From Nemertoderma westbladi (taxonomy: Eukaryota > Animalia > Xenacoelomorpha): DNA of 64,000 nt. Below the pieces are notes generated by a model. It was not told where the DNA came from and searched no databases. It saw nothing but the letters and a program-made list of their open reading frames with translations. The position numbers and the translations under genes are program-made. The stretch is taken from NCBI GenBank assembly GCA_032718475.1, contig JAUCBJ010000179.1, positions 1 through 64,000 on the forward strand, in the 5' to 3' direction. This document shows, one piece after another, positions 1 through 64,000 of this stretch. How positions within the stretch are numbered: position 1 is the stretch's first letter; each line of letters opens with the position of its first letter.

Positions 1-867
1 TATAGAGATTATTGGGAGAGTTAAAGGAATTTGAGTGGTATTTTCCAGAGCATTCTACCAAAACAAAATCAAGCAATCCCAGTTTAACCATCAATCAAAT
101 TTAATACAGACTATATGCAACTTACTACATTATCGTTCAAAATCAGCATGTTTTATTGATATAAAAGGTAGATGAACTGTTTAATTCAATGCTATAGATA
201 TGTACAGGCAGACCAATAAGCTGGGGTGCCGCACCCATATTGTGACACGATAGGTGGGAAGCTCGCCCTATTGGTGAAGGGAAGTTTCCATCAGTTTTCC
301 TAAAAACATAAATGTTCATGTCCAAAAGGATGTTGACTTCACTTCTCTGGGCGTTTCTGTTGGTTCTACAGTAGGTGCCATAAAATACTGTAGCTAATGG
401 AAGAGACACATTGTTTCCTACCGTCAACGTCAACGTCAATCGTCAAGCGTCAAGCGTCAACTTTATCGTTAACGTAAACATCATCGTCAATGTTATTATC
501 ATCAGCAACGTGAACGTCAACGTCTCCGTCGTCATTGCCCTGCGTGGTTGTTGACGTCGTCATCACCGTCATTGTCGTCATGTTGCTTGTTTAACCGTAA
601 AGTGTAACCAGTGTACTTGTAAAAAGTGTCCTCATTATGAAACCAACAAAACTTCACCTATCGTGTCACCCTTCTATTGTGCTCTAGAAAATACTTGTGT
701 ATATGATTGAAATAACTGATATGTCCTTGCCAATCGAACTCAACTTTATTTACAATCTGTGGGGCGGGAACGACGCGTATGGTTCGTGTGTCTTGATCCA
801 CTCCTATCCGACAGAAACGAGACAGTGAAGTCAAAAAGGAGAAGTATCATCACATAATACCATCACA
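1..867 (+). repeat. 5' LTR of element 1 (truncated by the window edge)
   Basis: Matches 9718-10590; differences seen by eye are one CGTCAA unit and at least two substitutions; ends CATCACA. Confidence 0.96.
379..421 (+). promoter_or_regulatory. Predicted LTR core promoter: TATA-like CATAAAA (379-385), putative start at A410
   Basis: CATAAAA begins 31 bp upstream of an initiator-like CA+1TT; start site inferred from spacing only. Confidence 0.55.
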
Positions 868-873
868 AAATAA

Positions 874-885
874 GTAGGAAACAAT
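874..885 (+). other. Non-tRNA primer-binding site candidate of element 1 (GTAGGAAACAAT)
   Basis: No TGG after the LTR; exact reverse complement of LTR 410-421 (ATTGTTTCCTAC). Confidence 0.7.
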
Positions 886-914
886 TCGTCTTCCTAAGGG
901 GGGGCGGATTAACA

Positions 915-3900
915 ATGGAAAAGGTGACAGAGGCGGGTTCGACCAGCGGACCACGGTCACCAGCGACTCCAGAATCACCGACGGCCTGGAGTGAAGAGGG
1001 TCTAGAAACGAGCGGCCCTGGTGTTGGCGTGGTTTCTGAACCAGTAAGTGAATTCCAAACGAGCGTAGGTGTATCTGGTCGGTTGTATGGAGACAAATCC
1101 GAAAAATCGAGGACAATGGTGAGGTCGCCCTCTGAAGAGGAGCTCATAAGAGAAATTGAAGACCTCACTAAAGAGCCTCCACAGCGTGTCAGAACGGAAA
1201 CGGAGCGGAAATCGGGAGGTTCCGCCATATACGGCGAGGGAGAACACTTTCGAAGTACTAAGCCAAAGAGGATGACCAGATCCACCATCGGATTGACCCA
1301 GTTGCCCACGATGGACAGCGGCGAAGTGGAACGTTTGGCTCGCAATTACAGGAAAGCGAGGAACGATCTTCAGGTGTTTAGTTCTGGAGGTAAAGACGAT
1401 TCCAACCTAACTGCAACAGTTGGTAAGGTAAACTTATATATTGCATGGCTGGAGCAATGTGGGCACAGTGAAAGGGCGAACTGTATTGCCACTGAAGTGG
1501 CAGATATTTTAGCTGCCGCTTATCGGCAGAATTTATTTAGTGGAACGTTACATGTAGGAAGTTGCACAGTGGGTGACTTACAAAGTTGGGAGGGTGTAGT
1601 AAGGGTGGCAGACGAAGGGTTGCCCCGCATTTCACCTGAGGACTCCGTGTCCCAGGTGCCGTCTGTCGTACCCAAAACAAAATCGGGGAATTCCGTAACT
1701 GTAAAGCCACACGTAGGCCTATCTTGGACTTCTTCGATGGTAATCAGGGAAGTCGAAAAAATTAACACACAGTGCTTAATTGATAAGCTAGATGCGAAAC
1801 AAATAGCGATAGAAAAAGAGTATGAAAGGGAACGTGTAGCACAAGAAATTGAGGTAGAGAGATGTGAGGCGTTACGTGTGTTAGCCCTAAATAAATTACA
1901 GGCAGATGTATCTGCAAGTAATAGTGATGTGGAAGTTTTGGGTATGTCTAGAAAGGTGACGTCATTAGTTAATGGTAAACATACACAGTTGAGAGATTTT
2001 GAGAATGAAACCATGGGCGTACACACTTTATATCATAGTGATACTGAGGTACATAGAAATAATTACACAAATAGTAGCAGACATCTGCAACATAACGGCA
2101 AACAAAGCAAAGGATATAATCCATCCGTTCCTGTTGTAGGTGTAATTAATGCAGTCGGAGATAAGGTAGAACGTTTCACACCAGCATGTCAAAACATGCA
2201 GGGACTGGGAAAAAACATTGTGAGCATGCATACTGTAGATCCAGGCGTAAGTAATGACCCAGAAAGGCAAGGGACGGCACGCATGGCCAATTTGAATCCT
2301 ACTGCATCAACATATGTGCCTACCAGCCATAAGAAAAAAAAGGTAGGCATGGCCAATGTAAATGTAACGGATTGGGACAGCGGAAATTTCCCGCGATTTG
2401 TCCCACAGCCAACGTTGATGGTTGAAAAAGATGCAGGCAATTATAATATTAATGATGAGTTAAATGATTATGGAACTAACTCACAATTGACTAGGGATCG
2501 CAAGATGCATAGCAGAGGATCTTATGACCCAATTAGTAATGCATTTCCCGATATCAATCATTATCCCACGAACTATAGTTATGGTCCTTTGGGACAAGTG
2601 CGATATCCTGGAACCCATAGGGACACTACCACCCCTCTAGGTAACAGCCAAATTCCTGCAACAAATTATAGCCCCATTGATAATAATTATCGTCCCAGGG
2701 GACAGGTACTGAATCCAGGGCAGAGTGGTGAAGGGACATCCGTTGCGGGACAAACTGTCCCTGTCAGTAGCTACGGTCCCAGGGGGGACCCGGGACTCGC
2801 AGGAATGTCGAGTTTAATGGATTCCTGGAAGATGAAGTTGGATCTACCAACAGTACAGCCGTTTATTTTCGACGGATTAAAACCCGAAGAATATATACAG
2901 TTTAGACAAATATTTTACGATGAAATTCTGTCAATACCACTGTCTGAAACAAAACGTTTAAATTATTTACAAGTCTACACATCTGGTGAGGCCCTTGAGT
3001 TAGTTAGGACATTCGTGGGTCTACCCAATGGCTTTCAAACTGCTTGGGAGGCATTAGAGACACGGTTTGGAAACCCTGGACGTATTATTCAAAATACGAT
3101 AAACAAATTAGTAACAAATTCGACAGTAAAAACACCGAAAGAAATAAAGCAATTTTCAGATAAACTTAATAAAGCTATATTAGTATTGCAAGTTTTGGAC
3201 CGTCCCGCAGAGTTGAATGCGGGAGCAAATATGTTATTAGTAGTGGCTGCATTGCCACTAAACGTACGAAATCGGTGGCGAGATAAATCTGTGAAAATTC
3301 GGTCTAGGTACAATCGAGAGCCGTCAATGCAAGAGTTAGCTACATTCTTGGTGAGTGTAGCGGAATCTATGCAAGATCCAATGTTTAATGAAGAGTTGGT
3401 TGCTGCCGTGAAACCGCCAAGTAAGAAGGTGGAAGTTGTTGCAATTCCGCCACAGCCACACACATCCTCCAACCAACTACCACCTAAGAGGGGAACAGTA
3501 ATGTTTAATAGTGTGGGTGTAGAGAAAACAGATACTCGAAACCCAGCAATGCGAAGTCCTGAAAAACGGGATTTTAATAAAGGCAGTGTCGGTCATGGCA
3601 ATGCATGGGGTAATTATTCCCGGAGAGCCCCGGGATCCAAGGGGATGCAAAGTGAATATGTGCATTATATTAACCCAGCCACCCATGTGTATACGTTGGG
3701 GGCACCATGTCAGATGCACCCGCATATGCGGGGGCATACTACTAACGAATGTCGACTGTGGCGTGCAGTGCCACTTGACACAAGATTTAATTATGCCCGG
3801 CGCCACAATATATGTGGTAACTGTGGCGAACCTGGCCATCTGGCACGGGACTGCAGTAATAATATGCGACTATATGCGAGCAATACTCGCACTATCGTGA

Positions 3901-5210
3901 AGCCTACTGTCTCTTTGACTCAAGGGATGACACCATCATCAGAGACCGTAGCTTCAACTAAGACACATGTAAATACACCATTGGAGCCAAGCAACGCAGT
4001 GGTTGGTACGCTGTTAAGGGGGTCCGGCCACCCTGAAGGAAATAATAAATCCGGATTATTAGTTGTGGGGGATAAGGTGAAACCAGAGTCAGGGGAGTTT
4101 AACCTATTCAATTTAAGCGATAGAGAGGAAGCTTTGGTTCGAGCAAAACGGGGCGTGAAAATGTTACCAGCACCAGTTAATAGTTTGATGCCAGGACATC
4201 GAATGGCTGATCACAACACTTATTTGAAGGTTGTGGTGCTGGCAATCACACCGCCAGAAGGAGCTGGTGTTACTACACTAGCTCTAATAGATAATGGATC
4301 AGCTGTAACGCTCATGGACAAGGACTTAGGAGAGGGAATTGGACTTGTGGGATTCGAACGTCCACTGAATTTGTTGACAGTGGCAACACGCAATAGGGAG
4401 ATTCCAACTACAGTCGCCACATGTCAGCTTAGTAATATTACGGACGCTCCACCATACACCACTTGGTGTACAGTCGCACTCATTAAGGATTTTCACATAC
4501 CAGTGGAAAGACCCTCTCGAGAGGAGTTAGATCAATACACATATTTACACGATATTGATCTATGGAAGTATAAAGTGGAGAATTTGGACATACCGCGGGT
4601 AACCATACTTATTGGAATGGACTGCCCGGCTGCCCATGCACAGTATGAAATTCGAACCGGACCAGAACCAGAGACATCCCCGAGGGCTGAGTTAGGCCCA
4701 TTCGGATGGACAGTGGCAGGTCCAATGGCATCATTACCATCAGTCGCTAAAAATGCCAGGGATTGTGGGATCAGTTCTCCAAATAACTCATTTTGGACTC
4801 AATTTGGAGGTCAGAAGAAAATACTTATAAAGCCTCAATGGGTAGCTGCTGATGCATTTAATGGCTATGTGCATAACCCAGAACGGGATCTAGCCACATT
4901 ATTTGATAGGGATAGTGAAGGCCTTTATGATCCTATGCTAGGTAACTCTCAGGAAGATAAACAGGCCCTTGCAGACTTAGAGGGATCAATTGTACTGAAG
5001 GATGGGCGCTTCACTGCGAGAATGATTTGGAAGGATCCCTCTGCCATACTGCCAAATAATGAGGCCATGGCTAGAGATCGGCTGGCTAAATTAAAGCGCG
5101 CACTTATTCGCAAACCCGAACACAATGAGTTTGTCACAAAGACAATTGAAAAGTATTTGCAGAAGGGATGGGCAATTAAGTTGCCACCAGACGAGCCTGA
5201 CACAACTTGA
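915..5210 (+). CDS. gag: BEL/Pao Gag-protease part of the polyprotein, plus start of RT region
   Basis: 1431-aa ORF; capsid-like region (FDG...LNYLQVYTSGEA...LETRFG); zinc knuckle CGNCGEPGHLARDC; aspartic protease LIDNGS; GPFGW motif. Confidence 0.93.
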   Translation: MEKVTEAGSTSGPRSPATPESPTAWSEEGLETSGPGVGVVSEPVSEFQTSVGVSGRLYGDKSEKSRTMVRSPSEEELIREIEDLTKEPPQRVRTETERKSGGSAIYGEGEHFRSTKPKRMTRSTIGLTQLPTMDSGEVERLARNYRKARNDLQVFSSGGKDDSNLTATVGKVNLYIAWLEQCGHSERANCIATEVADILAAAYRQNLFSGTLHVGSCTVGDLQSWEGVVRVADEGLPRISPEDSVSQVPSVVPKTKSGNSVTVKPHVGLSWTSSMVIREVEKINTQCLIDKLDAKQIAIEKEYERERVAQEIEVERCEALRVLALNKLQADVSASNSDVEVLGMSRKVTSLVNGKHTQLRDFENETMGVHTLYHSDTEVHRNNYTNSSRHLQHNGKQSKGYNPSVPVVGVINAVGDKVERFTPACQNMQGLGKNIVSMHTVDPGVSNDPERQGTARMANLNPTASTYVPTSHKKKKVGMANVNVTDWDSGNFPRFVPQPTLMVEKDAGNYNINDELNDYGTNSQLTRDRKMHSRGSYDPISNAFPDINHYPTNYSYGPLGQVRYPGTHRDTTTPLGNSQIPATNYSPIDNNYRPRGQVLNPGQSGEGTSVAGQTVPVSSYGPRGDPGLAGMSSLMDSWKMKLDLPTVQPFIFDGLKPEEYIQFRQIFYDEILSIPLSETKRLNYLQVYTSGEALELVRTFVGLPNGFQTAWEALETRFGNPGRIIQNTINKLVTNSTVKTPKEIKQFSDKLNKAILVLQVLDRPAELNAGANMLLVVAALPLNVRNRWRDKSVKIRSRYNREPSMQELATFLVSVAESMQDPMFNEELVAAVKPPSKKVEVVAIPPQPHTSSNQLPPKRGTVMFNSVGVEKTDTRNPAMRSPEKRDFNKGSVGHGNAWGNYSRRAPGSKGMQSEYVHYINPATHVYTLGAPCQMHPHMRGHTTNECRLWRAVPLDTRFNYARRHNICGNCGEPGHLARDCSNNMRLYASNTRTIVKPTVSLTQGMTPSSETVASTKTHVNTPLEPSNAVVGTLLRGSGHPEGNNKSGLLVVGDKVKPESGEFNLFNLSDREEALVRAKRGVKMLPAPVNSLMPGHRMADHNTYLKVVVLAITPPEGAGVTTLALIDNGSAVTLMDKDLGEGIGLVGFERPLNLLTVATRNREIPTTVATCQLSNITDAPPYTTWCTVALIKDFHIPVERPSREELDQYTYLHDIDLWKYKVENLDIPRVTILIGMDCPAAHAQYEIRTGPEPETSPRAELGPFGWTVAGPMASLPSVAKNARDCGISSPNNSFWTQFGGQKKILIKPQWVAADAFNGYVHNPERDLATLFDRDSEGLYDPMLGNSQEDKQALADLEGSIVLKDGRFTARMIWKDPSAILPNNEAMARDRLAKLKRALIRKPEHNEFVTKTIEKYLQKGWAIKLPPDEPDTT

Positions 5211-8200
5211 ACATACTACCTTCCTCTTCATGTGGCTGTTGCCATTAACAAAGGAAACAAACCGCGGTTGGTTAACGATGCTGCGGCCAAATATCATGGG
5301 ATGTCATTGAATGACTACCTATTGGAAGGACCTAATATTTATAATTTAGGCATCCATATTTTATTTAGATATCGTGCGGGAAAATTTGCCTTCACAAGTG
5401 ATGTGGAGGCAATGTTTCACCAAATCAGAGTGTATCAGGAAGACAGTGATAGCTTGCGTTTCTTGTGGCATGATCATGACGAACCCAATGCTGAACCAAA
5501 CAAGTATAAAATGATCGTGCACATGTTTGGTGCAAAGTGTTCACCTTGTATTGCAACACGAGTTATGCGTGAGTCGGCAAACATGGCTCCAGCTACCATT
5601 AGCGAACAGGCCAAGGACATGATTCGTAATGAGTTTTATGTAGATGACGGCCTAAAATCAGGTAATAGTGAAAAAGGTCTTGTAAGATTAGCCCTTGATG
5701 CTAAACTATGTTTAGCGGGGGGAGGGTTCAACCTCACAAAATTTAAATCGAACAGTGCGTACTTCATGGAACAGATGTCAGAAGAAATATCGGTTACAGT
5801 GTGTAAACAGGACAATGTAAGCGGGAGTGAACAGGAGGTGTCGGCGCAAGTAACAGGTGAGATGCCAGACAGGGTGCTGATGGATCATCAGAATGCTGGA
5901 CAAGATGGACGAGTCTTGGGCATCGCCTGGAACCGAGTTAAGGACACCTTAGAGTATGTCTTTCAACCAGACAAGGACATGCAACATACAACAAGGGCCT
6001 ACTTATCCTTCATCGCAAGGATTTATGATCCACTGGGACTGGTTGCGCCGAACATGGTTGTAGGGAGGCATATCCTCCGGGATGCATATTTAAGCAAGTG
6101 TGAATGGGACGAAGGGCTACCGGAGGAGTTAGTAGTTAGGTGGAAAGAGTGGTTGGTGGCCCTGGAGGATCTCCAGCGGCTCGCAATACCTAGGGTTTAT
6201 TTCCAGGATGGAGATATGTCCAGTATAGAGATGCATGTGTTTTCAGACGCATCCTCTAAAGGGTATGGGGCGGTGGTGTATTTAAATCAAATGAACACTA
6301 CGAACCCTCCACGGATAGTATACAGTAAAGCAAGAACCGCCCCATTAAAGGCAGTAACCATCCCACGTCTAGAATTAATGGCAGCCCTAATAGGAGTGCG
6401 AGTGGCAATTCAGGTAAGAAAGGCATTGGGGTGTGTGCTATCATCACACTACTGGACAGATTCAACAACAGTGCTCCGGTACATCCAGAATGATGCACGT
6501 AGATATAAGGTATTTGTGGCTAATCGGGTTGATGAAATCCGAGCCACAACATGTTTGGACCAGTGGCATTATTGCCCAACCGAAATCAATCCAGGTGACT
6601 TAGTGTCACGCGGTAGCCTAGAGGTCCCCTTTCTAGAGAAGGAAGCCTTATGGCAGCACGGACCCACTTTCTTGAAGAATGTAGCTGAGTGGCCCTTGTT
6701 CCCAGATTGTAAAGTGATAGATCCAGGGAAGGATGTATGCAAGGACCCTGAAGTTAGAAATGAAATGGTGTTTCATACTATCATATCTAACAGTGTGGGA
6801 GATGGAATAGTGCACATTAGTCCCACACAGAGGCTGTTGACCTACAGTGGATCCTGGTATACCACATGCAAGCGTGTGGCATATATTAGGGCCCTGGTCC
6901 AATTCCGTCGAACAGGTAAGACCAGTAAGCCAATTATAGATGTCAAGAGTGCCGAGAATGGTATCATTCGATACCTTCAGAGGAAAGCATATCCCGAAGA
7001 AGTACGACGACTTCTTGAAGGCAAGAATATTCCTCAACGTAGCACACTCAGGAGGTTGTGCCCATTCCTAAACAATGGAATACTCACTATGGGTTCTCGA
7101 CTGAAACACATGAGTGAAATACTAGGGGCAACCACACCCATCATATTACCCAATGATCCAGCAATAATCGGAAGTATTGTGTGGGACATACACACTACAG
7201 TGCTGCATAGTGGCATCAACGCCACATTGGCTGCAGTACGTCGCCGATTCTGGATACCATCATTGCGAAAGTTAGTCAAAGGTATAGTAAAGTCATGTGT
7301 ACGGTGTCGCTATGTGAGACGAGAAAGGGTGGTGCAACAGATGGCACCACTCCCAGTAGAGCGGGTCACTCCATATTTGACGCCATTCACTTACACTGGA
7401 ACCGATATGTTCGGACCTTTGATGGTTAAGGTGAAACGCCATATGGAGAAACGATATGGTTTGATATTCGTTTGCTACAACTCAAGAGCTGTGGCACTTG
7501 AGTTGGTACAAAGTGCAACCGCAGATGCATTCATCAATGCTCTGAGACGATTTACGTGTCGTTATGGAGCTGTTAGGAGGATGCATTCCGACAATGGTGG
7601 TAACTTTGTAGGAGCAGAGAAAGAGCTTAGAGAAGCCAGGATCACATTGGCGAGCTCTGAGGTGACCAACTCAGTGCGAAAAAAGGGTGTTGAATGGAAA
7701 TTTCACACGCCTTATGCCCCACACACTTCAGGGGTGTGGGAGCGAATGATCGGTACAGCAGGCAGACACCTCCGAGCCATCGCAACAGATCATACGGTCA
7801 CAGAAGATGTATTGCGCACAATGTTTGCGGAGGCAGAGGCGGCTATGAATAGTCGACCACTATGCGCGGTGGATGATGACCCAGAGTCGTTTGAGGTTAT
7901 CACACCGAGTCATCTATTGAATCGACAGCCAGCACCTATTCTAAACAGGAGTCTGTGGGGAGAGAGCGACATCTATGCAAGGAGTGCATGGACCGTAGTT
8001 CAGGCTCTTTCTAAGGAGTTCTGGAATAGGTGGGTGACAGACTACTTGCCCATGCTGCAAGAACGCAGTAAATGGCACAAACCCCAAAGAAACTTGCATG
8101 TAGGGGACTTAGTCATTGTGACAGACGGTACATTGATTAAAAACAGTTGGACAATGGCTAGAATCGCTAAGTGTTATCCAGGAACGGATGGATTGGTTCG

Positions 8201-8288
8201 TTCCGTTGAGGTGTACCTGGGAGACAAGTCGGGCAAGACATACAAGCGTTCAGTGGGCAATTGTTGTCTACTGGAGCAGGTTCAATAA
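5211..8288 (+). CDS. pol: BEL/Pao Pol (RT, RNase H, integrase); same frame as gag, separated by one TGA
   Basis: YYLPLH, DVEAMFHQI, MFGAKCSP, FYVDD; RNase H HVFSDAS, IPRLEL, WTDS; integrase H-H-C-C, DMFGP, SDNG, GVWER. Confidence 0.95.
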   Translation, partial: TYYLPLHVAVAINKGNKPRLVNDAAAKYHGMSLNDYLLEGPNIYNLGIHILFRYRAGKFAFTSDVEAMFHQIRVYQEDSDSLRFLWHDHDEPNAEPNKYKMIVHMFGAKCSPCIATRVMRESANMAPATISEQAKDMIRNEFYVDDGLKSGNSEKGLVRLALDAKLCLAGGGFNLTKFKSNSAYFMEQMSEEISVTVCKQDNVSGSEQEVSAQVTGEMPDRVLMDHQNAGQDGRVLGIAWNRVKDTLEYVFQPDKDMQHTTRAYLSFIARIYDPLGLVAPNMVVGRHILRDAYLSKCEWDEGLPEELVVRWKEWLVALEDLQRLAIPRVYFQDGDMSSIEMHVFSDASSKGYGAVVYLNQMNTTNPPRIVYSKARTAPLKAVTIPRLELMAALIGVRVAIQVRKALGCVLSSHYWTDSTTVLRYIQNDARRYKVFVANRVDEIRATTCLDQWHYCPTEINPGDLVSRGSLEVPFLEKEALWQHGPTFLKNVAEWPLFPDCKVIDPGKDVCKDPEVRNEMVFHTIISNSVGDGIVHISPTQRLLTYSGSWYTTCKRVAYIRALVQFRRTGKTSKPIIDVKSAENGIIRYLQRKAYPEEVRRLLEGKNIPQRSTLRRLCPFLNNGILTMGSRLKHMSEILGATTPIILPNDPAIIGSIVWDIHTTVLHSGINATLAAVRRRFWIPSLRKLVKGIVKSCVRCRYVRRERVVQQMAPLPVERVTPYLTPFTYTGTDMFGPLMVKVKRHMEKRYGLIFVCYNSRAVALELVQSATADAFINALRRFTCRYGAVRRMHSDNGGNFVGAEKELREARITLASSEVTNSVRKKGVEWKFHTPYAPHTSGVWERMIGTAGRHLRAIATDHTVTEDVLRTMFAEAEAAMNSRPLCAVDDDPESFEVITPSHLLNRQPAPILNRSLWGESDIYARSAWTVVQALSKEFWNRWVTDYLPMLQERSKWHKPQRNLHVGDLVIVTDGTLIKNSWTMARIAKCYPGTDGLVRSVEVYLGDKSGKTYKRSVGNCCLLEQVQ

Positions 8289-9706
8289 AACGTGAGTTGC
8301 AGTTCGGGGGGAGGGAAGTATATTATGAATATTTCCCTGGAGAATGCAAGTGTAGTGCATTTGAATGAAATTAAATATTTCTGGATAGACTCAAGGTCAC
8401 CGTCGTTTGACAATGAGTTTAAGAAAGTCAGGCAAGGTACTGTATTACCTCAGTAGTTAGGTTAGTAATGAGGTTAGATTACTAATGATTAAATAAGCAT
8501 TGAAGTGCAAATGCATGCATGCGTCTTGAGTGAATGAGTGCATATTAAATGTTAGCATTATAATTCGGGTGGCGGCTGATTTATGGGCCATAGAATGTGT
8601 AAATCGCTTATAATAAAATAATAATTTACGCGTATGTAAAATAGAGTAGTGAGAAGAATCCGAATGTGAGAACGCAACGTAGCGTTAGATGTAACTTGGA
8701 TAAAAATTCGTATTATGGAGGAGCTGCATGTAATCTAGTATTTCGTATTTAAGTACATACAAACAGTGGTGGTCCGGTGACTAATACCGTACAATTTATT
8801 TCGATTGGCAAAATTAGGACATGAAAGGAACAGATGGAAACAAACTATCCCACAGGGGGATTGTTAGTGCTATTTAGCATGAACATATATTTTTCATTTT
8901 CATGATTGCAGATATTTTAACTCAATGGTGTGAACATAACATAGTAACATATATAGCCAGCTGGAAAGTGTTCAATGTTAGTGCATTATTTATTCGTATT
9001 TGTGCGCACATATACGCACGAGTAATGGACAAATCACAACAACAGACCAGTTTATACAAACAAGATAAATGGGCTATTACAATGCAGTCATTGTTTCCGG
9101 GTGCAGCTTGGCGAACTGCGTCCTACAATCACAGCCACAAGGGGTTCACGCAGGCAGCGTCAACTTCTGATTACCGGGACCGCATATATCTAAGGTACAT
9201 AAACATTCGTAAGACCTAGTGGGCGCACAAACTACCGGTAGACATTTCAGCAGTGACCACTGGGTAGGGTACGTATGTGATAAGTAACGGGTAGGCGGTA
9301 ACGAAGCGTCCAGGCACTCAGAGTGCTGGGCAAGGTGACCATGTGGTGTACGAGTGCTGGATGCATCACCACATGGAACACAGGATTTAGGGTTATGTTT
9401 GAGTGCGTGAGTAGGTGGGCATGAGGAAATGCCCGTGGCCAAGCAAAGCGTTGCGTGAGAGGTGCATTAAGTCGGTGTGACGATCTGAAAAAGGGTGGGC
9501 ACCGATGGCGTCAACGAAACCTGATGGTACTATTAAGCACATCAGATGTCTGAGGGCGTAGCGACTGTAGTTAGCCCCTCAGATTAATTCTAGCAGTGTC
9601 ATTCGGCGACATTGCGTCAAACTTAAACGTAAGTTGATCGTGTAGAAAGGAGAAGTGTAAAAGTTTATGTTAGTGGTGTGGATATTTCATATCCACACGG
9701 GGGGAG

Positions 9707-10590
9707 TGTTGCGGGAGTATAGAGATTATTGGGAGAGTTAAAGGAATTTGAGTGGTATTTTCCAGAGCATTCTACCAAAACAAAATCAAGCAATCCCAGT
9801 TTAACCATCAATCAAATTTAATACAGACTATATGCAACTTACTACATTATCGTTCAAAATCAGCATGTTTTATTGATATAAAAGGTAGATGAACTGTTTA
9901 ATTCAATGCTATAGATATGTACAGGCAGACCAATAAGCTGGGGTGCCGCACCCATATTGTGACACGATAGGTGGGAAGCTCGCCCTATTGGTGAAGGGAA
10001 GTTTCCATCAGTTTTCCTAAAAACATAAATGTTCATGTCCAAAAGGATGTTGACTTCACTTCTCTGGGCGTTTCTGTTGGTTCTACAGTAGGTGCCATAA
10101 AATACTGTAGCTAATGGAAGAGACACATTGTTTCCTACCGTCAACGTCAACGTCAACGTCAATCGTCAAGCGTCAAGCGTCAACTTTATCGTTAACGTAA
10201 ACATCATCGTCAATGTTATTGTCATCAGCAACGTGAACGTCAACGTCTCCGTCGTCATTGCCCTGCGTGGTTGTTGACGTCGTCATCACCGTCATTGTCG
10301 TCATGTTGCTTGTTTAACCGTAAAGTGTAACCCGTGTACTTGTAAAAAGTGTCCTCATTATGAAACCAACAAAACTTCACCTATCGTGTCACCCTTCTAT
10401 TGTGCTCTAGAAAATACTTGTGTATATGATTGAAATAACTGATATGTCCTTGCCAATCGAACTCAACTTTATTTACAATCTGTGGGGCGGGAACGACGCG
10501 TATGGTTCGTGTGTCTTGATCCACTCCTATCCGACAGAAACGAGACAGTGAAGTCAAAAAGGAGAAGTATCATCACATAATACCATCACA
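9707..10590 (+). repeat. 3' LTR of element 1 (884 bp)
   Basis: Starts TGTTGCGG directly after the PPT; ends CCATCACA. Confidence 0.96.
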
Positions 10591-10631
10591 CAAATAACCC
10601 ACAACACTGCAATTCACCTCAAACCCAACAA

Positions 10632-11780
10632 CTACTACTACTAGGATCGGCATGCTGCATTGCAGCTGCATTTTTAAGAATGCGGTGCCGGCTTATTGAC
10701 AAAATTGCACTGCCAATTTGCTAGATCATCCGCATCTTCAAGAAAATCATGGGCCACCATGCTTATTCACTCCATGAGGCTGCCAAAGTACAAGATTATG
10801 CACTGGCTGGTCCTCACGGCGAAAGCAATGTCCTGCAAAGCGGAGGCGATTTTGTTCTAGTGTCAAGCTTAAGGGAACCAATGAGACACCTCCAATGTTA
10901 TATAGTGTCTGGTTAGAAATGTGTGCATTGTACTTTACACAATGAACTCGGCATAGCATTCTTGTGAATGTGCCATCCAGAGATTTGGTGTCCTCAGCAG
11001 TTAGAGCCCAGCATGTACTCCCATAGAGGAGTACCGGAACTACTGCTGCTCTAAATAATCGGACCTTAAGTTTCCGATTAATTCGTGGTGACTTCCAAAT
11101 CCTTGAACGCCTATTCAAGGCTGCCCATGCTTTTCCCTTACGTATTCGAAGGTCTTCACCTGACTTTCGAATCCATGATCCCAGGTAACAGAAGAAAATT
11201 TTGGTCTCATTTTGATCCCATATAATGAAACTATGCTGAACATACGTGAGCCAGAGACTGAATCAAAGGCCTTGAAGAAGACAACAAAGATAACAGCCAG
11301 GTGCCTGTCTTTCTTTTTTGATAACTCTTCAATTATCCTTCTAAGTGCCAAAATGGGCTCCATGGTCCCACGACCTTTATGGAACCCATTCTGATTTCCA
11401 CGGAGCAGTCTCTCAATGGGATCCCTGATGCGATTTAATATAATTCTATTGTTTAGCTTTGCAGCAATCGAGATCAATGACATTCCCCGAAAAGAACCAT
11501 AGAGTGTTAGGTTGCCTTTCTTGGGAACTGGCACCAACTTATTTGTTTTCATTTCTTGTGGGACTCTTGTTGTTCGGTACATGTCTACTATTGTGGGATA
11601 GATGAGCTTTAAACACTCAGGTATTTTAAAGACCTCAGGGGAACACCATCTACTCCACTGGCACGATTGGTCTTAATGCTCTTTGCAGCAGCCTTCACTT
11701 CTGCAAAGGAGATATCGCCAATGTGAATATCTGGGAGTACAGACTCAGACACGTTTACTTCTATAAAGTTATCAGGCAAT
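10632..11780 (-). mobile_element. 5'-truncated, internally deleted RTE-like LINE with (TAG)n tail
   Basis: RT fragments (VPVPKKGNL...FRGMSL, QNGF, FFKAFDSV, VLLYGSTCW, RLRFAGHC); 3' part matches 17506-18361; candidate TSD CCAACAAC at 10625 and 11781. Confidence 0.88.
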
Positions 11781-13577
11781 CCAACAACAATTCAGCCTAT
11801 GAGTTGCTTCTACAATCTGAGCAGGATTACACACCTTCTGCTCAATACTACACTTACAGATAAACAAAGTTGACAGAAATAATTAAAATCTCAATAAAAA
11901 ACCCGATTAACTACTAAGTATATAATAATCACAATCGAATGTTCGCGCTTTTAGACCTTTAACAGTTTAACCTGCTAATTTATGTGTCTTATGATGTCTC
12001 ACAGCCCATACAAAATATGACCACAGCCGAAGCCAGTCTAGCGCGGTGTATGACCCACCGTGTGTGGGAGACTGGATTCTATGGCAGAGATAGGGGTAGG
12101 CTACTTTGTATTATTCGATTGATCTCGACTATACAGTCTCCAAAAACTATGTTTATTTTCAGGGCAATGCCAACATTCCTCTAGATCCTGCGTTTTAAAT
12201 ACCACACATAGTTATGACTTATACTAATTACAACGGATGGTCATGAGATGACGCAAATGTTTACATTCTTTAGAAATTTATTATTAATCGCTCACGCTCA
12301 CGTAACTGACAATAGTGCTGAAATACGCTAATTTGCTGACTGTCACCAATTTTACTCACATATAAGGAGAAATTTAGCTCACGTACGTTGGGGGTTATGA
12401 AATAGCATAAATTCATACAGACCACTGTAATTTGAGCCAAGCAATTGTTACTAATGTGGGGCGAGCCACGAAGTGAGTGAGCCTTAGCATAGGGGTACCA
12501 TTAATCAATCTGTCGTTCTGTCGTGTTTTTTTTCAGTATTTTATTTTAAACGTTAATAACTCGGCCAATCCTTGATGAAATCTATCCAAACTTGGTACAC
12601 ATGTTGTTTGGCAAAATTTGAAAATTTTCCAAGTAGAATTTGCGTGGGGCCTTCGTGCAGCATCAGTGTAACTGTTATTGCAGTTATAATAAATTTATTT
12701 ATCCAAATTTAAAATGCGTTAAATTATTATTACTGTAGGATATATCAGCTGGGTTTCTGACAAATTTTGCAATACATTGGGGCTGTCTGCCAATCTGCAT
12801 GTACCATGTGCACCGGTACTGTCCGGCTGTACTCAATCCCTGAATCGAGAATCCTGCAATCAGTCAATACTGCAATAGTGGTCAGCCGGTACCATACACT
12901 GCAGACATGCCATATCATGTAATCTAATTAAACATGGCCCCGGCAACCCTTGTGGTGATTATAGTTTAGGCCTAATTAGCCCAGTACTGGCACCGGTAAT
13001 AATAATATAATAGTTTAGATAGTTACCGCTAATCATTCAGTCATTGGCACGGTACACCGTATTGCTGTACTGCCATTGTAGTTCGCACCGTAGGTACCAC
13101 CCTACTACCGGTACCGGCTGACTGGTGGCAACTAGCACTTCAGCACTTGCACAGCAACATCACTACCGGCGATACACAGGTTGGAATTTATGTAGAGTTT
13201 GCTCAACAGTACAGATATAAAATAGTTATCTAAATTATATATATTACTATTGACAAGTATTGAAATATATACCGTTATTCGTGTTATCAGTATTTGCAAC
13301 ATCTGACATTGAAGAGGTGAGAGAAGATGAATACCAGCACTCAACAAAACCAACGCTTATCACAGGTCGGTATGGTTACCTCGAAACCGGCGCGACTGTC
13401 CACTCGAATACAACTTCAAAACACAAATGCCAACAATAAACTGAAAGCGAATCGAACGTCTTCAGAAGAATCTGTCATTGGGACGAAGAAAAGGAAGCCG
13501 AAACCACGGGGATGGACCACAGCTAAGATTGAATGCTCCCATTGTCAGAGTTCCTGGACCGAAATTGAAACACCAAT

Positions 13578-15418
13578 GGGGTAGACGACTTTTCTTTGGT
13601 TTCATGTGAAAGAGCATGTGAAAAAACCCCAGAGAGCAATTTTGCTTCAAAAAAATTAATATTTGCCGAGTTATAGCAATTTTAAAACGCAAAATTAGCA
13701 ACATCGAAAAATCAGGCCGTTTCAGAAAACTGCACGAGTGACGTCAGCCATAACACAGCAACAGTTGTCAAGCGCAGTTGATTGGCTAATATAACGTATA
13801 ATATTGCAGTATCTAAAATAAAACATAATAAATGTAGCTATGTATTTATTTGGATGTGTATTTGTGTTGTGTTAAGAATCGATTATAGGATAGCGGCATG
13901 GAGGCAAATTATTCATATCAAGTTAATTATTCTAGAATAATATTGATTTCGCCCATACCTGTATCGTAGAGCTGTATGTAGCTAAAAACAAATATAGCTA
14001 GCTAAATACTGCCAGGCGTTTCATTAATCTATTTTTTAATTGTTTTTACAGCGAACAATGCGGGATGGGTAGATTAGAACTAGATGGAAATTATTTAGAT
14101 TTTTGTACAGTTCACTGTAAAGTGTTACTGGTACTAGTGTTGCCTGTGTCACCATTATTCTGCCTTTCATAATAGCTGTTTTTGGTTTGACATTCAAAAA
14201 TATCAAAATACCAAAAAATACCAAAACATAATGTTTTGGGCTATAGGTTTATGTTCTTGACATATTTTGGCTAGTTACATGTGAAAAAAAATGTTTTAAA
14301 GAAAATAAAAACAAATGTTTGTGGTAGCTAGTGTTTTCAATGGTATGTACTGTTTTAATATTGTAGCTAGTGTTTTTATAAAATACCACAAAATCTTATT
14401 TTTTGATGCCATTTCAGATGCCATTACACCAACGCATGTGGTAGAAGTAAAATGTCCAACATCAAAACATGCCATTCAAAAATCTTATCTTACACAATCG
14501 AATATCATAAGCGCTAAATTCATGTCACAAATCCAACTTCAAATGCATCTTTGCAATAAACAATGGGCCTTGTTTAGCATCGCAGATCCATCTTTTGAAA
14601 TAAATGGCGAAGTGAAAATAGTTGAAGTATCACATGATTCCATATACATGCAAAGTTTACTGAAAAGTAGTCGTAGTCGTAGCTTCTGGAAGGAATATAT
14701 TTCCCAAAATTGTGAAAAAATAGATAATTAAAAAATGTAAATTATACAGTAGTTATAGTTCAACTAAATTCTGATTAATGCTGATTGTATTGAGATGGCA
14801 GCTGAAGATATTTTTACTACGTCATCCATTACAGCTACATGGACTAACTATCAACTATCAATTGGAATTCAATAATTTAACTTGTATAAAAATAATTACA
14901 ATCGAAAAAGTGCGAATCCACAATCTAATCCAAAGTAATCTAAGTTTTGAAGCTGAATAAAACATCAATAAGCTACTGGATTTCTATCACCTGGCAGTTT
15001 TAGCTACAAATATATTTTATTTGTATAGCTAACAACTGTATAGTTTGGGAAAAATAATTATTATTCTGGAATAATTAACTTGTCATGAATCAATTTCCAC
15101 ATTAAGATATCAAATAATGTATTCTTAACACAACACAAAAACACACTAAATAAATATTAGCTACACAATTTATTTTAGTTACTAAGAGATTTATATTGTA
15201 TAGTAACCAATGAACATTTACTGCTGCACTAGTGACGTCACTAGTGCAGTTTTCTGAAACGGCCTGATTTTTCGATGTTGCTAATTTTGCGTTTTAAAAT
15301 CGCTATAACTCGGCCAATATTATTTTTTTTAAGTAAAATTGCTCTCTGGGGTTTTTCACATGCTCTTTCACATGAAACCAACGAAAACTCGAAAAAAATT
15401 TTCCGAGTCGTCTACCCC
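13578..15418. mobile_element. ISL2EU-type (PHIS group) non-autonomous DNA transposon
   Basis: Long TIRs GGGGTAGACGAC.../...GTCGTCTACCCC; AT on both sides (13576-77, 15419-20); internal YqaJ-like remnant. Confidence 0.8.
14400..14731 (+). pseudogene. YqaJ / lambda-exonuclease-like C-terminal fragment
   Basis: DAITPTHVVEVKCP...SQIQLQMHLCNKQWALF matches YqaJ motifs D..., EIKCP, QVQxQM. Confidence 0.78.
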
Positions 15419-16699
15419 ATTGCCGATGGGCTTGATCTCTCAAACCAAAACTTCCTCTGCGGGGTTTGCGCGGCAGTAAAGATTGAAAGTCTGGAAGCTG
15501 GCATCCCTAGGTATTATTATTATAAAGAGCGTCAGCCTGCGTTTAATAAATATATTTTAATACAAAACAGGTCGAACGCAAAGAGGCTTATAATGAAGAC
15601 GAGTACTGCATTGATTATATTCCTATAAACCACCTGGCTTTGCATATTGAACGTGCGTTTGGAAATAAGTTCGTGCTACCCTTCCGTGGGTGGTAGATGT
15701 CGCGGTTATGTATTGGTGGGAGGGGGGGGGGTGCAGATTAAAAGGGGTGAACACGTACTGTCCCCCTTTCTTTGATTAATTGGTGGTGTGGGTTAATCTC
15801 TCATAACCTGATTTTGTGATACAGTCGCACAATTTTATTTTGTATCTCATAACTGGGCCTCGTGCTGCGGGAAGGCCCCACGAACGTGTTCCCTTCTGCT
15901 TACCTCAATAATCAAGAAAGTCAGGGGAATTATCGATTATTCATAATTATTCTCCAAATATAAGCATCAATTAAATAGGTTACAAACCATAGTAATGAAT
16001 AACAGTGTATAAAACATTATAAGGTATGCGTTGCCGGCAGTGTCAGCAGTAAGTTTGATATCCAGAGTGAGTTTTAAGAGAGTAGAGTTAATTGATTTGC
16101 GTTCTGTGATTCTCTCTGGCCGCTGATGGTTCTGGGCAGAAATCAGAATCTCAGGAATGAAGGATTTGTCGCACTGCGACATTTACATATATAAACAAAG
16201 GCCGGTAAACTGAAAATCGCGCTGATTGAACGAAAAATAATATAGAACATACGGGACAAAGAAACAGCTGGCTGATTTCGTCATTATAGCTCTGTACCAA
16301 AACAGATGCTAGAGGGCATAAGTCTATACATTCTCCAATCCCTTTAAATAATGCTGGCCGTTTAGAGTAGTTTGCGAATTGCACAAAAACGACACATTTT
16401 TGCCACAAGAGCTTTAACATCCAACAATCTCGTAGGGTGTCCTTACAACGTACCTGTAGCCGACAGTGGAGTGGTTAGAGCATTTTTTATGTATTATTTA
16501 ATTATATATTTATTGTAATTTAATATCTACATATCCCTATAGTTGTTAAAGACCATTTCTAATACTTATTGTTCCAGTATGTAAAATTTCAAACGTCAAT
16601 AAGATTTTAAATTCAATCTTATATACCAATTCAATTGAATATAAACCAATTCAAAATAATATATCTTTTATATGTCCTGTTCATGTCCTGGCATTGGAT

Positions 16700-16957
16700 T
16701 ATTATATTGTGACACATAAGCTCAGGTACTCTCACTAAATGGTGAAACTGAGTTTTTCTCAATCCTGGCTGGCGTACTGCAAGGTGACACATTAGCACCA
16801 TTACTATTTGTAATCGTGCTGGATTACGCAATAAGGACAGCCACAAAGGGTGAAAATCTGGGATTCACACTTCAAGAACGCAGAAGTAGTAGATATCCGG
16901 CAACTACAGTCACAGACACCGACTTTGCGGATGACATCGCCCTGCTCTCTAATACGC
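16700..16957 (+). pseudogene. LINE reverse transcriptase fragment (RTE/RTEX-like, a second family)
   Basis: Manual translation GETEFFSILAGVLQGDTLAPLLFVIVLD...TDTDFADDIALLSNT. Confidence 0.85.
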
Positions 16958-16964
16958 CGATATA

Positions 16965-18851
16965 ACCGATATGACCACAGCCGAAGCCAGTCTAGCGCGG
17001 TGTATGACCCACCGTGTGTGGGAGACTGAATTCTATGGCAGAGAGAGGGGTAGGCTACTTTGTATTATTCGATTGATCTCTACTATATAATCTCCAAAAA
17101 CTATGTTTATTTTCAGGGAAATACCAGCAGTTTCTTTCAGGTGCTGCGCTTTAAATACCACGCAGAGTTACGACTTATACTAATTACAACGGGTGGATAT
17201 GAGACTGCACAATGTTTAATTATAATTAATTAATTAATTATAATGTATAATTATAATAATTCGCTCGCATTCACACAACTGGCAATAGTACTGAAACACG
17301 CTAATTTGCCGACTGTCACCAATTTTACTCGCATATAAGGAGAAATTTAGCTTACGTACGTTGGGGGCTATGAAACAGCATGAACTCATGCAAACCACTC
17401 TAGGCTATTGTGACTAGTATTCCCCTCCGCTTACCTCAATAAAACAAGAAAGTCAAGAGAGATACCGGTTATTCGTAAGTATTCTCCAAATATTAGCCGT
17501 AATCACAGTCGAGGAAATCCTGCCAAGTACCTAACTGATCTAGACTTTGCTGATGACTTAGGAGTACTCTCAGAATCACTAGAGGGAGCGCAACGGCTCC
17601 TCAGCTCATTAGAACATGCTGCTTCTAGTGTTGGTCTTTTTATTAACTCCAGAAAGACCAAAATTTTGACAGTTAACTTTGAAAGTCCTCAGCAAGTCTC
17701 TGATCGGATGAGCATAAGCTCAAAGGATGGTATGCTTGAGCATGTGGACGACTTCTGTTACCTGGGATCATGGATCCGGAAGTCAGGTGAGAACCTTCGA
17801 ATGCATAAGGGAAAGGCATGGGCAGCCTTGAATAGGCTTTCCAGGATTTGGAAGTCACCGAAAATTAATCGGAAACTTAAGGTCCGATTATTTAGAGCAA
17901 CAGTAGTTCCAGTACTCCTCTATGGGAGTCCATGCTGGGCTCTAACTGCTGAGGACACCAAATCTCTGGATAGCACATTCACAAGAATGCTACGCCGGGT
18001 TCATTGTGTCAAGTATAATGCACACATCTCCAACCAGACACTATATAACATTGGAGGTGTCTCATTGGTTCCCCCAAGCTTGTCACTAGAACAAAATCGC
18101 CTCCGCTTTGCAGGACATTGCTTTCGCCGAGAGGACCAACCAGTGCATAATCTTGTACTTTGGCAGCCTCATGGAATGAATAAGCATGGTGGACAGCCCA
18201 TGACTTTCTTGAGACGCATCTTAAAGGACACTGGCCTTGAAGATGCGGATGATCTAGCAAATGTCATGGGTGATAGGGAGTTGTGGCGGTGCAATTTTTT
18301 CGATAAGCCGGCACAGCATTCTTAAAAATGCAGCTGCAATGCAGCATGCCGATTCTAGTAGTAGCCGTAATCAAATAGGTTACAAACACAGTATTATAAC
18401 AATAATAAACAATATAAGTTACGCGGTGTGTGGCATTTAATCATCTGTCAGAATTTTAGTGAGGTATACGGTATGAGAGTACGAGAGAGATAATTTATTG
18501 TGTTTTATAATTCTCTGGCACTCTAGCCACGGATGGATGGTCTTTGGGCAAAGTCAGAAATGTCAGAATGAATGATTTCGTCACATTACGGTATACATAT
18601 GTAAACAAAGAATTCGCAAAGTGAAAATCGCGATGATTGAACGAAATATAACAAAATATAACACAGTCTCTACGCATAATGAAACAGCTGGAAAATTTCG
18701 TCATGTTAGTTCTGGATTAAGACAGACGCGTAGTTGCATAAGTTGATACTTCCTCCAACACCTTAGTTGGCCTTTTTAGAGTAGTTCGCGAATTGCACAA
18801 AAACGCCACATTTTTGCCGCAAATGCTTTAACAGGACAAGGTCTGTTTACA
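16965..18851 (-). mobile_element. Solo LTR B (one end truncated), interrupted by a LINE
   Basis: Colinear with 12015-12454 plus 15889-16447; ends GTTTACA; left boundary approximate. Confidence 0.72.
17506..18361 (+). mobile_element. 5'-truncated RTE-like LINE with TSD
   Basis: DLDFADDL RT motif and 219-aa C-terminal ORF (FCYLGS, VLLYGS, RLRFAGHC); (TAG)n tail; TSD TAGCCGTAATCA at 17494-17505 and 18362-18373. Confidence 0.92.
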
Positions 18852-19160
18852 CAGGTTACTCACCGAGCAACCCACCCAAGCTGTAGTATAGGTAAGTGTT
18901 AGAAGAAAGGTGATTGGTCACAAGCAATATCAATTCAGTTACTTGGTGGGTAATATACTGTAAGGAGAGATATTGTATATTGAATATTATAGTATTAAAA
19001 TATTAAATTTAATTTCATATTATTTTATATTCTATTATAATTCAATTATGTTCTCGGTTTACTATTCCAATTAAATTTGTTAGCCCCCCCCCCCCCCCCC
19101 CCCTGGCCGTTATACTCGTCCAAAGTTATTCTTAGCTGAATGTGTTAATTGATCCTTTAA

Positions 19161-19890
19161 GGGGGGGGGGGGGGGGGGGTAGCACCTCAAAATTGAACCT
19201 CACATTTTTGTGTCTCTGGACCATAAAATTTGGTGACAATTATTTTTTGTGCTACTAAACATCGTCTGGAATGTGTGAGAATAATCAAACCAAATATTTT
19301 TAAAATTGGCCCCAAAATGGCTCAGTAATGGCCAAAAGTGCCTTTTTGCGCCAAGGGCTATTTCTCCACCAATATTTGTTGAAATTTTGAATATAGTTTC
19401 AGAAGAACTTTGCATCCAATTCTTCTGAACAAATTTTTGCCTCAAATGCTCTGGTGCCTTTTTTAAACAAAAAGGCCCCAAAAAGGTTTTTTTGGGCCTT
19501 TTTGATATAAACAGGCTCCAGGGAATTTCCATCCAAATTTGTTCAGAAGTATGGAGAAGGGTAATCGTAACAAGTGTACCAAATTTCAACTCATTTCAGT
19601 TAAAATTGGCGGAGAAATTGCTTTTTTCATGAAAAAACGTCATTCTGAGATATGGGTGTTTAAAGTTTAAGGAACAATTCAAACCTTCCCGCTATTTTTG
19701 AAATTCAACGATATTTTTCATGCTTGCTAAACAGATAATTAGTAAAACAACGTTTTAGCAATTTTATTCATATCTGTACCGTGAGAGCCTTTTCTATGAA
19801 AACGGCCCCGTACAATTGTAAAATGTAGTGCTGCTCGAAGGCTTTTCAAAAATCAGACTATTTCCAAAATAGGTGGGTGCTACAACCCCC
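19161..19890. mobile_element. Possible degenerate Kolobok-like MITE
   Basis: TTAA then GGGG..TAGCACC at left; GGTGCTACAACCCCC at right; right TTAA absent. Confidence 0.35.
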
Positions 19891-21490
19891 GTACAATATA
19901 TTGAACAGACGTTCACACCTCACACCATTGATCATCACATAGTACGTAGGGTGAGTGAGGGAGACTTGACTTAGGGCACCCTCTCTAGCTTGACTAAACC
20001 AAACCCAGCCAAGCCAACCAACAACTCTTCCTTCCCTCTTTGCAATGTGGTAGCCCGCCAACTTGGTGATTGACAACTTAAACAAGATGCCGCTACGTCA
20101 GAAAGCGGCACGCATCAATAGAATTACAGGAAAACAATTAAAATGCTCCTGGATTGAAAATTATACAAGATGTTTATTATTAAAAAGTACCTTTCCGCGT
20201 TAAATTTTATTGCGGTTTTAATTAACTATTATTTATTTATTTCTTGTTAGGAGAACCATGTGAATGACCAGCTAAATTTGTAGAAAATTTGGGATAATAA
20301 TTTGATAAATTAATAATCGTATTTTTTGCATTTTTGCTGCTCTACTATAAAATAGACATGTTGAACATGTAATTATTACATTTCTTATGCATTTTTGAAC
20401 AAATTTACAAGAATGTGAGGTGGGGTTCAAGTCTCCCTCACTCACCCTACACACCCATAACCTGTAACAATAACATAGTCATATAAAATGCATGCCAGAC
20501 ATGTTCCCAGCAAGTATTGGAGTCTGTTATACTTTAGGTGAACTATGTACTAACCAACCGACATATAGACACAGTAGGATGCAGTTGAAATATGTACAAT
20601 AATTGATGATTTTCTGCCGATTACCAATTGTTTTCAGTTGCCATGCAACAGAGACAGACCTACTTGGTCAGGACTAAATGGTCTGAACTTAGCAATCTTC
20701 GAGGTACTTGACCCCAAATGGATTTTATTTGACTTTCATGGTAACTGCATTTCACATGAAACATTTCAGAAGGTCATATCCCCCCAATCAAATTAAGCTT
20801 TTTCTATAAATCTTTATCATATTGATTTAAATTTGTAACACAACTATTTCAAATCATCGTGGTTGTTACCATGAAGACGGAATTTTCAATTTTATAAGTG
20901 TTTTAAAAAAGGCTTTTGTAAAATAGCACCCTCTGAATCGTGGTCATTCTTCATATTAGTCTTAATTCTTTTCACATGAATAGAAAGCTTGCGTTGCAAG
21001 GATTCCAAATATGTAACAATAACTGAATTTCGTTGAGAAACAACTGAGATATGTGTTCAAAGATTGCAAGGAGTATCGTTCGCTGTATATAGGCCATTTA
21101 TTCTATTTAATAAAAACACAAAATTCTAGCACGTTTTATTAATTTTATTTATTTGTATGGAATTAATTTCGCACAACAAAATCGCCAGGACGACATTAAA
21201 CTTTTATTCAGTTGGGTACAGTTTAGAAAGCTCGGATTATTTAAATTCGTCCGTTTTTCCTATGTTTCGCATAGCGAACAATTGGTAAAACATATAAATA
21301 AAAGTATATATTATATTTCTAATTTATTTATGTTTTGAACATATGGAAATATAGGATAATTCACCATTTATAGACACAGAAAATAAATACTAGCAAAATT
21401 AATATGCCACCAACACAAACTTTGTGATTAACAATATAAGTTAGATCTAGAGTCTCGGCTACGGTTGATGTAATTCGTTGATCTTTGTCT

Positions 21491-23540
21491 CTATAAGGGA
21501 AAGACTTCGACTTCACAAAGCGTTAGATATTCGCTGATTCCGAGGAACACAACGACATAACGGCCAGTCTTCCCGGAGCAGGTGATGGTGTGGACGTCGC
21601 TGGCGCTGGTGATGGTACCGCAGAGGTTGACAGAGTTGCTAACCAGACTACGGAGGAACCCATCGTCTAGACTATCCACTATAAACACCTGTAAAACACA
21701 TTTATTTTATCACAAAATTAGCGATATGAATGGGTTAATCTTTTAGGCTCGTTTGGCCAAGGAAACCCCATCTAGGGATTGAACCAGGATGTCGCAGACC
21801 AAGCTGCTGCTGCCAGTGCGTGTATCGTACAGTGGATATTTTATATTAATGGAACGTAAAATAATAAATGCCGTCTGCGTGACCTACCTTAGCACCGATA
21901 ATCCGACACGACAGCTGTCCGACCTACCTTAGCACCGATAATCCGACACGACAGCTGTCCGACCTACCTTAGCACCGATAATCAGACACGACAGCTGTCC
22001 GACCTACCTTAGCACCGATAATCCGACACGACAGCTGTCCGACCTACCTTAGCACCGATAATCCGACACGACAGCTGTCCGACCTACCTTAGCACCGATA
22101 ATCCGACACGACAGCTGTCCGACCTACCTTAGCACCGATAATCCGACACGACAGCTGTCCGACCTACCTTAGCACCGATAATTCGACCCTCCGACCTACC
22201 TTAGCTCCGATAATCCGACCCTGACAGCAGTCCTGTCTGTTGTAGACCTTTACGTGGCTGATGGGAGTGATCTCCTGTAGATCCAGAGTCCACCACCCAG
22301 GGGCGATGTTATCCGTGTGGGTGCAGCTACCGTGGTTGTAATCCCCGTCGGTGTTTCCATCGTTACCGCGGCTAGCAACTCCGCCCCAACCGACCGAATC
22401 CATTCCGCTCGGGAGACCGATGGCGATGTTACCGGCCCCGACCTCAACCTAGTAATAACAATAATTAAATTCCTAGTTCCATAATCCTAATGGAAGAGTT
22501 ACAAAGTAAATAAAGTAACATACAAAGACAAAGTTTGCTACTGTGTAGTATTTGCTGCACATAACATGGTATGCATGCCGCACTATTATAGCTGCAGTAC
22601 TTACCTCGCACAGAGTTAGGTAGTTACCGTTGAGCTGAAAGACGACAAGGTAACGTCCGTGATGGCTGTCGCAGTCTACATGACTGGTGTGTGAGGCGCT
22701 GGAGATGGTGCCACATAGATGGGCGGAACAGGTGTCTGTGTTCTGGAGTGTGTCCCAAGAGACATCGTCTGTGACGTAAACCTCGGCCCCAATGATACGA
22801 TCAGCGCAACAATCAATGCGATTGTAAATAGTGACCATGCCAACAGAAGGTCTCTGATTTCCAAGGTCAACCCACCACCAATTGGGGGCCTGGTTGTCGG
22901 TATGGGTGCAGGAGTTACCGTTGTAGACACCATCTCGGTTGCCGTCAACGGCCCGACTAGATTGGCCATTATACGTGGTGGTATCCTAGAAACACAATTG
23001 GCATAATCTAATGTTATGTTTCAACATAAAGCACTACCACCCTACAACAATACAATTTCAATTTAATTTACCCTTTTAATAATATTAAATTGCACAATTA
23101 ATAATATTAAATTGCACAATTAATATTATACAACAAATATAAATTTGTTACATATCCTCCGACAGGCAACTGTAGCGAGCACTAAACTACAAGCTACAGC
23201 ACTAAACCACACAGGTTAATGGTGGTAATAACCATTTAACGGATTCTGTTATGCCTACTGGAATACTCTTTGTTGAATTGCAAATGATTTATATTTAACA
23301 TATTAATGATATAATTTATGGCATTAAGCAAAATACTGTTAAGAATAAACTACCTATATATCTACAGTTGACAATAAGTTCAGTTTCTCTAATAATAGCA
23401 ATTTATGAATAAAATTAATTATTCAATTTGTTCAACTTGTTATCATTAATACAACTTACCTGTCCCGTTGGCCGGTTAAGTGCGAGATTAAGTGCTGAAG
23501 TAGAAGCTATCAATAATAACACGAGCAGTAAACAGTGCAT
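21491..23540 (-). CDS. Secreted F-type lectin (fucolectin) with two tandem domains, 302 aa; exons 23540-23460, 22985-22605, 22448-22200, 21688-21491
   Basis: Signal peptide MHCLLLVLLLIASTSA; AVDGN/GNDGN, SCTHT, WWxxDL, NRxDCCxxR, GRY, LTLCEVEV in both domains; three GT-AG phase-0 introns give one open frame. Confidence 0.93.
21881..22192. repeat. 40-bp minisatellite (7 full units plus 1 partial) derived from the lectin exon 3/intron junction
   Basis: Unit GACCTACCTTAGCACCGATAATCCGACACGACAGCTGTCC resembles 22193-22233. Confidence 0.93.
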
Positions 23541-24685
23541 GTTGGTTTAGTATTATTAGATGAAAGAATGTTACAAATAGAAAAAATTAAGAAATAACAA
23601 AAAAACTACCTACAAGCACAAGATAGAAAAGATTCGCTAAATTCAGTTCAAAGAACTAACTGCAATAATTATAATTTATTTTATTTTTATACTTCAGTTT
23701 TCGAGTCCCCAATAATAGAGGTCAAAGGCCAAGCATTTCACATTGCACTGCTGTAAAGTGATTGGATTGTCAACTTCGAGGTAAGGTATACACTTGTACT
23801 TAGGCAACTGTACTCTATATAACAAGAGGTGCTAATTGCAATGAAGGCAATATTGGAGGTAAAGGATCGTGTGTGTGTAGCAAAAAGTAACCAATGGTGG
23901 CCCAGTGTGTGTTGATTTTCTATACTAATTTATTAAACCCCCACACCCTTTTCCAATACTTTATGATAACAATACCTACAACTACCAAATAAACGGCCAG
24001 TTGTCGTTATTAAATTGGACCCATGGGCTGGGAGGCAGCATAGGTAATACTGTAATTAATTACAGTTTATTGAACTATAATTATTGTCTGTTCGAGAATG
24101 GAATATACGGATAAAATTAATCCCTGAAGCAAATTAATCTGTATAACTGCTGCTGAGGCCAAAGCGAGAATTAATGATAAACTTGCTTAAAGGCATGGGG
24201 TTTTATTTCAATTTAGATTTACTATTATTTATAACATGTAATTAAATACAATAACTATTATTTGTACGTTCTGTAAAATAGCACTTGATAGGAAACAAGT
24301 TTGAGTCGGTTTCCTCAATGCGATGAAAAAAATAAATATGCAAAGATTTATTTATGGACGTAAATTTAGGGTTACAAGTTTTGTCAGCTTTTCTAAATAA
24401 CAACCATATTACTCACCCTTCGCAAATCACGTAAATAAGTGAATTCATTATTCGTCGCCCATGTGAAGAATACCAGATTTTCACTTTTCCGTCGATATTT
24501 TAATGGAATTTTATGTGAAGAATTTTTATAAATTTATCTTAATTATATTAAATGTTTTATTGCGGGTTATTTCTATATATTATATAGATAAATATAGAAT
24601 CAATATTAATTAAAAAACAAAATATATCTGTCGGATATGAGAACCAGTTGTATGCAATAAAGAATAATTAATGGATTAAATAAAA

Positions 24686-24972
24686 ATCGTTCAATCACTT
24701 AAAAAATGTCTTTATATAATATGAGTTTCGATAATCTTTTTCAAGCTCTATCGATTCGTTCTCTTAATCTCTTTATCTTTATAATTCTGTTGATCTTTTG
24801 CGAAGCCGAGACTTTCCTACTCCGAGGGTTAAAACAAACGGAAAAAACAACAAAACAACCAGATAAACAAACTTATGTTCTACTTTTAATTTAATATCGC
24901 CTATATTTGAAAAAGATAAAGAGAATTATCGAAAGCTCATAAAATAAAAAAATTTTTAAGTTATTGAACGTC
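24686..24972. repeat. Degenerate inverted repeat, possible old MITE
   Basis: CGTTCAAT-ACTTAAAAA...ATGAGTTTCGATAAT mirrored by ATTATCGAAAGCTCAT...TTTTTAAGT-ATTGAACG. Confidence 0.4.
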
Positions 24973-25189
24973 TCAACGTCAGTTGATTTTTATTGGATAC
25001 TTTATTCTTTATAGATAGATACTAATTGGTTTTATTGTTTCGGTTAGATTCAACCCTTCCTTAACATGGGTTTTTCATGAAAACCTCACATTCATCACAT
25101 TCATGGGGGAAATTGCAAAGAGAAATATAAGCAGAAAGTATGGTATACATTCAGATGCGCCATTCTCCAAGTTGTTGTAATATTGGCGG

Positions 25190-26530
25190 TGTCGTCGCGT
25201 TACGGCTAATATCGCGTTATGGCTAATTTTTTGAGAGATTAGCCGTACCGCGACTTTCAAAGTCGCGGTACGGCTAATCTATTGTCTTGGTTTTACATAG
25301 GGAATCATTATCAATATTATTCTATGATGTTTACGTACAGATGAGGTCCGAAAAATGTAATGTAATAATGTTTTACAGCATGGGAGTCTCTGGAGGGGGT
25401 GGGGGGGGGGGGGGGGGGAATTTTACCATCTTTCATACTGTATGTTCTTCGACAGCCTCACATTCAATATAAAATGGTATTCTATGGTATTCTTAGTCAC
25501 AGCCTCAAGCACAGGTACCGATTACAGCGGCCAATAATAGCAGCCGAAGAAGCAATGAGTGGTTTTGTTGAACATATTCCACTACTTCATATCGATGTTG
25601 TTAACCAACGCCGGGCTCGCTACCTAGACCATATGTGCGTTCTGTTTGGGGATTGACAAGCCGGCAATGGCCGTCCTTCCAGCCGCCGATCACCCAGTTG
25701 AAAGTCCAGCTGCATTGGGAGGGGGTGGTGATCCCGACTGGCATGTTGGTGTAGTGAACCACCCCTTGGCGGCCAAACCATTTCTTCCCAACCCACCCTC
25801 GAACCACCCCTTCGCGGCCGAACCATTCCTTCCCAACCCACCCCCGAACCATCCCTTCGCGGCCGAACCATTTCTTCCCAACCCACCCTCGAACCACCCC
25901 TTCGCGGCCGAACCATTTCTTCCCAACCCACCCTCGAACCACCCCTTCGCGGCCGAACCATCCAACCCAACCCACCCCCGAACCATCCCTTCGCGGCCGA
26001 ACCATTTCTTCCCAACCCACCCCCGCATCACCCCTTCGCGGCCGAACCATTCCAACCCACCCCACCACCGAACCATATGCCATACGTGGGCGATGACAGG
26101 CTAATTCAAGACATTTCTTAGTTCAGATCTTTAGTTTTAGATACTTTTTATTTGATTATTATAATGATAAATTCAAAGTGCAAATTTCGGCAAAATACTG
26201 ATATACTTTCGACCAATATACCTATGGTACTGTGTACTGTGGTACTCAATACAACAATAATAATACAATAATTAATAAATTAAGTTTTTTAGTTAAAATC
26301 CCCCCCTGGATACTCCCATGCTGTATAACATTATTACATTAAATTTTACGAACCTTTCATCATCTGTACGTAAACACCATAGAATAATATTGATAATGAT
26401 TCCCTATGTAAAACCAAGACAATAGATAAGCCGTAACGCGACTTTATAAGTAGCCGTAACGCGACTTTGAAAGTCGCGGTACGGCTACTCAAAAAGTCGC
26501 TTTACGGCTAATTGTCGCGTTACAGACAGG
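25190..26530. mobile_element. Foldback-like non-autonomous element with modular TIRs and a central ~40-bp tandem repeat (25757-26077)
   Basis: About 25240-25400 inverted against about 26300-26490; repeated TAGCCGTAACGCGAC modules; central CCCTTCGCGGCCGAACCAT units; exact termini and TSD not resolved. Confidence 0.7.
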
Positions 26531-26899
26531 GGACTCTATACACAGACAGTACATACCGTCCGATAGTATTAATTTTAGATTTTTACATTTACTACATAAT
26601 ATTAGCTCCGGCATCCCATTCTATAACAAAGTAAATATTTTTAGTTTTTTAGGAGATCTATACAGTAGCTTATAACCGCCTTTTATTATGTATTTTTTGG
26701 CGCCAACCTTATAAATTCAAACTTTGCAGTAATTAGGCAACATTTAAGCTAAAGTTTGTACATTATTTATGACTGATGATGATTTTGTGTAAAAATCGAA
26801 ACGTTTAGAACTTATGCATATTATTTCATTGTATTTACGTACTTTTAATATATATATATTATTATTAAACATTAAGGAATATCCAACTACGACGGAAAT

Positions 26900-29133
26900 C
26901 TACCGACTAAGTTCGGAAACCATTTGTTTCCGGTACAGTTTGTCTACAAAATCGCGAGTTTTATTGAGCGGGTTGGCTGCGTGTAGCGGTAGGGGGCGTC
27001 TGCTGGAGTCCAGTCCGTATAAATTCCTCAAGGCCGTCAAGGTTGCTTCGGTTTCAGCCTCATCGACGCTGATTCCACAACCTTCACTGAGACACCGGGA
27101 CCCGGAATAAATACCGACTACATACGCCGGTATTATTGTGTTGCTTCCTGTACTTCTGCAATAGGATGAACGGTGGATATTAGTAAATCATTATTTATTA
27201 CAAGAAACTATTTATACCGAACCAGTGATGTATATGCGAGAGAGATAGATAAATATAACACATCAACAAAGGGTCAAAAGGGAAAAAATATATTTTTTTA
27301 ATTTATATTTTAATTAAATATTACAATTTTTCATAGGTGAAGTTTCAGGATTTAATATGATTTTAACTCAAGGGAGATAAAGAGGCATATAGAAAAAACA
27401 TGTTATTGAATTCATTTCTAGGTAAATTACCGCGATATTATTAAATAAATAATTAGGTAACGAACAGTATTCCATGAACTATTAACTATTTTTCCATTAG
27501 GACCCCTTATAATTATTGACCTCCTCGTTGTCATTCGCCCAGATAATTATACATTACGGGGAGGAAATAAAGTGCACTTTGTTTCCCATTTTATCACAAA
27601 TTATTACTGATAACATCATTATATTTAGTCACTTACTCCAACTCAAGGCTAATCAGATCAAATTGTTATTTCCCGTCGCAGAATTTCTCGCGTAAAAAAC
27701 ATTTGATTAACTTCTCTCCGTAATGTTAATGTTCACTACATTTAAATATTGTTTGTATCTTACCGCTAGAAGTAACATTTTGAATTAAATATTTGTACAC
27801 TCGTAAATTTGAATGAATTAATTATCATTGGATAATTACTATTATTATTGTTATTGCCGTGTTGTTGTTGTGCTGTAATATTTCGATCTTGTGGTTGGTT
27901 GTGCTGTGTTATTTACTTTGTTGTTATTTACGATGCGCTGTTAAATAATTGGTTTCAATAAAATTACTAAGTACTACTAGTGTAAACAATAAACATTTGC
28001 TTTGAAGTACCCTAAACTGGTACTTTTATACTTTATATACCATCTCGAAAAAATATGAAATAATATGAAAGGAATGGAAAATATCTCACCAAAACGCCAT
28101 GCTAGAGCTAGATAAATCCTATTCCGAATCTAAAAGTAGTCCTGAGGTTACAGTAGGTACAGTGTACAGCGTACCAGTAACGGGTGTTTCAAACTCACCT
28201 CAACATTCGGGATTCCAACGGAGCCATTCCCCTTTTACTGACCTCCCTCTCCAAGTAGGCAGTAGCGTCGGTCGGTTGCCAACGCAACATGGGATCGCGT
28301 CCTATCAACTGCGTCACAATAAAATCCTGAGTAAACAACCCAGCCCTGGACGCGCCGTTGTGTTTGAGAATGGCGCCGACGAGAGCCAAGAAAACGCGCC
28401 TGACGACGGACTGGGGAACCGGGTTGGAGGAACACAATACGAGATCCTTGAGACCGAGGTTCGAGGAAACATCATCGAGAACTTCGTCGGAAACTAACCA
28501 GTTCACGCAGGACTCCACCCCCGGTCGAGGCAAGTCCCTGTAAACCCGTCGGAGGTATTCCGTGCAGTAAAAAGTTACGAAATCTAAACCGACCGTAGAT
28601 AGCTCGTTGTTCGATTTAACGGCGTCTGTTTGAGATTCGGTTGGCGTTTCTTTTGGAACATTGGCGTTCCCGGGGATGTGAGTTGTAGCCGAATCCTCTA
28701 AACTTCCCGGAGTTTCGCTCGTAAAACTCTCGTCAGTTATAACCTGGATGAATAATTCTTTAGGGATATCCTCCCCAATTCGTATTAAATATGAGTAAAT
28801 TTCAGCATCTAAATTCCAGTTTGTTTCGGAATTTCTTCGGGGAATTACAGGTTCTTTCAACGAAAACACAAGATCTTTCCGTTTCTTAGATTCTATTTCC
28901 TTTATAACCGCGCTGGTCCATCTCCCTACACATCGCTTAGGTAAATAATTGAACTCGTTGGCATATCGACTGATACTGGTACGTCCATCAAGTGAATTCC
29001 TAAAGTTCCGCCAGTTAAAAGCAAACGATTTCGTAGATAATCGAGTGACAGTGCGACGACAATGCAACGATAATTTAACAGGGTTAATTCGTAAAAAAAA
29101 GCAAGTTGATGAAAACAACATTCCAGACGTCAT
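26900..29133 (-). CDS. MRPL44: Mitochondrial large-subunit ribosomal protein mL44, 396 aa; exons 29133-28199 and 27155-26900
   Basis: NWNLDAEI, SNNELSTVG, VFLALVGAI, AGLFTQDFIVTQL, ESRMLR; AG|GTGAGT donor and GCAG acceptor join in frame to STGSNTIIPAYVVGIYS...EAETEATLTALRNLYG, matching remembered mL44 motifs. Confidence 0.92.
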
Positions 29134-30790
29134 TATCTGAGTAGGCCTATTAGCCTAGTGCCTAGGCGCTAGGCCTACTTTACTTCGTACATTATGCTCT
29201 GCACTGCAGCGCAGCTGCCTAACTGTAGGATCAATAACTGATTAATATCCGTACTGCCGTACGAAAATGCATGGCTGTATGGATGGTGCCAACTGCAGAA
29301 CTGCTAAAATGTCCTCGAACCCAGAACCTATCAAATCTGCAAATACTGTCAGACTGTAGGCCTAGGCCTACTGCAGTACTGTCTAACATTTACAACATTA
29401 ATCTGTTAATTATATAGGAGGCCTAACATAATACAGTAATACTGTAGGGCCTAATGAATAGGCCTACCGGTGTTAGGGTTGGTTGACAATTTTACAGTTT
29501 TAGAGTGTTCGTTTCCCAATCAGGGTATTTTAACTCCACATAATAATTATCCGTATTGTCATGTCATCGTGTTTTTATATATTCATGAATTGGGTTACGC
29601 AGTTACTGTACATGAAATATTTAAGCTGTATGCCTACAGCTGTATAAGTAGGGTTAAGCTGTTAAGGCCTGACTAAAACTACTGAACTATAAACTAACCC
29701 TCATCAGAATAATAATACACATATTAATGGCTGTCAAGGAATACAATCTGCAATCAGAGGTTATTCCTCGAAAGTGAAAGATAGTAAGAATTTACATAAT
29801 GAGCTATGAAGTACCGGTATCAAAGTTCATATTATCCACCCTCGCCACACCATTAGGCTCCAATCTGACAACCTAACCAGACCTTGACTACTGCAGTACT
29901 GCTGTACTGAAAATAAATCTGCAGTAGTGCATAAAATATTTCAAATTTCCCACCATTTCTTGGCCTGCCAGATTTATTATTATTCTTAGTTGTTGATTGG
30001 AAGGCCATGCTGATTCTACTGATATTGTTAGTTAGAGAGCTAACGAGATCGTACGGCATCGTTTATATTGAATGTGGACAATAATGTTTGTTTATGTGAT
30101 GTGAATGTGGGTGAGCTACGAAAGTAAGCGAGCTTAGCATACATGTATCACTAACTCAATCGGTGTGTCTGTGGGACGAGCCACGAAGTAAGTGAGCCTT
30201 AGCGTAGTGGTACCATTAATTAATCAACCTGTGGGGCGAGAAAATCCGCAATGAAATCATAAATAATAACATAATATTATTATTATTATTTATTGCCATA
30301 CTTAAATACAATATTGTATATAAGGCAGTTTAGAGGCAAGCCTCTTTAACTGATAATAACTGACCTCTTAAGGAGGTCAGCTGGCACTCTATCCTAATAA
30401 GTAAGTACTAAATATAAATATAAAATGCATGCAGTAAATAATAAACCTATGAACGAAATGGTTACACAATATTTCCATGCAGAAGAGCAATATATTTATC
30501 TAGTTAATTAATTGTACGGTACTGTACTTATATTACAGGAAACTATTACATAATACATACAAAAAAAATATACACATGATTAATAATAAATATAATTAAG
30601 TAATTAATTGCCAGACATTATTTATTATTAAAAAATTTATTAAATTACAAAAATTCGTTTCACCGTAAATAATGTGCTCAAGCACCCAGCATTGATAGAA
30701 CCCGCGTCAATTTTATTTATCCCGTTCAAATCCTGAGAGGAAATGCTTTTTTAGAGAGCCTTTAAAAGTGGAATAGTTCGTTACTAGTTG

Positions 30791-30894
30791 TGGGGCGAGC
30801 CACGAAGTTGGCGGAGCCTTAGCGAATTGACACTGTTAGGGGGTGGGTCAATTTATGCAAATAGTTGTCGTCGTCGTCGTCGTCGTCGTTGTCG

Positions 30895-30926
<32 letters not shown>

Positions 30927-32058
30927 GTCGTTACGATTTTGACATGCTAATAACTTTGTCGGATTTAAAGCTGCCAAGTTGAAAATTTGTAGGTATCAAT
31001 ATGAGCAAAAGGTGAGATTTTTGAGAGACTTTCAGACACCATCAGTGCAATGGTCTCCCGCTAGAGGGCCACATGTCTAAACATTAAATGGCCACCCATT
31101 TCTTTGCTTTTAATCCGTTTAAGCTGAAACTTGGGAAGTATGTACTAGACCATTAGCTGTAAATTTCAAAAGAGGCTAATCTGTCTGCAGTTCTCCAGTC
31201 TGCCGCTAGAGGGCGAAATGTCCCGAATGTGAAATTATTCTTCCATTTAGTTGTTTATGATCTGATTACGCTGAAACTTGTCATATATGTACTAGATGAC
31301 ATCCTGAGTCTTTGTGTGGATTGTAATCGGTCCGAAGTTTTCCAGTCTGCCGGTAGAGGGCCACATGTCTAAACATTAAATGGCCACCCATTTCTTTGCT
31401 TTTAATCCGCTTAAGCTGAAACTTGGGAAGTATGTACTAGACCATTAGCTGTAAATTTCAAAGGAGGCTAATCTGTCTGCAGTTCTCCAGTCTGCCGCTA
31501 GAGGGCGAAATGTCCCGAATGTGAAATTATTCTTCCATTTAGTTGTTTATGATCTGATTACGCTGAAACTTGTCATATATGTACTAGAAGACATCCTAAG
31601 TCTTTGTGTGGACAGTAATCGGTCCGGAGTTTTCGAGTCTGCCGCTAGAGGGCGAAATGTAGGAAAGTGATAACCTTCGCGAATTCCTTGATCTTAATCT
31701 ATTTAAGCTGAATTTTGGAATATACAGTACCGGTATGTACTAGACCACATGCCTCGTCTTTGTGAGGAAGGTGATCGATCCGCAGTTCTTTAATATGCCG
31801 CTAGAGGGCTAAATGTATGAAAGTGAAAACCTTCCAACATTTCGTTATTTATGATCCGTCAATCGGAAACTTGGTAGATATGTAATAGACCATAGGCTGT
31901 GGCTTTGTAGGGAAACTAATCCTTCCTTCTTCAGTTACCCAGTCTCCCGCTAGAGGGTTAACGTTTTCCGGGAAAATCTTCTCCTATGTTTTTATAATCC
32001 TTTCGAGTTGATACTTAGCATTAACTCATTTCACGTGCTGCGCGAAGGCCCCACTTCG
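30791..32058 (+). mobile_element. TG-flanked non-autonomous element with (GTC)n microsatellite and seven ~147-bp internal repeats
   Basis: Family termini; near-identical to 32239-44663 after removing element 2; HINE/DINE-1-like layout. Confidence 0.85.
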
Positions 32059-32361
32059 TGTTTTATTGTGTGCGGTAAGTCATTCCATAATTTTATGAGT
32101 TGGGTAGTTAAGCTGTAGTGCCCAAACCGGTTGTTAGTCCTTGGTAGTTTAATATTAAGGGTGCGTCTGTTAAGTAAGTCATCCGTGGTTGTATCTGGTA
32201 GGTAAGGAAGATTTAGATGTTGGAATGGGATGGATATGTGGGGCGAGCCACGAAGTTGGCGGAGCCTTAGCGAATTGACACTGTTAGGGGGTGGGTCAAT
32301 TTATGCAAATAGTTGTCGTCGTCGTCGCGAGCCACGAAGTTGGCGGAGCCTTAGCGAATTG

Positions 32362-33647
32362 TGTACGCGCTTTTATAGACCTTCAGCAGTTTAACCTGCC
32401 GAAATTTATATGTCTTTATTGATAAACTGCCTTTTATAAGATGACAAGATTTAATACAAAAACAAACCAAAAACATTAGCCGAAGCCAGTCCATGCGCGT
32501 CCAAATGACCCGTTTATAACACCGGGAGACTGGATTCGTGGGCTTAAATTTATTTGCGGTCAAGCCTACTGTATTATTCGATTGATTACTAATATATAAT
32601 CTCTGACAAATATTATTCACTTTCGGGAAATATTAGCAGTTCCTTTTAGGACGTGGCGCTCTACCTATGTAAACAGAGTTATGACTGATACTACACACAA
32701 CGATATGGCTTAAATTTCAAGCATAGGGCGCATTCTTTAGGAATGCTTTATTATCAGATCCAATCACTTTACAATCACGCACGCTACCGGTAACGCACAA
32801 CACTGCTCACTGATATGCCGACAGTTACTGACTTTGATCAGGTATAAAGAGATATGCACTGGACTCAGGTAGTGTCTGTCAAACAACATTAGATTCACTA
32901 CAAACACAATAATAAAGTCGCAATTGTTGTACATAACCTTTCTCTCTAACCTGTAGTGTATCAAAGATATTGGGAAAATGTGGGTTGATTATTGATATTC
33001 TTCAACTAATAACATCCAATTATACTGATACAAAATTACAAACAGTAAAAGCAGTATGACGGTAGGTTAAGATACAATTAGATTGCAAGTGCAAATGAGT
33101 CGAATTGAATTGAATTGAGTCGGATCAAATTGGATCAAATGGAATTGATAATAGCTATGCTTTCTATAATTTAGCCTACTAATGTTCTTATAAAAAGGCA
33201 GAAACATTGCGTCATTCCAGCCGATCTTCAGGCAGTATGGAACGACATAAACACTGAGTTTGGGAGCTGCTGTAGGTATCTCTTCAAGGAAAACGCAAAT
33301 CACCCTGATTGGTTGTTAGACCAAAAACAAAGGAACCAGGAGTCCAATGAGAGCTCCCTCCACGTCATCATCCAGCTGGGAGATGTCGTAATCAGAATCC
33401 TTCCCTTGACATAGTGACAATGAAATGCCGCATTGCGGGTTGTGTACCCTGCTACGTCCGCATAAAGCACACATTCAGAAGAATCTATTTTATGTCCGTT
33501 AAAAACACTTATACAGCACCCCGAGGGCTAGGGGATCCAATTATATCTGTAAACGCTTTTACAGCAGGTTTCAGAGTATTTCAGCGTATGGGGGAAAAAC
33601 TGGATCGCGGGGCGAAGGACCAGTTGCATCCCACAGAAGCTTTTACA
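32362..33647 (-). repeat. 3' LTR of element 2
   Basis: Direct repeat of 42162-43447 at offset 9800. Confidence 0.96.
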
Positions 33648-34601
33648 CCGCTCCCAGAAAATGGGATTGAAGTCTATAAAATATACGAGATCACAGTTTC
33701 TAATATACATAAATACTCTAAACCGTTAGTCTTTCTTGCGCGGACGGCGTTTACGCAGTTTTTTAAAGCTGGCCAGAGTCCTTTTCTCTTTGGGGCGAAC
33801 CACTTTACAAGGAGGGCTATAACTCCTGGGTGAAAGGTGCAATATAATTGCATCAGAGGGTGCAGGCTTATAGTCGGGGTATCCGCCGTTTCGATATGCT
33901 TCTCCTCGAGCTGATTTTCCTCTGCTCGTCGGTGGATACATTCGTCCAAAAAATCTCGCGGAGAATAGAGTCGTCCAAGTTCGATATCTTCTTAGAGATT
34001 AGTTTAAGTTATCTGAACAAACGCAGGTTTCTTTCCTGATCTTTGTGGAATAGCGTCTAACTCGTTTCGGACAACGCTCTCCTCTACCTTGATGACGGGT
34101 GGTAGCGGGTTAAACGGGAACGATCCCGATTACACGGTTGAATGGCAACAACGGGTGTCCGTGCCTCAATCCGGCCAGGTAAGATAGGCGGATATTTAGG
34201 GAGCCATTAACCTGAGTGCCACCAACCAACGGCTCGGGCAACACTGGATCTCGGAACGGTAAGCACAGTTCATGAGGATCCGCGATACTATTAGGATCAA
34301 GAGTCCGAGGTCTAACTAAGGAAGGAGGAGGTCTGACCGAGCATTCAGGAACTCAGATCATAGGTCTACTCAAGGATCGCCCGAGCCGAGAAAGCGTGGG
34401 TGACACATCGAACAAGTTTCTCTCGAAACTCCCGCAAACACAGCGAGCAAACCGTGTTTAAAGCTTCGTCTCCGTTGACGTTTATGTCTTTCCGTTTGTT
34501 GGTTGGTCTTAGGCATTCATCGTAATAATACCAAGACACACGTCTTGTAGGGGAAACGCGAGTGATATTTATTTGGTGTTACAATGCTTCTCTCAAGAAT
34601 T

Positions 34602-35024
34602 CTAAATATACGTTGGAGTTACCGCGTTTATCCGCTTCTTGAACGTCTTTTCTTTCGCGTAGACTTCGCATAGAATTTTCGCATTCGAATTTAAGTTCAT
34701 TGTTACGACTCCGCTGGGTAGGATATTTAAATAATACCATTTCCCTTTTGTGTTGACATAGTCCGTATCGTGTAAGTCGATATAATAGCAGGTAGTTAAG
34801 AAGTCCATATATATACCATTAATATGCGTATAGCGAGCGGTGAACTTGCTACAGTCCAACCCACGCGCAAGTTGCTCCTGGGACATAGGTGGTTCGATAT
34901 AACTACCATCGTCCTCGGTAGTAGTTGGATCAGCTTCACCGCGTATCAAGCTATCCACAAACGCTTGTAAAGGTAGAGTATATCCCTCTCTAATACCAAG
35001 ATCATCTTCTATCAACTCCGTCAT
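34602..35024 (-). CDS. Hypothetical 140-aa accessory ORF of element 2
   Basis: ATG-initiated, protein-like composition, same strand as gag, preceded by TAACAG; no recognised domain. Confidence 0.4.
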   Translation of the reverse strand: MTELIEDDLGIREGYTLPLQAFVDSLIRGEADPTTTEDDGSYIEPPMSQEQLARGLDCSKFTARYTHINGIYMDFLTTCYYIDLHDTDYVNTKGKWYYLNILPSGVVTMNLNSNAKILCEVYAKEKTFKKRINAVTPTYI

Positions 35025-36658
35025 ATCTGTTATATGAGTTTACCAATATTAGAAGGAGTTTGGCTTTAGGCGAGCAGGCGTCGCTGCCTACCCCTCTCTG
35101 CCCCCGGACAGTGGGATCCTCAGCGCCGATGCACCGTTGTCGCGTGTTTACGCCAACGTTGTGGCAACAGCACGACAACGATAACCGGCACAAGTCACTC
35201 CACTGTCCGTCCCAAAGTCTTGAAATCACTTGAGGTTCTTGCTATGGGAGAGTTGGGCTACTTTACAATTGCGACTAGCTACGGTAAACACACTTTAGCA
35301 GTAACATTCACCTACAAACGCACAAATTCCACACAACAGCTACCAACTACAATCATACCGGCCACTTGTCCGTTAGTCAGTGCTTTCCAAAATGTCACGT
35401 TATTATTGTGTATCCTTGGATACCAACAGTGTGCTATGTAATCACTATGCTAGGCAATGGGCAAGCTTTCTATTGTTCTGTTAACTCGTTTCTAATTCTG
35501 TTAACTCGTTTCTAATTCTAGCGTGGGTGTTGCTATGGTGACATTATGTAAAGCTAGCGGTAGAATTAGGGTAATTCTCATGCATACAGATCTGGGATGC
35601 TGTTTGATAGTAAGTCTTTAATTGTCAAGATCCTCTTTATACATGATTTTATGAATTTTGTCGGCCATTGACTATATGTTGGAGATTCTTGCACTCTAAT
35701 ACACTCAATAGGATTAATCTCCGCTCCCGTGATCTATTAATTAGTGGAATTTTGGGAATATTAGAAATTGTGCAAAATGACAATTTATTAAATTCATAAA
35801 ATATGAATTTTAAATTTATTCCCGTGAATTTTATTATTTGATGGTAAGATTGACATAATTTTGATTCCAGAACATATCTGGGGACATAAGATCCTTAATT
35901 CTATAAAATGGTCTTTTAAGAATACCGGTAAGTGCTACGATATCTTAATTAACTAGAAATTTTAAAGGATCTGAATTTGACAGATTTTAATAAATATTAA
36001 ATTAATATTTAAGATGGGCACCGATTTATTCCAGAACTTGTCTGGGGACGTTAACCACTGATTCTAGAATTTGTCTTTCAAGTATATCGGTGGGTGCCAC
36101 GATATCTTAATCGACTAGAATTACAGATGGTCAAAAGTTTAACAGATTTATTTGCGTTTTACGCTACTGTTAAAGGGACATCACGCTACTATATGTATTA
36201 TTTAATATAGGTAGAAGAGCAATATCGCACAAGGCAATGTCAGTGTGAAGAGGCAAGTCGTTTCCAAGGTCTACCCAGAGCTTGGTTTAGCCGAGACACG
36301 AGGATCTGAACTTTGCATTCCTAATACTCTGCCTACCAATAATACTGAAAATATAGTAGTGGCTTTATTGTACTTTAATAAGTACGGACATTTCATCTTA
36401 CTGTAGTCTCGCATTTATAATATAATACGGACAGTAAGGAAAGAGAAAATAATTATTTCTCGCCGTCGCACTAAGTATATTATGTAATTACGTAATAAAC
36501 ACTAATATATTGCACTAATCTACTAAATAATCTAAAATAACACTCTACTAAATAAAATTAAATAAAACGATTATAATAAAATACATAGTAATACATACAT
36601 AAATATAAAATAAAAACAAATATAAAATAATATAGTCACACACCCACTCCATATATTA

Positions 36659-39600
36659 TTACGTGATGGAGTCCCTAGATATTTGTCGAATTAGGGAAGT
36701 GGTCGTAGGAAGAGTATCTTGCCTTCCATGGTTTCCGGACAGTTTTCGGTCTCTTCCCGGTAAACCTAAACGACCAGCTGGGCGATTAGGCCGTCGTGAT
36801 ATTTCCTCCGCTCCCTTGGCCTGTCTAATCTCCGCCGCGGCAAGACGAGGAGGCCATTCTTCTTCTTCTTTACTTAGGGAGTCGGGTCCACCCAACCAGC
36901 CGGGAGTATCTATCCGTTCTTGAGGAGTTACTCCTCTGGAAGCGATGTCGGCTAGATTAATCGTCTCGGGTCGATGTCTCCATTGATCTACATTGGAGTT
37001 GATATCGTCGCTATCTGAGGAGTATGTTGTTCCCTCAGTGGCTTCGTCCACCTCACTGCTCTCCTCTTCCCAAGCTTTTACTTGAAGTATCCGGTCTTGT
37101 GGCAGTCTTTCTTCAAGGGTTCTGCGGGAAGGGCCAGTGAAGTACCAACCTACTCGAGTTCTTACCGCATAAGGTTGTAATGGCTGCGGTTGAGCAGGCC
37201 GTTTCTCTAACGTCTCGAGCGCCTCATGCGCGTTTTGGCCGATAAGGATTTGTACTCCAGGATAATCAGTTTGGAATCGAGGTATTCCCAAATGTTGGAT
37301 GTTCTCGTCCTCGTCCCAGTCATAAGGTTCTACTTGAGTAGTAGCGAAGTTCTTTATTGCCACCATTTTTACTGACTCTATACTTTGTTCCCCTAATTTA
37401 TCCTGTGGAGTGGACAATGCGCCGATATAATAATCTGCCATTAAGGTAGATTTCCAAACCTGCATAATTCCGGACATATTTAACTTAGTTCGGAATTTGG
37501 GTTGTCCAGCAAAAATATCCTCGGCTAACTCCTTGTCGATGAATGTTCCGGTGCTACCTGAGTCAAGGAGGGCGTTCACTATGTAACTTTTGTTGGGACC
37601 GTGAACTCTTACCTGGACTACCGGAAATTCTCGTATTCCTATGTTGGATGTTGGAGTTTTCCGAGATGGTTGCTTGTCCAAGGAGGTTGATGGAAACTCC
37701 GTGTCGTTATCCTTTTCGTACGTAAGTGCTCGATACACTGCGGTGTTTATTAGATAACAGGATTCGTTGGCATCAGAGAATTCGTCAGTATAGAATCCTT
37801 CCCACTCAGAACTTTGGTCAGTGTCGTTCACATCACTGAATTGGACATGTGATTTGGGCTCACTTACCTGACTCGGGTGGTTTCGTTCGAATTCTGTGTG
37901 CAATAAGCTATGATGTTTCGCGCCGCACTTAGCACACCTTGCGTTATAGTAACAGGTTCGCTGCTGGTGTCCGCGTCTGAGACAGTTAGAACACAACCGC
38001 TTATCCCACAGGACTCCACGTCTACCTGCCAGGGATTTCTTTAGGAATTCTGCACACACCCTCAAACGGTGGGGCCCGTCGCACAGCGCACATTTTGGTT
38101 TGATGTTACTCACTTTAACTTGGGCAATGTTATGCACTTTGGTTCTTTCTTCGGGCTTTCTTACCTGAATTCTTTTGGGAGACTGAGGAGGGGTCTTAGT
38201 GAGCTTGTCTCTCCTATCATTGGTTCGAGGCCGGTATTTACTTACGTCTCTCAGGGTTTTGTGGTCATCGTAAGATCTTGCTGTGTCTTTCCCGCTGTCC
38301 TCTTCATGGGAGGTCTGGCTTTCGCCGTCGTCAGTATAACATACGGGTATTATTCTTTTCCTAGAAACGGGTTTTTCACTTACCTGATTTTCCGATGTTT
38401 TTTCCCTGGATTGCTTTATTAGTTGTAGTTTGACCTCACGGTCTAGGAATGACATGAGATCCGCCATGGTGGGGCTCCGTCGTTGTTGCTCCATCATATA
38501 CAACACTTTCTTGTCCCAACGTGTACATACTCCCCCCTTTGGCAAAGTAGAGACAATGGCTCCGATAACCATGGAACTCTGATATTCATGGGACTTACCT
38601 AACCAATCCAATTGCCTACAGATTTCTTGAATCTCATCGGAAAACTCTATAATCTCGTTACTAAAGAACTTTCGGGGAGCTACCAGTTTTGCATACAAAT
38701 ACTTAGCGATGTTATCCTTATTACCATACCTGATGTTTAGGGTATCCCAAACTTGTCTTAATCCATCTGGATGTCCAATAAACTTTAACGCCATTAACTT
38801 GGGAGATCCTTCCAAACACTCGATGAGGTATCTAAGTTTCTCTCCGTTAGATAGCACAGAGTTCTGTATGTTATCTTTGTAATATTCATTAAAAGGTAAC
38901 CATTTCATCTCATCTCCATTGAATTTGACGATTTCTCCCTCTTTGACCGCTTGGCGGGCTTCTGTTCTAGCCATTTGACGCGTAAAGCTTTCTTGGGCCA
39001 TCGTGTTATTAAATATCGAATTATCGGTATATAAATTTCTCGAATTATTATCAGGTCTATAGGGAATATCATTACCAACAGGTTTATAATCTCCCTTAAT
39101 AGGGTTTACTATAGGAGTTTCTACTTCGCTAGCAGTATATACGCGTGTAGGCGACACACCTTGCGCATGATATACTTCAGACCTAACAGGTTGACACATG
39201 GTTACAGGGGGTGTTTCTACTTCGCTAGCAGTATATATGCGTGTAGGCGACACACCTTGCGCATGATATACTTCAGACCTAACAGGTTGACGCATGGTTA
39301 CAGGGGGTGTTGGTATACCCCTTTGTAAATTTACTAACTTATCGCATTCTGACGCGATACTCTGTTGCACCTCTTGCAATGCTAACCTACTTTCCCTTAC
39401 TGTGCCCTTGAACTGCTTAACAGTCTCTTCCAACTCCCGGACCTGCTGGGAGGAGCACAAACAGTGTTCCCTCAGCTGCTCGAGCAGGAGACCCATCTCC
39501 CGTCGCCCCTCAGCTACCCACTCGACCGCCGAAGCGGGAGTCGCCAACGTAGTGGCGGGCGAGCGAGAGACGACGGGCGATAAATTCTTGATATCATCTC

Positions 39601-40057
39601 GCTCGGCGTCCAGGATGGGTTCAGACTCGGGAACAGTCCTACTGGGCACAGGTATTTTAGTACTGTGCAAAGGGAATTTGGTAGTAGGTTTGGGAAGTAC
39701 AGGTGTCTCTATCACCGAAGGGGTGTTTTCGAGAACAGGCCTAATTATTTCCGGTTCATCTACCATAGTAGGGAGTCTGCTTACGGTAACATTTCGGTCT
39801 GTGGGTTCTGTACTACCTACGGCTGTGCTAGCTAGTTGTCTTCCAACAGCTGGAGGCAAATCAGGCAACTTCCGACGGGGAGACGTTCTGTTACGCCTAC
39901 TGAGACGAGATCTATTTCCTCCACCTTCGGGATCTTTTATATCACCTTCATCGGAGGAGGCAAATCCCTGTCTTCTGATTTGTCTCCTCAAGTCTGCTTC
40001 TGCCACTGCCTCTGCCGCTTTTCTTTCCGCTTCTGCTGTTGCCATTGCCTCTGCCAC
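36659..40057 (-). CDS. gag: BEL/Pao Gag-protease with a short residual Pol motif; no RT, RNase H core or integrase
   Basis: KFNGD...KLRYLIECLEG; three knuckles CALCDGPHRLRVC, CSNCLRRGHQQRTC, CAKCGAKHHSLLH; LLDSGS; TRVGW; then QWRHRPETINLADIASRG...WLGGP...EEWP. Confidence 0.93.
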   Translation of the reverse strand: MAEAMATAEAERKAAEAVAEADLRRQIRRQGFASSDEGDIKDPEGGGNRSRLSRRNRTSPRRKLPDLPPAVGRQLASTAVGSTEPTDRNVTVSRLPTMVDEPEIIRPVLENTPSVIETPVLPKPTTKFPLHSTKIPVPSRTVPESEPILDAERDDIKNLSPVVSRSPATTLATPASAVEWVAEGRREMGLLLEQLREHCLCSSQQVRELEETVKQFKGTVRESRLALQEVQQSIASECDKLVNLQRGIPTPPVTMRQPVRSEVYHAQGVSPTRIYTASEVETPPVTMCQPVRSEVYHAQGVSPTRVYTASEVETPIVNPIKGDYKPVGNDIPYRPDNNSRNLYTDNSIFNNTMAQESFTRQMARTEARQAVKEGEIVKFNGDEMKWLPFNEYYKDNIQNSVLSNGEKLRYLIECLEGSPKLMALKFIGHPDGLRQVWDTLNIRYGNKDNIAKYLYAKLVAPRKFFSNEIIEFSDEIQEICRQLDWLGKSHEYQSSMVIGAIVSTLPKGGVCTRWDKKVLYMMEQQRRSPTMADLMSFLDREVKLQLIKQSREKTSENQVSEKPVSRKRIIPVCYTDDGESQTSHEEDSGKDTARSYDDHKTLRDVSKYRPRTNDRRDKLTKTPPQSPKRIQVRKPEERTKVHNIAQVKVSNIKPKCALCDGPHRLRVCAEFLKKSLAGRRGVLWDKRLCSNCLRRGHQQRTCYYNARCAKCGAKHHSLLHTEFERNHPSQVSEPKSHVQFSDVNDTDQSSEWEGFYTDEFSDANESCYLINTAVYRALTYEKDNDTEFPSTSLDKQPSRKTPTSNIGIREFPVVQVRVHGPNKSYIVNALLDSGSTGTFIDKELAEDIFAGQPKFRTKLNMSGIMQVWKSTLMADYYIGALSTPQDKLGEQSIESVKMVAIKNFATTQVEPYDWDEDENIQHLGIPRFQTDYPGVQILIGQNAHEALETLEKRPAQPQPLQPYAVRTRVGWYFTGPSRRTLEERLPQDRILQVKAWEEESSEVDEATEGTTYSSDSDDINSNVDQWRHRPETINLADIASRGVTPQERIDTPGWLGGPDSLSKEEEEWPPRLAAAEIRQAKGAEEISRRPNRPAGRLGLPGRDRKLSGNHGRQDTLPTTTSLIRQISRDSIT

Positions 40058-41319
40058 CTTCCTTTCAAGACACTGTCCAAGTCTAATTTTGTTTGTACAG
40101 TTGAATGCCTACTGCTATATTACAGCTAAAGCAAGTCTAGTAATTCAGTAAGACTGTTGGCCTAGTACCGGCAATTAACTACAATATATTAGGATACCGG
40201 TATACACTTATAGTATATATAAGTATTGCGGGCTAGGTTTGTTACAGAGTACCGGTATATAATTTCAGTACAAATATATACAAATATATATTAAGCCTAT
40301 TATAGATACCGGTATATCAATTATTTAGGATAGTTGAATTTCTGAAATTATAAGGTTACTTAGTTACTTGAGTTTACTCTATTACCGTTATTCAAGCAGT
40401 AGTCCAACTGATATTGAGACCTAATTGTTGTATGATAGGCCTACTGGTTTATAAATCTTTTGAGTTGATTTATAATATATATATACCCTGATAAGGGGTT
40501 TGTTACAAGATTGAAATAGGTGTTACTATTTCTGGGAAATATCACTACACAGAAGCTGTGCGCTTTCAGTGAAGTGCTACTTAGTGGACACTAAAACGAA
40601 TAATTCTACTGGCCTAAGTTACTTATCTACTAATTACGTAATATATGGTTGAGATTACAATCTCTAATAAACACACAAAACGGTACGTACAGATTTTTAG
40701 GGCAATTTTACAGGGAAACTACTAACCAGTCTAACAAAGGGTTAGAACTTCTGGCTATTACAACGAACAGGATACTACGGTATTTGAAAATAATAAGTAG
40801 AAGTAAATACTGCGTTGTCTAGATAGGAAAGTACCACCGCCTGACGACCTACAGCCGTATCGCTATAGGTACAACGTTATGTATCTACGGAGTGTTCCTA
40901 CCTAGAAGTTAATTACCGCCGTCTACCAGAACGAGCGTGCCTATTAACCACTTTACAACACAATAATGCCTACACTAATTACTTTCGGAAAGCACTGTAC
41001 ACTAAACCCTAAATTAGGTACAGGTACTTGTAAAAACAGATAACCAGTAGTTAAATATACTTGAACAGTTAAAAGAACCACAGCATCTGCTGGAGTGACC
41101 GGGGCACTGAGTCACCAGTCTTTACCTACGCCAAGCAGCCCGTGTAGTACTGGGGTTAATTTAACTATAACGGTATGTATAACAAACACAATTACTGTAG
41201 GAATAAACTTGGGGACATGAATGTTGCGAGTAATCGCATAAACTCTGAATAATAAATATTACGCTACCCGTACAGAATACTCAAATAAAATACAAACCGG
41301 ATGCTGACCAACTACCATT

Positions 41320-41805
41320 AAGCCTAAATAAACCATAGGATGTGCAGATTCCGAAACTTGTTAGTGAGTATGCGTGCTAATAAGGTAGCGCGACTTATTC
41401 TTTATGGGGGTTGACCTTACAACTTACGAGTTGCCCCAACTTACTAACTGGCACCTATCAGACTCTCTACACACGCGGCAATCTCTTCAGACCCAACAAC
41501 AGCTAGGCAACAATCCAGCCTACAAAATATCTAAATAATACTATTACGGTATCTGAACGGACTATACAGACAGTACAGTATAAACGCTGACGGACTACTA
41601 TCAAGCCTAAATAACCACAGTATATGCAGATTCCGAAACTTGTTAGTGAGTATGCGTGCTAATAAGGTAGCGCGGCTTATTCTTTATAGGGGTTGACCTT
41701 ACAACTTACGAGTTGCCCCAACTTACTAACTGGCACCTATCAGACTCTCTACACACGCTGTAATCTTCAAGCCTAACAACAGTCAGACAACAGTCCAGCC
41801 TACAA
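41320..41805. repeat. Diverged ~200-bp direct repeat in the element 2 leader (offset about 283)
   Basis: GCAGATTCCGAAACTTGTTAGTGAGTATGCGTGC...CAGACTCTCTACACACG present twice. Confidence 0.85.
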
Positions 41806-41987
41806 TGACCTGAACAGTCTGAGCAGACTTACACGTCTTCAGCTCAATATTAACTTACTAGGAAATAAAACTGACAGAAATAAACCTAAGTAAAATCCCA
41901 ATAAAAACCAGGCGTCCCCGATTTAGTATCAAGACCTACCGGTATACAATAATCAAAATCGAATAATACTAATGTACTTGCACAGCA

Positions 41988-42107
41988 GTACCGGTTATGA
42001 CAGTTGGGCCTACGGACCTACGGTAGTAGTACCGGTTATGACAGTTGGGCCTACTGACCTACGGTAGTAGTACCGGTTATGACAGTTGGGCCTACTGACC
42101 TACTGGA
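41988..42107. repeat. Three ~40-bp tandem units in the element 2 leader
   Basis: GTACCGGTTATGACAGTTGGGCCTAC(G/T)GACCTAC repeated three times. Confidence 0.88.
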
Positions 42108-42150
42108 GTGCCGGTATTTTCAATCTTATTGCTTACCGCAAATAAGATCG

Positions 42151-42161
42151 ATAGCTATTAT
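42151..42161 (-). other. Non-tRNA primer-binding site candidate of element 2 (ATAATAGCTAT on minus)
   Basis: Abuts the 5' LTR; no TGG; exact complement of LTR 42958-42948 (ATAGCTATTAT on minus). Confidence 0.72.
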
Positions 42162-43447
42162 TGTACGCGCTTTTATAGACCTTCAGCAGTTTAACCTGCC
42201 GAAATTTATATGTCTTTATTGATAAACTGCCTTTTATAAGATGACAAGATTTAATACAAAAACAAACCAAAAACATTAGCCGAAGCCAGTCCATGCGCGT
42301 CCAAATGACCCGTTTATAACACCGGGAGACTGGATTCGTGGGCTTAAATTTATTTGCGGTCAAGCCTACTGTATTATTCGATTGATTACTAATATATAAT
42401 CTCTGACAAATATTATTCACTTTCGGGAAATATTAGCAGTTCCTTTTAGGACGTGGCGCTCTACCTATGTAAACAGAGTTATGACTGATACTACACACAA
42501 CGATATGGCTTAAATTTCAAGCATAGGGCGCATTCTTTAGGAATGCTTTATTATCAGATCCAATCACTTTACAATCACGCACGCTACCGGTAACGCACAA
42601 CACTGCTCACTGATATGCCGACAGTTACTGACTTTGATCAGGTATAAAGAGATATGCACTGGACTCAGGTAGTGTCTGTCAAACAACATTAGATTCACTA
42701 CAAACACAATAATAAAGTCGCAATTGTTGTACATAACCTTTCTCTCTAACCTGTAGTGTATCAAAGATATTGGGAAAATGTGGGTTGATTATTGATATTC
42801 TTCAACTAATAACATCCAATTATACTGATACAAAATTACAAACAGTAAAAGCAGTATGACGGTAGGTTAAGATACAATTAGATTGCAAGTGCAAATGAGT
42901 CGAATTGAATTGAATTGAGTCGGATCAAATTGGATCAAATGGAATTGATAATAGCTATGCTTTCTATAATTTAGCCTACTAATGTTCTTATAAAAAGGCA
43001 GAAACATTGCGTCATTCCAGCCGATCTTCAGGCAGTATGGAACGACATAAACACTGAGTTTGGGAGCTGCTGTAGGTATCTCTTCAAGGAAAACGCAAAT
43101 CACCCTGATTGGTTGTTAGACCAAAAACAAAGGAACCAGGAGTCCAATGAGAGCTCCCTCCACGTCATCATCCAGCTGGGAGATGTCGTAATCAGAATCC
43201 TTCCCTTGACATAGTGACAATGAAATGCCGCATTGCGGGTTGTGTACCCTGCTACGTCCGCATAAAGCACACATTCAGAAGAATCTATTTTATGTCCGTT
43301 AAAAACACTTATACAGCACCCCGAGGGCTAGGGGATCCAATTATATCTGTAAACGCTTTTACAGCAGGTTTCAGAGTATTTCAGCGTATGGGGGAAAAAC
43401 TGGATCGCGGGGCGAAGGACCAGTTGCATCCCACAGAAGCTTTTACA
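42162..43447 (-). repeat. 5' LTR of element 2
   Basis: Upstream of gag on the minus strand; direct repeat of 32362-33647. Confidence 0.96.
42948..42992 (-). promoter_or_regulatory. Predicted LTR core promoter: TATAAGA (42992-42986), putative start at 42958
   Basis: TATA begins 34 bp upstream of CA+1T; start site inferred from spacing only. Confidence 0.5.
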
Positions 43448-46400
43448 AATTGACACTGTTAGGGGGTGGGTCAATTTATGCAAATAGTTGTCGTCGTCGT
43501 CGTCGTCGTCGTTGTCGTCGTCGTCGTTGTCGTCGTTACGATTTTGACATGCTAATAACTTTGTCGGATTTAAAGCTGCCAAGTTGAAAATTTGTAGGTA
43601 TCAATATGAGCAAAAGTTGAGATTTTTGAGAGACTTTCAGACACCATCAGTGCAATGGTCTCCCGCTAGAGGGCCACATGTCTAAACATTAAATGGCCAC
43701 CCATTTCTTTGCTTTTAATCCGTTTAAGCTGAAACTTGGGAAGTATGTACTAGACCATTAGCTGTAAATTTCAAAGGAGGCTAATCTGTCTGCAGTTCTC
43801 CAGTCTGCCGCTAGAGGGCGAAATGTCCCGAATGTGAAATTATTCTTCCATTTAGTTGTTTATGATCTGATTACGCTGAAACTTGTCATATATGTACTAG
43901 ATGACATCCTGAGTCTTTGTGTGGATTGTAATCGGTCCGAAGTTTTCCAGTCTCCCGCTAGAGGGCCACATGTCTAAACATTAAATGGCCACCCATTTCT
44001 TTGCTTTTAATCCGTTTAAGCTGAAACTTGGGAAGTATGTACTAGACCATTAGCTGTAAATTTCAAAGGAGGCTAATCTGTCTGCAGTTCTCCAGTCTGC
44101 CGCTAGAGGGCGAAATGTCCCGAATGTGAAATTATTCTTCCATTTAGTTGTTTATGATCTGATTACGCTGAAACTTGTCATATATGTACTAGAAGACATC
44201 CTAAGTCTTTGTGTGGACAGTAATCGGTCCGGAGTTTTCGAGTCTGCCGCTAGAGGGCGAAATGTAGGAAAGTGATAACCTTTGCGAATTCCTTGATCTT
44301 AATCTATTTAAGCTGAATTTTGGAATATACAGTACCGGTATGTACTAGACCACATGCCTCGTCTTTGTGAGGAAGGTGATCGATCCGTAGTTCTTTAATA
44401 TGCCGCTAGAGGGCTAAATGTATGAAAGTGAAAACCTTCCAACATTTCGTTATTTATGATCCGTCAATCGGAAACTTGGTAGATATGTAATAGACCATAG
44501 GATGTGGCTTTGTAGGGAAACTAATCCTTCCTTCTTCAGTTACCCAGTCTCCCGCTAGAGGGTTAACGTTTTCCGGGAAAATCTTCTCCTATGTTTTTAT
44601 AATCCTTTCGAGTTGATACTTAGCATTAACTCATTTCACGTGCTGCGCGAAGGCCCCACTTCGTGTTTGTTATGTACTTGGCAAAGAATAGTAACCCGAA
44701 ATACTCCCGGTATGCAGAGAGTATTGGTATTCTTGCTCTTGTTCGTAATTCAGTTCCAGTGTAGTCCTTGATTCTTGCATTGTACACGGATCGTAAGCCG
44801 TAATTTTGTATTTTTTCGAGTTTGTATAACATTTCTTTGTGGCCGTGGACGTTATGTAAGGATAGCATAAGATAGCAACAATACTGATGATACGGCAGTA
44901 CAAGTGATTTATAGAGATTTTGTTTCGTTTTTAGAGGTAGTTGACCCTTAATTTTCCTAAGGCATGATATTCCGAGAGACATTTTTTGGATGATGCGATT
45001 AATATGAGGTTTCCATTCGAGCTTGTTATCGAATTAATAGCAGTTAATTAGTTAAATTAAAATGAATTAAGTTGGTTAGGGTAAAAACAGCATTTTCAAC
45101 ATGGCTTAATGGAAATTAATTATTTGATAGTAGGATATAAATAATTATACTTAAAAATTATACAGCTGTAATCCCCATACTCCATTCCATTATAGTATTA
45201 ATTAGTTCAAGTGATTTGCTTTAAGAAATGTGTATTTAATGGATCTAAACGTAAGTTATCAAAATGCATCTCGTCACTCTATACATCCAAGCATACTTGC
45301 TATTGCCTATTACTGTAGTTGGAAACCAGTCCAATCATCTCGCCACTACTTGGCAACGGGTAATTACATCTATAGGGCCGAGGCAGGCGCTACAAGTGTA
45401 CTTTCATTAATCCTCTGTGGTCCTTTGGGTTGGGGTGGTGTAGATTGAGAGGGCGGTTGAAGCAAGGGGGGAACTTTCCTCTCTTCTTTGATTTATTCTT
45501 ATCGGCGGTTTGGTTAAACTTCTTAATCATTTATTTAAATTTATTAAATACCGATTTTGGGATAGAATTGCTCAATTTTAATCTGTACCTGATAACTGAG
45601 CCTCGTGCTACGCGAAGGCCCCACGAACGTGTCCTTGAGTGTGTATTGTGTATAAATTATAGCCTTATAATGATGAATTACCAATTGAGCTTTCTGGCTA
45701 TTACAGAACAAGAACTTTAGACTTTAATTTTTAATTTATGAAAATTTAATGTCTAACATCTTAGGGGCCCAAGTCATCCCCAGCGCGGTTAGTCCAAATG
45801 TCAAGACGCTACACATATCAAAGGCGTCCGGAGCCATCTACGTTTTTTTTGGAGGGGGTGGGAGCGAACACCTAAGCAACAAAAGAACACATGTACTACA
45901 TAAGGTGCCCCCCCCCCCCCCCCCACCCCTTGGGAGTCTCCTCCAATATGGATTAAAATGGTTTTGTTAGTATACTGTATGCATTGAAATTATACATTTA
46001 TTAATATGAATGGGAGAATCTTTTAGGCTCGTTAAGCCAAGGAATGCCTGTTCACCACCATGGGTGATCTTCCACAGTAAACCCTTCCACTCTGTTTCCC
46101 AAGTTGCCTTGGTTCCCATTTATCAATATATATATTTAGTTAGTTCTAATGTTGTTTTTCATGGACAAATTTAAATTTCCCCCAATTTTTCAAATTTTTT
46201 TCTCAATAAAGACGTAGCATCTTTATAAATTCTACTCCTGCGTCATTTTTAAATAAATTCGACTGGTGTTGACCTTTCGTTAAACTACAGTAAAAAAGGT
46301 TTATCCGCCATATTTTTACGGACGTTTATTTCCATTTACGTGGGTCAGTCAAGCTCGATAAAATTAAATGGCGCTTCTTCTTGAGTATTTTAGAATTACT

Positions 46401-46657
46401 AACGGAGTCAAGGATCGGTGGCTTTACCTTCGCTGTCCTGTGTTATTTTTAACAAATTTAACGAAATTGATAATTTAGTTGCATCAATCTGGTATTGGCT
46501 GTCACATTGGTTCAAGTAACTTTGGGATTGTTATCTACGCAGGCAACATTGTCCTTCTTTGTCCCTCCATCTCGGGTCTTCATTATGGTTAATATGTTTT
46601 GATTTTGCCAGAAATAACAGAATATAATTCAGCACCAACGTTGATCTTACAATGAGC

Positions 46658-49600
46658 AAAACAACTTGAGTTCCATTTGGTGCTAGATGGTTCCTTCCGA
46701 ATTACCAGATCGTGCTCAATAATTGTGACAAACTTGCACGGGTAAAGGAAATGAAACAACTTGAGTTCCAATTGCTGCTAAATGGTTCCCTCCGAGTTAC
46801 CAGATCGTGCTAAATAATGGTGACAAACTTACACGGGTAAAGGAAATGAAACAACTTGAGTTCCAATTGCTGCTAAATGGTCACCTCCGAGTTACCAGAA
46901 CGTGCTCAATAATGGTGACTAACTTACACGGGTAAAGGAAATGAAACAACTTGAATTCCAATTGCTGCTAAATGGTCACCTCCGAGTTACCAGAACATGC
47001 TCAAAAATAGAGACAAACTTACACGGGTAAAGGAAATGAAACAACTTGAGTTCCAATTGCTGCTAAATGGTCACCTCCGAGTTACCAGATCGTGCTCAAT
47101 AATGGAGACAAAATTACACGGGTAAAGGAAATGAAACAACTTGATTTCCAATTGCTACTAAATGGTCACCTCCGAGTTACCAGATCGTGCTCAATAATGG
47201 TGACAAACTTACACGGGTAAAGGAAATGAAACAACTTGAGTTCCAATTGCTGCTAAATGGTCACCTCCGAGATACCAGATCGTGCTCAATAATGGTGATA
47301 AACTTACACGGGTAAATGAAATGAAACAACTTGAGTTCCAATTGCTGCTAAATGGTCACCTCCGAGTTACCAGAACGTGCTCAAAAATAGAGACAAACTT
47401 ACACGGGTAAAGGAAATGAAACAACTTGAGTTCCAATTGCTGCTAAATGCTTCCCTCCGTGTTACCAGATCGTGCTCAATAATGGTGACAAACTTACACG
47501 GGTAAAGGAAATGAAACAACTTGTGTTCCAATTACTGCTAAATGGTCCCCTTCGAGTTACCAGATCGTATAATGGTGACAAACTTACACGGGTGAAGGAA
47601 ATGAAACAACTTGTGTTCCAATTACTGCTAAATGGTTCCCTCCGAGTTACCAGATCGTGCTCAATAATGATGACAAACTTACACGGGTAAAGGAAATGAA
47701 ACAACTTGAGTTCCAATTGCTGCTAAATGGTCACCTCCGAGTTACCAGATCGTGCTCAATAATGGTGACAAACTTACACGGGTAAAGGAAATGAAACAAC
47801 TTGAGTTCCAATTGCTGCTAAATGGTTCCCTCCGAGTTACCAGATCCTGCTCAATAATGGTAACAAACTTACACGGGTAAAGGAAATGAAACAACTTGAG
47901 TTACAATTGCTGCTAAATGGACACCTCCGAGTTACCAGAACGTGCTCAATAATGGTTACAAACTTACACGGGTAAAGGAAATGAAACAACTTGAGTTACA
48001 ATTGCTGCTAAATGGTCACCTCCGAGTTACCAGAACGTGCTCAATAATGGTGACAAAATTACACGGGTAAAGGAAATGAAACAACTTGAGTTCCAATTGC
48101 TGCTAAATGGTCACCTCCGAGTTAACAGATCGTGCTCAATAATGGTGACAAACTTACACGGGTAAAGGAAATGAAACAACTTGAGTTCCAATTGCTGCTA
48201 AATGGTCACCTCCGAGTTACCAGATCGTGCTCAATAATGGTGACAAACGTACACGGGTAAAGGAAATGAAACAACTTGAGTTCCAATTGCTGCTAAATGG
48301 TTCCCTCCGAGTTACCAGATCGTGCTCAATAATGGTGACAAACTTACACGGGTAAAGGAAATTAAACAACTTGAGTTCCAATTGCTGCTAAATTGTCACC
48401 TCCGAGTTACCAGATCGTGCTCAACAATGGTGACAAACTTACACGGGTAAAGGAAATGAAACAACTTGAGTTCCAATTGCTGCTAAATGGTCACCTCCGA
48501 GTTACCAGATCGTGCTCAATAATGGTGACAAACTTACACGGGTAAAGGAAATGAAACAACTTGAGTTCCAATTGCTGATAAATGGTTCCCTCCGAGTTAC
48601 CAGATCGTGCTCAATAATGGTGACAAACTTACACGGGTAAAGGAAATGAAACAACTTGAGTTCCAATTGCTGCTAAATGGTTCCCTCCGAGTTACCAGAT
48701 CGTGCTCAATAATGGTGATAAACTTACACGGGTAAAGGAAATGAAACAACTTGAGTTCCAATTGCTGCTAAATGGTCACCTCCGAGTTACCAGATCGTGC
48801 TCAATAATGATGACAAACGTACACGGGTAAAGGAAATGAAACAACTTGAGTTCCAATGGCTGCTAAATGGTTCCCTCCGAGTTGCCAGATCGTGCTAAAT
48901 AATGGTGACAAACTTACACGGGAAAAGGAAATTAAACAACTTGAGTTCCAATTGCTGCTAAATTGTCACCTCCGAGTTACCAGATCGTGCTCAATAATGG
49001 TGACAAATTTACACGGGTAAAGGAAATGAAACAACTTGATTTCCAATTGCTGCTAAATGGTTCGTTCCGAGTTACCAGAACGTGCCCAAAAATAGAGACA
49101 AACTTACACGGGTAAAGGAAATGAAACAACTTGAGTTCCAGTTGCTGCTAAATGGTTCCCTCCAAGTTACCAGATCGTGCTCAATAATGGTGACAAACTT
49201 ACACGGGTAAAGGAAATGAAACAAGTTGAGTTCCAATTGCTGCTAAATGGTTCCCTCCGAGTTACCAGATCGTGCTCAATAATGGTGACAAACTTACACG
49301 GGTAAAGGAAATGAAACAACTTAAGTTACAATTGCTGCTAAATGGTCACCTCCGAGTTACCAGAACGTGCTCAATAATGGTGACTAACTTACACGGGTAA
49401 AGGAAATGAAACAACTTGAATTCCAATTGCTGCTAAATGGTCACCTCCGAGTTACCAGAACATGCTCAAAAATAGAGACAAACTTACACGGGTAAAGGAA
49501 ATGAAACAACTTGAGTTCCAATTGCTGCTAAATGGTCACCTCCGAGTTACCAGATCGTGCTCAATAATGGAGACAAAATTACACGGGTAAAGGAAATGAA

Positions 49601-52600
49601 ACAACTTGATTTCCAATTGCTGCTAAATGGTCACCTCCGAGTTACCAGATCCTGCTCAATAATGGTAACAAACTTACACGGGTAAAGGAAATGAAACAAC
49701 TTGAGTTCCAATTGCTGCTAAATGGTCACCTCCGAGTTACCAGATCGTGCTCAATAATGGTGACAAACGTACACGGGTAAAGGAAATGAAACAACTTGAG
49801 TTCCAATGGCTGCTAAATGGTTCCCTCCGAGTTGCCAGATCGTGCTCAATAATGGTGACAAACTTACACGGGAAAAGGAAATAAACAACTTGAGTTCCAA
49901 TTGCTGCTAAATTGTCACCTCCGAGTTACCAGATCGTGCTCAATAATGGTGACAAATTTACACGGGTAAAGGAAATGAAACAACTTGATTTCCAATTGCT
50001 GCTAAATGGTTCGTTCCGAGTTACCAGAACGTGCCCAAAAATAGAGACAAACTTACACGGGTAAAGGAAATGAAACAACTTGAGTTCCAGTTGCTGCTAA
50101 ATGGTTCCCTACAAGTTACCAGATCGTGCTCAATAATGGTGACAAACTTACACGGGTAAAGGAAATGAAACAAGTTGAGTTCCAATTGCTGCTAAATGGT
50201 TCCCTCCGAGTTACCAGATCGTGCTCAATAATGGTGACAAACTTACACGGGTAAATGAAATGAAACAACTTGAGTTACAATTGCTGCTAAATGGTCACCT
50301 CCGAGTTACCAGAACGTGCTCAATAATGGTGACTAACTTACACGGGTAAAGGAAATGAAACAACTTGAATTCCAATTGCTGCTAAATGGTCACCTCCGAG
50401 TTACCAGAACATGCTCAAAAATAGAGACAAACTTACACGGGTAAAGGAAATGAAACAACTTGAGTTCCAATTGCTGCTAAATGGTCACCTCCGAGTTACC
50501 AGATCGTGCTCAATAATGGAGACAAAATTACACGGGTAAAGGAAATGAAACAACTTGATTTCCAATTGCTGCTAAATGGTCACCTCCGAGTTACCAGATC
50601 GTGCTCAATAATGGTGACAAACTTACACGGGTAAAGGAAATGAAACAACTTGAGTTCCAATTGCTGCTAAATGGTCACCTCCGAGATACCAGATCGTGCT
50701 CAATAATGGTGATAAACTTACACGGGTAAATGAAATGAAACAACTTGAGTTCCAATTGCTGCTAAATGGTCACCTCCGAGTTACCAGAACGTGCTCAAAA
50801 ATAGAGACAAACTTACACGGGTAAAGGAAATGAAACAACTTGAGTTCCAATTGCTGCTAAATGCTTCCCTCCGAGTTACCAGATCGTGCTCAATAATGGT
50901 GACAAACTTACACGGGTAAAGGAAATGAAACAACTTGTGTTCCAATTACTGCTAAATGGTCCCCTTCGAGTTACCAGATCGTATAATGGTGACAAACTTA
51001 CACGGGTGAAGGAAATGAAACAACTTGTGTTCCAATTACTGCTAAATGGTTCCCTCCGAGTTACCAGATCGTGCTCAATAATGATGACAAACTTACACGG
51101 GTAAAGGAAATGAAACAACTTGTGTTCCAATTACTGCTAAATGGTCCCCTTCGAGTTACCAGATCGTATAATGGTGACAAACTTACACGGGTGAAGGAAA
51201 TGAATCAACTTGTGTTCCAATTACTGCTAAATGGTTCCCTCCGAGTTACCAGATCGTGCTCAATAATGATGACAAACTTACACGGGTAAAGGAAATGAAA
51301 CAACTTGAGTTCCAATTGCTGCTAAATGGTCACCTCCGAGTTACCAGATCGTGCTCAATAATGGTGACAAACTTACACGGGTAAAGGAAATGAAACAACT
51401 TGAGTTCCAATTGCTGCTAAATGGTTCCCTCCGAGTTACCAGATCCTGCTCAATAATGGTAACAAACTTACACGGGTAAAGGAAATGAAACAACTTGAGT
51501 TACAATTGCTGCTAAATGGACACCTCCGAGTTACCAGAACGTGCTCAATAATGGTTACAAACTTACACGGGTAAAGGAAATGAAACAACTTGAGTTACAA
51601 TTGCTGCTAAATGGTCACCTCCGAGTTACCAGAACGTGCTCAATAATGGTGACAAAATTACACGGGTAAAGGAAATGAAACAACTTGAGTTCCAATTGCT
51701 GCTAAATGGTCACCTCCGAGTTACCAGATCGTGCTCAATAATGGTGACAAACTTACACGGGTAAAGGAAATGAAACAACTTGAGTTCCAATTGCTGCTAA
51801 ATGGTCACCTCCGAGTTACCAGATCGTGCTCAATAATGGTGACAAACGTACACGGGTAAAGGAAATGAAACAACTTGAGTTCCAATTGCTGCTAAATGGT
51901 TCCCTCCGAGTTACCAGATCGTGCTCAATAATGGTGACAAACTTACACGGGTAAAGGAAATTAAACAACTTGAGTTCCAATTGCTGCTAAATTGTCACCT
52001 CCGAGTTACCAGATCGTGCTCAACAATGGTGACAAACTTACACGGGTAAAGGAAATGAAACAACTTGAGTTCCAATTGCTGCTAAATGGTCACCTCCGAG
52101 TTACCAGATCGTGCTCAATAATGGTGACAAACTTACACGGGTAAAGGAAATGAAACAACTTGAGTTCCAATTGCTGATAAATGGTTCCCTCCGAGTTACC
52201 AGATCGTGCTCAATAATGGTGACAAACTTACACGGGTAAAGGAAATGAAACAACTTGAGTTCCAATTGCTGCTAAATGGTTCCCTCCGAGTTACCAGATC
52301 GTGCTCAATAATGGTGATAAACTTACACGGGTAAAGGAAATGAAACAACTTGAGTTCCAATTGCTGCTAAATGGTCACCTCCGAGTTACCAGATCGTGCT
52401 CAATAATGGTGACAAACGTACACGGGTAAAGGAAATGAAACAACTTGAGTTCCAATGGCTGCTAAATGGTTCCCTCCGAGTTGCCAGATCGTGCTCAATA
52501 ATGGTGACAAACTTACACGGGAAAAGGAAATTAAACAACTTGAGTTCCAATTACTGCTAAATTGTCACCTCCGAGTTACCAGATCGTGCTCAATAATGGT

Positions 52601-55600
52601 GACAAATTTACACGGGTAAAGGAAATGAAACAACTTGATTTCCAATTGCTGCTAAATGGTTCGTTCCGAGTTACCAGAACGTGCCCAAAAATAGAGACAA
52701 ACTTACACGGGTAAAGGAAATGAAACAACTTGAGTTCCAGTTGCTGCTAAATGGTTCCCTCCAAGTTACCAGATCGTGCTCAATAATGGTGACAAACTTA
52801 CACGGGTAAAGGAAATGAAACAAGTTGAGTTCCAATTGCTGCTAAATGGTTCCCTCCGAGTTACCAGATCGTGCTCAATAATGGTGACAAACTTACACGG
52901 GTAAAGGAAATGAAACAACTTGAGTTACAATTGCTGCTAAATGGTCACCTCCGAGTTACCAGAACGTGCTCAATAATGGTGACTAACTTACACGGGTAAA
53001 GGAAATGAAACAACTTGAATTCCAATTGCTGCTAAATGGTCACCTCCGAGTTACCAGAACATGCTCAAAAATAGAGACAAACTTACACGGGTAAAGGAAA
53101 TGAAACAACTTGTGTTCCAATTACTGCTAAATGGTCCCCTTCGAGTTACCAGATCGTATAATGGTGACAAACTTACACGGGTGAAGGAAATGAAACAACT
53201 TGTGTTCCAATTACTGCTAAATGGTTCCCTCCGAGTTACCAGATCGTGCTCAATAATGATGACAAACTTACACGGGTAAAGGAAATGAAACAACTTGAGT
53301 TCCAATTGCTGCTAAATGGTCACCTCCGAGTTACCAGATCGTGCTCAATAATGGTGACAAACTTACACGGGTAAAGGAAATGAAACAACTTGAGTTCCAA
53401 TTGCTGCTAAATGGTTCCCTCCGAGTTGCCAGATCCTGCTCAATAATGGTAACAAACTTACACGGGTAAAGGAAATGAAACAACTTGAGTTCCAATTGCT
53501 GCTAAATGGTCACCTCCGAGTTACCAGATCGTGCTCAATAATGGTGACAAACGTACACGGGTAAAGGAAATGAAACAACTTGAGTTCCAATGGCTGCTAA
53601 ATGGTTCCCTCCGAGTTGCCAGATCGTGCTCAATAATGGTGACAAACTTACACGGGAAAAGGAAATTAAACAACTTGAGTTCCAATTGCTGCTAAATTGT
53701 CACCTCCGAGTTACCAGATCGTGCTCAATAATGGTGACAAATTTACACGGGTAAAGGAAATGAAACAACTTGATTTCCAATTGCTGCTAAATGGTTCGTT
53801 CCGAGTTACCAGAACGTGCCCAAAAATAGAGACAAACTTACACGGGTAAAGGAAATGAAACAACTTGAGTTCCAGTTGCTGCTAAATGGTTCCCTCCAAG
53901 TTACCAGATCGTGCTCAATAATGGTGACAAACTTACACGGGTAAAGGAAATGAAACAAGTTGAGTTCCAATTGCTGCTAAATGGTTCCCTCCGAGTTACC
54001 AGATCGTGCTCAATAATGGTGACAAACTTACACGGGTAAAGGAAATGAAACAACTTGAGTTACAATTGCTGCTAAATGGTCACCTCCGAGTTACCAGAAC
54101 GTGCTCAATAATGGTGACTAACTTACACGGGTAAAGGAAATGAAACAACTTGAATTCCAATTGCTGCTAAATGGTCACCTCCGAGTTACCAGAACATGCT
54201 CAAAAATAGAGACAAACTTACACGGGTAAAGGAAATGAAACAACTTGAGTTCCAATTGCTGCTAAATGGTCACCTCCGAGTTACCAGATCGTGCTCAATA
54301 ATGGAGACAAAATTACACGGGTAAAGGAAATGAAACAACTTGATTTCCAATTGCTGCTAAATGGTCACCTCCGAGTTACCAGATCGTGCTCAATAATGGT
54401 GACAAACTTACACGGGTAAAGGAAATGAAACAACTTGAGTTCCAATTGCTGCTAAATGGTCACCTCCGAGATACCAGATCGTGCTCAATAATGGTGATAA
54501 ACTTACACGGGTAAATGAAATGAAACAACTTGAGTTCCAATTGCTGCTAAATGGTCACCTCCGAGTTACCAGAACGTGCTCAAAAATAGAGACAAACTTA
54601 CACGGGTAAAGGAAATGAAACAACTTGAGTTCCAATTGCTGCTAAATGCTTCCCTCCGAGTTACCAGATCGTGCTCAATAATGGTGACAAACTTACACGG
54701 GTAAAGGAAATGAAACAACTTGTGTTCCAATTACTGCTAAATGGTCCCCTTCGAGTTACCAGATCGTATAATGGTGACAAACTTACACGGGTGAAGGAAA
54801 TGAAACAACTTGTGTTCCAATTACTGCTAAATGGTTCCCTCCGAGTTACCAGATCGTGCTCAATAATGATGACAAACTTACACGGGTAAAGGAAATGAAA
54901 CAACTTGAGTTCCAATTGCTGCTAAATGGTCACCTCCGAGTTACCAGATCGTGCTCAATAATGGTGACAAACTTACACGGGTAAAGGAAATGAAACAACT
55001 TGAGTTCCAATTGCTGCTAAATGGTTCCCTCCGAGTTACCAGATCCTGCTCAATAATGGTAACAAACTTACACGGGTAAAGGAAGTGAAACAACTTGAGT
55101 TACAATTGCTGCTAAATGGACACCTCCGAGTTACCAGAACGTGCTCAATAATGGTTACAAACTTACACGGGTAAAGGAAATGAAACAACTTGAGTTACAA
55201 TTGCTGCTAAATGGTCACCTCCGAGTTACCAGAACGTGCTCAATAATGGTGACAAAATTACACGGGTAAAGGAAATGAAACAACTTGAGTTCCAATTGCT
55301 GCTAAATGGTCACCTCCGAGTTACCAGATCGTGCTCAATAATGGTGACAAACTTACACGGGTAAAGGAAATGAAACAACTTGAGTTCCAATTGCTGATAA
55401 ATGGTTCCCTCCGAGTTACCAGATCGTGCTCAATAATGGTGACAAACTTACACGGGTAAAGGAAATGAAACAACTTGAGTTCCAATTGCTGCTAAATGGT
55501 TCCCTCCGAGTTACCAGATCGTGCTCAATAATGGTGATAAACTTACACGGGTAAAGGAAATGAAACAACTTGAGTTCCAATTGCTGCTAAATGGTCACCT

Positions 55601-57945
55601 CCGAGTTACCAGATCGTGCTCAATAATGGTGACAAACGTACACGGGTAAAGGAAATGAAACAACTTGAGTTCCAATGGCTGCTAAATGGTTCCCTCCGAG
55701 TTGCCAGATCGTGCTCAATAATGGTGACAAACTTACACGGGAAAAGGAAATTAAACAACTTGAGTTCCAATTGCTGCTAAATTGTCACCTCCGAGTTACC
55801 AGATCGTGCTCAATAATGGTGACAAATTTACACGGGTAAAGGAAATGAAACAACTTGATTTCCAATTGCTGCTAAATGGTTCGTTCCGAGTTACCAGAAC
55901 GTGCCCAAAAATAGAGACAAACTTACACGGGTAAAGGAAATGAAACAACTTGAGTTCCAGTTGCTGCTAAATGGTTCCCTCCAAGTTACCAGATCGTGCT
56001 CAATAATGGTGACAAACTTACACGGGTAAAGGAAATGAAACAAGTTGAGTTCCAATTGCTGCTAAATGGTTCCCTCCGAGTTACCAGATCGTGCTCAATA
56101 ATGGTGACAAACTTACACGGGTAAAGGAAATGAAACAACTTGAGTTCCAATTGCTGCTAAATGGTTCCCTCCGAGTTACCAGATCGTGCTCAATAATGGT
56201 GACAAACTTACACGGGTAAAGGAAATGAAACAACTTGAGTTCCAATTGCTGATAAATGGTTCCCTCCGAGTTACCAGATCGTGCTCAATAATGGTGACAA
56301 ACTTACACGGGTAAAGGAAATGAAACAACTTGAGTTCCAATTGCTGCTAAATGGTTCCCTCCGAGTTACCATATCGTGCTCAATAATGGTGATAAACTTA
56401 CACGGGTAAAGGAAATGAAACAACTTGAGTTCCAATTGCTGCTAAATGGTCACCTCCGAGTTACCAGATCGTGCTCAATAATGGTGACAAACGTACACGG
56501 GTAAAGGAAATGAAACAACTTGAGTTCCAATGGCTGCTAAATGGTTCCCTCCGAGTTGCCAGATCGTGCTCAATAATGGTGACAAACTTACACGGGAAAA
56601 GGAAATTAAACAACTTGAGTTCCAATTGCTGCTAAATTGTCACCTCCGAGTTACCAGATCGTGCTCAATAATGGTGACAAATTTACACGGGTAAAGGAAA
56701 TGAAACAACTTGATTTCCAATTGCTGCTAAATGGTTCGTTCCGAGTTACCAGAACGTGCCCAAAAATAGAGACAAACTTACACGGGTAAAGGAAATGAAA
56801 CAACTTGAGTTCCAGTTGCTGCTAAATGGTTCCCTCCAAGTTACCAGATCGTGCTCAATAATGGTGACAAACTTACACGGGTAAAGGAAATGAAACAAGT
56901 TGAGTTCCAATTGCTGCTAAATGGTTCCCTCCGAGTTACCAGATCGTGCTCAATAATGGTGACAAACTTACACGGGAAAAGGAAATTAAACAACTTGAGT
57001 TCCAATTGCTGCTAAATTGTCACCTCCGAGTTACCAGATCGTGGTCAATAATGGTGACAAATTTACACGGGTAAAGGAAATGAAACAACTTGAGTTCCAA
57101 TTGCTGCTAAATGGTCACCTCCGAGTTACCAGAACGTGCTCAATAATGGTGACAAATTTACACGGGTAAAGGAAATAAAACAATTTGAGTTCCAGTTGCT
57201 GCTAAATGGTTCCCTCCAAGTTACCAGATCGTGCTCAATAATGGTGACAAACTTACACGGGTAAAGGAAATGAAACAACTTGAGTTCCAATTGCTGCTAA
57301 GTGGTCACCTCCGAGTTACCAGATCGTGCTCAATAATGGTGATAAACTTACACGGGTAAAGGAAATGAAACAACTTGAGTTCCAATCGCTGCTAAATGGT
57401 CACCTCCGAGTTACCAGATCGTGCTCAATAATTGTGACAAACTTACACGGGTAAAGGAAATAAAACAACTTGAGTTCCAGTTGCTGCTAAATGGTTCCCT
57501 CCAAGTTACCAGATCGTGCTCAATAATGGTGACAAACTTACACGGGTAAAGGAAATGAAACAACTTGAGTTCCAATTGCTGCTAAGTGGTCACCTCCGAG
57601 TTACCAGATCGTGCTCAATAATGGTGATAAACTTACACGGGTAAAGGAAATGAAACAACTTGAGTTCCAATCGCTGCTAAATGGTCACCTCCGAGTTACC
57701 AGATCGTGCTCAATAATTGTGACAAACTTACACGGGAAAAGGAAATGAAACAACTTGAGTTCCAATTGCTGCTAAATGGTCACCTCCGAGTTAGCAGATC
57801 GTGCTCAATAATGGTAATAAACTTACACGGGTAAAGGAAATGAAACAACTTGAGTTCCAATTGCTGCTAAATGGTCACCTCCGAGTTACCAGAACGTGCT
57901 CAATAATGGTGACAAACTTACACGGGTAAAGGAAATGAAACATCT
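46658..57945. repeat. 95-bp satellite array, about 119 units, with higher-order blocks
   Basis: ACAACTTGAG recurs at 46756, 46851, 47041...; 90-bp deletion variants and diagnostic variant runs recur in blocks. Confidence 0.97.
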
Positions 57946-58481
57946 TGGTAATGTGTTTCACTACTAGAATAAGTTTGATTGAGATCTCTGTCTTAAACGG
58001 GTAAGTTTTATCGGGAATATGAATTGTCTCCGCCAGGAATTCTCTTTTGCATACTCACTCAGTCAGAGTTGCATTGAGTTTATACAACAAGTTTATATGG
58101 AAACGGATTATGAAACATCTGGTCGGATGCTTTGCTGCACCTCGTAACTGCGTGGAACAAAATTTTCGAACTACCTGGCATCTCTTACATAATTAATACC
58201 CACAGGTACATCGTTGAATATCTAAACACCTTCCAGCATATCCCTTTGTGATTCTGTGTTGGATATTCGCGACTATGAAAAATAGTAATAATAATAATAA
58301 TACTTACGATGGACTAATTTTTGGACATACATTTCTAATAATTATAGTTTTAGGACTAAAAACTAACTAATTAGCTTACAGTACATACTCAGCACAACCT
58401 TTTACATTACAAATATATATTTTAAAAAAATCCTGACGATGTAAAGTTATTATAAAGTAACAGTTTCAACTACGTGAATCC

Positions 58482-59992
58482 CTAAAGTCTTGTGAAGCTC
58501 TCAGCAATTTCAGTAACTACGAGTGAAGATGGAGTGGATTGTGTCCTAGTGATTCCAAGGCCTTCATTTCCTTCGTCTTCAAAAAACATTGGATTTTCCT
58601 GAAAGCAAAAGAGGAAATAATAGCTGAATATGTGCTCTAAAACCTAAACTTTCCTATAAATTTTTCAATACAAAGTACCCCCCCCCCCCCCCCCCCCTCC
58701 CTTTCAAACAATGTATTATAATTATTTTAAATGAGCTTTAATGAAAGTGGTTTTTAACTACAAAAACTACAACACCAAAAATTAAATCTCATTAAAATTT
58801 AATAAAGTGGAAAGAAACTTATCCGAAAGTAAGAAGGATTTTTTTAAAGAAATACAAAAAGATAAAATTATGAAAATGTAAACTTACTAAATAAAAAGAA
58901 TTGTTTTGGGAAATATCACCAGATATGGTATGTATAGGGTTGGTATCATCATCTGGTTTACAATAAGTCGAACATTTACCACACCAAGGAGGCAATTTGT
59001 CAACCAGTCGTAGTATTAGAGGAAATATCAATTTTGAGTTTGTGTCTGTAGAAAAGCCTGGAATTACAAACATTAATTAATAAAGCAATTATATCCCAAT
59101 TATCCAAATTAATTGATACAGGAAGCTACTCAGGAAGCATGATAATTGAAATTCTAAATTCTAATGATAATATGAAGTCGTATCAATAAGTCAACAGTAC
59201 CACGTTCGTGGGGCGTCGCGCAGCACGCGAACTTGAATAAGTTCGAAACAAGTTCGATTTGATCTGGAGTCAAAAGTTCGAGAGGTATTTGCCCGTAACT
59301 TTCAAAAATATTGGAAATTTTTCTCTAGTATGTCTATACAAAATTTGGTTATTAAAAACTTTAAAAGTTATTTATTTACGCATGAATTTTTCATTAAAAG
59401 ACAGACAGACGGACATGAAATTTTGCCCCATTTACTAATTATAATTGTGCGCTAAGGCTCGCCTTTACTGCGTGGCTCGCCCCACATGACACTACAGTAA
59501 GTTGTTCTATCTGGCTCGGCAATTACAGTAGTAGGCCTAAATAATAATCTCAAAATAAACTTATATTCCAGTAACATAAAGCACCATAGCAATATTTATT
59601 TCATTGCTATTTGCAGTTATTAAATGTATACCAGTAGACCTAGTCTCTTTCATTACCTAATGAATGATGTTAATGTGCTATAGGATGATGGGAAACCCAA
59701 ATTAAAATAGACTATTTTTATGGTCACCTGTGATGGCACTAGCTATAATCCCAAAAATTATCGCGGCAAAGAACCCAATCATGGAATACCATATGTACGA
59801 TACTGAATACAGTGTTTGAGCGATCCAAGGTATATACCGAGTAGGGGGAGGTGTCGGCAATGTGAGGTTGACTTCTAGACACCCATCCACAGATAGAGGT
59901 GGCGTAAAGACCACGTTCGGTTTGTAAATTTGTTGCCCAATCGCCATCCAGAAGCATAGAATTATTGATAAACTGTAACCCAAGAATGCTCC
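58482..59992 (-). CDS. Last three exons of an SLC5 sodium/solute symporter (SLC5A8/A12/A6-like); exons 59992-59728, 59057-58888, 58598-58482
   Basis: GAFLG...FWMAIGQ...PPLSVDGC...LYSVSYIWYSMIG...GIIASAITG; compatible GT-AG phases; ends ESFTRL* (PDZ-type motif); 5' exons lie beyond the window. Confidence 0.9.
59203..59484 (-). mobile_element. Short copy of the TG-flanked repeat family in an SLC5 intron
   Basis: Minus strand TG|TGGGGCGAGCCACGCAG...CGCCCCACGAACG|TG; GTCT/GTCC microsatellite at 59400-59414. Confidence 0.75.
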
Positions 59993-60299
59993 CTGAAAAT
60001 ATATTTCAAAATTGTTTACAGTTGGCCATGTCATTGTGTAATATTAAACACCACTTTTAATATAAAATAGTTATTGTTGTTGCCGACCGTGGTTTCACAC
60101 TCTCATGCTTTTCCTCATGACATTAATTTAATATTAAATACGATTTAAGATTAGCATTTACGCAAGAATCTGAAACTCAAAGCAGCCCACCGAAAACATA
60201 TTAGGCTGGGCCACAGCGAAACTGCAGAGGCATAGCGACGGGGGGAAGGGGGGGGGACGTTCCCCCGGGCGCACTCGCCAGGGACGCTGAAATGTCAGG

Positions 60300-63200
60300 A
60301 AAAATGTGGAAATTATTGTAAAAATAGAACAAATCAGTGAAAATTCAGGGATTGTGATACAGTATTTACAGGACATGTGTTATAAGCGAAAATGTGGAAA
60401 TTGTTGTAAAAATAAAACAAATCAGTGAAAATTCAGGGATTGTGATACAGTATTTACAGGACATGTGTTATAAGCGAAAATGTGGAAATTATTGTAAAAA
60501 TAGAACAAATCAGTAAAAATTCAGGGATTGTGATACAGTATTTACAGGACATGTGTTATAAGCGAAAATGTGGAAATTATTGTAAAAATAGAACAAATCA
60601 GTAAAAATTCAGGGATTGTGATACAGTATTTACAGGACATGTGTTATAAGCGAAAATGTGGAAATTATTGTAAAAATAGAACAAATCAGTGAAAATTCAG
60701 GGATTGTGATACAGTATTTACAGGACATGTGTTATAAGCGAAAATGTGGAAATTATTGTAAAAATAGAACAAATCAGTAAAAATTCAGGGATTGTGATAC
60801 AGTATTTACAGGACATGTGTTATAAGCGAAAATGTGGAAATTATTGTAAAAATAGAACAAATCAGTAAAAATTCAGGGATTGTGATACAGTATTTACAGG
60901 ACATGTGTTATAAGGGAAAATGTGGAAATTATTGTAAAAATAGAACAAATCAGTAAAAATTCAGGGATTGTGATACAGTATTTACAGGACATGTGTTATA
61001 AGCGAAAATGTGGAAATTATTGTAAAAATAGAACAAATCAGTAAAAATTCAGGGATTGTGATACAGTATTTACAGGACATGTGTTATAAGCGAAAATGTG
61101 GAAATTATTGTAAAAATAGAACAAATCAGTAAAAATTCAGGGATTGTGATACAGTATTTACAGGACATGTGTTATAAGGGAAAATGTGGAAATTATTGTA
61201 AAAATAGAACAAATCAGTGAAAATTCAGGGATTGTGATACAGTATTTACAGGACATGTGTTATAAGGGAAAATGTGGAAATTATTGTAAAAATAGAACAA
61301 ATCAGTAAAAATTCAGGGATTGTGATACAGTATTTACAGGACATGTGTTATAAGGGAAAATGTGGAAATTATTGTAAAAATAGAACAAATCAGTGAAAAT
61401 TCAGGGATTGTGATACAGTATTTACAGGACATGTGTTATAAGCGAAAATGTGGAAATTATTGTAAAAATAGAACAAATCAGTAAAAATTCAGGGATTGTG
61501 ATACAGTATTTACAGGACATGTGTTATAAGGGAAAATGTGGAAATTGTTGTAAAAATAGAACAAATCAGTGAAAATTCAGGGATTGTGATACAGTATTTA
61601 CAGGACATGTGTTATAAGGGAAAATGTGGAAATTATTGTAAAAATAGAACAAATCAGTAAAAATTCAGGCATTGTGATACAGTATTTACAGGACATGTGT
61701 TATAAGGGAACATGTGGAAATTATTGTAAAAATAGAACAAATCAGTGAAAATTCAGGGATTGTGATACAGTATTTACAGGACATGTGTTATAAGGGAAAA
61801 TGTGGAAATTATTGTAAAAATAGAACAAATCAGTGAAAATTCAGTGATTGTGATACAGTATTTACAGGACATGTGTTATAAGCGAAAATGTGGAAATTAT
61901 TGTAAAAATAGAACAAATCAGTGAAAATTCAGGGATTGTGATGCAGTATTTACAGGACATGTGTTATAAGCGAAAATGTGGAAATTATTGTAAAAATAGA
62001 ACAAATCAGTGAAAATTCAGTGATTGTGATACAGTATTTACAGGACATGTGTTATAAGCGAAAATGTGGAAATTATTGTAAAAATAGAACAAATCAGTAA
62101 AAATTCAGGGATTGTGATACACAGTACAGGACATGTGTTATAAGCGAAAATGTGGAAATTATTGTAAAAATAGAACAAATCAGTGAAAATTCAGGGATTG
62201 TGATACAGTATTTACAGGACATGTGTTATAAGCGAAAATGTGGAAATTATTGTAAAAATAGAACAAATCAGTGAAAATTCAGGGATTGTGATACAGTATT
62301 TACAGGACATGTGTTATAAGCGAAAATGTGGAAATTATTGTAAAAATAGAACAAATCAGTAAAAATTCAGGGATTGTGATACAGTACAGGACATGTGTTA
62401 TAAGCGAAAATGTGGAAATTATTGTAAAAATAGAACAAATCAGTGAAAATTCAGGGATTGTGATACAGTATTTACAGGACATGTGTTATAAGCGAAAATG
62501 TGGAAATTATTGTAAAAATAGAACAAATCAGTAAAAATTCAGGGATTGTGATACAGTACAGGACATGTGTTATAAGCGAAAATGTGGAAATTATTGTAAA
62601 AATAGAACAAATCAGTGAAAATTCAGTGATTGTGATACAGTATTTACAGGACATGTGTTATAAGGGAAAATGTGGAAATTGTTGTAAAAATAGAACAAAT
62701 CAGTGAAAATTCAGGGATTGTGATACAGTATTTACAGGACATGTGTTATAAGGGAAAATGTGGAAATTATTGTAAAAATAGAACAAATCAGTAAAAATTC
62801 AGGGATTGTGATACAGTATTTACAGGACATGTGTTATAAGGGAAAATGTGGAAATTATTGTAAAAATAGAACAAATCAGTGAAAATTCAGGGATTGTGAT
62901 ACAGTATTTACAGGACATGTGTTATAAGCGAAAATGTGGAAATTATTGTAAAAATAGAACAAATCAGTGAAAATTCAGGGATTGTGATACAGTATTTACA
63001 GGACATGTGTTATAAGGGAAAATGTGGAAATTGTTGTAAAAATAGAACAAATCAGTAAAAATTCAGGGATTGTGATACAGTATTTACAGGACATGTGTTA
63101 TAAGCGAAAATGTGGAAATTATTGTAAAAATAGAACAAATCAGTGAAAATTCAGTGATTGTGATACAGTATTTACAGGACATGTGTTATAAGGGAAAATG

Positions 63201-64000
63201 TGGAAATTATTGTAAAAATAGAACAAATCAGTGAAAATTCAGGGATTGTGATACAGTATTTACAGGACATGTGTTATAAGGGAAAATGTGGAAATTGTTG
63301 TAAAAATAGAACAAATCAGTAAAAATTCAGGGATTGTGATACAGTATTTACAGGACATGTGTTATAAGCGAAAATGTGGAAATTATTGTAAAAATAGAAC
63401 AAATCAGTGAAAATTCAGGGATTGTGATACAGTATTTACAGGACATGTGTTATAAGGGAAAATGTGGAAATTATTGTAAAAATAGAACAAATCAGTGAAA
63501 ATTCAGGGATTGTGATACAGTATTTACAGGACATGTGTTATAAGCGAAAATGTGGAAATTATTGTAAAAATAGAACAAATCAGTGAAAATTCAGTGATTG
63601 TGATACAGTATTTACAGGACATGTGTTATAAGGGAAAATGTGGAAATTATTGTAAAAATAGAACAAATCAGTAAAAATTCAGGGATTGTGATACAGTATT
63701 TACAGGACATGTGTTATAAGGGAAAATGTGGAAATTGTTGTAAAAATAGAACAAATCAGTGAAAATTCAGGGATTGTGATACAGTATTTACAGGACATGT
63801 GTTATAAGGGAAAATGTGGAAATTGTTGTAAAAATAGAACAAATCAGTGAAAATTCAGGGATTGTGATACAGTATTTACAGGACATGTGTTATAAGGGAA
63901 AATGTGGAAATTATTGTAAAAATAGAACAAATCAGTAAAAATTCAGGGATTGTGATACAGTATTTACAGGACATGTGTTATAAGGGAAAATGTGGAAATT
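60300..64000. repeat. 88-bp satellite (at least 42 units, runs off the window) in an SLC5 intron
   Basis: TGTGG recurs at 60305, 60393, 60481...; highly homogeneous units. Confidence 0.97.

Follow-up and report, generated by a model that had tools for sequence, protein, structure and literature searches.

How does a retrotransposon start reverse transcription when the site that follows its LTR does not match the end of a tRNA? This question is raised by a BEL/Pao element, here element 1, at the left edge of a 64,000-nt stretch of DNA from Nemertoderma westbladi (assembly GCA_032718475.1, contig JAUCBJ010000179.1, positions 1 to 64,000; henceforth the window). According to the ICTV description, the Belpaoviridae have a primer binding site (PBS) of 18 nt which is complementary to the 3' end of tRNA-Arg or tRNA-Gly; BEL/Pao replication is called poorly understood in the same source (PMC8742986). 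An earlier note, made from the letters of the window alone, had proposed that element 1 dispenses with a tRNA and primes with the 5' end of its own transcript.

Element 1 is a young BEL/Pao (Belpaoviridae) retrotransposon (Table 1). Its anatomy fits this superfamily, i.e., LTRs, gag plus pol in the order PR-RT-RH-IN and a polypurine tract (PPT) ahead of the 3' LTR. The domain hits comprise PF05380 (Peptidase_A17, 'Pao retrotransposon peptidase', E 3e-43), PF03564 and PF18701. The best pol matches, at 34-38% identity, are all listed with PF05380. A membership in the Tf1/sushi group, with its Ty3/gypsy chromovirus-related pol, was ruled out as the pol is that of BEL/Pao. The gag-pol frame is interrupted by a single in-frame stop (5208-5210). 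A comparison of the LTRs (1-867 against 9718-10590) reveals 2 substitutions and one indel of 6 nt. With LTRs this nearly identical the copy must be young. The 5' target-site duplication lies beyond the window, like the first 11 nt of the 5' LTR. The LTR end at 867, as given in the earlier note, agrees with the terminal CA and with one contig which has a loose end at this position. The boundary is not clean, since loose ends at 871 occur in contigs of the element 1 family from 3 of 4 sequencing runs. Further, the 3' flank (10591-10597) is similar to the 5' spacer at 868-873 (CAAATAA). A/T-rich target sites, or spacer bases which are retained now and then, would account for this likeness together with the breaks at 867 and 871; the breaks may mean that integrase trims the end of the cDNA to a variable extent. 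Family contigs from two runs also contain a joint of 415 to 467. Right after element 1 follows a very high-copy short repeat (10630-11200) with a summed contig depth near a million; it recurs at 17752-18364 on the opposite strand.

Table 1. Coordinates of the features of elements 1 and 2 in the window.
Element	Feature	Position	Strand	Remarks
1	5' LTR	1..867	+	first 11 nt beyond window edge; ends in CA
1	15-nt arm	242..256	+	complementary to 655-669 (predicted U3 with R/U5); -28.3 kcal/mol
1	Imperfect arm	333..363	+	complementary to 808-834 (predicted U3 with U5); -33.7 kcal/mol
1	TATA-like CATAAAAT	379..386	+	6/8 consensus positions, weak
1	Candidate self-primer ATTGTTTCCTAC	410..421	+	predicted RNA 5' end
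1	Predicted pretzel segment X	766..775	+	pairs with 887-895, just 3' of PBS
1	Predicted pretzel segment Y	777..790	+	pairs with LTR end 851-866
1	Spacer AAATAA	868..873	+	6 nt, LTR end to PBS
1	Non-tRNA PBS GTAGGAAACAAT	874..885	+
1	gag-pol	915..8288	+	DUF1759, CCHC, RT, Peptidase_A17, H2C2/rve integrase, DUF5641
1	Polypurine tract	9699..9706	+	directly before 3' LTR
1	3' LTR	9707..10590	+	TGT...ACA
2	3' LTR	32362..33647	-
2	gag-protease frame	36659..40108	-
2	Non-tRNA PBS ATAATAGCTAT	42151..42161	-	adjoins LTR without spacer
2	5' LTR	42162..43447	-	1286 nt, identical to its 3' LTR; 5-nt target-site duplication
2	LTR segment pairing with leader 3' of PBS	42350..42365	-	15 bp, one bulge
2	Candidate self-primer ATAGCTATTAT	42948..42958	-	LTR positions 490-500
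2	TATA-like TTTTTATAAGAA	42985..42996	-

The region behind the LTR has no tRNA-type site. TGG is absent from 868-900, as the earlier note had observed, and the 12-nt complementarity which it reported is exact: ATTGTTTCCTAC (410-421) is the reverse complement of GTAGGAAACAAT (874-885). ARAGORN predicted no tRNA gene in the 64-kb window. In a shuffle test a 12-nt match which starts 0-7 nt past the LTR was obtained in 3 of 10,000 Markov-shuffled LTRs, a figure that is too lenient because the shuffles contain fewer inverted repeats than this LTR; thus, the weight rests on the replicates described below. The inverted-repeat search of the LTR also returned one 15-nt and one 11-nt pair. With a transcription start at 410, the two long arms (242-256/655-669 and 333-363/808-834) could, according to the modeled pairing, bring the 3' U3 of the RNA together with the 5' end and so help it to cyclise for strand transfer. 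Long-range complementary LTR pairs of this type were not seen in element 2. Variants in contigs of the element 1 family (40 of 44 rows) number 0 in 410-421 or 874-885 and 39 in 498-809, yet the absence of variants at the PBS says little because the depth there is low.

Element 2 is an independent replicate of the same layout with unrelated letters. The LTRs of elements 1 and 2 share no similarity, and their gag sequences are 28% identical over 155 aa. The first 11 nt past the LTR of element 2, which are without TGG, are the exact complement of its own LTR positions 490-500. This candidate primer is located 34 nt downstream of a TATA-like run. The match was equaled in 18 of 10,000 shuffles. Element 2 is an internally deleted BEL copy; gag and protease were detected in it, and a search for RT and integrase returned neither. 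For both elements a primer assembled by intron removal was considered and rejected, the best split matches being 7 and 8 nt. Element 2 sits in a tandem-like repeat of about 1.4 kb, of which 30825-32063 and 43448-44668 match at 98%. Elsewhere in the window an uninterrupted frame of 319 aa (28195-29154, minus strand) encodes an mL44 endonuclease-like domain (PF22935); a homologue search with this frame returned none at E 1e-40. From 46529 onward a satellite array with at least 119 overlapping matches and a 95-bp period is present.

An alignment of 37 homologues with the pol of element 1 led to 119 BEL/Pao loci in metagenome and MAG assemblies, on contigs which are evidently of animal origin. Thirty-nine of these animal loci (L081-L119) are on contigs listed under bacterial or archaeal genomes, i.e., host DNA resides inside these MAGs. 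A search for relatives in viral contigs yielded none, and a second search of genome contigs added nothing new. Direct repeats around pol are present in 49 of the 119 loci; L054, L077, L093, L095, and L113 were dropped from these as not being LTR pairs. The 3' end of the LTR is readable in 25 loci. In six loci the region searched extended from the end of pol to the 3' LTR end and includes some non-LTR DNA.

Eleven of the 25 loci, belonging to 6 families, are of the tRNA type with a conserved TGG(T/A)CC site. They share one PBS sequence (TGGTCC...GAGCCGGAT), whether the contig is beetle-associated or marine. None of the 11 (0/6 families) matches its own LTR over at least 11 nt, and no such match exceeds 7 nt. 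One of these tRNA-type BEL families (L105-L110) has LTRs which end in TA instead of CA, with target duplications of 5 nt. The sites without TGG present a different picture: the sequence varies from family to family, and the only LTR which a site matches is its own. Nine of the 14 non-tRNA relatives match their own LTR over 11-15 nt, two of them contiguously (L097 and L014, 11 nt each) and seven across a GT-AG intron. Five stay below 11 nt (L078, L104, L111, L115, L027), with L104 at 10/11 by eye. Thus, in the comparison across relatives which the earlier note had suggested, the complementarity is kept with different letters in nine loci. With the two window elements included, the elements that lack a tRNA-type site number 16, and 11 of these have an own-LTR match of at least 11 nt. 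When leaders are aligned against the LTR of another element this length is attained in 1 of 336 pairs, and windows 40-168 nt further down the leader attain it in 2 of 216. The own-LTR match is real and beyond chance. The spacer of element 1, a caveat in the earlier note, is mostly not an obstacle, as 0-7 nt separate CA and PBS in the relatives. Target-site duplications confirm LTR ends with spacers of 4 nt in L097, 4 nt in L119 and 7 nt in L100, the latter of the tRNA type.

A blind scan was carried out with 18 further loci for which the LTR end is not known. Two of the regions were empty, and two loci are near-duplicates of loci already counted. Matches emerged in 12 of the 18 versus 3 in a reversed, not complemented control. 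L037 has a spliced own-LTR match of 13 nt. No own-LTR match of at least 11 nt was present in L032, L047, or L053; by eye, L032 has a 10-nt match which spans canonical splice sites. L053 is the nearest relative with upstream DNA, and this DNA contains no recognisable 5' LTR.

The predicted introns deserve a closer description. They are located in the LTR region of L018, L024, L051, L083, L094, L096, and L118, are 76-697 nt long, and begin with GTAAGT (three times), GTGAGT, GTAAGC, GTACGT, or GTAAGA. Their removal would yield the complement of the PBS. L014 carries the joined, intron-free sequence in its 3' LTR (6900-7103) and a splice acceptor at the same point in a partial 5' LTR (1-330); this is either an intron loss within one family or a chimeric contig. 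To judge from their sequences, elements 1 and 2 are intron-free forms of a clade in which the majority needs an LTR intron removed to generate the primer sequence.

In a mixture-model tree of 22 of 64 rows, for which the root was assumed, element 1 is in a clade with 100/99 support together with 8 self-complementary relatives. None of the 6 tRNA-type rows is inside this clade. L013, which has a spliced scan match of 14 nt, is outside of it in an open fork. The position of element 1 is provisional because of its long branch (2.09; best identity 40%); FastTree and a fast LG+G4 tree leave it unplaced (support 0.38 and 63).

The self-priming proposed in the earlier note is thus supported at the level of sequence by element 2, by the family-specific matches in relatives and by their absence from tRNA-type relatives. 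That the RNA of the element itself is the primer in some form is very likely. By analogy to Tf1, element 1 probably uses the 5' end of this RNA, nucleotides 410-421, and not a tRNA. Transcription would start at or just before 410, as suggested by a weak TATA box and by folding. The segment 410-421 is predicted to pair with 874-885, to which it is complementary. This duplex may be flanked by the predicted helices 766-775/887-895 and 777-790/851-866, resembling the Tf1 pretzel. If Tf1 is a guide, the RNase H of the element would cut after nucleotide 12, i.e., after 421, and RT would extend the freed 3' end from 873 through the spacer into U5. Finally, integrase would trim the spacer back to CA, which is consistent with relatives that have spacers of 4-7 nt and LTRs ending at CA.

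The start site is the point at which another form of self-priming competes. The RNA may start well upstream of 410, and 410-421 may be freed by a cut on its 3' side alone or be supplied in trans by the 3' LTR copy or another RNA molecule. The TATA-like box was placed by the earlier note 31 nt before 410. This position holds (CATAAAAT, 379-386), but the box is weak: scored against the TATA consensus TATAWAWR, a match as good is located 22-36 nt upstream of 29% of the positions in the element 1 LTR, which leaves room for an upstream start. On the other hand, a TATA-like box precedes the candidate primer by 31-34 nt in both window elements. In 12 elements taken jointly TATA-like matches are mildly enriched at -22 to -36 (p=0.022), and the A+T content is highest around -25. 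An upstream start is favored by the spliced relatives, in which just 3-9 matched bases precede the intron donor; were the match the RNA 5' end, the first exon would be very short. Likewise, in element 1 the strong pairings use 242-256 and 333-363, upstream of 410, and 399-404 is also able to pair with 889-894 (-8.5). Against this, folding with a program which excludes pseudoknots recovers the primer duplex for RNA starts at 405 or 410 (mean pair probability 0.63-0.99) and loses it for starts at 300 or 330 (0-0.08). The duplex is missing from the minimum-energy fold in several windows, and a local hairpin at 883-910 (-14.3) competes with it (-14.8). On balance, an internal primer is unlikely.

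The flanking helices of the preferred model, priming by the RNA 5' end, were examined separately. Under a strict test for adjacent X and Y helices, with windows set post hoc, 1 of 400 shuffles was as good as element 1. A looser test of element 1 was not significant (p 0.23 and 0.55). In element 2 the strict test was not significant either (11 of 100 shuffles), and its leader stem attained p 0.02. Among 9 testable relatives the strict test was significant in none.

Alternatively, a host RNA such as a tRNA half or fragment or another small RNA might prime, and the LTR match would then serve a structural role, e.g., in PBS shielding, packaging or translation control. Priming by tRNA-Arg or tRNA-Gly is after all the description of the Belpaoviridae (PMC8742986), and half-tRNA priming is known in copia lineages (PMC6317226, in the part available). 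Yet TGG is absent from both window elements, and tRNA-type relatives keep a single PBS sequence, whereas the non-TGG sites are family-specific and match the LTR of their own element alone. This makes a host RNA primer quite improbable. The least credible explanation, which hardly merits consideration, is that the match arose by chance or remains from an inverted duplication, the LTR being rich in inverted repeats. Two other long inverted pairs do render the shuffle null too lenient. But element 2 and 9 of 14 relatives carry a match at this position with other letters, seven of these relatives exactly across canonical splice sites; of the 216 leader control windows 2 attain 11 nt; and the contrast between own and foreign LTRs (11/16 versus 1/336) largely refutes this explanation.

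With Tf1-like self-priming of element 1 as the preferred reading, a broader proposal can be made, to which we incline by a modest degree. A large BEL/Pao clade from marine animals and fish would have given up tRNA priming, and self-priming would have arisen independently once more, in addition to its origins in Tf1/sushi and the TAR copia elements. In most of its members the spliceosome would join two LTR pieces into the primer, and elements 1 and 2 would represent intron-free forms with a Tf1-like layout. The LTR intron could survive, as the primer region would not be copied from the 5' end; strand transfer would restore it from the 3' LTR. If true, a self-priming BEL/Pao clade would correct the family description of priming by host tRNA (PMC8742986), and tRNA-free priming would be convergent in a third LTR superfamily. 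Such elements would, as we infer, escape control by tRNA supply or by 3' tRNA fragments, and their absence from the output of annotation tools which require a PBS would be accounted for. Where intron-free and splice-dependent forms coexist, priming would be linked to the choice of start site and to splicing; Tf2 is regulated by start-site choice (PMC5341516, available part). For each family the proposal yields a sharp test, namely a single predicted start nucleotide together with a single predicted primer of 12 nt.

Self-priming has been demonstrated in Tf1, and proposals of it exist for Tj1, Tosmo, Tcn1, and TAR copia, as far as the accessible portions of the sources go (PMC7175516; PMC4600332; bioRxiv 10.1101/2022.12.06.519325; PMC6317226). 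Predictions of it are not confined to the Tf1/sushi group, from which alone the earlier note knew it: the available part of PMC6317226 predicts it also for Tcn1 and TAR-lineage copia elements. The available parts of PMC3601003, PMC5443660, PMC5445492, and PMC6934838 mention self-priming without BEL/Pao. Term searches of the main texts of PMC554778, PMC3118150, PMC6238403, and PMC2774666 returned no discussion of the PBS. We found no report of BEL/Pao self-priming in the openly accessible literature searched; the PBS tables which accompany BEL/Pao surveys (PMC3118150, PMC6238403, PMC8556966) and entries in Repbase or GyDB may contain an earlier one.

How does element 1 compare with the known systems? 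Tf1/Tf2 from S. pombe, Tj1, and Tosmo/Tcry, all of the Tf1/sushi group (Ty3/gypsy, Metaviridae), likewise have no tRNA PBS but a post-LTR site of 11-12 nt which is complementary to the LTR (PMC7175516; bioRxiv 10.1101/2022.12.06.519325; accessible portions). In Tf1 the first 11 bases pair with the PBS and RNase H cuts between 11 and 12 (PMC7175516, accessible portion), and three duplexes are required (bioRxiv 10.1101/2022.12.06.519325, accessible portion). Two helices like those flanking the Tf1 duplex in the pretzel are predicted as possible in element 1 and are not general in its relatives. Unlike Tf1/sushi, element 1 belongs to a different superfamily, marked by Peptidase_A17, DUF1759, and DUF5641, and has a 6-nt spacer. 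Tf1 is without an LTR intron, whereas most BEL/Pao relatives need one removed to form the primer sequence. Start site and cleavage are established for Tf1; their counterparts in element 1 are derived from sequence and analogy. For Tcn1 chromoviruses and the TAR copia elements Houba and Osr-1 self-priming was predicted from sequence as well, by a comparable criterion, i.e., at least 10 nt complementary to the LTR and starting 0-5 nt after it (PMC6317226, available part). These are fungal and plant elements of other superfamilies, and the match of element 1, which starts 6 nt after the LTR, is just outside the 0-5 nt range. With the tRNA-primed Belpaoviridae (Semotivirus; Bel, Pao, Tas) element 1 shares the LTR-gag-pol-PPT-LTR anatomy, the pol order and the domains. 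Their 18-nt tRNA PBS (PMC8742986), however, is absent in elements 1 and 2, and the tRNA-type relatives branch outside the element 1 clade. What is new is best read as a known mechanism, Tf1-like self-priming, in a superfamily described as tRNA-primed.

Follow-up and report, generated by a model that had tools for sequence, protein, structure and literature searches.

How does an LTR retrotransposon start reverse transcription if the sequence next to its 5′ LTR lacks the TGG of a site for a tRNA 3′ end? This question is raised by a stretch of 64,000 nucleotides from Nemertoderma westbladi (contig JAUCBJ010000179.1, here called the window), which harbors two such elements, element 1 on the plus strand and element 2 on the minus strand. 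The 64-kb window contains no tRNA gene. Its other features are two satellite arrays (46659-57947, 95 bp x 119, and 60301-64000, 88 bp x 42), two minus-strand host exons identified by Pfam, one for a mitochondrial ribosomal protein mL44-like (28195-29154; no homologue of this protein at E 1e-20) and one with an F5/8 type C domain (22473-22985), and, in two copies that are 86% alike, pieces of a non-LTR retrotransposon (RT, DUF6451; 10635-11672 and 17414-18364).

The limits of the element 2 LTRs are firm. The 5′ LTR (42162-43447, minus strand; 1286 bp, TG...CA), whose minus-strand end is ...GCGTACA at 42162, is 100% identical to the 3′ LTR (32362-33647, minus strand), the target-site duplication CAATT is present on both flanks (43448-43452, other copy 32361-32357, minus strand), and the polypurine tract GGGAGCGG (33648-33655, minus strand) precedes the 3′ LTR. 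As the two LTRs are identical, the insertion must be recent. Element 2 lies in a dispersed repeat (30825-32063 and 43448-44668) with internal 145/292-bp repeats, and a second copy of this repeat, 97.8% identical and located 300 bp past the 3′ end of the element, has an empty target site. The sole long ORF (36659-40108, minus strand; 1149 aa from stop to stop), analysed by Pfam and protein comparisons, encodes a Gag domain (DUF1759 by Pfam) and Cys-His motifs, a protease motif found by protein comparison, and a 50-aa remnant of the RNase H end that is 43-49% identical to BEL/Pao loci over about 50 aa. This Gag-protease type, together with the TG...CA LTRs, the duplication and the polypurine tract, assigns element 2 to BEL/Pao. 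Searches with the Pol of element 1 and 120 related proteins revealed neither RT nor integrase in the ORF, and the small ORFs in the 3′ part of the element gave no Pfam family at E 0.1; lacking RT and integrase, element 2 is therefore non-autonomous. Its 2-kb leader contains a 41-bp repeat (2.9 copies, 41987-42103) and a 280-bp duplication (41244-41805).

On the minus strand the 11 nt abutting the 5′ LTR, the candidate primer-binding site (PBS) ATAATAGCTAT (42151-42161), are exactly complementary to a candidate self-primer within the LTR, ATAGCTATTAT (42948-42958, minus strand; LTR position 490-500). Pairing halts precisely at the LTR edge, the next pair being a mismatch, and the PBS has no TGG, the 3′-end signature of tRNA sites. 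The self-primer begins at a C|A initiator-like step, and the first T of the TATA-like motif TATAAGA (42986-42992, minus strand; a candidate by sequence) is located 34 nt before the segment. The exact complementarity, the missing TGG and the spacing to TATAAGA, all described in an earlier note on this DNA, were thus confirmed. The window contains the 11-mer three times, in each of the two LTRs and, as PBS, on the opposite strand, as compared to 0.04 occurrences expected by chance. Dinucleotide-shuffled LTRs yielded a match of at least 11 nt at offset 0 in 7 of 5000 cases and at offsets 0-10 in 21 of 5000; as the shuffles retain the real PBS, the effect of its 8-nt palindrome is already included in these values. 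The estimate of the note, a chance of about 1e-3 per element, was thus right. Among the internal positions of element 2, 12 of 8474 reach 11 nt (about 1 in 700).

Contigs matching element 2 were present in four public runs, two of which had no match on element 1. In run X3 a contig crosses the LTR-PBS junction of element 2 with zero differences and a word depth of 8226, as compared to 37 for the contig crossing the junction of element 1, which suggests that the element 2 family is far more abundant than that of element 1, although word depth is not a copy number. A contig with a second organism label shows at least five differences within 15 nt downstream of the element 2 segment, with none listed within the segment itself. 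In a contig of run X1 54 nt starting two bases past the candidate primer (42891-42946) are swapped for 14 other letters while the primer side is kept, marking a subfamily whose common block stops at the primer. Within the window, two decayed LTR pieces on the minus strand (11940-12429 and 16969-17402), 84% alike, are related to the U5 part of the element 2 LTR; the first retains the LTR end, and the primer segment is missing from both.

Element 1 is a second BEL/Pao element according to its LTRs, purine tract and domains, its target-site duplication being out of view at the window edge. The 5′ LTR (1-867, plus strand), the start of which lies beyond the window, is 99% identical to the 3′ LTR (9707-10590, plus strand; 884 bp), which is preceded by a purine tract (9699-9706). 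Its full gag-pol (858-8288, plus strand), which is broken at 5208-5210 by an in-frame stop, encodes the Pfam domains DUF1759, zinc knuckle, RT, Pao peptidase/RNase H (PF05380), integrase (rve) and DUF5641. A candidate PBS of 12 nt without TGG (874-885, plus strand) is located 6 nt from the LTR end, and its 12-nt complement, the candidate self-primer (410-421, plus strand), again starts at a C|A step, 31 nt past the TATA-like motif CATAAAA (379-385, plus strand; likewise a candidate by sequence). The duplex amounts to -14.8 kcal/mol, and a match of this kind at offsets 0-10 was obtained in 3 of 5000 shuffles. An LTR end at 873, which would place the PBS directly adjacent, was rejected, as contigs of other copies depart from the sequence after 867 and 871. 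The resulting gap of 6 nt exceeds that of every relative described below (0-4 nt).

Comparison of the two elements shows that their LTR families give zero BLASTN hits to each other, in line with the lack of visible similarity noticed earlier, and that their Gag-protease regions are 22% identical. With LTRs that cannot be aligned and Gag-protease regions this distant, the elements constitute two independent cases and not the natural covariation proposed in the note. The likeness to Tf1 in length and position likewise holds for element 2 (11 nt, adjacent to the LTR), but not for element 1 (12 nt, 6 nt from the LTR end). In both elements the pairing segment starts at C|A, 31-34 nt past a TATA-like motif; such a motif 29-35 nt upstream is found at 4% of LTR positions (value for element 2), and in combination with a pyrimidine-purine step at 0.7% and 1.1% of LTR positions. 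We also searched the window elements for a primer made by removal of an intron and rejected this possibility, the best spliced match being 7 nt in element 2, with none in element 1.

Folding calculations for element 2 depended on the length of RNA considered. The short, AU-rich PBS:primer duplex amounts to -10.6 kcal/mol, and the palindrome allows self-dimers of the two strands of -7.5 and -7.9 kcal/mol. In pseudoknot-free folds the helix has a probability of 0.94-0.96 if the leader is limited to 40 nt or less and of 0.0 if 260 nt of it are included, where the model favours other stems. Two U5 segments are also complementary to the leader. The first (42350-42360, minus strand) matches leader positions 42145-42135 perfectly over 11 nt and might form a U5-leader stem of 15 base pairs interrupted by a single bulge (-20.2 kcal/mol as duplex), which is, however, absent from the long-RNA fold (P 0.001); the second (42371-42383, minus strand) matches leader positions 41969-41957 perfectly over 13 nt, and this pairing has a probability of 0.9 in a 1057-nt fold. 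Element 1 has no U5-leader complementarity of at least 11 nt near its PBS.

A protein search yielded 1200 relatives, the best 120 of which are 35-42% identical; named hosts among these 120 are corals, anemones, fish, echinoderms, crustaceans, a priapulid and a mollusc. With the query and 22 of these relatives aligned, we fetched 79 loci from metagenomes (from the best 80 of 475 confirmed) and a further 19 (L080-L098) from host contigs within bacterial bins. The bacterial genome bins of this species-level collection thus hold animal BEL/Pao elements, i.e. host contamination. Two scans of viral contigs revealed no relative. Repeats flank pol on both sides in 20 of the 79 metagenome loci, and in 6 of these 20 the point at which the two copies diverge fixes the 3′ end of the LTR, the others hitting contig ends or non-LTR ends. 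In the second set the LTR end was fixed in 5 of the 19 loci, with that of L098 assigned by its likeness to L010.

We scored contiguous matches as well as matches across GT-AG introns at offsets 0-6. In the first set all six loci reach 11-15 nt, five of them spliced and one contiguous, with nulls of 0-2 of 600 for internal positions and 0-1 of 200 for shuffled sequences. In the second set 4 of 5 score 11-12 nt, three of them across a joint and one contiguously, against a null of 0-2 of 600, and only this set, L080-L098, is a fresh test, as the splice statistic was devised after the pattern of L013 and L055 had been seen by eye. Of the 11 relatives with a fixed end, which represent about nine families, L010/L098 and L081/L083 being sisters, 10 thus carry a perfect self-complement that is 11-15 nt long and starts 0-4 nt from the end of the LTR. 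Eight of the ten have it only across a GT-AG joint within the LTR and two have it contiguously; in the one miss, L093, 10 of 11 positions are paired at the joint, as judged by eye. TGG follows the LTR in none of the 11. In both window elements the self-complement is beyond what shuffled controls give, and it recurs in their relatives.

A blind scan without known ends gave at least 11 nt in 19 of 53 loci as compared to 2 of 53 reversed and 1 of 53 complemented controls. Near-duplicates are counted among the 19, as is L011, probably a chance hit, and the required part of the LTR is missing from many of the 53 loci. A scan of the metagenome loci for contiguous matches only was largely noise and missed the spliced cases.

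The spacing to the promoter, which the note had regarded as preserved, holds for the two window elements only. None of the four contiguous relatives (L055, L042, L046, L090) has a clear TATA at about -30, as judged by eye, and the clearest TATA-like motif of the relatives, also by eye, precedes the pairing segment by about 120-250 nt, in most cases with an intron in between, so that their primer would be internal. In the spliced relatives L081 (LTR 720-735), L083, L010 and L093 an AATAAA is located within about 0-25 nt after the pairing segment, and the repeated region remaining past a primer cut would be very short.

Genuine covariation was observed in one pair of relatives, L081 and L083, whose LTRs are 85-89% identical and can be aligned. 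An exon end CAC facing a PBS with GTG in one corresponds, in register, to an exon end TAA facing TTA in the other, and this difference is three compensatory changes. Two further loci bear on splicing. In L069 both exon ends of its sister L015 are joined, the intron being precisely absent, and L055 combines an acceptor-type 5′ LTR with a contiguous 3′ LTR. With the introns being predicted, these are the traces in DNA that passage through spliced RNA would be expected to leave.

Taken together, the feature is real, and it is likely best read as tRNA-independent self-priming, Tf1-like in principle, in a part of BEL/Pao. We assign a probability of roughly three in four to the reading that the RNA of the element itself primes minus-strand synthesis, a reading in which the pairing and its register come from the sequence, and Tf1 is the model for where transcription starts, for the cut and the part of RNase H in it, and for the helper. 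The transcript would start in the 5′ LTR, possibly at 42958, making the segment its first 11 nt as in Tf1, and the segment would fold onto the PBS. A cut just 3′ of the segment (after 42948), by RNase H if the analogy to Tf1 holds, would create a free 3′-OH from which RT would extend, copying U5. Copying of the primer during plus-strand synthesis would then rewrite the PBS, which would explain both the pure Watson-Crick matches and the joint change of the two sides. Element 2 presumably borrows the enzymes of a complete relative. In many relatives the segment would form only after removal of the predicted LTR intron, roughly 100-200 nt inside the RNA, and a longer spliced leader would there serve as primer through its 3′ end; the two window elements may be intron-free forms of this arrangement or 5′-end forms like Tf1.

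Alternatively, the helix might be a structural switch serving packaging, dimerisation, translation or PBS shielding, with another host RNA or protein priming synthesis. Priming itself is deduced from the pairing, and the additional 11- and 13-nt U5-leader complementarities indicate that this region of element 2 is rich in long-range pairing. We nevertheless regard a switch as unlikely, as the pairing stops within 0-6 nt of the LTR edge, the very site where the 3′ end of a primer is required, as the cores are perfect and contain no G-U pairs, and as the PBS differs among families, each tracking its own LTR, so that no single host RNA fits all of them.

The primer might also have the same sequence and act in trans, coming from the 3′ LTR, from a short transcript limited to the LTR, or from the partner genome that shares the particle. 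Cis and trans pairing look alike in sequence, and short LTR-only RNAs are plausible given the AATAAA about 0-25 nt after the segment in L081, L083, L010 and L093; in element 2, however, the first AATAAA (LTR position 896) comes about 400 nt after the segment. The 8-nt palindrome of the element 2 segment would suit intermolecular pairing, and the long-RNA fold no longer contains the cis helix, but Tf1 uses the 5′ end of its own RNA, according to PMC7175516, and we consider a primer in trans quite improbable. A chance match in AT-rich sequence, aided by the palindrome and concealing a degenerate or half-tRNA PBS, is conceivable insofar as 11 nt are attained at roughly one in 700 of the internal positions of element 2, a genome scan covers many elements and the window offers no host tRNAs for comparison, but this explanation is largely refuted, and very improbable, in view of 2 of 2 window elements, 10 of 11 relatives, the compensatory changes and the precise intron loss.

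Self-priming by the element's own RNA has its model in Tf1, whose RNA pairs with the PBS through its first 11 bases and is cut by RNase H between bases 11 and 12 (PMC7175516). Tf1-like self-priming has been proposed for Tj1 (PMC4600332) and predicted for Tcn1 and the copia TAR lineage (PMC6317226). Tf1/Tf2 of Schizosaccharomyces pombe, Tj1, and the Tf1/sushi and Tcn1 groups (PMC7175516, PMC4600332) resemble our elements in having no tRNA PBS and a short LTR segment complementary to the PBS, which in Tf1 is 11 nt long as in element 2. They are Ty3/gypsy elements, whereas the window elements and the relatives listed here are BEL/Pao by their domains. For Tf1, the primer, its first 11 nt, and the RNase H cut were demonstrated experimentally, whereas start and cut are predicted here. 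The offsets of 0-6 nt, the internal position of the segment across a predicted splice joint in many relatives, and the lack of an own RT or RNase H in element 2 also differ from Tf1. Neither window element has the RT and integrase of a Ty3/gypsy chromovirus that define Tf1/sushi; they would work like Tf1 but are not members of Tf1/sushi. The TAR lineage (Houba, Osr-1) is similar in that self-priming was predicted from sequence alone outside Tf1/sushi, and different in that it belongs to plant Ty1/copia and that the accessible part of PMC6317226 mentions no role of an intron.

With Belpaoviridae (Semotivirus) the elements share the Gag DUF1759, the zinc knuckle, the order protease-RT-RNase H-integrase, DUF5641, LTRs, the purine tract and an animal host. 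The ICTV describes this family as tRNA-primed, with a PBS of 18 nt that pairs with the 3′ end of tRNA-Arg or tRNA-Gly (PMC8742986), a site that is missing from the elements studied here, and describes its replication as poorly understood (PMC8742986). As the family is defined by Pol phylogeny, membership by protein stands despite the missing tRNA PBS. The PBS is not discussed in the main text of the main BEL/Pao surveys (PMC3118150, PMC554778, PMC6238403) and is mentioned only generically in PMC8220671, and the accessible parts of PMC3601003 and PMC6934838 mention self-priming for other groups only. In this literature we found no report of self-priming or of a splice-made primer in BEL/Pao; subscription papers, Repbase/GyDB and supplements were largely outside its scope, so that an older note on a single element may exist. 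The splice-dependent form seen in the relatives is without precedent in the literature covered.

The idea of a self-priming BEL/Pao clade put forward by the note thus fares differently in its parts. The BEL/Pao type, the absence of a tRNA-type PBS and the recurrence of the self-complement in relatives stand, and priming is the likely interpretation of them, but the term clade is not supported, since the trait is scattered over a quickly built tree (84 RT-RNase H rows), which omitted the near-duplicates L004, L012, L014, L027, L036 and L039 and loci with fewer than 400 aligned residues, element 1 is a long branch of unsure placement, with best relatives that are 35-42% identical, and element 2 has no RT. 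Eight loci (L009, L013, L015, L017, L020, L021, L055 and L093) that belong to one well-supported branch have PBS offset 0, a PBS starting with GT and a purine tract that, where visible, ends with GGAGCCA. Loci with a GGGGCCGG-type tract mostly have spacers of 2-4 nt.

In a wider reading, a broad, mostly aquatic branch of BEL/Pao would have dropped tRNA priming; in most of its members the spliceosome of the host would build the primer out of two joined LTR exons, elements 1 and 2 would be intron-free and independently Tf1-like with a primer at the 5′ end, and element 2 would be non-autonomous, its primer being used by helper enzymes. The odds for and against this wider scenario appear even to us. 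A case of self-priming in the third LTR superfamily would make it an option that evolved repeatedly. A splice-made primer would couple the start of reverse transcription to RNA processing by the host and could explain why an intron is retained inside an LTR. Moreover, self-priming would account for the failure of tRNA-based annotation to detect a PBS in these elements, and it would presumably put them beyond the reach of silencing by tRNA 3′ fragments.
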